The translations under genes were made by a program, and so were the position numbers. The notes below the pieces were generated by a model that searched no databases, was not told the origin of the DNA, and saw nothing but the letters and a program-made list of their open reading frames with translations. A stretch of DNA of 64,000 nt, from positions 14,019,653 to 14,083,652 of the forward strand of contig NC_134028.1 of NCBI RefSeq assembly GCF_964204645.1, in the 5' to 3' direction. Source of the stretch: Tubulanus polymorphus. Lineage: Eukaryota > Animalia > Nemertea. Shown here piece after piece: positions 1 to 64,000 of this stretch (the stretch's first letter is position 1; every line of letters starts with the position of its first letter).

Positions 1-220
1 ATTTTTATATGAAATATTTTTATGAAAATCCATTGAAGGAATATTATATTTAAATGATTAATTATATTGGAAAGCTTTTGGAAACCCCATTTATATAATA
101 AGAAAATTAATAATTAATTAATTCTTCTAATAATTTATCTTGTTCTTCAATTGTAATATTACCATTAAACTAATAATATAATCTAGTGTATTTTTTAATT
201 TATTAATTTCTTATATATTA
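1..220 (-). mobile_element. Polinton fragment (junction of the two-TM gene and the ~450-aa gene); continues left of window
   Basis: Diverged match to ~12200-12417, e.g. ggaaagcttttggaaaccccatttatataa (start MGFPKAFQY on minus). Confidence 0.85.
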
Positions 221-228
221 CAGAAATG

Positions 229-1420
229 CACTGTTTACTCACTGTGAGCCTCTAAACATCGAAATTTAAGCCCGATTCGAACAGTATCCATCTACGTATG
301 TGTATTGCCTACGTGTCATTCCCACAGCGGCTCCTAAATACGTGTGTTTGTGTCTGTGTCCTTATATCGATAGAGCTGTGTTGTTCTAGATCTGTAGTAA
401 ACACGTAAGCAGTAGTGATATTTTCATCTCTTCCTTCTACGAATCGATTGTTGAATTAGGACATTACTCGACTGAACGCAACTGAGGAATTTTTATGGCC
501 TTGTTTGTGCCGTATGTTAAAGTGCATCATATATTGCTTCCGCAACACAAGTTAGAGCATCATATATAGGCTTTAATACTTCGAATTCCGCTAGTCACAA
601 GAATATTGCTCAACGGATTCACTTGAAACTTACGTGAGATGTACGGAACCCAGGTACCTTGGGGTAAGTCGAAGGGATCTTTGATTGGGAACCCCGTTCA
701 CCCACCAGGAGGTGTTTTACATTTGAAAATTGTGACATCGAAAAGTTACTGTGTGAGAAAAATCGATTTCAGCATCCATTTTTCGCATTTTATGCGGTCT
801 GTTTATTATGAAAATCACAAAACTTGGTATAAGTACAAAGACACGTGTGTAATATGCCAACCTGCATGATTAGTTCATACAACTGCCATCAGGGGACTGT
901 GAAAACAACCATTTTTGCTCCCAGGTCCTTAACCGTTGGTGATAGAATCGAGGTTGAAATGTGTGGTTACTTAACCATTTAGCCCTTTACAAACACTTGT
1001 ATTGGTGTATGGTTTAAGTAGGTAACTCATATGGTGCTCCAGTAGCGCCACCTACAAATTGTTGGAAATGCATTTTCATTGATATCTACTTATCGGATGG
1101 AGGAATTTCTATGAAAATTGATACACATGTACTTTGCTACGAGGGAATGGTAGAACACTGTATCACCTATTTTCACCTGTATCACCAAGTTATTTTCCCT
1201 AAACTTGGTACATCATTACTTTGCACTTAAGAACCATGGGTCAACATATCCATGATATGGGCTGACCCATGATACAGGATGACCCCTAGGTGGCGCTTCT
1301 TCACAGATAGTGGTACGTAATGAACTGATTTCAGTGAAATCTTTTGCAACCTTCCTAGTACGGTATTTAACCCGGCAAAGCAGAAACCCGTTATCACTGC
1401 TTTGTAGCTATATTTATTAT
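229..1420 (-). repeat. Non-autonomous interspersed repeat A (Helentron/HINE-like)
   Basis: Near-identical to 20631-22110, 22251-24060 and inverted 57620-59276; shared terminus gcagaaacccgttatc(g)ctgctttg(c)agctatattt; no coding capacity. Superfamily call is inference. Confidence 0.6.
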
Positions 1421-1423
1421 TAT

Positions 1424-2294
1424 TAGGGTTTTCTGTTTCTTCACAGAAAACCCTATTGAAATTCGCGTGATTATTATTATTCTTTTTTTCCCTTTTCCAC
1501 ACATTTTTGTTAAAAGTGTAAAGGCTTCCTTACCTTACCGCTGTCGCCGATACAATCCGTATGATATCCTTTAGCTCACTTCAATCTCCAGATATTGCAT
1601 GGGAATTTTGATAAATTCACGTTATAAAGGCACTGTCGAGCCGTAAACATCGGAAATTTGACTCCGTTCAATTAGTAGCCATGTTGTGTTTTCTTTCCGA
1701 AATTTCTCTCTTCTTTATGAGGAAGAGCTATCGAATTAATCCCTCTCTTCTCCACAATCAATTTCAAAGTCAATTTTCTAATTGATTTGAGCCATGTGAT
1801 TAAATTTGGCCAGGCCTTCTCTGACCTGCTGACATAAATAGTCAAACCAAAACGTTCATGTGGTCACGGCTTGTATACCAGAAATCATTGTAGGCCTGTA
1901 CATTTTGCTGTTCGTAGGTTTGGTATACCGATTTCTCCATACTTGACTGATAAGTGCTGCTGTTCGCATTATACAATTGTTCCAATGGGAATAGGGCCTA
2001 TTTATTGGGCTTATTATTTCCTGCTTTAGAATACTGAAATAAGCCCAACGTTCATTCAAATATCCAACATCGGTGAAAGTTTGATTACTGTATACATGTA
2101 CTGTAGGTTTTCATGTTGTATGAATATTTTGCAGTTCAAATGGGTATGATGCTGATTCCAATGTCAAACGTATGAAGTTAGATGGTCAAGGACAGTCAAC
2201 ACCAAGATATCTCTCTTCGACCGATGTTGCACCATAGAAGATCTGATTCTTTCAACTCAAGGAAAGTGATTCAACACGATCGACATAACACTGG
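1424..2294 (-). repeat. Repeat B, part left of Polinton 1 (continues at 19553)
   Basis: Paralogous to 24060-25872; begins with stem-loop tagggttttctg-N8-cagaaaacccta next to an (ATT)n run. Confidence 0.7.
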
Positions 2295-3256
2295 AGTAAT
2301 AGGGGTAATGGGCTTTCAGATCAAAGGTCGAACGGTCGAGCTCATTAAAAAACAAAACATTAAAAGTAATTTAAAACTATAATATATTTTTATAACCGTG
2401 TGTATTTTATATTATAACTAAATATTTATTCTAAGATATCAATAATTTAAAAAGCATATTGTATTAAATCAATTGGTCGCTCCACTTCGCTACCGCTCCG
2501 CTCCGCGACCAATTGATTTATTTACAATACACAAATTCATATAATCAAATATATTTTAATAATAATAATTATTCTATTATTCAACTGAAATACACACGGT
2601 TATGAAAATATATTATAGTTTTAAATTACTTTTAATGTTTTGTTTTTTAATGAGCTCGACCATTCAACCTTTAACCTAAAAGCCCATTACCCCTATTACT
2701 CTTAAAATAATCATATACATGAATAATATTTAAATTGACAGATTATTCAATATAAAAGTATATATTTACAACATTATTTCAATATTCATATTTGTATGAG
2801 TTAGATTTTTAAACATTAAAAGTGTTAGTAAAGTGTGATTGAAATATTACATGATATAAATCATTGAACTTCTAAAATCAATTTTAATAAAAAATTTAGT
2901 ATTAAAATGGAAGCAAATAAGTACTACTGTCCAACATGTAATATCAATATAGATAAATCCCAAAAAGCAAGACACAATAAAACTAAAACACATTTAGAGA
3001 ATAAATTGAAATTAGAATATGAAGATGATATATTAGAAACTAAATTAGATGAATTAAAGAATGAAAAAGAAACATACAAATGTGATACATGTAATCAATC
3101 ATTCAGTGATAAAAGATATTATAATGAACATTTAAAATATAAAAGTCATATTAGAAATAAGAATAATGATATTTAAGGTGAAGATTATTTTGATAAAGAC
3201 AATGATAAGAAACAGAAGACAATTAAAAACATAAAAAATAAATTAAACAATAAAAG
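2295..3256 (+). repeat. Left TIR of Polinton 1 (contains ~406-bp palindrome 2295-2700 and polB 5' end)
   Basis: Reverse complement of 18607-19546; identity ends after ...aaacaataaaag. Confidence 0.95.
2907..3176 (+). pseudogene. TIR-duplicated N-terminus of pPolB (two zinc fingers)
   Basis: YCPTC..H..H and YKCDTC..H..H; same as 18687-18956 and first residues of 33364 ORF. Confidence 0.85.
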
Positions 3257-3675
3257 GAACCAGAAACGATGGATAGTGAAACTCAGGAATCAATAGAAAT
3301 GGAGGATAAAACTCTCGTAATTGACGAACAAACTTCACAAAATTACAAGAACATTTGGATTATCATCAAGAAATGGTGAAAATTCTGAGTGATGTAATAC
3401 ATAATAAACAATTACCGCGCGAACTACAATTACCAAAATTACCAGCAACGCGACTTAAATTGCTGTTGGGACTCAAAGAATCGAAAACTAAGAAAATGAG
3501 TGGAGATATCAGTGCCGGTTTTGAAAGAAAACTGAGAAGAGTAGGTAGATTAATAAAATATGAAAAATTCAAAATATTAGGATTAGCATTTAGTGAAGTA
3601 GTAAGATATTTACCAGAAATTGAAGAAATGATTGGAAACAATCCAGTAATTAAAGAATTCTGGACAAAATTATAA
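3257..3675 (+). pseudogene. 5'-truncated, internally deleted homologue of the HTH-like gene of copy 2
   Basis: KKMSG joined directly to ISAGFERKLRRVGRLI, whereas copy 2 has ~250 bp between; start removed at the TIR boundary. Confidence 0.7.
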
Positions 3676-3770
3676 ATTATAACACTGAAGGTCTTTGTAA
3701 TATAGATATCAAAAATGTAATCTCGATTGTATATATCTGTTTTAATATTGTATTGATTACTGTTAACTAA

Positions 3771-3937
3771 GTATTGCGCAATAACCGGTCCGATTGAACC
3801 GCTTTTCTATGGTTCTCCATTGTTCTACTATTGATTGTGGTTAATGGCGGCGGTTGTTCTGTATTGATTGTTGTATTGCGCAATAACCGGTCCTATTGGA
3901 CCGCATTTCTATTGTTCTCCATTGTTCTACTATTGAT
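3771..3937. repeat. Two direct repeats (~102-bp spacing) with palindromes ATTGCGCAAT and GGTCC-tatt-GGACC
   Basis: gtattgcgcaataaccggtcc at 3771 and 3873. Confidence 0.85.
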
Positions 3938-4344
3938 CGCTAAAATTTACATAATAAATATATGTGTTTATGAAATAGTATTGGAATAGTTTATTGAATT
4001 TATTTTCAGTTGAGGATTTATTATCGAGGATCCGAAATGACTTATCTGGACAGTTATAGTTACCACTCCTATAGATAGACAATAGTAGTGAGATATTAAA
4101 TCCTAATTTAAATAAAAAGTATTTAAAAAAACAATAACTTCAACCAGCTAGTGAATTCTATTATATTTTTAATATTTTCTTTTGGTAATTCTAATTGACA
4201 TTAGATTGAATAGATTTTGAATAGATTTGAATAGAAATTCTTTAACTTAAATAACCTAGTCAATTTAGTATTAACCTAAAGAGATACTAGTATCATTTGA
4301 AGAATAATTATAATATTTTTTTTTGCTTTTTTTCTCTAATATAA

Positions 4345-4947
4345 ATGTCAAAGAAATCTAATAAGAATAGTATTGATATTGAAAAGACATTAGATGATTT
4401 GGGTATAAGTGATAATAAAGATACGGTTGTAACTAATTGTGCTCAAGTTAATTGTAATATAGATTATGAATACTATTTATATTGTAAGCATCATCTAGAA
4501 CTATTGATTGCCGATGGAAAAACTAAAGAGTTTTTAAATAGAATTATTACTTTTCAAGAATTAGATGCTATGAAACCAGATAAAGTAATAAAATATTTTA
4601 AGATTTATGAAGAGGCAAGATTAGCCCGAATAAATGATTCTATTTCAGATGGTATTGTCAAATGTTATTCTAAGTTATGTAACCAGTTAATACCAATTAA
4701 TGATGAAAATAAATTATATAGTGATTTGAAAAATGACTACTTAGTTATGACTGAATTACAAAAATGGGTTGGTTATGCTTCATTTCAATTAGGATCGGTT
4801 ATGACATTAATTTCTACCGGCGTCATAACATTTTCGAACATCAAGCCTATGGAATATAAATCAGGTAAGAACGAAACAGATGTACTACAACCAAACGTCG
4901 TAACAGAAAATGAATCAGAACAAAAATTGACTAAAATAAATGAGTGA
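4345..4947 (+). CDS. Polinton hypothetical protein, 200 aa, hydrophobic C-terminal helix
   Basis: Intact ORF; highly similar orthologue at 47239-47838. Confidence 0.85.
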   Translation: MSKKSNKNSIDIEKTLDDLGISDNKDTVVTNCAQVNCNIDYEYYLYCKHHLELLIADGKTKEFLNRIITFQELDAMKPDKVIKYFKIYEEARLARINDSISDGIVKCYSKLCNQLIPINDENKLYSDLKNDYLVMTELQKWVGYASFQLGSVMTLISTGVITFSNIKPMEYKSGKNETDVLQPNVVTENESEQKLTKINE

Positions 4948-5308
4948 TGGAGTTAAGAAAAAGGCTAGATCCGAGAAACAAATTAAATGGGCAAGAGAAT
5001 TGGGTAAAAGATCTTCAGAATTAAAAAAAGCTTAGAAAAAGAAATTTACTGATATAAATGAATCACAGACTTTATCTGATATTAATTCAAATAATAATCC
5101 ATCTGATTCTTCTAATAGTGGAAGAAATAATTACTTATATATTACAATTGGGTTAATCACAATTATTATATTCTCTGGTGTAATTTATAAATCAAAATTC
5201 AAATCTGATGATAAAGATGATTCCAATGACAATAAACCTATTATACCAGAAAATAAGTCAAATCATAAAGTCATTGAAACTAAATCTAAATTATTATGAA
5301 TGGATTAA
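4940..5308 (+). pseudogene. Single-TM small protein (MSDGVKKKARSEKQ...), premature TAG at 5033-5035
   Basis: TAAATG start at 4940; TM segment YLYITIGLITIIIFSGVIY; orthologue 46881-47243. Confidence 0.75.
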
Positions 5309-5314
5309 AATAAG

Positions 5315-6406
5315 ATGAAAAAAGAACAATATTTAAGAGATTTATATTATAACCCAGAAAGTGAAGTATCATATTCTAGCGTTTCAGAATTATGGGGTAA
5401 AATTAAATCTGATAAAGAAAATGGTAATATAAAATATAGTGAATTGAAATCATGGTTACAAAATCAACCAACATATCAAATCCACAAGAAAATGGATAAA
5501 ATTTATTTAACAAGAAAAGTTTTGGTTTCATATATCGATCAACAATGGCAAGCAGATTTAATTGACATGAAGAACTTAGAAGAATACAACAAAGGATATT
5601 TCTGGATACTGAATGTTATAGACATATTCAGTAGATACGCATGGTCAATTCCAATCAAAAATAAAAATGGTATAGAAGTGACAAATGCTTTTAAATCTAT
5701 ATTTAAAGAAGCTATTCCAGATAAGATACAATTTGATGAAGGTAAGGAATTTTATAACAAACATTTTAAAAAACTATTATCTGATAACGATGTAGATTAT
5801 TTTTCAACACACTCAGATAAAAAAGCATCTATTATAGAAAGATTTAATAAAACATTGAAAACTAGAATGTGGAAATATTTTACTGCTAATGAAACATATA
5901 AATACATCGATGTGTTAGATGATTTGGTGAAAGGTTATAATAATTCTAAACATAGTTCTATAAATATGAAACCTAGACAAGCTAGAAAAGAAGATAATTC
6001 GGAAATAGTTTGGAATAATTTATATGGTGCGTTTGTTACACATGATTTCGGTGAACCTAAATTTAAAATAGGACAACATGTAAGAATATCTAAATATAGA
6101 AAAACATTTTATAAAGGTTATACCCCTAATTTTACTGAAGAAATATTTAAAATTAAAAAGATAATATTAACTAAACCATTTGTTTATAAATTAGAAGATC
6201 TAAAAGATGAAGAAATATTAGGTTATTTCTATGAACAAGAATTATCACTTGTACCAAACCCAGATGAAATAGAATACAAAATAGAAAAAGTATTGAAAAC
6301 AAAAACTCTTAAAGGAAAAAAGTATTCTTTGGTGATATATAAAGGATACGATTATAAATTTAATGAATGGATTTTATCTAGTAAAATTAAAAGAATAAAT
6401 GAATAA
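5315..6406 (+). CDS. Retroviral-like (rve) integrase with C-terminal chromodomain
   Basis: DDE motifs WQADLIDM / QFDEGKEF / IIERFNKTLK; chromo-like YKIEKVL...YKGY...NEWI. Confidence 0.96.
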   Translation: MKKEQYLRDLYYNPESEVSYSSVSELWGKIKSDKENGNIKYSELKSWLQNQPTYQIHKKMDKIYLTRKVLVSYIDQQWQADLIDMKNLEEYNKGYFWILNVIDIFSRYAWSIPIKNKNGIEVTNAFKSIFKEAIPDKIQFDEGKEFYNKHFKKLLSDNDVDYFSTHSDKKASIIERFNKTLKTRMWKYFTANETYKYIDVLDDLVKGYNNSKHSSINMKPRQARKEDNSEIVWNNLYGAFVTHDFGEPKFKIGQHVRISKYRKTFYKGYTPNFTEEIFKIKKIILTKPFVYKLEDLKDEEILGYFYEQELSLVPNPDEIEYKIEKVLKTKTLKGKKYSLVIYKGYDYKFNEWILSSKIKRINE

Positions 6407-7000
6407 AGATTTATTTATATTTGAACCACATAATATGTTAGTTACTGGTGTAACAAATTGTGGTAAAACACATTTCATATTAGATTTGTTAGAAACTATT
6501 TATAAGAATCATTTTGATAATATAATATTATTTTGTCCTACTTATGAAATGAATAAAACATATAATAGAGATATAGTTAAGATGAAAAAGTTTATTATAT
6601 TAGATCCTAAAACAGTAAAAGAAAATTTAGATAATTGTATTAAAATAGCAATTGATACTTATAAAGGATCAAATACATTATTCATTATAGATGATTGCGC
6701 AAATTTACATGATTCAAAAGTGAGTTATGTTATTTAGCTTTTTCTGGCAGACATTTCGGGATAACAACATGGGTTTTAAATCAAAAATATAATTCAATTG
6801 TTAAAGACTTTAGGGAGAATATAAGATTTCTAGTTTTATTTTATAACAAAGATAAAAAATCTATGCAACAATCATTGGAAGAAAATCAAATTATACCTAC
6901 TGAATTACATGATGAATATATGAATAAATTAAAGAATAATAAAGGTTCAAAATTATTACTGAGATTACAATTTCCCTATGAACATAAGTTTATAAAATAA
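6399..7000 (+). pseudogene. A32/FtsK-like DNA packaging ATPase, frameshifted
   Basis: Walker A GVTNCGKT, Walker B LFIIDD; short deletion at ~6720 relative to intact 45173-45784. Confidence 0.92.
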
Positions 7001-7020
7001 CTATTTATATATCTATCTAT

Positions 7021-7310
7021 CTAATACGTATTAAATACGTATTAGATACGTATTAAATACATTAATACTTAAAACCCGATTTTTAAAATAAATATTATTC
7101 ATATAATTTTCAACCAATTTATTTTATTTTTTTCAACTAATATATGAATAAGTTTGAAAATAATAAAGGTTATTTATTATCACTGAGGTTTCAATATAAA
7201 TTTAAAAAAGAAATATAATTTAAGGTATTTTCAAATAATATGTATTAAATACGTATTAGATACGTATTAGATATGTATTAAGTACGTATTAGATACCTTA
7301 ATACTTAAAA
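7021..7310. repeat. Two blocks of 11-mer ATACGTATTA(G/A) minisatellite between convergent gene blocks
   Basis: 7021-7070 and 7240-7310. Confidence 0.85.
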
Positions 7311-7355
7311 CCCCCTTTTTTATTTACTATTATTTTATACAATTTACAACCTTTA

Positions 7356-8201
7356 TTACTTTTTGAGTGTTAGATAATCACTTTCTGAATCACTTTCACT
7401 ATCAGACCCTAACAATTTATTCAAATGCTCTACCGTATCTTCATAAATAATTGGTTTATTGATATACTTATTAGTCATCTCAACTATATCTTTATTTTCT
7501 GATTTAAGTTTCATAGAATCTTTATTATCAATGCGCTTTCCTGTATTTTCATTATTATCTTTATTAGTGTTTGCTCCTAATATTTCATTTACAATGTTTG
7601 ATTCTAATTTAATAGCATCGGTTAAATCTAATTCATCTTTATTAGGCGTTGCTAATAATAAATCTTTATATAATTCTTTACCATTTACTTTTTGATTTGA
7701 AACAAACTTTGTAACATATCTAAATGGGTGTTCTATAAATTCTCTTAAACCAACACGTTTTATAACATTAGTAATATGTGAATTTGTATTCATATGATTA
7801 TTCCAATTTGATGGAGCATTTGAAAATTCACCTTTACAATAATCACAATAATTTCTATTTTCACTAACATTTAATATTATTGCATTTATAGATGTAGAAG
7901 TTATTACATTATTAGATGTAGAAGGTATTGCATTATTAGATGTAGTAGGTATTACATTATTAGATGTAGAAGGTATTACATTATTAGATGTAGAAGGTAT
8001 TACATTATTATCAATTACATTACTTAAATTATCAACAACTTCACTTTTATTATTATCGATTTCTATTAGTTTAGTTTTATAAATTTTGAAAAAAGGATCA
8101 AATATCAAAGCTATATTACAAGGTATTACATAATATAAACCATCATTATTTTCATGTGTATCGATGTATGGAATATGTTTATATACTTTAGCTCCTTCCA
8201 T
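7356..8201 (-). CDS. Zinc-finger protein with Pro/Ser/Thr repeat linker
   Basis: YCDYC...WNNHMNTNSH finger; (NNVIPSTS)n; orthologue 44177-45003. Confidence 0.8.
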   Translation of the reverse strand: MEGAKVYKHIPYIDTHENNDGLYYVIPCNIALIFDPFFKIYKTKLIEIDNNKSEVVDNLSNVIDNNVIPSTSNNVIPSTSNNVIPTTSNNAIPSTSNNVITSTSINAIILNVSENRNYCDYCKGEFSNAPSNWNNHMNTNSHITNVIKRVGLREFIEHPFRYVTKFVSNQKVNGKELYKDLLLATPNKDELDLTDAIKLESNIVNEILGANTNKDNNENTGKRIDNKDSMKLKSENKDIVEMTNKYINKPIIYEDTVEHLNKLLGSDSESDSESDYLTLKK

Positions 8202-8234
8202 TTATTATATAAATTTTTATTAAAAGTTAAAATT

Positions 8235-9483
8235 CTAATACATAACACTATTCAATTGAGAATTTACAATATTTAATTGCGCGTCAGATATAATATAAAT
8301 GTGCATTTTAAAATTTTTGATTCCTTTTTTCTTTTTCATGAATAATTGTATTCCATCTTAAGTGTTTTGTAGTTTTTTCCTGAACCATGTAATGAATTAT
8401 CCTCTGTTGTTCTAAAATCTAACCATAATGCATATTTATTACCGGTATAATAATCAATTTGATTAATATTACAATTTTCAGATAATTTCACTTTTTCATT
8501 CATAAAATGTTTTCTAATTTCTGGCCATTGATCTATCATTCTCATTCCTTGACAAAATATTTTATTTGCTATTCCTTCGATAGTTATTTCTACTTTTGTT
8601 ATTTCAGGATTATAATAATTATCAACATTTATTGCGCCATTAGTATATGTTGCAATGGTAAAAAAAATATTAATATACCTTTAATAGATCTTCTTGGGAA
8701 GTTAATATTCTCATTGATAATTTCATCATTTGCATTAATAGTTACAGTTTTAAATTTATCAATATAATCATATAATAATGAAAATCCTTGATTGTATTTA
8801 GTTTGAATTATACTTGAAATATTTTCATCAGTTACTGTATCATATTCTAAACATATATTTGATAATTTATAACTCATATCTTTATTAACGCTAGATATTA
8901 CAATTTCATTTACAGGAGCAAATGTTATTTCGAATATAACATCTTCTTGAATTGCGTATTTATATAAAGGTGCATTATTATTTATCAATTCAAAGTCTAA
9001 TGGAATTTTATATTTGCTTCCATATATACTTTTTATCAATTTATCTACAGCATTAGTTAATATTGCATTATGTGCTTCTGATCTTAATTTATTTTGGTTT
9101 TCTGATTGGATTCCTTGAAATATCATATTATTTCTATTTTCTTTAGTTAACCATAAATCTTTATAATGCATGAATAAATTATAATCATCTAATGAGAAAA
9201 CTGTTTCTGGACCAATCTTTATAGTTAATTTTTTAATCAAATATCTTCCAACATTATCAACAACATAATTATTATTATTACCGATTACTTTTATATCGGC
9301 TGATAAATAAATACTATTTGGAACATAAAAAGTATTTTGTGTTAATCTAGGAATTCTAACATATAAAGTTTCATCGGGATTAATATTAGAAGGGTTATGA
9401 GTAATTATATGATGTGATCTTTCTGCTTTAATAGCATTAGATATTCTATGATTCTTAGAAGGATTGATATAACTCCCACTCAT
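8235..9483 (-). pseudogene. Major capsid protein (double jelly-roll), frameshifted
   Basis: Nearly identical to intact 42897-44144; frameshifts in homopolymer runs near 8660 and 8375. Confidence 0.8.
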
Positions 9484-9502
9484 TTATTTAAAAAAAAATT
9501 AA

Positions 9503-10968
9503 TTATTTAATTTTTATCATGTTTACTAACCCAAAAATAATTGCACTTACAACTGTAATTAAAAATAAAATAATATGTTCAGCAGCAAAGTTAAGAATAT
9601 TCCCAGCAGATTTCAATATAAAACCAACAATTGACGCAATAACTCCGGGTAGAGCTGCAGCAGATTTTTTAGATAGTTCCCATAAATATTTTGCTAATTT
9701 CTTTAAACCATCTTTAACTTTATCTTGTATAGAATTATCATCTGGGGGTTTATCTGGTTTATTTGGAGTAGGAGTAGATTTCAAAGCATTTGATATTGCT
9801 AAACCAATTGTTGTAAATAACATAGTTACAGCTGTTAGAATTGAAAGAATTGTTATTCCTTCTAACTTAAATAATAATTTTATTCTATCTTTCAATGATA
9901 TTTTAGAATCTGGTTTAATCAACAAATCTTTAAAAATAACTTTTAATCTATTTATATTATAATCATATGATTTTAACAATAATTTAATTTCTTCTTTTTT
10001 TAATTCTACGTTATATTCTAAATCATCTTTTTCTTTTTCTTAATACGCATTTCTTTTTTTAAATTCGATTTCTTCAATAACTTTATTATCTCTATCTAAT
10101 TTTAATTGTTCTATTTCTTTATTTTTATCAGTTAATTCTTTTTCTAAAGTTCTAATTTTTAAATCTCTTATACTTTAATCATGAGCAATTTTATCAGCTT
10201 CATTTCTTATACTAATAATTTCTCCTATTGCTTTATCAGAAAGTATATTATTTAAATCTTCTAATTGTTGATCTGTTGCATCAAGTAATCCATTCGGTAA
10301 AAGTTTTTCAATTGGAACTCCTTTTGAATTAGGTTTACTAGTTTTGGAAGTTATATTCTGTTCAGAAGTTGTTTCTGTTTCTAAATTATTATCGATTGTT
10401 TCAAATAATTCATTAATTCTTTGTTTACATACTCTTTCATTTTTAATAATTTCTTCTTGTGTTACATCTTATATTGCATTACTATTTCTTATTCTTTTAA
10501 TTCTAGATAGGTCTAACTTAAGCAAAGTTGATTCTGCTAATATTTTGTTTTGTTTTTATAAGAGATATCAATATAATAATCATCTTTCAAATCATAATAA
10601 TATTCACCATCTAATGATTTTAATTCTCTTACTAAATATCTAGCACCTCTATCATTGATATTATATCCAGATTTTTCAAATATAGGTTTGAAATTATAAA
10701 CCTATTCATTATATTCTAAATTTTGTTTTACTAAATCTGGATTTTCAGGATTTATTCTCGCTCTAGTTCTTCTATCAAATTCATCTGTTGATGGGCCTTT
10801 AGAACCACTATCTGCTAAATTAGAATTATATGCTGATTCATTACCATCATTAATATTAGTTTCATTAAGATTAGCACCTGCATTATTATAATCATTAATA
10901 TCATCAATATATCCTTCATTATTATTTCCTATGCCATCCAATGGAATATCTTCTCCACCTTCTGCCAT
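9503..10968 (-). pseudogene. Acidic/coiled-coil protein with hydrophobic C-terminus, fragmented
   Basis: ORF pieces 10702-10968 and 9503-9979 match 41405-42876. Confidence 0.8.
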
Positions 10969-10983
10969 TTACATAATAAAAAA

Positions 10984-12285
10984 TTAAAATTTAAAATATA
11001 ATATTCCTCCTATAACAATTCCTATACAAGTTAAAGCTAATTTAGTATTTTCATGGGATTTATTATCATCATTTAGTTTAATTATATCATGTTGAATATT
11101 ATCGGTTTTTATATTTTCTGATGTATTGTAATCTTTTATTTTAGAATCATTATTTAATTTAATATTCTTAGTTTTAGTTTCTGTTGATTGAATATGTTTT
11201 TTATTTTTTTTACCTTCCATTAATTTTGGAGCGGTAATAATCGTTTTATTTATATCATTCAATCCAAATGAATTATTTATTGTTACAGTTTTAATTAGAT
11301 TATTATAACCAATTATATTTCCCATATTTAATACTAAATCATTAGAAATAATTAATAGATTAGGGCCTATACAATAATTTAATCTAATATGTGATTTATC
11401 TAAATAATTTTGATATCTTACAATGTTTTCTGGAATCGATCTATTTTTATCATTATGAATTGAATCTTCAAATAATACTTTGAATTGTTTCTGCGCATCG
11501 AATGAAGTGTTATCATTTCCAATTATTGGGGATCTTGTTTCAACTTGCGCACCTAAAATACATATCAAATAAGTTCTAATTGATTGATTTATTCTTTGTA
11601 TACCTGATTTTGTAAAACCTTCACTATTTTCTAAAATGAAATTAACCCAACCATTATTATTATCAATTTTATAATTATGATAAGCTCCAATTCTATGCAT
11701 ATAATCAATTCTTTTTATTTCATACTGTTCACCAATACCTTGCAATTTACCATGCGCTCTGAAATCGGAATTAATATTTATATTAAATTCATTACATATT
11801 TTATAAAACTTAGATAGATTAATATTATTATCCAATTCTTTAAAATATCTAGAACCGGATAAAGGACATTCTAATTCATTTAATATTATTCTGATTTGAA
11901 AATATGTGTAAAATCTAAATATTGTGTGAATTAATTTTAAATCAGAATACTTCAAATTTTTATCTAAGTTATTTAAATGATCATTCCAACGTATTCCACA
12001 TCCTGTTGTTGCACAATAAACAGCAAAATTTAATTGATTCTTCCAATATTTCATATTAGATTTTAGTTTATATATATGGTATTCATCTCGAGTAAAAGTA
12101 ACTTCATATGTATTAAATATATTTTCCATTTTAGAAATAAAAAACTGTGATTCAGTAACATCAATTTCTAAATTAGTTAATGAATTTAAAACTATATTTC
12201 TATATGTAATATTTTTCTTAAAATCTATTGCAGGAATATTATATTTAATTGATTTATTATATTGGAAAGCTTTTGGAAACCCCAT
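10984..12285 (-). CDS. Conserved Polinton protein, 433 aa, C-terminal TM anchor
   Basis: QLNFAVYCATTGCG motif; C-terminus LALTCIGIVIGGILYF; orthologue 40000-41388. Confidence 0.85.
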   Translation of the reverse strand: MGFPKAFQYNKSIKYNIPAIDFKKNITYRNIVLNSLTNLEIDVTESQFFISKMENIFNTYEVTFTRDEYHIYKLKSNMKYWKNQLNFAVYCATTGCGIRWNDHLNNLDKNLKYSDLKLIHTIFRFYTYFQIRIILNELECPLSGSRYFKELDNNINLSKFYKICNEFNININSDFRAHGKLQGIGEQYEIKRIDYMHRIGAYHNYKIDNNNGWVNFILENSEGFTKSGIQRINQSIRTYLICILGAQVETRSPIIGNDNTSFDAQKQFKVLFEDSIHNDKNRSIPENIVRYQNYLDKSHIRLNYCIGPNLLIISNDLVLNMGNIIGYNNLIKTVTINNSFGLNDINKTIITAPKLMEGKKNKKHIQSTETKTKNIKLNNDSKIKDYNTSENIKTDNIQHDIIKLNDDNKSHENTKLALTCIGIVIGGILYFKF

Positions 12286-12419
12286 TTATATAATTAAAAA
12301 GTTAATAATTAACTAATTCTTTTAATAATTTATCTTGTTCTTCAACTGTTATATGACCATTTAAACTTATTATATAATCTAGTGTATTCTTTAATTTATT
12401 AATTTCTTTTATATTAGTT

Positions 12420-12737
12420 TTAATTTTTTTCTTTATTACTTTTTATATTTAATTTTGAACTTATACCAGTTAATACACTTGAACTTAATCCTAATACGCC
12501 AATTGATATAGCTAAAGGTGTTAATAGACTGAATATTGCTAGAAATGTTATTACAGAACTAATTGTGACCGAACCACTTATAATCAAATAATATATAATT
12601 TTACTTTTTAAATATTTTTTCTTTTTTATCTTTAAGTCACTTTCAAATTCTAATATTTGTTTTTCTAAATATTTTTTTAATTTAGTTTTATTTATATCAT
12701 GAGGAATAATATCAATATTATCAACTTTATCTTCCAT
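12420..12737 (-). CDS. Two-TM small protein (C-terminus frameshifted; homology continues to ~12310)
   Basis: Hydrophobic hairpin IIYYLIISGSVTISSVITFLAIF / LAISIGVLGLSSSVL. Confidence 0.75.
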   Translation of the reverse strand: MEDKVDNIDIIPHDINKTKLKKYLEKQILEFESDLKIKKKKYLKSKIIYYLIISGSVTISSVITFLAIFSLLTPLAISIGVLGLSSSVLTGISSKLNIKSNKEKN

Positions 12738-12756
12738 TTATTTAGCAAAAAAATTA

Positions 12757-13179
12757 CTAATTAGTAAACTTATAAGCAACAAATATAACAATAACAGTTC
12801 CGCCTAAAATCCATATTATTTCATGTTTCTTTTGTTCTTTACTCGGGGTATAATAATCTGATAATTTAGGTTTGTATAGATGTAATTTTTCTTTATTGGT
12901 TACCGCGTTATATAAACTCATTGCATCATCAACTGATTGAAAATCTCTGTGTGAAATCTTCTGATGATATTATTCTTTGTTAATATAATCCATATAGTTT
13001 TGTCATTTTTCTCTATATTCTTCTGCAGCTTTATTATATTTTTCTAACGCTAAGTTATGTCTTTTTTGTTCTGATAATGAACCATTTTCATCAATATGCT
13101 TGAATAAATAACCACCACCAGTAAATGCTAAAGCGTAAACAATTGCCGATCCTATAATAGTTATAATTGCAGAAGCCAT
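12757..13179 (-). pseudogene. 140-aa membrane protein (MASAIITIIGSAIV...), internal stops
   Basis: Colinear with intact 39107-39529. Confidence 0.85.
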
Positions 13180-13203
13180 TTATTAAGTAAAATAATTATG
13201 CAT

Positions 13204-13425
13204 TTATATGGGAGGAATATATTTTTGTTTTTCCAAATAATCAATAGTTAAATTAGATAAAGTAACTGCTAATGTTAATTTTAAAATAACATTTATATCA
13301 AATCTATCAACATTAACACTTCCCATTTTGAATACTTTTTTTAATACCATTGAATAACCAACAGTTCCAACTGATAGTAATGCGCCATTATATAATCCAG
13401 TTATTATCCACTTATTATCACTCAT
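13204..13425 (-). CDS. 73-aa hydrophobic protein
   Basis: Intact in both copies (38861-39082), TAAATG start. Confidence 0.8.
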   Translation of the reverse strand: MSDNKWIITGLYNGALLSVGTVGYSMVLKKVFKMGSVNVDRFDINVILKLTLAVTLSNLTIDYLEKQKYIPPI

Positions 13426-13767
13426 TTATTTATCAAAAAAATTACTATCATCAAAATATTTAGTTATCTTATTTATGATTAATTCAACATTTATTACATT
13501 ACTACTTTTATGATTATCATATATTTTGGTTAATATGTTTTCAATATCATCAATAATTCCATCTTCATTTAATTCATAATATTCTAAAGGTGATTTAATT
13601 AAATCAATTACTTTTTCTATATTATAATTTTCTTTATTAATCATTGATGCATTGTTAAATGATTTACTTTTTATATCAGTAATTACATCATTTAGTTTAA
13701 TTCTCATTTCTTTACCTTGTTTAAAATCAAACCCAAAACATATACTCGGTCCAACAGTTATATTCAT
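13426..13767 (-). CDS. 113-aa hypothetical protein
   Basis: Orthologue 38503-38853; 5' remnant near 26790-26873. Confidence 0.8.
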   Translation of the reverse strand: MNITVGPSICFGFDFKQGKEMRIKLNDVITDIKSKSFNNASMINKENYNIEKVIDLIKSPLEYYELNEDGIIDDIENILTKIYDNHKSSNVINVELIINKITKYFDDSNFFDK

Positions 13768-13783
13768 TTATATAGTGAAAAAA

Positions 13784-14536
13784 CTACTCTCTACATCTTA
13801 TAACTAATTCATAAATTACAGGGAAATTATTTAAATCAATTAAGTATCCATTGTGATTTCTAATTTCTAATCTAAAATTATTAAAACGAGGAATGCATGG
13901 TTTGAAATCACATTCTGTTAAATTAAATTTTATTTGCGTTCCAAATTCTTTAACATTCTTCAATGGTAAAATGTTTAGTAAACCAGAATTACAAGTTATA
14001 TCTTTAGTTGCTTCGAATGTTTTTGTAGGATCGATTAAATTGCAATAAATATAAAAGTGTGTAAAACGTATTAAGTTTAGCGTAGCATCAATATTTGTAA
14101 AAGATTTATCTGGAGGAATTCTTAACAGTTTAGCTATAGGTTTTTTTACCATAAATGCACGTTTTTCACTATCAGACAACCTTATTTTTTCAGAACTCTC
14201 ACTTTTTAAAAATCTAATATTAAACCCGGAATTATTACCTGACTTGTGCCAGGCTTTTCTATTAATTTCTTGTGCTAATGTATCTAAATTATATAACCCC
14301 GGTTTTAAATATATATAGGCCCATTCATTTTTATTTTCATTAAAAAATAAAAAAGCTCTATGTTCAATAGTTTTATCCGATATATTATAAAAAGAATTAC
14401 ATAAACTTATATTTACTAATTTTAAATCTACACAATTCTTGAATTCTCTATCTAATTGTACTAGTAAATTATGTGATTTATAATTTGTAAGTCTTCTTGA
14501 ATCAACAAATATTCTGTATTCTTTTAATTCTACCAT
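13784..14536 (-). CDS. Minor capsid protein (penton, single jelly-roll)
   Basis: Polinton penton-type motifs IFVDSR, NSFYNI, KPGLY, IYCNLI, LEIRNHNGYLIDLNNFPV. Confidence 0.8.
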   Translation of the reverse strand: MVELKEYRIFVDSRRLTNYKSHNLLVQLDREFKNCVDLKLVNISLCNSFYNISDKTIEHRAFLFFNENKNEWAYIYLKPGLYNLDTLAQEINRKAWHKSGNNSGFNIRFLKSESSEKIRLSDSEKRAFMVKKPIAKLLRIPPDKSFTNIDATLNLIRFTHFYIYCNLIDPTKTFEATKDITCNSGLLNILPLKNVKEFGTQIKFNLTECDFKPCIPRFNNFRLEIRNHNGYLIDLNNFPVIYELVIRCRE

Positions 14537-14550
14537 TTATTTTACATATT

Positions 14551-14904
14551 TTATTCGAAATCTATTTCATGGTGCCCTTTTTCATTCTTACCTTTGTATA
14601 CGAAATAGAAATCTGCAGAACATAATTCTTCTAGATCTTCACTTGATAATCTATGAAATCTATCCGGTAAATATGTTCTGAATTTATATGTATTTCTTTT
14701 TAATCCTTCATGTTCTAAGTGTATAACTAATTTATCTCCATAGTTATTAGTAACTGTATCAATATTTGTAATTAGATATTTCTTATGGATTGTTAATTCT
14801 GTTAACTTTTTGAATTTATAATCTACAGATTTTACATTTGTTATATCTTTTATTCTATCTAGAAATAATTTGTTGTTCTCACTGTGTGTTTGTTTACTCT
14901 CCAT
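14551..14904 (-). CDS. 117-aa probable OB-fold / ssDNA-binding protein
   Basis: FKKLTEL..KKYLI...TNNYG..LVI.L...FRTYLPDRF...FVYKG beta-rich pattern; always adjacent to polB or the terminus. Fold is inference. Confidence 0.55.
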   Translation of the reverse strand: MESKQTHSENNKLFLDRIKDITNVKSVDYKFKKLTELTIHKKYLITNIDTVTNNYGDKLVIHLEHEGLKRNTYKFRTYLPDRFHRLSSEDLEELCSADFYFVYKGKNEKGHHEIDFE

Positions 14905-14933
14905 TTATAATACATATTTTTATTAAAATTTGA

Positions 14934-17900
14934 TTAACACGTTAGAATTCTTTTCATTATCTCGTTCTCTTTTGTTTCTTCTCTTTTAAATTTTAAGTAT
15001 TCATCTAAATTGCAACCATAAGCAACTGTATGAATTCCATCATCTAAAATATATCTTTTATCATCAAATGGGTTTAGACTTATCTTTTCAATTTCTTCAA
15101 TAAACATTTCATGATCTTCAGATCTTAAACATCTCATCTTATGTTTTCTAACTTCTTCATTGAATATACAATTGATCTTTGAAATGAATATTATTTTCTA
15201 CTACACTTTTGGTTATTCCTTTTAACTTTTTAGCTTCATGTTCTTTCGTTTTATATGAATACATTTTAGATCTAATACCTATGAATTCAATCATTTCTTC
15301 ACCACCTAATTCATCCTTAAACTTCCCTGGAACTTTTTTATTATCATTGCTAAACAATTCATGTTCTTTAGGATAATTACTAAAATCAAAATGATGTTTT
15401 AATGATTTTAAATCATCAGTTATGTTATCAGTTTTTATCTTTAATATGTAAGAATCTGTATCAAAATATAGTATTTCTATATGTTTTTCTCCAAAAAGTG
15501 GTTGTAATACATTATAATAGAATTCATACATTAGTAATTTTGATAATTCTAAAACTGAAGCGCCAACATAGATTGGTTTATTAAATTTCATTGATGTTCT
15601 TCTCATCTTAACTGCAGCTAAATTTTCATCAAATATTCTGTTACCAATGAACTTAGGATATGATTGTAAATGCCTTATCCTTTTACCATTACTAACTAAC
15701 TCAATATCATTTCTATTTGTAATATTTTCACAAGTCTTACCATAGAATGCATTATTCATTAACTTGAAGAAATCATTCTCGGAATCAGTTTTAGCTTCAG
15801 TTCTCTGTTTGGTGTTAAAATCTATATATTTTTCTAACCACTTAGATTGACTAAATGAAATATATCTATGTACTTTTTTTAGGATCATTCCTTGTTTTAG
15901 ATAAAACTTCAACATTCTATAATGCACTACATAATTATATTTATCTTCCTGAGTTACTATAAACTTTTCTGTATGAATATGATTTTCGGGTTTAATTCTT
16001 TTTTGGTAATTTGATAATTCTTCATGAGTTACAGTTTTATGTTCGGGACAGTAAGCTAGATTTCTAGATTTAAATTTTTTATCTTCAGGATATTCTAAAT
16101 CTACAACAAAGAAGTAACCAGTATCTGAATCATCTGCAATATCTAGGATTCTTTTCTTCCAATCAAATTGATCATTATTTTCATTCCGTAAAACTTCAGT
16201 TAATTCAAATACTCCATAAGGTTGTGGTTCCATCATTGCCCAACCATACAAATTATTTGCATCTATATATAATAACTTATATCCGGGGTTATCATTTACA
16301 TTGAAATATCTATCACCTAATACACCTGAAACTCCTCCTCTTATAGATTTTTCAAATAACAATAATTGATCTATATTTGTTAACAAATCCATTTTTATAT
16401 CTGTAAATTTTAATCCACAATCCCATGTTAATCCTGGTGATGAATAACAATGACAAGGATCAATTTTAAAATATTTTAGGTTTACATCTCTAGACCTTTC
16501 GAATATATCGGTTAATAATAATACATCTGATTTTAAATATATATCTACTAATTGCCCATGATTTTCTATTTTGAAAGGATTCCAAATATTCAATGTTCTA
16601 TTATATACTTCATCTTTAACATATTCATTTTTTAATTCATCATAGAATTGTTCTTTCAATAATTCAGTTATATTGAAATCATTATGTGATTTATAAAATG
16701 AATATGGAATTGCTCCTTTATATCTCATTAATTTAAAATCATCATTATTTGGGTAGTGTTGCTTTAATATTTTTAATTCATCATCAACTAATGATTTTGA
16801 TAAGTTATCTAATGAACTATTTAAAAATCTATATGAATCTATAAATCTTAGGCATCCAAATTGGAATGATATATAATTCTCAGATGTTTTAGCTAACATT
16901 CTAAATTTATAAGTTGGTATTTTATCTTTTGATCTATTTGAATTTAATCTTTCTATTTCATTATTGATTTCTTCTATTTTATGGCATAACTGTTTGATGA
17001 ATTAATGTGCATCATATCCTGATAGATTATGAAATATAACTGGTACAAAGTTAATTTTCTTAGCTTGTAAGTTACAATTCTCATGTGCAGCGCCTCTAAA
17101 CTTTCCATTCAAATGATCATGGTCTCTTACTTTTTTATCTTTATAATTAAATATCTTTTCACAATAATAACATTTATCTGCAAACGCGAATTCTTCTTTA
17201 TCTTCTTCTGTCATTATAATTTCTATATTTGTATTCAATAATTTACTAAATCTTATTTCATATTCAATGCATAAGTCACAAAAATGATTGATAACATTTT
17301 CATTTCTGTGATGATAATATTCACTTTCAATTAGTTCTGGATATTCAGATTTTATATACAACCCGAAAGCTGCAGCTGATTGATGAATCTTTTTAATAGT
17401 ATTTGTTTTTGGTGGTTCATCTGAAAAATCATTTTCATTAGAATTTAATTTCTTTCTTTTATAATATATTTCTTTTCTATCTTGATCAGTTAATTCTTTA
17501 TTTAATGATTCAAAATCTCCATATATTACAAATGGTACTTTATTTTTGTAATCATATTTTTTGAATTCTAATATTTTATCCTTTTCATTTGGTAAAACTA
17601 ATTTACAATAATCATGATTTTCACATAATTGTTTATGATTTAATAATGTACTTTCATTACTGAATTTATGTAAACATTTTCTACAAAGATATTTTTTATG
17701 GTGATCATTTTCTGATTTAAAAAATAAATCGATTTGTTTAATCCACATATAATGATTCTCATAATATAGTATATCTATAACATCATTTGAATCATAATCT
17801 TTTGATAGATATAAAGGTTCTAATGTATAATGTTTTATATTGTTACCTTTTGTATTTGGCAATTTGATTAAATCAAATACATTTATCTTTATATTATTAT

Positions 17901-18956
17901 CTCTTTCTATCTTTGGGATGTTTTTAATTCTAACAGGATACTTATCTATCTTATAATTATTTTCAAATGGTTTATAATGAGTTAATCTACAAATATTATA
18001 AGTTGCAGGATGTAAACAACTTATTATAGCCCATAGAAAACATTTATCATCTTCATTTTGTACATTTATAACAGCATTAGTTTTAAATGGTGGTTTAATA
18101 TAACTCGATGCTTCAATATCTGGTTCTTTATAATATGATTATTTTCATCTATTGGTTTTGATTTAGTTAACTTATTATATTTTGTGTTATAAACATGTAA
18201 AGTCATAAATATTATCTCATCAAATATTAAACCAGATCCTTCAAAATATTTCTCTTCTATTTTAGTTTTTACTTCATTATAACATTTGTCTAATTTATCA
18301 TCTATATGTTGTTTTGAAATAATATGTTGTGAATGAGAATTTATATTATATATTGGTTTATCTTCAGATTTTATGAATTTAACTTTAGAAGATATACTTA
18401 TTTTAGGATATTCAACATCAGTAATTATTTTTATAATATTTTTCATATTTTCTAAATGTTTTTTATTTTCTTCTAATGTTTTTCCTTTATGAAATTTAAA
18501 CTCGATAGCTGCTGGGCCAATATCACTTTTAAATACTTCGGTTATCTCTATATCTTTTTTATTATCTAATGAATTAATATAATTTCTTACATCTTCCATG
18601 TATGGTCTTTTATTGTTTAATTTATTTTTTATGTTTTTAATTGTCTTCTGTTTCTTATCATTGTCTTTATCAAAATAATCTTCACCTTAAATATCATTAT
18701 TCTTATTTCCAATATGACTTTTAGATTTTAAATGTTCATTATAATATCTTTTATCACTGAATGATTGATTACATGTATCACATTTGTATGTTTCTTTTTC
18801 ATTCTTTAATTCATCTAATTTAGTTTCTAATATATCATCTTCATATTCTAATTTCAATTTATTCTCTAAATGTGTTTTAGTTTTATTGTGTCTTGCTTTT
18901 TGGGATTTATCTATATTGATATTACATGTTGGACAGTAGTACTTATTTGCTTCCAT
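14934..18956 (-). pseudogene. Protein-primed family B DNA polymerase, fragmented
   Basis: Exo I YGDFES, EndoVII-like CYYC..RDHDH..CN, HNLSGYD, motif A YIDANNLYG, motif B KLMNNAFYGKT, motif C YFDTDS; several stops and frameshifts. Confidence 0.95.
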
Positions 18957-19546
18957 TTTAATACTAAATTTTTTATTAAAATTGATTTTAGAAGTTCAAT
19001 GATTTATATCATGTAATATTTCAATCACACTTTACTAACACTTTTAATGTTTAAAAATCTAACTCATACAAATATGAATATTGAAATAATGTTGTAAATA
19101 TATACTTTTATATTGAATAATCTGTCAATTTAAATGTTATTCATGTATATGATTATTTTAAGAGTAATAGGGGTAATGGGCTTTCAGGTTAAAGGTTGAA
19201 TGGTCGAGCTCATTAAAAAACAAAACATTAAAAGTAATTTAAAACTATAATATATTACCATAACCGTGTGTATTTCAGTTGAATAATAGAATAATTATTA
19301 TTATTAAAATATATTTGATTATATGAATTTCTGTATTGTAAATAAATCAATTGGTCGCGGAGCGGAGCGGTAGCGAAGTGGAAAAGCTTTTTAAATTATT
19401 GATATCTTAGAATAAATATTTAGTTATAATATAAAATACACACGGTTATGAAAATATATTATAGTTTTAAATTACTTTTAATGTTTTGTTTTTTAATGAG
19501 CTCGACCGTTCGACCTTTGATCTGAAAGCCCATTACCCCTTTTACT
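18607..19546 (-). repeat. Right TIR of Polinton 1
   Basis: Reverse complement of 2295-3256, with a short deletion beside the hairpin centre (~19382). Confidence 0.95.
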
Positions 19547-19552
19547 CACTGG

Positions 19553-20420
19553 AATAGGTTTGCAGTAACTAACGGTTCATTTCATTTAGTCCTATGTACT
19601 TTTTAGCCATTTGTATTTGATTGTAATTGAAACTCTGGAACTGTAAACAAAAGACAAGTTGAAAAAACACAAGTTATGCTTGATTCTCATGTTCAAATTT
19701 AATTCAAATTCAAATTTATTTTATTACATCATACAGCAATAAAAATTAGGACAGAAGAAATATTATTACAAAATTTCCAAAAAGGCAATGAATTTCTATA
19801 ACTAAATGAACATTATTTCTCTAATAACTCGGATCAAGAGTGACTCTCCCGTTTATTAGGAAACACACGCAACTAGTGGAATAGGTTCCATCTACACACA
19901 TGTTGCAGGTATCAATTGTTTATCACTATAGAATTTGTAATCCATAAAAGCCAAAATCAACATCAGCCGGAAACCCACACCAGATCAATTCATGATTTAT
20001 TGATTGAATCTACACTACAATATATGTATTTATTCATATATTTCAATAAAAATATTAACTTCTTAAATCTATTCTAAATCATAATACGTTCTTATCTGTA
20101 AATTCACTAAATCTATCGACTCAGCGGGTGCTTAAGATGAGTTCTTAATAGGACAGATCCATTTTTAAGCATGGTGATAATACAGTATCATGATGTTTGA
20201 ATGCCAAAATAAATGCCTGGTCAAATAAATTAATATTTGTGATTGTACGTCCGCGTATGTTCGGTTTCAAACCTGAATCATATTTGACGTTTACACAGCA
20301 TATTAGGTTCGAATCTGTCAATGCATTTTATTCTATGTATCGGTATTTCAATTTACTACAATTCCCATCATTCTGAATGGCTTTGTAGAAAACCCGTCAT
20401 CGCTGCTTTGCAGCTATATT
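19553..20420 (-). repeat. Repeat B, part right of Polinton 1
   Basis: Paralogous to 25873-26781; ends in the shared gctgctttgcagctatattt terminus. Confidence 0.75.
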
Positions 20421-20423
20421 TAT

Positions 20424-22110
20424 TAGGGTTTCTGCTGCCTTCGCAGAAACCCTATTGTATTCCTGCTAATTATTGTTATTATTATTATCATTATTATATT
20501 CTTTTTCACACTGGATCTTACTGAAAGGATATAAACAACTGCAACTTACTTTCACTGTAGGTGAAACCATTCTGTATCACTAGTACTACGCTGCATTGAC
20601 AAATACTGTATATAATATTAATCAGAAAGGCACTGTTTACTCACTGTGAGCCTCTAAACATCGAAATCTAAGCCCGATTCAAACAGTATCCATCTACGTA
20701 TGTGTATTGCCTACGTGTCATTCCAACAGCGCCTCCTAAATACGTGTGTTTGTGTATGTGTCCTTATATCGATAGAGCTGTGTTGTTCTATATCTGTAGT
20801 AAACACGTAGTAGTGATATTTTTATTTCTTCCTTCTATGAATCGATTGTTGAATTAGGACATTGCTCGACTGAACGCAACTGAGGAATTTTTATGGCCTT
20901 GTTTGTGCCGTATGTTAAAGAGCATCATATATTGCTTCGGCAACACAAGTAAGAGCATCATATATAAGCTTTAATACTTCGAATTCCGCCAGTAACAAGA
21001 ATATTGCTCAACGGATTTAATTGAAACTTAATTGAGACGTAATTGTGGTTGCAACGAGTGATCAGTACCCCTGGACAAGACGCTTGTATTGATGTATGGT
21101 ATAACTATGTAACTCATATGGTTCTCCAGTAGCGCCACCTATAAGATGCTGGAATACGCATTTTTATCTATATCGACTAAGGGTATCAATGGATTTCTAT
21201 AAAAATTGATACACATAAATGCAACGAACCCCTCACTTGATTAGTTCCTATTTTAACCACTAGGGGGCGTAAATTTTGAAAAATCGAAATGAAGCATCCA
21301 TTTTTCGCATGTAATGCGGTCTGTTTATTATGAAGATCACAAAACTTGGTATAAGTACAAAGAAATGTGTGTAATATGCCAACCTGCATGATTAGTTCAT
21401 ACAACTGCCACCAGGGGACTGTGAAAACAACAATTTTTGCTCCTAGGTCCTTAACCGTTGGTGATAGAATCGAGATTGCAATATGTGGTAAGTAGCCCTT
21501 TACAAGACACGTGTATTCATGTATTGTTTAAGTAGGTAACTCATATGGTACTCCAGGAGCGCAACCTACAAGTTGTTGGAAATGCATTTTAACTGATATC
21601 TACTAATCGGATGGCGGGATTTCTATGAAAATTGATACACATGTACTTAATACGAGATACAACGAACCCCTCACATAATTAGTTCCTATTCTAATCCCTA
21701 GGGGGCTTAAATTTTGAATAGCATCCGTTTTTCGCGTGTAATTCTGCCATTTTGTTATAAATATCACAAAACCTGGTGTGAGTACATGTAGATAGGTATA
21801 CTAGGCTAACCAGCTAAATTAGTTGATACAACTGCTACTAGGGAATGGTAGAACACTGTATCACCTATTTTCTTGAAGTTATTTTCCCTAAACTTGGTAC
21901 ATCATTACTTTGCACTTAAGAGCCATGGGTCAACATATCCATGATATGGGCTGACCCGTGATACAGGCTGACCCCTAGGTGACGCTTCTTCACAGATAGT
22001 GGTACGTAATGAACTGATTTCAGTGAAATCTTTTGCAACCTTCCTAGAACGGTATTTAACCCGGCAAGGCAGAAACCCGTTATCCATTCGCTGCTTTGCA
22101 GCTATATTTA
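20424..22110 (-). repeat. Repeat A copy (tandem)
   Basis: Stem-loop tagggtttctgc..gcagaaacccta at ~20424-20454; body matches 229-1420. Confidence 0.7.
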
Positions 22111-24060
22111 TTATTATATTCTTTTTCACACTGGATCGTACTGAAAGGATATAAACAACTGCAATTTACTTTCCCTGTCGGTGAAACCATTCTGTATCAC
22201 AAGTACTACGCTGCATTGACAAATACTGTACATGATATTAATAAGAATTGCACTGTTTACTCACTGTGAGCCTCTAAACATCGAAATTTAAGCCCGATTC
22301 AAACAGTATCCATATACGTATATGTATTGTATACGTGTCTTATTCCCACAGCGCCTCCTAAGTCCGTGTGTTTGTGTGTCTATCCTAAAATGCATTGATA
22401 GAACTGTGTTGTTCTAGATCTGTAGTCAACACGTAAGCAGTAGTGATATTTTTATCTGTTCTACAAGTCGAGTGTTTTGCCTTTGAGTTAGGACATTGCT
22501 CGACTGAACGCAACTGAGGAATTTTTAATAGCCTTGTTTGTGTTTGTACCGTATACAAGTTAGAGAGCATATATAGCTTCGAATTCGGCAACACTAGTAA
22601 GTGAGCATCATATATAGGCTTTTATACTTCGAATTCGGCTAGTAACAAGAATATTGCTCAACGGATTTACTTGAAACTTACGTGAGATGTACGGAACACA
22701 GGTACCTTGAGGTAAGTCCAATGGCTCTTTGATTGGGGACCCCGATCCCCGCCAGGGGTGTGTTTTACTTTTGAAAATTCTGACATCCAAAAAGTGCTGC
22801 GTGAGAAAAATTTTTGTTTTTGCGTTTTCAGCTTAAGACGAGCACGAAAGTTGTTCATAACAGCCCGGAGATTGAAAAAGTCATTGGCACGCCCTATCTG
22901 CGATTAACCGTTTGGGCTCTACGGGCTCGAAAATGGGACCTCAAATTTTTCAAAGAGATTTTTGCTCCTAGCTCCTTAACCGTTTTAGATAGAATTGTGT
23001 TTGCAACGAGTTATCAGAGGCCCTTGACAAGACGCTTGTATTGATGTATGGTATAACTATGTAACTCATATAGTTCTCACGCAGCGCCACCTATAAGATG
23101 CTGGAAAACACATGTTCATCTATATCGACTAAGCGTGTGAATGGATTCCTATAAAAATTGATACACATGTACCTGGTTACTAAATGCAAGTGACCCCTCA
23201 CATGATCTGTTGTTATTTTAACCACTAGGGGGCGTAAATTTAAAAAAATCGATTTCAGCATCCATTTTTCGTATATAATGCGATCTGTTTATTTTGAAAA
23301 TCACAAAACTTGGTATAAGTACAAAAACATGTGTGTAATATGCCGACCTGCGAGATTAGTTTATACAACTGCCACCAGGGGACTGTGAAAACAACGATTT
23401 TTGCTCCTAGGTCCTTAACCGTTGGTGATAGAATGGAGGTTGCAATGTGTGGTTAGTAGCCCTTTAAAAGTCACTTGTATTGATGTATGGTTTAAGTAGG
23501 TAACTCATATGGTGCTCCAGTAGCGCCACCTACAAGTTGTTGGAAATGCATTTTCATTGATATCTACTAATCGGATGGAGGGATATCTATGAAAATTGAT
23601 ACGTACACGTACTTTGATATGAGATACAACGAACCCCTCACATAATATTTCCTGTTCTAATTCCTAGGGGGCGTAAATCTTAAAAAGTCATTCTAGCATC
23701 CGTTTTTCACGTGTAATTCTGCCATTTTATTATAGATATCACAAAACCTGGTGTGAGTACATGTACGTAGGTATACTAGGCTAACCAGCTAAATTAGTTG
23801 ATACAAATGCTACGAGGGAATGGTAAAACACTTATCACCTAAATTCTTGAAGTTATTTTCCCTAAACTTGGTACATCATTACTTTGCACTTAAGAGGTAT
23901 GGGTCAACATATCCATGATATTGGCTGACCCATGATACAGGCTTCTTCACAGATTGTGGTACGTAATGAACTGGTTTCAGTGAAATCTTTTGCAACCTTC
24001 CTAGGACGGTATTTAACCCGGCAAGGCAGAAACCCGTTATCGCTGCTTTGCAGCAATATT
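22111..24060 (-). repeat. Repeat A copy (tandem, most complete)
   Basis: Matches 20500-22110 and inverted 57620-59276. Confidence 0.7.
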
Positions 24061-26781
24061 TATTATTTTTCTTTTTCCCTTTTCCACACAGTTTTTGTTA
24101 AAAGTGTAACGGCTTTGCCTTACCACTGTTGCCGATACTATCCGTATGATATCCTTCAGCTCACTTCAATCTCCAGATACTGCATGAGAATTTAGATAAA
24201 TCCACGTTATAAAGGCACGGTCGAGCCATAAACATCGGAAATTTGGCCCCGTTCAATAAGTAGCCATGTTGTGTTTTCTTTCCGATATTTCTCTCTTCTT
24301 TTTGAGGAAGAGGTATAGAACTGTTCCCTCTCTTCCCCACAATCAATTTCAATCTCCAGATACTGCATGGGAATTTAGATAAATCCACGTTATAAAGGCA
24401 CCGTCGAGCCGTAAACATCGGAAATTTGGCCCCGTTCAATTAGTAGCCATGTTGTGTTTTCTTTCCGATATTTCTCTCTTCTTTTTGAGGAAGAGGTATA
24501 GAACTGTTCCCTCTCTTCTCCACAATCAATTTCACAGTCAATTTTATGAATTTATTGCTCAGCGGGTTCGACTCCAAGAGTTTACGAGTCCAGCGTTCGT
24601 ATGTCCGACCGGTTTACTGGCATTTGTTTGTTACCTCTTTCATATTTTTGATTTATTGTTATTCCGGTTATTTCATTTAGGTATAATACTGATCTGTTCA
24701 TGTCACCAAAAGTGTCAATAAATAGATCTTGAATTGATCAAGTTTAGATCAAGGTCGTTGAGTCGCGGGTGGCTTACGTTCGACTCAGAAAGACTCAAAC
24801 GACAGACAAGTATCAGGTGATTACGATAGCTTACTACTTAACACGCAGTTGACAAACAGTGTTAGGCCTGTGCCGGTTGGTGCGTATTAGGACTAAAATA
24901 TACTGGTAGGTCAGTTGGTTCGGTATTGAAGTGTGGAAGCTAAGAAAGCCTACCGGTATTTATTTGTCTATAGGCTATTACATCCAATACCATTTTAAGT
25001 ACGAAGTTGTTATCCGTACGTGACTGTACGGTGATCTCCACAGGTTAACCGTACGTGAGTTCCCTACAAACGCCGTACGTGAGTTCCTATAATCTACATA
25101 CGCGCATGTGTGGAAGAATAGGGTTTGGGTAAGGTGAGGCTATTTGTAAATCAACTTTCATCCACCCTGCAGTTACATTGTGTGGCTCAGTGGGAAAATT
25201 ACTGGACTACCGCTAGAATTTTTTTTTTCGTACTCACATACGGCTAACCTGTGGAATTTACCGTACAGTCACGTTGGGGTAACAACAGCGTTTTAAAGTA
25301 TTAAGTGAGTACGATAAGCCTACCATGCCTAAGGCTACGTACTACAAACACAACGTTTTCCCTCTCGTCGGCCCTACACTGATGTTACTATAACTGGTAC
25401 CGTTATCACATGGATAGGATTTGATCAGGACTAGCCCAAATTCTAATTCAGTTTATGCACTATTCACTCGATATCATTAAAACAATACACTGAAGTATTC
25501 ACAGGCAGAAAGGCTAATTGATTTGAGCCATGTGATTAATCTTAACCAGGCCTTCTCTGACCTGCTGACATTAATAGTCAAATATTGATCCAAAACGTTC
25601 ATGTGGTCACGGCTTGAATACCAGAAATCATTGTGGGCCTGTACATTTAGCTGTACATAGGTTTGGTATACCGATTTCTCCAATCATGACTGATAAGTGT
25701 ACGGTACAGCTGTACGCATTATACAATTGTACCAATAGGAAAAGGGTCTATTGATTGGGCTTATTATTTCCTGCTTTAGAATACTGAAATAAGCCGAACG
25801 TTCATTCGAATATCCAAAAATCGGTGAAAGTTTGACCGATGTTGTGATTCAACACGATCGACATAACACTGGAATAGGTTTGCAGTGACTAACAGTTCAT
25901 TTCATGTAGTCCTATGTACTTTTAGCCAATTTGGATTTGATTGAAATTGAAACTCTGGAACTTAACGAGAGACAAGTAAGACAAGTGGAAAAAACACAAG
26001 TTATTCTTGATTATCATATTCAAATCGAATTCAAATTCAAATTTATTTTATTATATCATATTAACAAAGCATATCATTGGTTCATGCAGTAATAAAAATT
26101 AGGACAGAACAAATATTATAATAGAATTTTCAAAAAGGTAATGAATTTCTATAACTTAGTGAACATTATTTTTCTAATAACTAAGATCAAGAGTGACTCT
26201 CCCGTTTTTTAGGAATCACACGCAACTAGTGGAATAGGTTTGATATAAAAACACATATTGCATGTATAAATTGTTTATCAGTATAGAATTTGTAAAACAT
26301 AAAGGCCGAAATCAACAGCGGTCGAGACCCAGACCAAATCAATTCATAATTTATTGATTGTATCTACACTACAATATATGTATTTATTCAAATATTTCAA
26401 TAAAAAGATTAACTTCTTAAATCTATTCCAAATCATAATACGTTCTTATCTGTAAATTTACTCAATCTATTGACACAGTAGGTGCTTAAGATGAGTTCTT
26501 AATAGGAAAGATCCATTTTAGCGTGGTGATAATACAGGATCATGATGTGTGAATGCCAAAACAAATGCCTGGTCGAATAAATTCATATTTGTTGATTGTA
26601 TGTCCGCGTATGTTCGGTTTCAAAGAAAATCACATTTGACGGTTACACAGTGGTTGCATATTAGGTTCGAATCTGTCAATTCATTTTATTCTATGTATCA
26701 GTATTTCAATTTACTACAATTCCCATCATCCTAGTGAATGGCTTTGCAGAAAACTCGTCATCGCTTCTTTGCAGCTATATT
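24061..26781 (-). repeat. Repeat B, uninterrupted copy (empty Polinton site at 25867-25872)
   Basis: gatcgacataaCACTGGaataggtttgcag; internal ~182-bp tandem duplication at 24166/24348. Confidence 0.75.
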
Positions 26782-28210
26782 TAATATGTGTTATTACATC
26801 ATTAATATCAAATTTCATTTCTTCGTTTAAAAACAAATCCAAAATATATACTCGGCCCTACTGTTATATTCATATTTATATATCATATAAATTACTCATT
26901 ACGTCTTATAACTAATTTATAAATTACAGGAAAGTTATTTAAATCAATTAAATATCCATTATGATTTCTTATTTTTAATTTAAAATTATTAAATTGTGGA
27001 ATACAAGCTTTGAAATCACATTCAGCTAAATTATAATTTATTTGTGTTCCAAATTATAAGACATTTTTAATGGTAAAATATTCAATAAACTAGAATTACA
27101 AATTGTATCTTTAGTTGCCAAGAAAGTTTTTGTTGGTTCAATTAAATTGCAATAAATATAAAAGTGTGTAAAAGGTATTATATTTGTATAAGTTTCAATA
27201 TTTGAATGATCTTTATCTGGAAGAATTCCAAACAGTTTAGCTAAAGGTTTTCTTACTAGAAATCTATGTTGTTCATTACCTACTTGTTTTCTTATTTTAT
27301 TCGAACTATCAATTTTAATAAATTTGATTTCAAACTTACTAGATGCACCCATTTTTAAACGAGCTCTTTCATTAATTTCTTGCGCTAATGATTCTAAATT
27401 ATATAATCCTGGTTTTAGATAAGATGAAACCATTTATTCAAATTTCTAACATAAATTTTATAAGCCAAATGATCGAGACTTTTATTCGATATATTATGAA
27501 AAGAATCACATAAACTTACATTTAGTAATTCTAAATCAACACAATTTTTAAATTCTTTATCTAATTGTTTTAGTAAATTATGAGATTTGTAATCAACATA
27601 ATTCTATATTCTTTTAATTCTACCATTTGTTTTACATATTTTTTATTCGAAATCTATATCATGCCATGACATTCTTTTTCATTCTTACCTTTGTATATGA
27701 AATAGAAATCATCTGATTATAATTCTTCAATATATTCACTAGATAATCTAAGAAATCTATCTGGTAAATATGTTCTGAATTTATATATTATTTCCTTTTA
27801 ATCCTTCATATTCTAAGTGAATAACTAATTTATTACCATATCTATTATTTCAATATTTGTAATTAAATATTACTTATGTAATGGTAATACTGTTAACTTT
27901 TTGAATTTATAATCTTCAGATTTTACATGTGTAGTATCTTTAATTATATTCAAGAATTCACTGTGTATTTGTTTCTCTCCATTTATTATACATATTTTTT
28001 ATTAAAATTGATTTCATTAGTATAATATTCATTTATATAATATTCATATATATGAATATTATTAGAGTAATAGGGTAAGCGTTGTTTCATATCAGAGGTT
28101 GAAAGGTTGAGTGAGTGAAAAATAGAAAATATATTCGAGCGTGTGAGAATTTATTTTTTATGAGCTCGACCTTTCGACCTCTGGTATGAAAAAACACTTA
28201 CCCTATTAAT
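26782..28210 (-). mobile_element. Terminal fragment of a related Polinton: short hairpin terminus, OB-fold gene, penton, 113-aa gene (no polB)
   Basis: Palindrome 28066-28210 (agtaatagggtaag...cttaccctattaat); penton remnant 27038-27433; decayed MERNK/MESKQ start at ~27982. Confidence 0.85.
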
Positions 28211-28329
28211 ATTGTTTGCGCTAAGAATACATAAAACTATCAAATTATTTCTAAGGATTGTATTTTTTTCAGTTATACGGTTTCTCATCCAACCAACACA
28301 TATTTCATCATTTTGTATACAACTTGACT

Positions 28330-28960
28330 GATGTTAAGTGTACACATTGATTGATGATATTGCACGGCTCTTTTTTGTGAATGAACGTTGAGACGATTTC
28401 TATTGCGTTATGACATGTTTGCTTACAATAGAACAACCGACTGTGAGAAAATAAAGACATCATTCAGGTCAACCAAGAATTCATCAGGAACGACATAATC
28501 TAAGTGATCTTTGGTGTATGCATTGATATCTCCGTATAGGAACACATTGTAATCCTTCATCAACAGTATCGATAATTTGGTAGTTTAGCTGATCAAGTAG
28601 TTCTATTCCACCATACGAATTTGCTTGTTTCCGGTGGCAAATACACACCATAAAGAGGATATTTCATTGGAGTAGAATAGATCCTTGTCAAATTCAATCC
28701 ACGAAATCAAGCTACAATTATTATTATTTGCATACTATAATACTAAAATATTTCCAACTGATATTCGTTAAGCAATTTTTGTCGATGTTTTTGATGAACC
28801 TGAAAACCTAAATTTTCAAAAGAGGAATTAATTAAGAATTCGTCAATGTCGTCCGTTTCGGTTTCCACAAATGTGATACTATCTTACTTTAAGTTCGGTA
28901 AATTCGTGGATGTTTAACTTTGAGTGAAACCCCATTCATTAATACATACAACCGATACTT
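28330..28960 (-). pseudogene. Non-LTR retrotransposon APE endonuclease relic
   Basis: Minus-strand FVETETDD, YGVYLPPETS and LYGDINAYT motifs. Confidence 0.6.
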
Positions 28961-29399
28961 TTTTGTCATAATTTAACATTGCTCCCGTCTTAATTTGGTC
29001 CGAACCAGGTACGGGCCAATTTAGACCGGTCTAACTGATTGTCGTGTGAACGCGGCTACTGATTAATTCCATAGATCTACCCCATTGAATGCACATTCGA
29101 TACCGATTGTTAATGTTTAGTGATGCTATCAAAGATTTCCTCCGTATTCGTCAGGAATGCACGCGGTCAAATGGTCTGGGCATTACGTCTGGTGAAATTA
29201 ATGATATCATACAGTCTGGCAGTGGAAATGTTATCTTTTACATGATGTTTAAGTCTATTACATTCAATAAAAATAGTGTATATATAAGTATTAAATTGAT
29301 TACGATTGATAGAACATCCGTGTTGACGCGATGTAGAGAGATAAGGAAAAAGTCCGAAAATGCAACTTTGAGATAGTAGTTTATTCAACGTTTAGACTA

Positions 29400-29810
29400 T
29401 ATCCTAATAGTCATCTTCAGGGTTAATGAGATACAACAAAAATAATGAGATATAAATCTTTATATCTCATAACAGTTTGGACTATAATTTCCTCGTATGC
29501 ATGCTGACTTCAACAGAAGTCTTTCGGATATAATTAAACGTTTCCCCTCCGCTAAAGAAACTTTGAATAAGTTCCATTCACGTCTATCATCTTTACCCTA
29601 CATTAATGGACTGCCTAAAATTCATAAAGATAATGTTCCACTGCGTCTCCAATTGTAATTCTCCTACACACCGGTTATCTAAATTTCTCGCGAAACAGTT
29701 ATCTCTTGTGCTCGGTTCGTTCTCCCCTTCGCGCCTTCACCATGATCAACATTTACTTGAACGTATTAAGAATATTATCCCTGAATATTATTTTTTATCA
29801 TTGCATATAA
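29400..29810 (+). pseudogene. Penelope-like reverse transcriptase relic
   Basis: LPYINGLPKIHKDNVPLR...SNCNSPTHRLSKFL. Confidence 0.7.
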
Positions 29811-30429
29811 GCTTACGTTAATTTAAAATCAATTATTAATCTTAAACGAAGGAAAATCATGGTACTTATGTGCAAGAGAATGGATTAAATCGCGGTTAGA
29901 AGCTGAGCTTACGACTTGATTATTCTGAAACTCACCCACAGATCCCCACTGCGGAGAAGCCAAATTATTATACCAGCCATCGTAACGTTCGATTATATAC
30001 GCTGAAATTTCAAAAAGAAAGGTAAGTAAATGCAAGCGTTTATGACTTTTCAACAGTGGTGTCCTCATGGATTTTGAACTTACCGTGATTCAAACCAAAA
30101 TATGTCGAAAGAAGCAGCTGAAACTGTAAAATAATGAACATTATCTTGAGTTACGAAACGTTCTAAACACGGAGATCCTTTGTAAAGGGCTTAAAACCTA
30201 CAAAATATATCTTCATAGTTACGCAGTCCAGCTGGGAAGTTCTCCAATGAGACTTCGCAAAACAATGAATGGATAGTAAAACGGAACCATTAATGAAATT
30301 CGCAGACAGAACTGTGCTATACAACGGATTGTATTACATGCATGATCTAGATGCAGGCACTGCATGGAGGGAAATATCTATATAGTCGAAACCCATTAAT
30401 CAAATCGAATAAACATAGTTAGGAAACGG

Positions 30430-30929
30430 TAACGGAAAACTAAATTGTGATGCGCAAAAGCGCCAAATCGACGGGAGAAGAACATTTCGGACCGTAAAAG
30501 TCAGTCATTCAGCGCGATTAAAGTCGTGTCACATGAAATTTTTCTCGTATCAGCAAAACTAAACTGTCCATGCGTAAAAGCGCTCAAATCGACGGGAAAG
30601 CCCGAAAACGTCGTTCAGTGCGAGAAAAGACGTTTTCGTATCAAATATTCTCCGTTTCGGAAAAAGTGAACATGTCGATGCGCGAAAGTCATTTGCACCA
30701 ACATAAATTTGTTTATTAAATTTCATAGAAGTTCTCCTCATTTTAACTGCAGCTAAATATTCATCAAATATTCTGTTACCAATAAATTCAGTATATGTTC
30801 TCAAATTGACGAGAAAAGCACTTTTCGACCCGAAAACGTCGTTCAGCGCGAGAAAAGACGATGTCGAATTATTCCGGCCCTCGCCGTAACAACAAAGAAA
30901 CGACCTGACTCGCAAGAAACAACCAGACA
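30430..30929 (-). repeat. BEL/Pao 3' LTR (distal end not resolved) with ~115-bp internal tandem repeats
   Basis: Minus-strand polypurine tract GGGCGGGAGAA followed by TGT at 30929; three degenerate caaat(c/t)gacg...ttcag(c/t)gcga units. Confidence 0.6.
30689..30799 (-). other. ~110-bp Polinton polB snippet inserted in the LTR repeat
   Basis: Encodes FIGNRIFDEYLAAVKMRRTSMKFNKQIYVGA. Confidence 0.9.
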
Positions 30930-31038
30930 TTCTCCCGCCCGACAAAAAAACGTGACATACAATTTTACACACAATACACATAATTTCCAAATCAAACAAC
31001 ATATAATCAATTAAATTAAGCAGTTGCTAAATAGTGAT

Positions 31039-32872
31039 TCATGCCTCCTCCGCCGCCGCAATATTTGTGATACGGACACGAGCAGCCGCAGCCGCTGCAC
31101 GTGTCGATCTACGCAAGCGTCGAGTAACATCATTTCTCACTTGACACGCCCTAGTATTCATCGGAACAGTATCAGTCGCCGCGAACACCTCCAACGGATA
31201 TAAACGATTGATCGAACGATTAGTAAATCCAGAAGATGTTTTTAATGACGCAGATCGGACCTTTCCATCGTTGCCGCGATGAAGCTCCGTAACTAAACCG
31301 AGACGCCACTCTAAACGAGGTACGTTGTCATGGATTTGAACAACGGCGCCGACTTTTATTTTTTCCTGATCTTTTCCACCGGACAGATGAAACTCGCGCA
31401 ATCCTAATAAATACTCGGTCTTCCACCGACGCCAAAGCGATTCGAACAATGTCGACAAATATTTCATACGGTGGGTTATCAAAGGTCGCGTGACAATGAA
31501 CTCGGGGTCGTTAAGTTCCTTCTCTGTGATATGCGGTTGAGGTAAGCTATTCATTCTACGACCAAATAACAACATTCATGGTGTAAGAGGAGTGATATCA
31601 GATACCTCAGACGTTTGATAAGTAAGAGGCCTGTCATTAATACAAGATTCAATTTCACATAATAATGTATACAACTCGTCACGCGGAACCGTGGTCCTTC
31701 CGAGAATTTTCTTTAGCATGGACTTAACCATGCCAACCAACCGTTCATAGAAACCTCCCTGCCACGGGGCCCTCGTAGTAATAAACTGCCATGAAACCCT
31801 GTGACTGGATGCATAATGCGAGAATTCAACAGATTGTCGAACCTCATCGATAATCTTATTACTCGATATGAATGTTGTGGCATTGTCAGATATAACTTTC
31901 CTCGGTAAGGACTTACGGGCCCAAAAACGACGAAACGCTAAAATGAACTCATTAGGGGTTAGATCCCATTACTATTTCCATATGCACGGCTCTAGAAACT
32001 GCACATGTAAAAAGACACACATGAATCTTAGAAACACCTGTATCCGACTTAACAAATAACGGTCCTAGATAATCTAGGCCAGTAAAGTAGAAACACGGTA
32101 CTTCATTAACTCGGCTGAACGGTAACGGTGGGGGTATTGGCAAAAAGAATGGCCTCCCCTGAACTCTTTTACACTTGACACAGTTTTCCAAAATGTTTTT
32201 AACTCTCTGGCGAATATTCGGTACCCAGTACTTAGAACGTACATCAGCGACAGTGGCACTTACTCCTTAATGAAAAATCATGAAGTGTGAACGCTTGATA
32301 ACCAGATCAACGAAGAAATGAAATTTGGGTAAGAGAACTAGGCGTTTCGCAGATTCGTTAATCGCAGCGTTATCTAACCGACCGTTTGAGCGAAGCAAGT
32401 CATCGTCGTCAATGTACAGGTGCAAGTTATTTATGATAGACGGCATCTTAACCAAATTGTCACCAGAAAATTTCCTTAATACAATCATCAGGATATTCAC
32501 ATCTCTGAATATGTGATATCCAAACGTTCTCTACATAGTTTAAATCATCCGCAGTGATTCTAGTCGTTGTCTTATTTGACGACCGACAGTTATGCATGAA
32601 ACGTAATGTCAAAACAGTGATACGCAGTAATGTAGTCAACGACGAAAAACTAGTAATGTCAATGACTTTACCAACACCATAATTCCTTATGATGGAATTG
32701 TGTGATTCTTCCTCATTGTCTTCGTCCGCAACAGTTAACACAGCAGAGGAAATTTGTTCAGATTTGTCCACCCGACCTCCTAACCAAATTTTGTTCGACA
32801 AGAAAGTATTCAAAGAAATCCACGGGTCAAAACGTCTGCACGATTAATTTCACTCGGACAAAATTTCCAATT
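31039..32872 (-). pseudogene. BEL/Pao retrotransposon pol 3' part (RNase H end, integrase, DUF5641-type C-terminus)
   Basis: WKFCPSEINRADVLTRG, CVKCKR, TGLDYLGP, LFTCAVSRAVHME, PWQGGFYERLV, WRRWKTEYLLGLRE, NRLYPLE. Confidence 0.92.
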
Positions 32873-32878
32873 AGCAAT

Positions 32879-33477
32879 AGTAATAGGGGTAATGGGCTTT
32901 CAGGCCAATGGTCGAACGGTCGAGCTCATTAAAAAACAAAACATTAAAAGTAATTTAAAACTATAATATATTTTCATAACCGTGTGTATTTTATATTAAA
33001 AACTAAATATTTATTCTAAGATATCAATAATTTAAAAAGCATATTGTATTAAATCAATTGGTCGCTCCACTTCGCTACCGCTCCGCTCCGCGACCAATTG
33101 ATTTATTTACAATACACAAATTCATATAATCAAATATATTCAAATAATAATTATTATTCTATTGTTCAACTGAAATACACACGGTTATGAAAATATATTA
33201 TAGTTTTAAATTACTTTTAATATTTGTTATTAATGAACTCGACCATTCAACCTTTAACCTGAAAGCCCATTACCCCTATTACTCTTAAAATAATCATATA
33301 TATGAATAACATTTAAATCATTGAACTTCTAAAATCAATTTTAATAAAAAATTTAGTATTAAAATGGAAGCAAATAAGTACTACTGTCCAACATGTAAAA
33401 TCAATATAGATAAATCCCAAAAAGCAAGACACAATAAAACTAAAACACATTCAGAGAATAAATTGAAACTAGAATAT
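32879..33477 (+). repeat. Left TIR of Polinton 2
   Basis: Reverse complement of 50769-51368 with a few mismatches. Confidence 0.95.
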
Positions 33478-36400
33478 AAAGATGATATATTAGAAACTAA
33501 ATTAGATGAATTAAAGAATGAAAAAGAAACATACAAATGTGATACATGTAATCAATCATTCAGTGATAAAAGATATTATAAAGAACATTTAAAATCTAAA
33601 AGTCATATTAGAAATAAGAATAATGAGATTTTAGGTGAAGATTATTTTGATAAAGATAATGATAAGAAACAGAAGACTATTAAAAGCATAAAAAATAAAT
33701 TAAACAATAAAAGACCATACATGGAAGATGTAAGAAATTATATTAATTCATTAGATAATAAAAAAGATATAGAGATAACCGAAGCATTTAAAAGTGATAT
33801 TGGCCCAGCAGCTATCGAGTTTAAATTTCATAAAGGAAAAACATTAGAAGAAAATAAAAAACATTTAGAAAATATGAAAGAAATAATAAAAATAATTACT
33901 GATGTTGAATATCCTAAAATAAGTATATCTTCTAAAGTTAAATTCATAAAATCTGAAGATAAACCAATATATAATATAAATTCTCATTCACAACATATCA
34001 TATCTAAACAACATATAGATGATAAATTAGATAAATGTTATAATGAAGTAAAAACTAAAATAGAAGAGAAATATTTTGAAGGATCTGGTTTAATATTTGA
34101 TGAGATAATATTTATGACTTTACATGTTTATAACACAAAATATAATAAGTTAACTAAATCAAAACCAATTGATGAAAATAATGTATCATATTATAAAGAT
34201 GATAGTATAAATGGAACAAGTTATATTAAACTACCATTTAAAACTAATGCTGTAATAAATGTACAAAATGAAGATAATAAATGTTTTCTATGGGCTATAA
34301 TAAGTTGTTTATACCCAGTTGAAGATTATAAAAAACATACTTATAGATTAACAAATTATAAACTATTTGAAAATAATTATAAGATAGATAAGTATCCTGT
34401 TATAATTAAAGACATCCCAAAAATAGAAAGAGATAATAATCTAAAAATAAATGTATTTGATTTAATTAAATTACCAAATACAAAAGGTAACAATATAAAA
34501 CATTATACATTAGAACCTTTATACCTATCAAAAGATTATGATTCAAAGGATGTTATAGATATATTATATTATGAGAATCATTATATGTGGATTAAACAAA
34601 TCGATTTATTTTTTAAATCAGAAAATGATCACCATAAAATATATCTTTGTAGAAAATGTTTACATAGATTCAGTAATGAAAGTACATTATTAAATCATAA
34701 ACAATTATGTGAAAATCATGATTATTGTAAATTAGTTTTACCAAATGAAAAGGATAAAATATTAGAATTCAAAAAATATGATTACAAAAATAAAGTACCA
34801 TTTGTTATATATGGAGATTTTGAATCATTAAATAAAGAATTAACTGATCAAGATAGAAAAGAAATATATTATAAAAGAAAGAAATTAAATTCTAATGAAA
34901 ATGATTTTTCAGATGAACCACCAAAAACAAATACTATTAAAAAGATTCATCAATCAGCTGCAGCTTTCGGGTTATATATAAAATCTGATTATCCAGAACT
35001 AATTGAAAGTGAATATTATAATTATAGAAATGAAAATGTTATCAATCATTTTTGTGACTTATTGATTGAATGTGAAATAAGATTTAGTAAATTATTGAAT
35101 ACAAATATAGAAATTATAATGACAGAAGAAGATAAAGAAGAATTTGCGTTTGCAGGTAAATGTTATTATTGTGAAAAGATATTTAATTATAAAGATCAAA
35201 AAGTAAGAGATCATGACCATTTGAATGGTAAATTTAGAGGTTCAGCGCATGAGGCTTGCAATTTACAAGCCAAAAAAGTAAATTGTGTCCCCATTATATT
35301 TCACAATTTATCGGGGTATGACGCGCATTTATTTATCAAACAGTTATGTCATAAAATAGAAGAAATCAATAATGAAATAGAAATATTAAATTCAAATAAT
35401 CAAAAGATAAAATACCAACTTATAAATTTAGAATGTTAGCTAAAACATCTGAGAATTATATATCTTTCCAATTTGGGTGTCTAAGATTTATAGATTCATA
35501 TAGATTTTTAAATAGTTCATTAGATAACTTAGATCAAAATCATTAGTTGATGATGAATTAAAAATATTAAAGCAACACTACCCAAATAATGATGATTTTA
35601 AATTAATGAGATATAAAGGCGCAATTCCATATTCATTTTATAAATCACATAATTATTTTAAAATAACTGAATTATTGAAAGAACAATTCTATGATGAATT
35701 AAAAAATGAATATGTTAAAGATGAAGTCTATAATAGAACATTGAATATTTGGAATCATTTCAAAATAGAAAATCATGGGCAATTAATAGATTTATATTTA
35801 AAATCAGATGTATTATTATTAACCGATATATTCGAAAGGTTTAGAGATGTAAACCTAAAATATTTCAATATTGATCCATGTCATTGTTATTCAAGTCCAG
35901 GATTAACATGGGATTGTGGATTAAAATTTACAAATATAAAAATGGATTTGTTAACAAATATAGATCAATTACTATTATTTGAAAAATCTATAAGAGGAGG
36001 AGTTTCAGGTGTACTAGGTGATAGATATTTCAATGTAAATGATAACCCTGGATATAAGTTATTATATATAGATGCAAATAATTTGTATGGTTGGGCAATG
36101 ATGGAACCACAACCTTATGGAGTATTTGAAATAAGTGAAGTTTTACAGAATGAAAATAATGATAAATTTGATTTGAAGAAAAGAATTCTAGATATTGCAG
36201 ATGATTCAGATACTGGCTACTTCTTTGTTGTAGACTTAGAATATCCTGAATATATTAAATTTAAATCTAGAAATCTAGCTTACTGTCCCGAACATTTAAC
36301 TGTAGATGATAGTTATTTAAGTGAATACCAGTAGAAAATAAAACCGAAAGATCATGTTTTTACAGAAAAATTAATACTTACTCAAAATAATAAATACAAT

Positions 36401-37405
36401 TGTATTGTTCATTATAGAATGTTAAAATTTTATCTAAAACAAGGAATGAAATTAAAGAAAGTACATAGATATATTGAATTTAATCAATCGAAGTGGTTAG
36501 AAAAATATATAGATTTCAATACTCAACAGAGAACAATATCAAAAACAGATTTCGAAAAAGATTTTTTTAAACTAATGAACAATGCATTCTATGGTAAGAC
36601 TTGTGAAAATATTAGAAATAGAAATGATATTGAGTTAGTCAGTAATGGTAAAAGAATTAGACATTTACAAACATATCCTAAGTTCGTTGGTAACAGAATA
36701 TTTGATGAAAATTTAGCTGCAGTTAAGATGAGAAGAACATCAATGAAATTTAATAAACCAATCTATGTTGGCGCTTCAGTTTTAGAATTATCAAAATTAC
36801 TAATGTATGAATTCTATTATAATGTATTAGAACCACTTTTTGGAGAAAAACATATAGAAATATTATATTTTGATACCGATTCTTACATATTAAAGATAAA
36901 AACTGATAACATAACTGATGATTTAAAAACATTAAAACATCATTTTGATTTAAGTAATTATCCTAAAGATCATGAATTGTTTAGCAATGATAATAAAAAA
37001 GTTCCAGGGAAGTTTAAGGATGAATTAGGTGGTGAAGAAATGATAGAGTTCATAGGTATTAGATCTAAAATGTATTCATATAAAACTAAAGAACATGAAG
37101 CTAAAAAGTTAAAAGGAATAACCAAAAGTGTAGTAGAAAAGAATATTCATTTCAAAGATTACATCAATTGTATATTCAATGAAGAAGTTAGAAAACATTA
37201 GATGAGATGTTTAAGATCTGAAGATCATGAAATGTTTATTGAAGAAATTGAAAAGATAAGTTTAAACCCATTTGATGATAAAAGATATATTTTAGATGAT
37301 GGAATTCATACAGCTGCTTATGGTTGTAATTTAGATGAATACTTAAAATTTAAAAGAGAAGAAACAAAAGAGAACGAGATAATGAAAAGAATTCTAACGT
37401 GTTAA
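33364..37405 (+). pseudogene. Protein-primed PolB (ZnF, OTU-like region, exonuclease with EndoVII-like insert, polymerase), broken
   Basis: ORFs 33364-35439, 35606-36334, 36419-37201 and 37202-37405; NKCFLWA...ENHY, YGDFES, YIDANNLYG, KLMNNAFYGKT, YFDTDS. Confidence 0.95.
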
Positions 37406-37434
37406 TCAAATTTTAATAAAAATATGTTATTAAA

Positions 37435-37790
37435 ATGGAGAGTAAACAAGCACACAGTGAGAACAACAAATTATTTCTAGATAGAATTAGATATACTACA
37501 AATGTAAAATCTGTAGATTATAAATTCAAAAAGTTAACAGAATTAACAATCCATAAGAAATATCTAATTACAAATATTGATACAGTTACTAATAACTATG
37601 GAGATAAATTAGTTATACACTTAGAATATGAAGGATTAAAAGGAAATACATATAAATTCAGAACATTTACCTGATAGATTTCATAGATTATCAAGTGAAG
37701 ATTTAGAAGAATTATGTTCTGGAGATTTCTATTTCGTACACAAAGGTAAGAATGAAAAGGGACACCATGAAATAGATTTCGAATCAGAAA
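37435..37790 (+). pseudogene. OB-fold-like gene, frameshifted
   Basis: Matches 14551-14904. Confidence 0.75.
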
Positions 37791-37803
37791 ATATGTAAAA
37801 TAA

Positions 37804-38485
37804 ATGGTGGAATTAAAAGAATTCAAGAATTGTGTTGATTTAAAATTAGTTAATATAAGTTTATGTTATTCTTTTTACAATGTATCGGATAAAACTTTTG
37901 AACATAGAGGGTTTATGATTTATATGAGAAATAAAGAAAAATGGTTTCATATATTTTTAAAACCCGGATTATATAATTTAGAATCATTAGCGCAGGAAAT
38001 TAAAAGAAGAGCACGGTTGAAAATCGGGGGCACTTCTGTATTTGAAATTAAATTTAATAAAATTGATAGTACTAATAAAATAAGAATAAAGATATCTAAT
38101 GAACAACATAAATTTATGGTAAACAAACCACTGGCTAAAATGTTAGGAATTAAACCGCTTACAGTTACTGGAAACGCCGAAGGCAGCTCAAATATAATAC
38201 CTTTTACACACTTTTATATTTATTGCAATTTAATCGATCCTACAAAAACATTCGAAGCAACTAAAGAAACAATTTGTAGTTCTAGTATACTAAATATTTT
38301 ACCGCTAAAAAATGTTAAAACAATTTGGAACTCAAATAAATTATAATTTAACAGAATGTGATTTTAAACCTTGCATTCCTAAATTTAATAATTTTAAATT
38401 AGAAATAAGAAATCATAATGGATATTTAATTGATTTGAATAACTTTCCTGTGATATATGAATTAGTTATAAGATGTAGAGAGTAA
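37804..38485 (+). pseudogene. Penton, N-terminal in-frame deletion and C-terminal frameshift
   Basis: MVELKE joined to FKNC (lacks YRIFVDS...LDRE). Confidence 0.8.
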
Positions 38486-38502
38486 TTTTTTTCACTATAT
38501 AA

Positions 38503-38853
38503 ATGAATATAACTGTTGGACCGAGTATATGTTTTGGATTTGATTTTAAACTTGAGAAAGAAATGAAATTTAACGTTAATGATGTAATTACACATATCAA
38601 AAATATTACATTTTCTAATGAAACAACATTTGAGTATGAAACAACAATAGATAAAGAAACTTTAAATGTAGAAAAGATTACTAATTTAATTAGAGAATCT
38701 TTAAGTTTTTATGAATTAGATGAAGATTTTATCATCGATGATATTAAAAAAATAATAATTGAAATATATACAAATGAAACTAGTAATGAAATAAATGTTG
38801 AATTAATCATAAATAAGATAACTAAATATTTTGATGATAGTAATTTTTTTTGA
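38503..38853 (+). CDS. 116-aa hypothetical protein
   Basis: Orthologue of 13426-13767. Confidence 0.8.
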   Translation: MNITVGPSICFGFDFKLEKEMKFNVNDVITHIKNITFSNETTFEYETTIDKETLNVEKITNLIRESLSFYELDEDFIIDDIKKIIIEIYTNETSNEINVELIINKITKYFDDSNFF

Positions 38854-38860
38854 TAAATAA

Positions 38861-39082
38861 ATGAGTGATAATAAGTGGATAATAACTGGATTATATAATG
38901 GCGCATTACTATCAGTTGGAACTGTTGGTTATTCAATGGTATTAAAAAAATTATTTAAAATGGGAAGTGTTAATGTTGATAGATTTGATATAAATGATAT
39001 TTTAAAATTAACGTTAGCAGTTACTTTATCTAATTTAACTATTGATTATTTAGAAAAACAAAAATATATTCCTCCCATATAA
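38861..39082 (+). CDS. 73-aa hydrophobic protein
   Basis: Orthologue of 13204-13425. Confidence 0.8.
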   Translation: MSDNKWIITGLYNGALLSVGTVGYSMVLKKLFKMGSVNVDRFDINDILKLTLAVTLSNLTIDYLEKQKYIPPI

Positions 39083-39106
39083 ATACATAATTTTTTTGTT
39101 AAATAA

Positions 39107-39529
39107 ATGGCTTCTGCAATTATAACTATTATAGGATCGGCAATTGTTAACGCTTTAGCATTTACTGGAGGTGGATATTTATTTAAACATATTGATAAAA
39201 ATAGTTCATTAGGAGAACAAAGAAGACATGACTTAGCATTAGAGAAATACAATAAAGCAGCAGAAGAATATAGAGAAAAGAGGCAAAACTATATGGATTA
39301 TATTAACAAAGAATTATATGATCAGAAGATTTCACATAGAGATTTTCAATCAGTTGATGATGCAATGAGTTTATATAACGCGGTAACAAATAAAGAAAAA
39401 TTACATCTATACAAACCTAAATTATCAGATTATTATACCCCAAGTAAAGAACAACAGAAATATGAAATAATATGGATTTTAGGTGGAACTGTTATTGTTA
39501 TATTTGTAGCATATAAATTTACTAATTAG
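39107..39529 (+). CDS. 140-aa membrane protein (N- and C-terminal hydrophobic segments, central coiled coil)
   Basis: Intact ORF with TAAATG start. Confidence 0.85.
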   Translation: MASAIITIIGSAIVNALAFTGGGYLFKHIDKNSSLGEQRRHDLALEKYNKAAEEYREKRQNYMDYINKELYDQKISHRDFQSVDDAMSLYNAVTNKEKLHLYKPKLSDYYTPSKEQQKYEIIWILGGTVIVIFVAYKFTN

Positions 39530-39548
39530 TAATTTTAATTCTAAATAA

Positions 39549-39878
39549 ATGGAAGATAAAGTTGATAGTATTGATATTATTCCTCATGATATAAATAAAA
39601 CTAAATTAAAAACATATTTAGAAAAACAAATATTAGAATTTGAAAGTGACTTAAAGATAAAAAAGAAAAAATATTTAAAAAGTAAAATTATATTTTATTT
39701 GATTATTAGTGGTTCGGTTACAATTAGTTCTGTAATAACATTTCTAGCAATATTCAGTCCATTAACACCTTTAGCTATATCAATTGGTGTATTAGGATTA
39801 AGTTCAAGTGTTTTAGCTGGCATAAGTTCAAAATTAAATATAAAAAGTAATAAAGAAAAAATTAAAACTAATATTTAA
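39549..39878 (+). CDS. Two-TM small protein (premature stop; homology runs to ~39980)
   Basis: Orthologue of 12420-12737. Confidence 0.75.
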   Translation: MEDKVDSIDIIPHDINKTKLKTYLEKQILEFESDLKIKKKKYLKSKIIFYLIISGSVTISSVITFLAIFSPLTPLAISIGVLGLSSSVLAGISSKLNIKSNKEKIKTNI

Positions 39879-39999
39879 AGAAATTAATAAATTAAAGAAT
39901 ACACTAGATTATATAATAAGTTTAATGGCCATATAACAGTTGAAGAACAAGATAAATTATTAAAAGAATTAATAAATTATTAATTTTTTTATTAAATAA

Positions 40000-41388
40000 A
40001 TGGTAGATAGTTTTCCAAAAGCTTTCCAATATAATAAATCAATTAAATATAATATTCCAGCAATAGATTTTAATAAAGATATTACATATAGAAATGAAGT
40101 TTTAGATTCATTAACTAATTTAGAAATTTATGTTACTGAAACTAATAATTTTAATGCAAAGATGGAAAATATATTTCATGTATATTTAATTAATTTTAAA
40201 AAATTGAAAGATGAAAAACAATGGTTATTAAAATCTAATATGAAGTATTGGCAGAACCAATTAAATTTTGCTGTTTATTGTGCAACAACAGGATGTGGAA
40301 TTAGTTGGAATGATCATTTGAATAATTCTAAATATAAATTAATTCAAAGTTTATTTAGATTTCATACATACTTTCAAATCAGAATAATATTAAATGAATT
40401 AGAGTGCGCTTTACCAGGATCAAGATATTTTAAAGAATTAGATAATAATATTAATTTATCAAAATTTTATAAAATATGTAATGAATTTAATATAGATATA
40501 AATAATTCTGATTTTAGAACAAAAATTGGAACAATAAGATCACTTCCTTGCCCTAAAAAGATTGCAGAATATTGCGCACTTCCCATACCACCTAATAGCT
40601 TTTATAATATCTATAATAATAAATTAGGTTATGGTAAAATAGAAACAAAGGATTTAGAAACATTAAATTTAAATAAATTACCGAAATTTTATGATCATTT
40701 AAAACAAGAAAACAATAATGGTTGGGTTTATTTTATTTTAGAAAACAGTGAAGGTTTCACTAAATCAGGTATAGAAAGAATAAATCAATCTATTAGAACT
40801 TATTTGATATGTATTCTAGGATCACAGGTTGAAACAAGATCACCGATAATTGGAAATTTGAATACATCATTCGATACACAGAAACAATTTAAAGTTTTAT
40901 TTGAAGATTCAATTCATAATGATAAAAATAGATCGATTCCAGAAAACATTATAAGATATCAAAATTATTTAGATAAATCTCATGTAAGACTTAATTATTG
41001 TATAGGCCCTAATCTATTAATCATTTCTAATGATTTAGTATTAAAGATGGGACATATAATTGGTAATAATAATCTAATTAAAACTGCAACAATAAATAAT
41101 TCATTTGGATTGAATGATATGAATAAAAAGATTATTACCGCTCCAAAATTAATGGATGGGGAAAAAAATAAAAAACATATTCAATCAACAGAAACTAAAA
41201 CTAAGAATATTAAATTAAATAATGATTCTAAAATAAAAGATTATAATACATTCGAAAATATAAAAACTGATAATATTCAACATGATATAATTAAAACTAA
41301 TGATGGTAATAAATCCCATGAAAATACTAAATTAGCTATAACTTGTATAGGAATTGTAATCGGAGGAACATTATATTTTGAATTTTAA
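40000..41388 (+). CDS. 462-aa conserved protein with C-terminal TM anchor
   Basis: Orthologue of 10984-12285. Confidence 0.85.
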   Translation: MVDSFPKAFQYNKSIKYNIPAIDFNKDITYRNEVLDSLTNLEIYVTETNNFNAKMENIFHVYLINFKKLKDEKQWLLKSNMKYWQNQLNFAVYCATTGCGISWNDHLNNSKYKLIQSLFRFHTYFQIRIILNELECALPGSRYFKELDNNINLSKFYKICNEFNIDINNSDFRTKIGTIRSLPCPKKIAEYCALPIPPNSFYNIYNNKLGYGKIETKDLETLNLNKLPKFYDHLKQENNNGWVYFILENSEGFTKSGIERINQSIRTYLICILGSQVETRSPIIGNLNTSFDTQKQFKVLFEDSIHNDKNRSIPENIIRYQNYLDKSHVRLNYCIGPNLLIISNDLVLKMGHIIGNNNLIKTATINNSFGLNDMNKKIITAPKLMDGEKNKKHIQSTETKTKNIKLNNDSKIKDYNTFENIKTDNIQHDIIKTNDGNKSHENTKLAITCIGIVIGGTLYFEF

Positions 41389-41404
41389 TTTTCTTATTAT
41401 GTAA

Positions 41405-42876
41405 ATGGATGTAGAAGGTGGAGAAGATTATGAAATGGGAGAAATGGGAAATAATAATGAAGGATATATTGATGATGAACCACAACCTGATTTTAATGAA
41501 ACTAATATTGAAAATGATGATGAATCAGCATATAATTCTAATTTAGCAGATAGTGGTTCTAAAGCCCCATCAACAGATGAATTTGATAGAAGAACTAGAT
41601 CGAGAATAAATCCTGAAAATGAAAATCAAGGTTTATCAAGACAAGATTTAGAAAATTATAAATTTATATATAAATTCCAACATGTATTTGAAGAATCTGG
41701 ATATAATATAAATGACAGAGGCGCCAGACTTTTAGTAGAAAATTTAAAACTTTTTAAAGGTAAATATTATTATCATTTGGATGGTGTGGATGGTATTATA
41801 TTGATATCACTAATCAAAGGACAAGACTAACTAAAATATAAGCGGAATCAACTTTGCTTAAGTTAGAACCAGATAGAATTAAGAGAATAAGTAATAGTAA
41901 TGAAATAACTGATGTTACACAAGAAGAAAGAGATGATAATATACTAGAATTTAGTCAAAGAATTGATGACTTATTAAAAATAATCAATAATAATTTAGAA
42001 ACAGAAACAACTTCTGAACAGAATAAAACTTCCAAAACTAGTAAACTTAAATCAAATAAAGTTCCAATTGAAAAACTTTTACCGAATGGATTACTTGATG
42101 CAACAGATCAAGAATTAGAAGATTTAGATATATTTTCTGATAAAGCAATTAGAGAGATTATTAGTATAAGAAATGCATCTGATAAAATTGCGCATGATAA
42201 AAGTATAAGAGATTTTAAAATTAGAACTTTAGAAAAAGAATTAACTGATAAAAATAAAGAAATAGAACAATTAAAATTAGATAGAGATAATAAAGTTATT
42301 GAAGAAATTGAATTTAAAAAAAGAAATGCATATTTAGAAAAAGAAAAAGATGATTTAGAATATAACATAGAATTACAAAAAGAAGAAATTAAATCATTAT
42401 TAAAATCATATGATTATAATATTAATAGATTAAAGGATGTTTTTAAAAGATATCTAATAAAACCAGATTCTAGAATATCATTGAAAGATAGAATAAAATT
42501 ATTATTTAAGTTTGAAGGAATAACAATTCTTTCAATTCTAACATCTGTAACTATGGTATTTACAACAATTGGTTTAGCAATATCAAATGCTTTAAAATCT
42601 ACGCCTACACCCAATAAACCAGATAAACCCCCAGGTAATATTTCTATACAAGATAAAGTTAAAGATGGTTTAAAGAAATTAGCAAAATATTTATGGGAAC
42701 TATCTAAAAAATCTACTGCAGCTTTACCAGGAATTATTGCATCAATTGTTGGTTTTATATTGAAATCTGCAGGAAACATTATTAACTTTGCTGCTGAACA
42801 TATTATTTTATTTTTAATAACTGTTGTAAGTGCTATTATTTTTGGGTTAGTAAATATTATATCAAAAAATAAATAA
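41405..42876 (+). pseudogene. Acidic/coiled-coil protein with hydrophobic C-terminus (split near 41830)
   Basis: ORFs 41405-41830 and 41854-42876; heptad region plus GITILSILTSVTMVFTTIGLAI and IILFLITVVSAIIFGLV. Confidence 0.8.
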
Positions 42877-42896
42877 TTAATTTTTTTGTTAAATCA

Positions 42897-44144
42897 ATGA
42901 GTGGGAGTTATATCAATCCTTCTAAGAATCATAGAATATCTAATGCTATTAAAGCAGAAAGATCACATCATATAATTACTCATAACCCTTCTAATATTAA
43001 TCCCGATGAAACTTTATACGTTAGAATTCCTCGATTAACACAAAATACTTTTTATGTTCCAAATAGTATTTATTTATCGGCCGATATAAAAGTAATCGGT
43101 AATAATAATAATTATGTTGTTGATAATGTTGGAAGATATTTGATTAAAAAGTTAACAATAAAGATTGGTCCAGAAACAGTTTTCTCATTAGATGATTATA
43201 ATTTATTTATGCATTATAAAGATTTATGGTTAACTAAAGAAAATAGAAATAATATGATATTTCAAGGCATCCAATCAGAAAACCAAAATAAATTAAGATC
43301 AGAAGCTAATAGCGCAATATTAACTAATGCTGTAGATAAATTGATAAAAAGTATATATGGAAGCAAATATAAAATTCCATTAGACTTTGAATTGATAAAT
43401 AATAATGCACCTTTATATAAATACGCAATTCAAGAAGATATTATATTTGAGATAACGTTTGCTCCTGTAAATGAAATTGTATTATCTAGCGTTGTTAAAG
43501 ATATGAGTTATAAATTATCGAATATATGTTTAGAATATGACACAGTAACTGATGAAAATATTTCAAGTATAATTCAAACTAAATACAATCAAGGATTTTC
43601 ATTATTATATGATTATATTGATAAATTTAAAACCGTAACTATTAATGCAAATGATGAAATAATTAATGAGAATATTAACTTCCCAAGAAGATCTATTAAA
43701 GGCATATTAATATTTTTTACCATTGCAACATATACTAATGGCGCAATAAATGTTGATAATTATTATAATCCTGAAATAACAAAAGTAGAAATAACTATCG
43801 AAGGAATAGCAAATAAAATATTTTGTCAAGGAATGAGAATGATTGATCAATGGCCAGAAATTAGAAAACATTTTATGAATGAAAAAGTAAAATCATTTGA
43901 AAATTGTAACATTAATCAAATTGATTATTATACCGGTAATAAATATGCATTATGGTTAGATTTTAGAACAACAGAGGATAATTCATCACATGGTTCTGGA
44001 AAAAAACTGCAAAACACTAAAGATGGAATACAATTATTCATGACAAAGAATAAAGGAATCAAAAATTTTAAAATGCATATTTATATTATATCTGACGCGC
44101 AATTAAATATTATAAATTCACAATTAGATAGTGTTATGTATTAA
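42897..44144 (+). CDS. Major capsid protein (double jelly-roll), intact 415 aa
   Basis: Size, beta-rich pattern (THNPS.I.P...LYVRIP.L, NVGR.LIKKL.I, LEYDTV, YALWLDFR) and very high conservation between copies. Fold is inferred. Confidence 0.8.
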   Translation: MSGSYINPSKNHRISNAIKAERSHHIITHNPSNINPDETLYVRIPRLTQNTFYVPNSIYLSADIKVIGNNNNYVVDNVGRYLIKKLTIKIGPETVFSLDDYNLFMHYKDLWLTKENRNNMIFQGIQSENQNKLRSEANSAILTNAVDKLIKSIYGSKYKIPLDFELINNNAPLYKYAIQEDIIFEITFAPVNEIVLSSVVKDMSYKLSNICLEYDTVTDENISSIIQTKYNQGFSLLYDYIDKFKTVTINANDEIINENINFPRRSIKGILIFFTIATYTNGAINVDNYYNPEITKVEITIEGIANKIFCQGMRMIDQWPEIRKHFMNEKVKSFENCNINQIDYYTGNKYALWLDFRTTEDNSSHGSGKKLQNTKDGIQLFMTKNKGIKNFKMHIYIISDAQLNIINSQLDSVMY

Positions 44145-44176
44145 AATTTTAACTTTAATAAAAAATCTTATATTAA

Positions 44177-45003
44177 ATGGAAGGAGGTAAAGTATATAAA
44201 CATATTCCATACATCGATACACATGAAAATAATGATGGTTTATATTATGTAATACCTTGTAATATAGCTTTGATATTTGATCCTATTTTCAAAATTTATA
44301 AAACTAAACTAATAGAAATCGATAATAATAAAGGTGGTGTTGTTGATAATTTAAGTAATGTAATTGATAATAATGTAATACCTACTACAGTAATACCTAC
44401 TACAGTAATACCTACTACTTCTGATAATATAATACCTACTACATCTAATAATAAAATGATATTAGATGTTAGTGAAAATAGAAATTATTGTGGTTATTGT
44501 AATGGTGAATTTTCAAACGCTCCATCAAATTGGAATAAACATATGAATACAAATTCACATAATACTAATGTTATAGAACGTGTTGGTTTAAAAGAATTTA
44601 TAGAACACCCATTTAGATATGTTACAAAATTTGTTTCAAATAAAAAAGTAAATGGTAAAGAATTATATGAAGATTTTTTATTAGCAACACCTAATAAAGA
44701 TGAATTAGATTTAAGCGATGCTAATGAAATATTAGGATCAAACACTGTAAATGAAATATTAGGAGCAAACACTAATAAAGATTCTATGAAACATAAAGTA
44801 GAAAATAATAATAATTTGATTGGATGAATAAGTATAAAAATGAAACAAATATTGATGATTCGGTAAAAAAGGTGAAAAATAAGTATAAAAATAATAAACC
44901 AATTATTTATGAAGATACGGTAGAGCATTTGAATAAATTGTTAGGGTCTGAAAGTGATTATAGTGAAAGTGATTCAGAAATTAATTATCTAACACTCAAA
45001 TAA
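44177..45003 (+). CDS. Zinc-finger / PTS-repeat protein (ORF to 44827; C-terminus frameshifted)
   Basis: Orthologue of 7356-8201. Confidence 0.75.
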
Positions 45004-45061
45004 TAAAGGTTGAAAATTGTATAAAATAATAGTAAATAAAAAAGGGGGTTTTAAGTATTTA

Positions 45062-45162
45062 AGGTATCTAATAGGGTATCAGGTATTAGGGTATCTAATA
45101 GGGTATCAGGTATTAGGGTATCTAATGGGGTATCAGGTATTAGGGTATCTAATAGGGTATCT
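45062..45162. repeat. 31-bp minisatellite (ggtatctaatagggtatcaggtattag-type) between convergent gene blocks
   Basis: About three tandem units. Confidence 0.8.
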
Positions 45163-45172
45163 ACACAAATAG

Positions 45173-45784
45173 TTATTTTATAAATTTATATTCATATGGA
45201 AATTGTAGTCTTAGTAATAATTTTGAACCTTTATTATTCTTTAATTTATTCATATATTCATCATGTAATTCAGTAGGTATAATTAGATTTTCTTCCAATG
45301 ATTGTTGCATAGATTTTTTATCTTTGTTATAAAATAAAACTAGAAATCTAATGTTTTCTCTAAAGTCTTTAACAATTGAATTATATTTTTGATTTAAAAC
45401 CCATGTTGTTATCCCGAAATGTCTTCCAGAGAACGCTAGATAACATAACTCACTTTCTCTAACTTTTGAATCATGTAAATTTGCGCAATCATCTACAATG
45501 AATAATGTATTTGATCCTTTATAAGTATCAATTGCTATTTTAATACAATTATCTAAATTTTCTTTTACTGTTTTAGGGTCTAATATAATAAACTTTTTCA
45601 TCTTAACTATATCTCTATTGTATGTTTTATTCATTTCATAAGTAGGACAGAATAATATTATATTATCAAAATGATTCTTATAAATAGTTTCTAACAAATC
45701 TAATATGAAATGTGTTTTACCACAGTTTGTTACTCCAGTAACTAACATATTATGCGGTTCAAATATAAATAAATCTTTATTCAT
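45173..45784 (-). CDS. A32/FtsK-like packaging ATPase, intact
   Basis: GVTNCGKT, LFIVDD, SGRHFG, NQKY...FREN. Confidence 0.95.
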   Translation of the reverse strand: MNKDLFIFEPHNMLVTGVTNCGKTHFILDLLETIYKNHFDNIILFCPTYEMNKTYNRDIVKMKKFIILDPKTVKENLDNCIKIAIDTYKGSNTLFIVDDCANLHDSKVRESELCYLAFSGRHFGITTWVLNQKYNSIVKDFRENIRFLVLFYNKDKKSMQQSLEENLIIPTELHDEYMNKLKNNKGSKLLLRLQFPYEYKFIK

Positions 45785-46874
45785 TTATTCTTTTAATTTT
45801 ACTAGATAAAATCCATTCATTAAATTTATCATCGTATCCTTTATATTTCACCAAAGAATACTTTTTTCCTTTAAGAGATTTTGTTTTCAATACTTTTTCT
45901 ATTTTGTATTCTATTTCATCTGGATTTGGTACAAGTGATAATTCTTGTTCATAGAAATAACCTAATATTTCTTCATCTTTCAGATCTTCTAATTTATAAA
46001 CAAAAGGTTTAGTTAATATTATCTTTTTAATTTTAAATATTTCTTCAGTAAAATTTGGGGTATAACCTTTATAAAAGGTTTTTCTATATTTAGATATTCT
46101 TACGTGTTGTCCAATTTTAAATTTAGGTTCTCCAAAATCATGTGTAACAAACGCACCATATAAATTATTCCAAACTATTTCCGAATTATCTTCTTTTCTA
46201 GCTTGTATAGGTTTCATATTTATAGAACTATGTTTAGAATTATTATAACCTTTCACTAAATCATCTAATATATTTATAGACTCATCGATATATTCATATG
46301 TTTCATTAGCAGTAAAATATTTCCACATTCTAGTTTTCAATGTTTTATTAAATCTTTCTATAATAGATGCTTTTTTGTCTGAGTGTGTTGAAAAATATTC
46401 TACATCGTTATCAGATAATAGTTTTTTAAAATGTTTGTTATAGAATTCCTTACCTTCATCAAATTGTATCTTATCTGGAATAGCTTCTTTAAATATAGAT
46501 TTAAAAGCATTTGTTACTTCTATTCCAGTTTTATTTTTGATTGGAACTGACCATGCGTATCTACTGAATATGTCTATAACATTCAGTATCCAGAAATATC
46601 CTTTGTTGTATTCCTCTAAGTTCTTCATGTCAATTAAATCTGCTTGCCATTGTTGATCGATATATGAAACCATAACTTTTCTTGTTAAATAAGTTTTATC
46701 CATTTTCTTGTGGATTTGGTATGTTGGTTGATTTTGTAACCATGATTTCAATTCACTATATTTTATATCACCATTATCAGATTTAATTTTACCCCATAAT
46801 TCTGAAACGTTAGAATATGACACTTCACTTTCTGGGTTATAATATAAATCTCTTAAATATTGTTCTTTTTTCAT
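45777..46874 (-). CDS. rve integrase with chromodomain, intact
   Basis: As 5315-6406. Confidence 0.96.
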   Translation of the reverse strand: MKKEQYLRDLYYNPESEVSYSNVSELWGKIKSDNGDIKYSELKSWLQNQPTYQIHKKMDKTYLTRKVMVSYIDQQWQADLIDMKNLEEYNKGYFWILNVIDIFSRYAWSVPIKNKTGIEVTNAFKSIFKEAIPDKIQFDEGKEFYNKHFKKLLSDNDVEYFSTHSDKKASIIERFNKTLKTRMWKYFTANETYEYIDESINILDDLVKGYNNSKHSSINMKPIQARKEDNSEIVWNNLYGAFVTHDFGEPKFKIGQHVRISKYRKTFYKGYTPNFTEEIFKIKKIILTKPFVYKLEDLKDEEILGYFYEQELSLVPNPDEIEYKIEKVLKTKSLKGKKYSLVKYKGYDDKFNEWILSSKIKRINE

Positions 46875-46880
46875 TCTATT

Positions 46881-47243
46881 TTAATCCATTAATAATAATT
46901 TAGATTTAGTTTCAATGGCTTTATGATTTGACTTATTTTCTGGTATAATATGTTTCCGATTGTCATTGGAATCATATTTATCATCAGATTTGAATTTTGA
47001 TTTATATATTACACCGGATAATATAATAACTGTTACTAATCCAATTGTAATATATAATTTATAATTACTTCCAGCATTAAAAGAATCAGATGGATTATCA
47101 TTTGAATCAATATCAGGTGATTCATTTATATCAGTTAATTTCTTTTTCTTAGCTTTTTTTAATTCTGAAGATCTTTTACCTAATTCTCTTGCCCATTTAA
47201 TTTGTTTCTCGGATCTAGCCTTTTTCTTAACTCCATCACTAAT
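46881..47243 (-). pseudogene. Single-TM small protein; open frame but ATG mutated to ATT
   Basis: 121 codons in frame; orthologue 4940-5308. Confidence 0.7.
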
Positions 47244-47838
47244 TTATTTTAGTTGATTTTTGTTCTGATTCATTTTCTCTTTCGCCGTTTGGTTGTAGTA
47301 CATCTGTTTCGTTCTTACCTGATTTATATTCCATAGGCTTGATGTTCGAAAATGTTATGACGCCAGTAGAAATTAATGTCATAACCGATCCTAATTGGAA
47401 TGAAGCATAACCAACCCATTTTTGTAATTCAGTCATAACTAAATAGTCATTTTTCAAATCACTATATAATTTATTTTCATCATCAATTGGTATTAACTGG
47501 TTACATAACTTAGAATAACATTTGACAATACCATTCGAAATAGAATCATTTATTTTAGCTAATCTTGCTTCTTCATAAATCTTAAAATATTTTATTACTT
47601 TATCTGGTTTCATAGAGTCTAGTTCGTGAAAAGTAATGATTCTATTTAAAAACTCCTTAGATTTCCCGCCAGCAATTAATAATTCAAGATGATGCTTACA
47701 ATATAAATAGTATTCATAATCTATATTGTTATTAACTTGAATAGAATTAGTTACAACTGTATCTTTATTATCACTTATACCCAAATCATCTAATGTCTTT
47801 TCAATATCAATACTATTCTTATTAGATTTCTTTGACAT
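47239..47838 (-). CDS. 199-aa hypothetical protein
   Basis: Orthologue of 4345-4947. Confidence 0.85.
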   Translation of the reverse strand: MSKKSNKNSIDIEKTLDDLGISDNKDTVVTNSIQVNNNIDYEYYLYCKHHLELLIAGGKSKEFLNRIITFHELDSMKPDKVIKYFKIYEEARLAKINDSISNGIVKCYSKLCNQLIPIDDENKLYSDLKNDYLVMTELQKWVGYASFQLGSVMTLISTGVITFSNIKPMEYKSGKNETDVLQPNGERENESEQKSTKIN

Positions 47839-48140
47839 TTATATTAGAGGAAAAAAGCCCAAAAAAATATTATAAGTATTCTTCAAATGATACCAGTATC
47901 TCTTTAGATTAATACTAGCTTAGTTAAAGGTAAAGAATTTTAGTATTAGTTATTGTTTTTTAGTATTTTTTATTTGTGATATAAAGTATTCTTTTTTGAA
48001 AAGAATATATTAAAAATATAATAGAATTCACTAGCTAGTTGAAGTTATTGTTTTTTTAATATTTTTTATTTAAAATCTATTTGATATCTCACTACTTTTG
48101 TTTATCTATTAGGAGCAGTAGTTATAACTGTCCAGATAAG

Positions 48141-48815
48141 TCATTTCGGATCCTTGATATCAAATTCCTCAACGTATTGTTCATTATTTGGATCATTGTT
48201 CCATAATTCAACAAATGTCTTTGCTTTATCCAGTTGATCTAAATATAATTTCATATCTAGTTTATTAGATTTAATTATGTTTTCCTTCTTTTCTAAAGGC
48301 CTTAAATTTTTCCAACTCCAAATAAGTTTTTTATTGTATTCATCATTCATGTTAAATTTAGATATTGGTAACACGTGATCAATATGGTAATAATCCCCAT
48401 AATTATCTATATTCATTTTATCATCGAATTGAAATAAAATCCATGATTTGAGAAATTCATCTGAACAACCCAACAAATTAGATAATGTTTCTGAATGTGT
48501 TTCTTTGTTGAATAATTGTGTTAATCTAGACCTTAAGCATTGTTTCAATCTAAAATTAAGATCTGTTTGATATCTTCCTCTCATATATTCTGTCATATAA
48601 TCATTGTAAGCTTCTCTATTATCTTCTCGATATTGTTTGGTATATAGTTTAGTACAAGTTTTACAGCAATATTGAAAACCATATTTGCTAATCTTACGCT
48701 TACTAAATTCTCTTAATGATTTATCTAATTCATATTTAGAACACTTCTTGTAGTATATGTTTATAACGCCAGTGTTATTTGTAATATTGATAGTTTGTGG
48801 TTGTTCTGATTCCAT
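48141..48815 (-). CDS. HNH/EndoVII-like endonuclease of the type seen in large DNA viruses
   Basis: CCKTC, LGCS..FL, HIDHVLP..F, W.NLRPL...EN..KSNK. Confidence 0.8.
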   Translation of the reverse strand: MESEQPQTINITNNTGVINIYYKKCSKYELDKSLREFSKRKISKYGFQYCCKTCTKLYTKQYREDNREAYNDYMTEYMRGRYQTDLNFRLKQCLRSRLTQLFNKETHSETLSNLLGCSDEFLKSWILFQFDDKMNIDNYGDYYHIDHVLPISKFNMNDEYNKKLIWSWKNLRPLEKKENIIKSNKLDMKLYLDQLDKAKTFVELWNNDPNNEQYVEEFDIKDPK

Positions 48816-48982
48816 TTATTATACATATTTTTTTACTAAATTGGTTAATAATTTTAGAATCCTCTTCCATTTCTTCGACCAACGTCATCCTTTTTCATTC
48901 TTCGTTGCTTTTGATAAGTCGTTTCGATTCCTTGATATCTAAATCATTCCAGTTACAATAACCGCGTCACATGCGGACATAC

Positions 48983-49305
48983 AGGAGCGTTTTTGCCTAA
49001 TGCGCATGCGTTAATCATAATTATATATTCATTCTGTAAATTCTGTAAAATAGAAACGACCGACATAAAATATCAAAACGTGTTCGCACTAGGCAAAACC
49101 GCTCCTATAGGAGCGTTTTTGATCAATGCGCATGCGCTAATCATAATTATATATTCATTCTATAAAATAGAAACGACCGACATAAAATATCAAAACGCAT
49201 GTGCACTAGGCAAAACCGCTCTTATAGGAGCGTTTTTTATCAATGCGCATGCGCTAATCATAATTATATATTCATTCTATAAAATAGAAACGACCGACAT
49301 AAAAA
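48983..49305. repeat. ~117-bp tandem repeat x~3 with TGCGCATGCG and GCTCCTATAGGAGC palindromes
   Basis: Palindromes at 49101-49114 and 49218-49231. Confidence 0.9.
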
Positions 49306-49368
49306 TTCACCAATCAGATTTACACAATACATTATACAAGTATGTTCGATCGTTGTACATAATTTGAT

Positions 49369-50079
49369 TTATAATTCCAACCAGAACTTTTCAATTTCTG
49401 GATCATTGTCAAACATTTTTTCAATATCGTTTAAATATTTTACTATATCAGAAAATGACAAACTTAAAAATTGGAATCTTTTATATGTAATTAATCTCCC
49501 TACACTTCTTAATTTTCTTTCATACCCAGCACTAATACCTATATATTTTTTAACCCAAGAAGTCCAAGAAATCCCCGCAGTTTGTTTATTAAACATTAAT
49601 AATCCCCTATTTAAACAATCCCCGAAAATGATATAATCCCATAAATGCTTTGCTTTTTTAAATAACAAGGTTCTATAATTTTTTTCGATAAAGCAGTTAT
49701 TTCATTAAATGATGTTATACCTTCTATTTCTTTAAAACTTGCATCTTTTTCAATTGATAATTTTGATTAAAAAAAACTCAGTTAACTCATTTCCGCTCAT
49801 TTTCTTTTTAGTTTTTGTTCCTTTTAGTCTTAACAATATTTCTACATTGGTTGTTGGTCTTTTCGGTAATGATGTTACGCTTGATTGCTGGTTTTCTATT
49901 ATTTTTTCTAAAATTAATGTCATTTCTTGATGGTAATATAAATGTTTTTTAACTTCTTCTAACGTTTCATCTTCTATATCGAAAGATTCTTTTACTTCAG
50001 TACCCATTTCCATTGGTTCGTCTTCCTCCATTTCGGTTGCCCTCTGAGAATTAAGAGTACTTCTTGATACACACGACAT
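49369..50079 (-). pseudogene. ~230-aa putative HTH DNA-binding protein, frameshifted
   Basis: ORF pieces 49750-50088 and 49369-49668; Y..FG..L...W.SWV....IS..YERK pattern resembles DUF3102-type HTH (inference). Confidence 0.55.
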
Positions 50080-50088
50080 TTTATTCAA

Positions 50089-50545
50089 CTAAAAGATATC
50101 AGCGGTAGAACAGGAACCGCGATATTAAATGATATAAATATTTTCAAGTCTATCGTTTCTAATTATTATATTTCAAGTTATTATCTATCTAACGTAAAAT
50201 AGAATTAACTGTATGAAGTTGTAGTTGTCAAAAGCACTTAAAGGTTTCATATTTAATGGCCTTAATAACTACAAAAACAGTACTTACATTTAGATTTATA
50301 ATTGTAAACTATAAACTCCTAATTTCGTTTCGATATATAGAATATCCTGAGCACAATATTACAGCGTCTGTTCATTTCCGGGGCGATTTCTAGAATGGCA
50401 CGTCGTTGATCATGCCACGTCATCTGGTTCCAGCGCGCCTTTCTAGAATATTCTACACGTTTCTGATTATGATGTGTCATCTCTATTCAGAGTTCCAGCA
50501 CACCTTTCTAGAATTTTCTCTGCACGTTTGTAATAATGAGTCATA
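50089..50545 (-). promoter_or_regulatory. Pol II-type stress-responsive promoter with probable 5' UTR intron
   Basis: TTCnnGAAnnTTC at 50441-50453 and 50506-50518; CCACGTCA 50415-50422; TGAGTCA 50537-50543; CTATATAT (minus) 50333-50340; GTAAGT donor at 50287, TTTTAG acceptor at 50089. Confidence 0.6.
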
Positions 50546-50630
50546 AGTCTCGGCGTCATAGTAACAACTGTAACAGCTGTGAATTTATAGATTTATTCCA
50601 TAGCTTTGTACATTGAATGTATATAGGCGC

Positions 50631-50882
50631 TCAAATAGAATCATTTTCTAGTATAAACATCAGATCCTTGATATCAAATTCCTCAACGTATTGTTCATTA
50701 TTTGGATTATTGTTCCATTGATCAATAAATTTCTTTCCCTTTGTTAACTGTTCTGAATATAACTGTAAATATTCTAGTTTCAATTTATTCTCTGAATGTG
50801 TTTTAGTTTTATTGTGTCTTGCTTTTTGGGATTTATCTATATTGATTTTACATGTTGGACAGTAGTACTTATTTGCTTCCAT
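50631..50882 (-). pseudogene. Chimeric ORF: polB zinc finger (TIR) fused to HNH C-terminal paralogue
   Basis: MEANKYYC...KLEY followed by LYSEQL...NNEQYVEEFDIKD. Confidence 0.8.
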
Positions 50883-51368
50883 TTTAATACTAAATTTTTT
50901 ATTAAAATTGATTTTAGAAGTTCAATGATTTAAATGTTATTCATATATATGATTATTTTAAGAGTAATAGGGGTAATGGGCTTTCAGGTTAAAGGTTGAA
51001 TGGTCGAGTTCATTAATAACAAATATTAAAAGTAATTTAAAACTATAATATATTTTCATAACCGTGTGTATTTCAGTTGAACAATAGAATAATTATTATT
51101 ATTTGAATATATTTGATTATATGAATTTGTGTATTGTAAATAAATCAATTGGTCGCGGAGCGGAGCGGTAGCAAGGTGGAGCGACCAATGTGATTTAATA
51201 CAATATGCTTTTTAAATTATTGATATCTTAGAATAAATATTCAGTTTTTAATATAAAATACACACGGTTATGAAAATATATTATAGTTTTAAATTACTTT
51301 TAATGTTTTGTTTTTTAATGAGCTCGACCGTTCGACCTTTGGCCTGAAAGTCCATTACCCCTATTACT
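50769..51368 (-). repeat. Right TIR of Polinton 2
   Basis: Reverse complement of 32879-33477. Confidence 0.95.
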
Positions 51369-51374
51369 AGCAAT

Positions 51375-52430
51375 GTTGGTTAACCCTTTTATTTCTGAAA
51401 CACGATTAGATACAAACTCAGCTAGTTTCTTGTCACTTTTCAACCAACACAGTACGATTTGGCTATCGGTATGAAAAATTGAATCAGAAATATCAATGGT
51501 TGAACATTAAGATTGCTGAACATGATTAGCAAGTCTTGCCCCAACTAAGGCTAATAATTCCAATCTAGGAATTTAATAGTCTTTGAAGGGAGCTACTCTT
51601 GACTTGCTCATTACAAATGTTAATATATCATCGTTTCCTAGATATGATACAGCTCCATAGGCTGATCTACTGGCCATATGATATAGGCTGATCTATGTAT
51701 GCAACACCAACGACCGAACAACTACTGAACTCGAGAAGTAACAGCGTGGAATTTTAACATTCTGCATCACATTGTCCAAATCATGAGCAATTTGTCGCCA
51801 TTCGGAAGACAGATCGTTCGATAAAGGGTCATCCCAATCAAAGGACTCACGCCAGAGAGATTCAGCCAAGATTCTCGCTCTGATAGTGACAGGATTAAAA
51901 AATCCGAGGGGATCATATATTCTCGATAAATTTTGAACCACAATTCGCTTCGTTATTTGACCAGAATCAGAAATAACATTTTAATGTTTTAAGGTCATAA
52001 TATTGGTGTCAGTATTCCACCGCAAACCTAATACATTCACATCAATCTATTCTTCTAAAACATTGTCCTCTTTGGCTTTCTCACAAATCACGGAGCTATT
52101 TGATGACCATGATCGTAAATTCATGTTAGCGTCAGCTAATGCTAAACGCGATTGTAAATAGTATTCACTAGCTTCCAACTCAGTTTTACAAGAAGAAACA
52201 ACATTATCTACGTATATATTCATGGCTACATCATCTAAAACTGATGAATCAACGGTGTAATTATGCAAATGATTCATCACAGTGCAGGTAAGGATGAAGG
52301 GAGAACATGTAGCTCCAAAACGCAAACGCTTGAAACGATACGTAATGAATTGAGAACTAGGATCTGCGGGATCGGCTAACCATAAAAATCTAGTTACATC
52401 TCTTTCGACAGGATGTAAGCCGACCTGTAA
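51375..52430 (-). pseudogene. BEL/Pao pol, RT and RNase H part
   Basis: FLQVGL...RFLW, FGATCSPFIL, IYVDNV, IYDPLG, TDSQIVLCWL, FVSNRV. Confidence 0.92.
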
Positions 52431-53663
52431 AAATTCTCGCACGCTCGAATTTATTTTTATTTTTTACTCACTCGCCCCTTCAACCTTTGATATGAAAGCC
52501 CATATTCCCAATTACTCCTAATAATATTCATATATATGAATAACATATAAATGAATAACATATATAAATGAATAACTTCTAAAATCAATTTTAATTAAAA
52601 TATGTTATTAAAATGGAGAGTAAACAAGTACACAGTGAGAACAACAAATCATTTCTAGATAGAATAAAAGATACTACAAATGTAAAATCTCTAGATTATA
52701 AATTTAAGAAGTTAACAGAATTAAAAATTCATAAGAAATATTTAATTACAAGTATTGATACAGTTACAAACAACTATGGAGATAAATTAGTTATCCACTT
52801 AGAATATGAAGGATTAAAAGGAAATAAATATATATTCAGAACATAATTTCCAGATAGATTTCATAGATTATCAAGTGAAGATTTAGAAGAATTATGTTCT
52901 GGTGATTTCTATTTCATATATAAAGGTAAGAATGAAAAAGGGCACCATGATATAGATTTCGAATAAGATAAAATCAATTTTAATAAAAAACTTGATATTA
53001 AAATGGAAGCAAATAAGTACTACTGCCCGACGTGTAAAATCAATATAGATAAATCTCAAAAAGCAAGACACAATAAAACTAAATCTCACTGAGAGAATAA
53101 ATTGAAATTAGAATATAAAGATGATATATTAGAAACTAAATTAGATGAATTAAAGAATGAAAAAGAAATATATCAATTTTTTACATCTAATCAATCATTC
53201 AGTAACAAAAGATATTACGAACAACATTTAAAATCTAAAAGTCATATTAGAAATATGAATAATGATATTTTAGGTGAAGATTATTTGATAAAGATAATGA
53301 TAAGAAACAGAAGACAATTAAAAGAACAAAAAAAATTTATCAATAAAAGACCATACATGGAAGATGTTAGAAATTATATTAATTCATTAGATAATAAAAA
53401 AGATATTATAATTACAGATGTTGAATACCCTAAAATTAGTATATCTTCTAAAGTTAAATTTTCAAAATCTGAAGATAAACCAATATATAATATATATAAA
53501 TTCCCATTCACAACATATCATATCTAAACAACATATAGATGATAGATTAAATAAATGTTATAATGAAATAAAAAGTAAAATAGAAGAGAACAATTTTGAA
53601 GGATCAGGTTTAATATTCGATGAAATAATATTTATGACTTTACATGTGTACAATACAAAATAT
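52430..53663 (+). mobile_element. Polinton fragment: inner half of short hairpin terminus, OB-fold gene, polB 5' part
   Basis: 52430-52516 matches the reverse complement of part of 28066-28151; ORFs 52613, 53102 and 53418. Confidence 0.85.
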
Positions 53664-56042
53664 AAATATAGCTGCAAAGCAGCGATAACGGGTTTTCTGA
53701 GCAGGCGTCCTATTCATAGTTTGAAAAGTGGATAATAGAAATATATCAATACGGGATACGCATTTGATGTGTAAAGTCACACCAACGCGGTTTAACATAA
53801 CATAATTCATAGTTATAGTCAAATTGGGGGTTACTCGGGTCGTTTAGTTGTCTGTGGAGTCGAGTAGATTGGTTACCCGTCTGTAACATTGGTTACGGAG
53901 ACTCGTCAGCTTGATGAGTTGTATGTATTATGATTGTGCGCCACCTGCATTTTCCGAAATAATGTTCATATAATTATTTGAAGGGACGATTGAAATCAAT
54001 TATCAACGTACGTCTGAATATGTAATAGTCCTTAGTAACTTTCTGTTGCAGAGGGCATAGAAAAGATTTTGAAATTATTTAATTAAAATATAAATTTCAT
54101 TTACGAAAAATAAACTATTATGGTCAGTACAAATTGAAAATTCATAGTGTATTTTTAAGAACAAGCTTACATAGCTTACAGAATACATCACGTACATTTG
54201 AATTTTATAAGTGATGGGTAAAAATCAACGTGTGACAGAAAAAAATGTAGTTAATTATTTAACAATATCGAAACATGTGAACAGAAACTAAAACTTTTAT
54301 GTCAGTGACCAGTATGGAATTACACAACGACAATTGGCTTTAAACTCAACAAACATTATTAAAGAATGTTTCAATCAAAATGCTTTATATAACGACATGA
54401 ATAAACTTGTTTTACAAAACAAGAAAGTACATTTTGAACTTTTGAATGGTCGAATCCCTTTTATTCACAGTAACCTGTAATGTGGCGATTCTCGGAGCCA
54501 TCCTTCTTGGTGACGTCACTAACAAGTGGTCACGGCCGTACGCGTGCACTCATTTCTTTGAAAATCTAGCTTCCTCGCGGAGCGGGACCTGGTGACGCTG
54601 CGCCCCGCCCCCTTCGCGCTGAGAAATATCTTATTCCCAGTTAGCAGAGACAGGTTCTAAAGATCATAGAGTGCATCGCTGGAGGGTTTCCGATCCGTAT
54701 AATTGAATTTGAATTGGTGCGGTGGCGCTCTCAATGCGGAAGTTTTTGTCATTCCGAAATAAACCGTAAAGTTTCACAAGTTTCTGTTTATAACGCATGC
54801 GCATTAGGAAGTGTTGGGGAAATCCTCTAAGTCCAGAAATTGGTCGCGTGCGCATGCGTCGCTACATGTGTATTTTTTCCTAAACTGGGTCATGTCAGAA
54901 CGCTGAAACATAGAACTCTAACAGAATGAACCTGCGTGAAGGCAGCGGGAAGGCGCAGTTTGTTTGGTCACTTAATAGGGTCATTTGTGTTTTGGGGAAT
55001 GACAGACCTGTCATTCCGCAACCTGTGTTCAAGTGGTCTTGCCATAAGCTGAAAATCTAACATATATATCGGTATATTAAAAAAAAGGATGAATGTATTT
55101 TACTGCTACACATTCGGGATTCGAACCTAATAGCACTTAAAAGTAAATCCTGGGGCTATCAAAGTTCATTGTTTCATATTCGGGATGCTGTAACTTTTTT
55201 ACTCGGCAAACAATAACCCAGCGACACTTTAATCATCAAAGTTCATGTCGTAACGCTTGAAATACGACCAGTAATTTTCGGGTTTCGAACCTGCTTACAA
55301 GATGAACCAGCGTAAATAAGATCAATATTTTTACGGGATTCGAACCTAATGGAAACTACAGCGACTATTAGTCATTAAAGTTCACATGCAGTTCACATGT
55401 AGTACCGCATGCGCAATGTGCCGATTTCTCGACTTAGAGCCATTACAGCACTGACTAATGCGCATGCGTTAGGTAGAAACGGAGACTTGGGAAACTTTAC
55501 GGTTTTTGCCAGTAGCATGGTACGCACTAAATTCAAAATTACTTTATTACCAATATTTTCTAAGCATAGTTTCATTGGTTTCCTCATTAATTAAATTTAG
55601 ACCAAACCAAATCAAATATCATAATATTTTTAATAACCTACAAGTACATTATGAACTTTTGAATGGTCTAACCCCAGTATAGTCCCCCGTGATTTAGAAA
55701 TTCTCGGAGCCCTCCTTTATTTACTTACTAAATGACGTCACAAACTGTTATTTCGCCGGTGCTTGTTGTCTAACAATTCAATTCAATTCTTTATTTACAG
55801 TAACCTAATAAGTAATTTTAAGTTTCAAATAGGATGGAAAGTACATTCAGACAATCTGTTGGTTCAGAGAGACCGTTATTACAGTATCAATTTATACATG
55901 TCGTTTCGAAGCTGTCAGTTGCCGAATCTGAATGAAGATGAATTTTATTTGACGAAATCGGCGGAAAATATATTATAATAATAATAATAATAATCAACAG
56001 AATTTCAAGAGGGTTTTCGACGAAAGTCAGAAAACCCTAATA
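53664..56042 (+). repeat. HINE-like repeat sharing termini with repeats A/B
   Basis: Starts aaatatagctgcaaagcagcgataacggg; ends (AAT)n plus stem-loop agggttttc..gaaaaccct. Confidence 0.55.
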
Positions 56043-56105
56043 AATTGTCATGCACATTCAGTGTAAACCAGGCCATAACTAGCTGCTATTAAGGCATTCC
56101 ACTAA

Positions 56106-56793
56106 AGTCTATCCCAGTGGTTATGACCGCGGCATTTCACTCTCAAAGGGCCAGTATCAACAACAATTTAATTGATACTGACAGCTTTAAGTGGTCAAAA
56201 TCACCATGAGCATCGCTGACTCGCTGGACCCCAGCTGCTTGTTACTATGGTTACAGGCAAGAGTGAATAAAGAGCAAAACGTTTCCACACTTAATCCAAG
56301 AAAATGAAGTAATAAGCAATGAAAATTCAGTTTTGAAGTCTTGTTGCATTCAAGAGTGAATATTTTCACTGGATGCTGAAGTCAGTGTTTACATTATGAA
56401 GTGTCAAAACCAATTTCCAAGTTGAAGGATTATATTTAGATTGTGTTTCAAGCAAAACAACAGCACTCGACTCATGAGATAATTCCAGATTATATATGAT
56501 CACACTCTGAAGAGTTTATAGATGTACAAAATCAATCAGATTGAATTTGCCACATGACATGATTATTCCCAAAATGAACCTCAAAATTCAAGAAAGGATT
56601 TTGTAAAATTATAAAAATTGGAATTTTATATCCTTTAATAAATGGCCAGTTGATGGTATATTATTCACTCTTGAATGCAGTAGTCGCATGACCTCAATCA
56701 CTCGTAAGGCTGAGTGATAGAAACCACAGGGATCCTGATATGTTAGTGTAACAACTCTTTGATGCACCGCGGTCATAACTACTGGGATAGACT
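56106..56793. mobile_element. Non-autonomous DNA transposon (Kolobok-like MITE)
   Basis: Inverted repeats 56103-56132 / 56767-56796 differ at one base; AG...CT termini flanked by CTAA / TTAA. Confidence 0.7.
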
Positions 56794-57308
56794 TTAACTG
56801 GCTCTACTCATTATATTTAGGCCCTAAATCTATTCTAGGCGCATCCCCCAAAAAAGCTAGGCATTAAGTAAGTAGCCAACAATGATCATTGCTTCACCGA
56901 GTAGGTCTACTCATTTGCTACCATACTCATATTATTAAAGAATTCATTTTATACATTCCCTGGTTAATGGATTCTCACCTTAAAATACATAAACTCCGCT
57001 GTCGTTGTCATCGATCCGAGTCGTCAACTGAACGCGGAAGTAAAATTCCGTGTGAAAATTCCTACAATTTCTGTCCATATCACGTTGATTTGACCCCGAA
57101 ATCTTCGGGAAATGTAGCCAACGTAAATTGATTTACGAATAGAATTAATCAATTGACTCATTTTAGAAATCATGGTTTCGTGAAATTCATTAAAGTCCTA
57201 AAACTCGCGATAAATTTGAGCCGAAAATGATTTCAACCATCCACCATGTTGTTTCATTAATAAAACAATTGTTGCGCGCCAGCGCTGTACTATGATAATG
57301 CATGGTTT

Positions 57309-57368
57309 CACTAGGATTCGAACCCTCAATCTCTCAGTTGTGAGTCAAACACCTTATCCACCCACAGG
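57309..57368 (-). repeat. tRNA-derived (SINE-head-like) relic
   Basis: Minus strand tggataagg (A box-like) and ggttcgaatcc (B box); no convincing acceptor stem. Confidence 0.4.
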
Positions 57369-57619
57369 ACAGAACGCGTCTTTTACCGTTAGTGGGAGTA
57401 CGCGACACGGCGAGTGGCCATTGCTACTTCCATCCGGTGTTATCTTACAGTAAGTAATTTTAAGTTTAAAATAGGGTGGAGAGTGCATAGATAGAATCAA
57501 CGCGGAGAGAATGAGTGTTATATTACTATCAGAATTCTACATTTCGATTAGAAGCTGTTAGTTATCGAATCTGAGAGATGAATTTCTTGTGCGGAAAAAA
57601 GTGGAAAATATGTAAATAA

Positions 57620-59276
57620 TAATAATAAATATAGCTGCAAAGCAGCGATAACGGGTTTCTGCCTTGCTGGATGAGGAGCGCCACCAAGGGGTCAGCTGAT
57701 AACATGGCTATGTTGATTCACATGGGATACTACGCGAAAAGTTCTAATGTACCAAGGTTAGGGGGACACCGAGAATAACGAAGATACGGTATTTTTACCA
57801 TGCCCAAGTGGCCGGTAATTTGCCGGTTAGCATACTACTGAATTACAATCGAAAAAACTGAGAATGAGTTTTCAACATTAACGCCCCTAGTGGTTAGAAT
57901 AGGAACTAAGTATGTTAGGGATTCGTTGTATCTTATATCCAGGTACATGTATATCAATTTTCATAGAGACACCTTTATCCGCATAGTAGCTATCAATGAA
58001 AATGCATTTCCAGCAAAATGTAGGTGGCGCTCCTGGAGAACCATATAAGTTACCTACTTAAACCATACATAAATACAAGTATCTTGAAAAGGGCTACTAA
58101 CCACACATTGCAACCTCGATTCTATCGCCAACGGTTAAGGACCTAGGAGCAAAAATCGTTGTTTTCACATTCCCCTAGTGGCAGTTGTATGAACTAATCA
58201 TGCAGGATGGCATATTACACACATGTCTTTGTACTTATACCAAGTTTTGTGATTTTCATAATAAACAGACCGCATGAAATGCAAAAAATGGATGCTGAAA
58301 TCGATTTTTCAAAATTTACGCCCCCTAGTGGTTAAAATGGGAACTAATCATATGAGGGGTTCGTTTTGTTTAGTAACCAGGTACATGTGTATCAATTTTT
58401 ATAGAAATCCATTGATACCCTTAGTCCATATAGATGAAAATGCGTATTCCAGCATATTATAGGTGGCGCTACTGGAGAACCATATGAGTTACATAGTTAT
58501 ACCATACATCAATACAAGCATCTTGCCCAGGGCTACTGATCACTCAATGCAACCACAATTACATCTCCAACGGTTAAGGAGCTAGGAGCACAAATCTCAT
58601 TAAAAAATTTGGGGGCCCATTTTCGAGCCCGTAGAGCCCAAACGGTTAATCGCAGATAGGGCGTGCCATTGACTTTTTTAATCTCCGGGCTGTTATGAAC
58701 AACTTTCGTGCTCGCCCGAAGCTGAAAAGTCAAAGACAAAAAATTTTCTCACACAGTAACTTTTCGATGTCACAATTTTCAAATGTAAAACACCCCCTGG
58801 TGGGTGAACGGGGTCCCCAATCAAATATCCCTTTGACTTACCTCAAGGTACCTGTGTTCCGTACATCTCACGTAAGTTTCAAGTAAATCCGTTGAGCAAT
58901 ATTCTTGTTACTAGCGGAATTCGAAGTATTAAAGCCTATATATGATGCTCTAACTTGTGTTGCCGAAGCAATATATGATGCTCCTTAACATACAGCATAA
59001 ACAAGGCCATAAAAATTCCTCAGTTGCGTTCTGTCGAGCAATGTCCTAATTCAACAATCGATTCGTAGAAGGAAGAGATAAAAATATCACTACTGCTTGC
59101 GTGTTTACTACAGATCTAGAACAACACAGCTCTATCGATATAAGGACACAGACACAAACACACGTATTTAGGAGCCGCTGTGGGAATGACACGTAGGCAA
59201 TACACATACGTAGATGGATACTGTTTGAATCGGGCTTAAATTTCGATGTTTAGAGGCTCACAGTGAGTAAACAGTG
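57620..59276 (+). repeat. Repeat A copy, opposite orientation
   Basis: Reverse complement of 229-1420 / 22251-24060. Confidence 0.75.
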
Positions 59277-59290
59277 GATATGTTAACAAA

Positions 59291-62235
59291 AGTAATTGTA
59301 ATATGGCGTTTTCAGGCCAGAGGACGAGAGGACGACTCACCACTCATCACCACAAGTAATTTTTCCTCATAACAAATGGGAGATAGAAAAGCATTCTTAG
59401 CAACAATAAATAACAGAATAAAACCAACAAAAAAACATTTTGAAATAAAAAAGTTAGTCGATGTTACAAAAGAAATTGAACACAAAAAATTGAAATTAGA
59501 AAAGATAAAAAGTAAATATGAGAGAGAAAGTAACAGCAAATTTAAGCTACTGTAATGTTAGTACAACGCGAGAATTTAAAGTATTTTTACCTAATAAATG
59601 GGTTGCATTGAGTACAGAGGAGTTAAAAGATTTAGAAGGATTTAAAATAATTTACCATGGGAAAAATGAAGACGGGCATCATGATCTAGAAGTTGTTGAT
59701 TAAAAAATAAATTGATAATGAAAAAAATAACAAAATGAAAATCAAAAATCCGAAATGCTGGACAATTTGATTGATTGAGGCGCTGACGAGAAATGTCGAT
59801 TGCGTTGTGCTGTACAGTGAGTGCGCGTAACAGCAGCTGCGCTTGGATAGATCGACGTGGCGAGGCATTGACGAGAACGGTCTACAGTGCGTTGCTATAT
59901 ATAGTAGTACAGTGATTGTGTACCAGCTGTGCTCGGATAGATCGATGCAGCGAGGCTTGGACGAGAACAGTTATTTACGTGTTCGCTATATACAGGGGGA
60001 AGGTGACCGCGCTCATATGATCCAGGTTCATTTAATGAATTAAATTTTTTTTTTGCTTTTTTTAATCACTCATCACTGGAAGTAATTTTGTTCTAATAAA
60101 TGGGAGACAGTGAGTACCAGACAGAAAAAATGATGTTAATGAAAATCAATATTATTATACATATTGTAAAAAATACATTGATAAATCTAATAAATATCGG
60201 CATGAAAAAACTGCAAATCATATAAAAAATGTTATAGATTTTGAAACTCCAGAAAATTCCAATGAAAAAAAAAGGAACAATCAGAAAATATGAATATAGA
60301 TGAAATAAAATGTGAAGTTTGTAATGAATTAATAGCAAAAAGGAATTATAAAAGACATCTCGATTCGCAAAAACACAAACAAAATTTAAGTAATAATGTT
60401 TTAGGAACAGATTATTTTGATGATAAACCTCAACAAGTAAAAAAACCAGTTTCAAAAACTAAATCCATTTCAAATAAACCTTACATGGAAAATGTTAGAA
60501 ATTATATCGATTCACTAGAAATAAAAGATACGATTGAAATTTTAGAAACATTACGCAGTAAAATTGGACCTGCGGCTATTATATTTAGATTTTTTTAAAG
60601 GAGCAACAATAGAAGATTATAGTAAATTTATTGAAATCATGGAAAAAATAATGGACTTTATTACAAATGTTGACAGATTACAGATGAGAAAGTAAGTTTT
60701 GCAAAATCAGAAGAAAAAATGGATTGTAATATTCAAACACACTCTGAAGAAATAATTTGATAGGAGAAGAAATTAAGAATTAATAAGAGAAGTTAGAAAA
60801 AATATTTAATGAATTTGAAAGGTCATATTGAGGAAAGATATTTTGAGGGTTCTGGTTTAACATTGAATGAAATTATATTTTTAGATTTAAATACAAAGAG
60901 AAATAAAGCATCAAAAAGTAAAACAATCTTTAAAAATGATTCAAACTTTACAACAGAAAAGGATATTAAAGGAACAAGTTATATCAAATTACCATTTACA
61001 ACAAAAGCAGTAATAAATGTTCAAAATGAAGATAATAAATGTTTTCTATGGTCAATTATTAGTTGCTTACATCCTACAGAAGAACATGTTTATAGAATAA
61101 CAGATTACCGGAAATATGAAACATTATATGAAATTGATCAATATCCTGTAACTATAAAAATGATTCCTAAAATAGAAAAAGTTAATAATTAAAAAATAAA
61201 TGTATTCGAATTAATGCAATTACAAGAGACAAAAGGTGAAAATATTAAAGATTATACATTGGAAGCTTTATATTTAACAGAATATTATAATGATGAAAAT
61301 GTTATAGATTTGTTATATTACAAAAAAGATGAAAATGAATATTACATGTGGTTAAAACAAATAGAATTATTCTTTAGAACAGAAAGTGATTTTAACAGTC
61401 ATATAATATATTAATGTAGAAAATGTTTATCTGAATTTAGAACTGAAAATGCATTACTAAAACATAAACAATTATGTGATGATAAAGATTTTTGTAAATT
61501 GATAATGCCAACAAAAATAGATTGTAAGTAGAAATTTACTAATCATAAATTTAAAAATATTGTTCCATTTGGAATTTATGGGGATTTTGAATCGTTGAAT
61601 AAAGAATTAACTGATCAAGATAGAAAAGAAATATATAACAAAAAGCAATTTTTAAAATCAATGGATAAAGGAAATGAACTAAATGAAGATATGATTCAAG
61701 ACCCACCAATTATAAATACAATTAAAAAAGTTCATCAAAGAGCTGCTGCTTATAGAATTTATATGAAATCAAATTATCCTGAATTATATAAAAGTCAATA
61801 TATTTCTTTTAGAGGTGAAGATGTAGTAAATGAATTTTGTAATAAAATAATTGAAATAGAAAATGATATCGCAAAATTATTAAACAAAAATAAAAGAATG
61901 GTTACGACAAGAGAAGATGAAATTGATTTTAATTATGCAACTCATTGTTGTTATTGTGAAAAACGTTTTTATTCATTTGATAAAAAAATTTAGAGATCAT
62001 GATTATTTAAATTCAAAATATCGTGGAACTGCTCATGAAGATTGCAATTTACAAGCTAAGAAAGTCAATTTCGTACCAATATTATTTCAAAATTTATCAG
62101 GCTATTATACCCATCTATTTACAAAACAATTATCAGGAAAATTGGGCGCAATTAATCAAGAAATAGAAGAATATAATGCTATGAATGAAGCAAATGTAAG
62201 AAAATATGATTTTAAACTATTAGCTTAGACATCTG
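59291..62235 (+). mobile_element. Left end of a more divergent Polinton: terminus, OB-fold gene, decayed polB
   Basis: agtaattgtaatatggcgttttc terminus-like sequence; VFLPNKW...IIYHGKNEDGHH; SYIKLPF, NKCFLWS, RDHDY...CNLQAKK. Confidence 0.85.
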
Positions 62236-62452
62236 GGGCCGGTTGTTCAAAGGTTGTTTAATTTTAACCAGTCGTTAAGACTAACGACTGGTTAAAATCC
62301 CTAACGAGTCGTTACTTAAACACTCGTTTAAAGACTGTTTAGATCGGTTGCTCAAAGACTGTTTAAGCCTTTGGTTGACTAACGAGTCGTTATCTTTTTT
62401 TTAACTAGTAGTTAAGTCCTAAACAGTGTTTAGCCTCATTTTCAAAATCAAA

Positions 62453-63610
62453 ATGGCTGCAAACATGGAATCTGTGTCAGTTAAACCTGCTCAACAAAAC
62501 ATTAGAAATAAAAGAAAAACTAACTTCAGTGTAAAAGAAATCGATCTGTTAACTAGCCTAGTGAGAGAAAACTACGATTTATTGACCAGCAGCTTCACTA
62601 ACAGTGTTACAAATCGGAAAAAACATGATAAGTGGGTGGAGATAAGTAAGTCGGTGAGTTCTCTTGGAATTTGTGAGAGGACACCTGCTGCTGTAAAGGA
62701 AAAGTGGCGGCAGCTTTGTGTAACTGCCAAGGCCACAGTAGGAGGCTATCAGCGGGAGAGTCGGAAAACTGGAGGAGGACCTGCACCTACTCAGCCAGCA
62801 CCAGTTATCAACGAGATTATTGCCATCCAAGAAGAGCGAGGGAATCCATCCTTTTTTGGAATAGAAGGTGGTGTGGAAACTACCTTTTTGAGCGATTTAA
62901 CAACTATTGGTGAGTTAATCTATCGTGTATCATTTTATTCAAATACTATTAAAAGGGCTTTTTATGATTTTTGGGTCTGATTTGGTAACATATTTTCAAT
63001 CGTCTGCTTTTGTTTTGGTTTCTAGCCAACGACCTTCAGACCGGCTTCTAGTGACTGTGATTTAGTTCGCACATAGGCCTATAAGAGCTAATTAAAGCCC
63101 TCTGGACTTACTGATTATTTAAATGCTTACCTTTACATACTTTCTCATTGTCTGATATGAAAATCAATGCTAGATTCCGGCCATTATAACTGTTAACTTA
63201 GGCAACATGACAGTCATGTACAGCAAAGTTCAAGAAGAACCTAAAACTACTAGTGGAGGGTGTACCTAAATTGCGGTTACGGATTTGGAATTTGGCTCGG
63301 TCCAATTCAATTCTATGTCAATCAGCTTTTTATTACCTCATCTTACTCAGTGGGTTGATTTCTCATTTTCAGATGCTTATGAATTACAATCGCTGATTGA
63401 CAACATTCGGAACCAAAGCCGAAAGTTACAGAGGAGCAAGAGAAGCTGACACCTACGCTGCCGGAGTCAGTAGTAGCAAAACTGCCAAAACGGAGGAAGT
63501 TTACCACTGATGACCGATTGCAGCTTCAGTGCGAGTTGCTGGTTGTCCAGAAAGAAGTGGCAGAACTCCAAAAACAAAAATTACTTCTGGAAATTAGAAG
63601 AAGAATTTAA
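62453..63610 (+). CDS. Harbinger Myb/SANT-like DNA-binding protein (intron-containing; exon structure only partly resolved)
   Basis: RKTNFS..E...L, KW.EI, RT...VKEKW, KTGGGP; donor GTGAGT at 62910; coiled-coil C-terminus near 63480-63610. Confidence 0.8.
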
Positions 63611-63704
63611 AGATTCCGTTTCATGTTTATAATTATCCAATACAACGTATGATTTAATGTTTTTTTCAATTTTATTAAAGATTGTTCCCATGATTAGATT
63701 GATT

Positions 63705-64000
63705 TTAGTCATTGAAATGCCTGGCCGCAAATCTGGCTCTGAATGCCACGCTATCAAAATTTGGTGGTGCAAAGACGTCACCAAACTCCATTTCGTCGAC
63801 GACATCTGCGGGCTCTGGTTCATTCAACTGTATAGCTATGTTGTGTAGTATGGCACAGCACAAAACGATCTTACAGACACGTCCGGGTGTCATTCTTATT
63901 TCTCTGTGTAGAATGTGCGTTTAAAGATTCCAAAAGCCCTTTCTATGATGCTTCTGGTACTTTTATGAGAGCCGTTGTACCTTCTCTCTGCCCTTGAGTA
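63705..64000 (-). pseudogene. Harbinger (HARBI1-type) DDE transposase C-terminus
   Basis: [24 protein letters not shown] and CCAILHNIA, with a small deletion between them. Confidence 0.9.

Follow-up and report, generated by a model that had tools for sequence, protein, structure and literature searches.

Poxvirus-like promoters at the gene starts of an animal Polinton clade suggest satellites of poxvirus-type viruses

The genome of the nemertean Tubulanus polymorphus carries an integrated Polinton that belongs to one capsid clade and begins its genes at sequences matching the post-replicative promoters of poxviruses. As these signals closely match both the late and the intermediate promoters, the element likely borrows poxvirus-type transcription machinery, and we give a probability of roughly 65% to its being a satellite that a co-infecting poxvirus-type virus transcribes with its RNA polymerase.

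Two Polintons in the Tubulanus polymorphus window

The window, the whole stretch of 64,000 nucleotides that was analysed, contains two Polintons, each with both ends present but decayed, with several genes broken. Copy 2 (32879..51368, forward strand) has terminal inverted repeats (TIRs) at 32879..33477 (forward) and 50769..51368 (reverse), 98.8% identical over 601 nt and with AGT ends, the left one enclosing the promoter and start of polB; it is flanked by a 6-bp target site duplication (TSD) at 32873-32878 and 51369-51374. Copy 1 (2295..19546, reverse strand) has TIR arms at 99% and a 6-bp TSD at 2289-2294 and 19547-19552. Both elements are ~76% AT, and the copies are 86-97% identical to each other and thus do not constitute independent evidence.

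The following attributes of Polintons/Mavericks are found in these elements: protein-primed PolB (pPolB), RVE integrase, TIRs, 6-bp TSD, double-jelly-roll major capsid protein (MCP) and packaging ATPase. Copy 2 encodes pPolB in pieces (33364..37405, forward; PF03175, E 4e-8 on the 35606-36334 piece), the MCP (42897..44144, forward; AF2 pLDDT 87.5), an A32-like packaging ATPase (45173..45809, reverse; PF04665, E 6e-12), an RVE integrase with a chromodomain (45777..46874, reverse; PF00665, E 2e-9) and an HNH/endonuclease VII-like gene (48141..48840, reverse; PHROG 1035, E 6e-16). Foldseek matches the MCP to the PBCV-1 capsid with E 1.7e-17, the mavirus and Sputnik MCPs ranking 48-50, below the PBCV-1 and iridovirus capsids. 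The putative penton has a weak match to DUF5901 (E 0.025), and its orthologue in the related locus L003 gave a single-sequence AF2 model of pLDDT 39 with no PDB matches. L001, L003 and L004 hold orthologues of gene 4940 of copy 1, which is a real gene.

No maturation or adenain protease family was found in the scanned ORFs of copy 2 or of the clade loci, where a very diverged one is possible, and no PLA2 was found in the element. Pfam yielded no RNA polymerase, TBP or TFIIB family in the window or in the scanned clade ORFs; no poxvirus-family gene was hit there beyond the A32-like ATPase, which is common to Polintons. A kinase gene of L003 has 38 matches, none of them a named poxvirus homologue.

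A start-codon motif confined to one capsid clade

The preliminary description placed start codons of copy 2 in TAAATG at 37804, 38503, 38861, 39107, 39549, 40000, 41405, 44177, 45784 (ATPase), 47838 and 48815 (HNH), and of copy 1 at 9483 (MCP), 14904 ('OB') and 4940; every one of these is exact, as are all five T-run and spacer strings quoted with them. TAA precedes the ATG at 11 of 15 gene starts against 31 of 613 other ATGs in copy 2 (Fisher p 4e-11), and at 12/14 against 35/595 in copy 1 (p 9e-13). The polB and copy-2 'OB' genes have their start codons in TAAAATG. The copy-2 MCP has lost TAAATG and keeps its upstream T-run; copy 1 retains TAAATG at 9483, as do 13 of the 14 clade MCP starts seen. 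Neither window copy has the motif at its integrase start, nor do two of four relatives. The gene spacing, first given as ~10-35 bp, is 0-32 nt at intact junctions, with longer gaps after premature stops. Such tight packing has no diagnostic value, since relatives lacking the motif are packed as closely.

Using homology-anchored starts in a comparison set of 80 related loci, we find that the motif marks one capsid clade, at 37/43 anchored starts (GC 0.20-0.44), as against 2/131 starts in relatives with the same genes (1/27 in sister loci, 1/104 in distant loci). With near-duplicates removed, the counts are 33/37 in the clade and 0/26 in other AT-rich loci. The motif occurs in four clade subgroups spanning GC 0.21-0.41 (28/31, 9/11, 2/4 and 13/15 starts). 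Clade support is SH-aLRT 97, and 98.1/UFBoot 100 in a 34-row tree, for which the Newick string assigns 98.1/100 to the clade split and the printed label of 25.3/50 reflects a shift on re-rooting. T occupies -3 in 34/37 clade starts and G occupies +4 in 24/37; in AT-rich relatives a purine is at -3 in 25/26.

Chance is one account of such a motif in elements of ~76% AT, and it is refuted by three controls: TAA precedes just 5-6% of the other ATGs in the window elements, the motif is near-absent from same-gene relatives including the AT-rich ones, and it persists at GC 0.41. AT content is therefore not the explanation, and the proposed enrichment over an AT-matched background is upheld.

The tight packing of the genes also accords with a translation or RNA-processing signal of compact, operon-like genes, whether stop-start coupling, a poly(A) signal or a trans-splice acceptor, and AATAAA does lie within AATAAATG at 22/53 starts. 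We regard this as very improbable, since the other 31/53 starts are non-AATAAA, the TAA ends an in-frame upstream ORF at 1/53, an AG lies within 12 nt upstream at only 7/53, and the motif is present where two genes start head to head with no gene upstream (both partners carry it in 6/7 such pairs). AATAAA in coding strands is equal across groups (O/E 0.91-0.94), and after stops it is not enriched once AATAAATG is removed. Motif-less relatives likewise have no poly(A)-signal enrichment and are equally compact, so they do not constitute a proven nuclear contrast; among TATA, TCAKT, TCTA, ATAAAC and TAAGA, none clearly stands out as a motif that they share. Head-to-head compactness was dropped as evidence, clade gaps being 19-72 nt and those of motif-less relatives often 3-49 nt.

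Clade coding strands contain less TTTTTNT than expected (15 against 40.8; AT-rich relatives, 27 against 29.9), and this motif is not enriched at convergent ends (1/8 sense, 1/8 antisense); the depletion is ambiguous, as long A-runs are depleted too and an order-specific test gives p 0.053. MCP and ATPase queries of viral_contigs and genome_contigs found no relatives, and a promoter-pattern scan of viral contigs returned 58 loci with neither a Polinton nor a helper among them.

Likeness to poxvirus promoters

According to three papers (PMC11980589, PMC12917281, PMC12722222), vaccinia virus places TAAAT(G) at the start codon, and upstream of it lies a T-rich core at ~6 nt in late promoters or an A/T-rich core at ~11-12 nt in intermediate ones; TAAA is described in PMC12917281 as being read directly by the poxvirus core polymerase. 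The window element resembles vaccinia in its initiator and its T-rich core, and probably in having the intermediate-type core as well. A T-run of at least 4 ending 5-8 nt before TAAAT is present at 34/67 clade starts, compared with 4/75 non-start TAAATG sites and with a mean of 5.7 and a maximum of 14 in 2000 shuffles. The defining features of poxvirus late promoters, TAAAT(G) over the start codon and a T-rich core, are thus present, with the T peak shifted by 1 nt: it lies 9 nt before the initiator in the clade (88% of 68) and 10 nt in poxvirus late promoters (85% of 69). The clade is also more uniform, and its carrier has no detected RNA polymerase. On matrices built from real poxvirus promoters, with chordopoxviruses only as the control set, the median best score is 2.6 for the clade, -0.13 for shuffled sequence, -1.2 for non-start TAAATG sites and -0.44 for TAAATG starts of other viruses (p <= 3e-9). 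The poxvirus-type reading has survived AT-matched, phylogenetic and positive-control tests.

The helper might instead be a large cytoplasmic DNA virus that is not a poxvirus but likewise has TAAA initiators. Three nearly identical giant-virus contigs (L113, L118 and L126), which carry PCNA, VLTF3 and minor capsid families, place 5 of 12-15 starts in TAAATG, the T peak is offset by that 1 nt from chordopoxviruses, and a TAAAAT initiator is noted for yeast virus-like elements in PMC12722222. We nonetheless consider this helper unlikely, as the poxvirus matrices give 39 TAAATG starts of those viruses scores like those of controls, unlike the clade (p 3e-9).

Promoters were assigned to classes by their late-minus-intermediate matrix score, positive values being late-like and negative ones intermediate-like, with a classifier that is right for 121/165 held-out poxvirus genes. 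Late-like scores are found for genes 38503 (promoter 38478..38505, +4.1), 38861 (38836..38863, +4.2; likewise late-like in L003, L006 and L007), 39107 (39082..39109, +2.8), 40000 (39975..40002, +2.0) and 41405 (41380..41407, +2.0), all forward and with TAAATG, and for gene 47838 on the reverse strand (47836..47863, TAAATG, +5.8; also late-like in L001, L003 and L004); the copy-1 equivalent, at 12737, of gene 39549 (39524..39551, forward, TAAATG) scores +4.7. Intermediate-like by score are polB (33339..33366, forward; A-rich core, TAAAATG, -10.2), gene 44177 (44152..44179, forward, TAAATG, -10.7; same class in L001 and L004), the 117-aa 'OB' gene (37410..37437, forward; copy-1 equivalent at 14904, -6.7), HNH (TAAATG, -5.3) and copy-1 gene 4940 (4915..4942, forward, -8.9). 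The putative penton (37779..37806, forward, TAAATG) is weakly intermediate-like (copy 1, -1.5; L003, -5.6), and the class of the copy-2 ATPase, which starts in TAAATG, is unclear. Orthologues disagree in class for 'OB', HNH and gene 38503.

The virion block has a T-rich core ending 6-8 nt upstream, and polB and several other genes have an A-rich core farther upstream. The earlier claim of late promoters at almost every gene thus stands for the virion block and fails for about half of the starts, which have an A-rich core, polB and others being intermediate-like.

Discussion

Under the satellite reading, naked element DNA in a helper-infected cell would be read first by intermediate factors, at polB and other genes, and then by late factors, at the MCP and the virion block. 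Transcripts would begin inside AAA and acquire a poly(A) leader that is not templated, which would always leave the T at -3 outside the mRNA. The element would supply its own pPolB for replication and its own ATPase and capsid for packaging, and its integrase would carry it into germline DNA. We infer that transcription may take place in the helper's factory, and that the element may be a hyperparasite with an antiviral role.

Several observations count against this reading: integration with a 6-bp duplication requires a nuclear step, the integrase lacks the motif, the T peak lies nearer to the initiator, by 1 nt, than that of chordopoxviruses, class varies between orthologues, and some non-pox giant-virus contigs also begin 5 of 13 ORFs in TAAATG. 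A nuclear integrated copy must also be reconciled with a cytoplasmic polymerase, and mavirus is a precedent for such activation.

The most credible competitor, in our view still improbable, is a private nuclear promoter at which an element or host factor recruits RNA polymerase II, the poxvirus likeness being convergent. The element integrates in chromosomes, coral polintovirus genes are reported as expressed in PMC11131425, and several clade genes match no family. Pfam, however, finds no TBP, TFIIB or polymerase family in the window or the scanned clade ORFs, and the upstream profile fits the poxvirus matrices beyond TAA itself. Under the Kozak rule, a motif that overlaps the ATG and puts T at -3 would give an unfavourable translation context if transcription began upstream.

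The closest known elements are Mavericks/Polintons (Polintoviricetes), including adintoviruses (Starrett 2021, PMC8502044), which have pPolB, RVE integrase, A32-like ATPase and double-jelly-roll MCP in common with the window elements and are alike in TIRs, 6-bp TSD and ~18 kb size. The window clade differs in having no detected adenain protease or PLA2 and in its clade-specific poxvirus-type promoters; the word 'promoter' occurs 0 times in the main text of Starrett 2021. The mavirus provirophage of Cafeteria, with its helper CroV (PMC6428243), is alike in pPolB, RVE integrase and chromosomal integration, and its promoter motif is common with a cytoplasmic large virus, as we propose by analogy for the window element. 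For mavirus, dependence and reactivation are shown by experiment, in a system where the host is a protist, the helper is of mimivirus type and the motif is late (PMC6428243), whereas the window element resides in an animal, has a pox-type motif of two classes, and its helper is predicted. Virophages (Lavidaviridae) have a morphogenesis module, with protease and virophage-type MCP, that the window element does not match.

That Polinton-like viruses are poxvirus hyperparasites in animals has already been proposed, for AHEV_PLV1/2, CBEV_PLV1 and Ca_PLV1 (Barth 2024, PMC11296320). That proposal draws on their being sequenced together with occlusion bodies, and 'promoter', 'TAAATG' and 'transcription' each occur 0 times in the main text. 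A cysteine protease is encoded by all four, whose descriptions include no RVE integrase; the window element, with an RVE integrase and no protease found, is set apart by these descriptions.

We tentatively suggest, as a broader possibility that we rate below even odds, that a whole animal Polinton clade switched from host to poxvirus-type transcription. Its members may be virophages inherited through the germline, whose hosts are poxvirus-like viruses still to be discovered; they would run an intermediate-then-late programme of their own and may blunt infection by the helper as mavirus does. Animal Polintons could be either autonomous nuclear viruses or virophages, and the choice becomes directly testable through a promoter signature that only one clade carries, motif-less relatives with the same genes serving as natural controls. 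The signature is also a means of predicting poxvirus-type viruses for animals with none recorded and, if the reading is true, the host range of the clade would map poxvirus-type viruses still unseen in those animals.

Two Polintons and their surroundings

Two complete Polintons lie in the window in opposite orientations: copy 1 at 2295-19546 and copy 2 at 32879-51368. Both have long TIRs and AGT ends as well as frameshifts and premature stops, and each is flanked by its own 6-bp TSD. Pfam recognised pPolB, an A32-like ATPase and an RVE integrase, and the product of the 415-aa gene at 42897 is predicted to form a double jelly roll (pLDDT 87.5) that Foldseek matches to the PBCV-1 capsid (E 1.7e-17). 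The earlier statement that the element has no RNA polymerase agrees with Pfam, which gave no match to protease, RNA polymerase or TBP families among 28 window ORFs, or among 35 ORFs of the window and the clade described below. Copy 2 is covered by 20,844 contigs in DNA run X1, and that organism therefore harbours many variants of the family.

The outer 410 nt of each of the four TIRs (32876-33286 and the other three) is an imperfect palindrome, whose 60-nt and 77-nt arms match at 86-87% and whose inner arm of 16 nt is perfect, so that a long hairpin could form at each end. The right TIR carries a second polB promoter together with the gene's first codons, and from it a chimeric ORF of 83 aa is driven (50631-50935); the tail of this ORF is similar to that of the HNH gene. 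A 27-bp tandem repeat (45032-45161) separates the convergent ends of the ATPase gene and gene 44177 (unnamed genes are designated by start position). Copy 2 also has three repeats of 117-126 bp (48980-49309) that copy 1 lacks. All three contain TGCGCATGCG, an NRF1-like sequence, and they are probably a host-type insertion, because the 10-mer recurs four times in flanking DNA (54794-55468). The flanks further hold a Myb/SANT gene, a reverse-transcriptase piece and a piece of DUF5641, a domain that accompanies Bel/Pao elements; this content suggests an animal host. A third, more diverged Polinton fragment (60100-62235; 69% to copy 2 polB) has its apparent 5' end, at 60100, likewise within a T-run/TAAATG context, and partial element copies lie at 1-220, 26776-28112 and 52470-53665, with TAAATG starts kept at 90 and 27982.

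TAAATG at gene starts marks a single clade

The TAAATG positions, T-runs and spacers reported for the window in the preliminary description were all correct. With the first ATG of each ORF taken as its start, TAA-ATG occurs in copy 2 at 11 of 15 starts versus 31 of 613 other ATGs (p 4e-11) and in copy 1 at 12 of 14 versus 35 of 595 (p 9e-13), the two copies not being independent. Relatives were the best 80 of 160 metagenome stretches related by MCP alignment, and the MCP tree comprised the window and 79 of these loci, L073 being too short. The motif-bearing loci form one clade of 16 rows (SH-aLRT 97), a split supported at 98.1/100 in a 34-row tree. TAA-ATG stands at 37/43 homology-anchored starts in the clade, 1/27 in sister and 1/104 in distant relatives, which have MCP, ATPase, integrase and five unnamed genes in common with the clade. 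With 11 near-duplicate loci removed, the motif is enriched over an AT-matched background, at 33/37 clade starts versus 0/26 in other loci below 40% GC (and 2/80 in GC-rich ones), and it persists across clade subgroups of GC 0.21 (28/31), 0.29 (2/4), 0.32 (13/15) and 0.41 (9/11). Its absence from AT-rich relatives and persistence at GC 0.41 rule out an effect of AT content; because clade counts are high, those of relatives low and a range of GC is spanned, TAAATG is a conserved, clade-specific signal.

In motif-less loci (L016, L018, L034, L048 and others), head-to-head starts are just 3-49 nt apart, and poly(A) signals showed no enrichment. An MCP homologue of 54% identity (cluster P0046) is filed under several Bartonella sp. 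records, where it probably represents DNA of the animal host that entered the bacterial assemblies.

A role in translation or RNA processing is very unlikely: the TAA ends an in-frame upstream ORF at 1 of 53 starts, AATAAA is formed at only 22 and AG lies within 12 nt upstream at 7. Of seven head-to-head gene pairs, six have the motif at both starts. Clade starts have T at -3 (34/37) and G at +4 (24/37), and AT-rich relatives a purine at -3 (25/26). The clade pattern is consistent with transcripts that would start inside AAA and receive an added A-leader, as described for vaccinia post-replicative mRNAs (PMC12722222).

Comparison with poxvirus promoters

Control loci, all chordopoxviral, were found through a helicase motif (26, with poxvirus identity established by Pfam on genes from three) or a neighbouring gene (36 more), and promoters were taken from 48 of GC <=0.45. 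Control genes were identified from their order and size, six being confirmed by Pfam, and were classed as late or intermediate from a table in PMC11980589. The two scoring matrices, late (T-rich core) and intermediate (A-rich core), leave out TAAA itself.

T peaks 10 nt before the initiator in poxvirus late promoters (85%; 69 unique) and 9 nt before it in clade promoters (88%; 68 unique), which have an additional A peak at 13-15 nt, a region A-rich in poxvirus intermediate promoters (96 unique). The median best score was 2.6 for the clade versus -0.13 for shuffled clade sequences, -1.2 for 115 non-start TAAATG sites and -0.44 for 39 TAAATG starts from other viruses (p <= 3e-9 across controls). 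Against a poxvirus-type helper stand the 1-nt offset from chordopoxvirus late promoters, the restriction of the control to chordopoxviruses and the TAAATG starts of some non-pox giant-virus contigs. Four such contigs (L113, L118, L126, L081; PCNA, VLTF3, minor capsid P2/P9) have TAAATG at 3-5 of 10-15 ORF starts. The clade-specific, poxvirus-type promoter system of the Polinton is real.

The preliminary description had placed late promoters at almost every gene. Seven window genes do score as late-like (38503, 38861, 39107, 39549, 40000, 41405, 47838), but polB, 'OB', 44177, HNH and 4940 are intermediate-like, and scores for MCP, penton, ATPase and integrase were weak or mixed; the MCP promoter is weakly late in copy 1 and clearly late in the related loci L001 and L003. 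The division into two classes is tentative, because the matrices gave the right class for only 121 of 165 poxvirus promoters held out for testing, and because orthologues of three genes differ in class. The clade member L003 also encodes a deoxynucleoside kinase (10340-10981; PF01712, E 2e-31), which has a late-like TAAATG promoter and three close homologues at 60-67%.

A candidate satellite of a poxvirus-type virus

Hyperparasites of poxviruses have been proposed on occlusion-body data (Barth 2024, PMC11296320), in a main text from which 'promoter', 'TAAATG', 'transcription' and 'RNA polymerase' are absent. Open full-text literature listed no paper on TAAATG promoters in polintons; papers joining Maverick/polinton, promoter motif, helper virus and poxvirus were, as listed, mostly on protist virophages, and stricter combinations gave none. 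An earlier mention, in supplements or subscription journals, is possible.

Transcription by a helper has points against it: the integrase start lacks the motif, motif-less relatives are equally compact, and a depletion of TTTTTNT is ambiguous. Early poxvirus promoters are active only within the helper's core, and a free parasite genome would therefore be limited to intermediate and late ones. Expression of polB from intermediate-like and of the virion block from late-like promoters would be the order expected of such a genome. Direct recognition of TAAA by the poxvirus core polymerase has been described, as has intermediate transcription in vitro that requires only polymerase, capping enzyme and VITF-3 (PMC12917281). 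Mavirus, whose silent integrated copy is switched on by a cytoplasmic helper with the same late motif (PMC6428243), is a precedent for such activation. We put at roughly two in three the probability that this Polinton is a satellite of a poxvirus-type virus.
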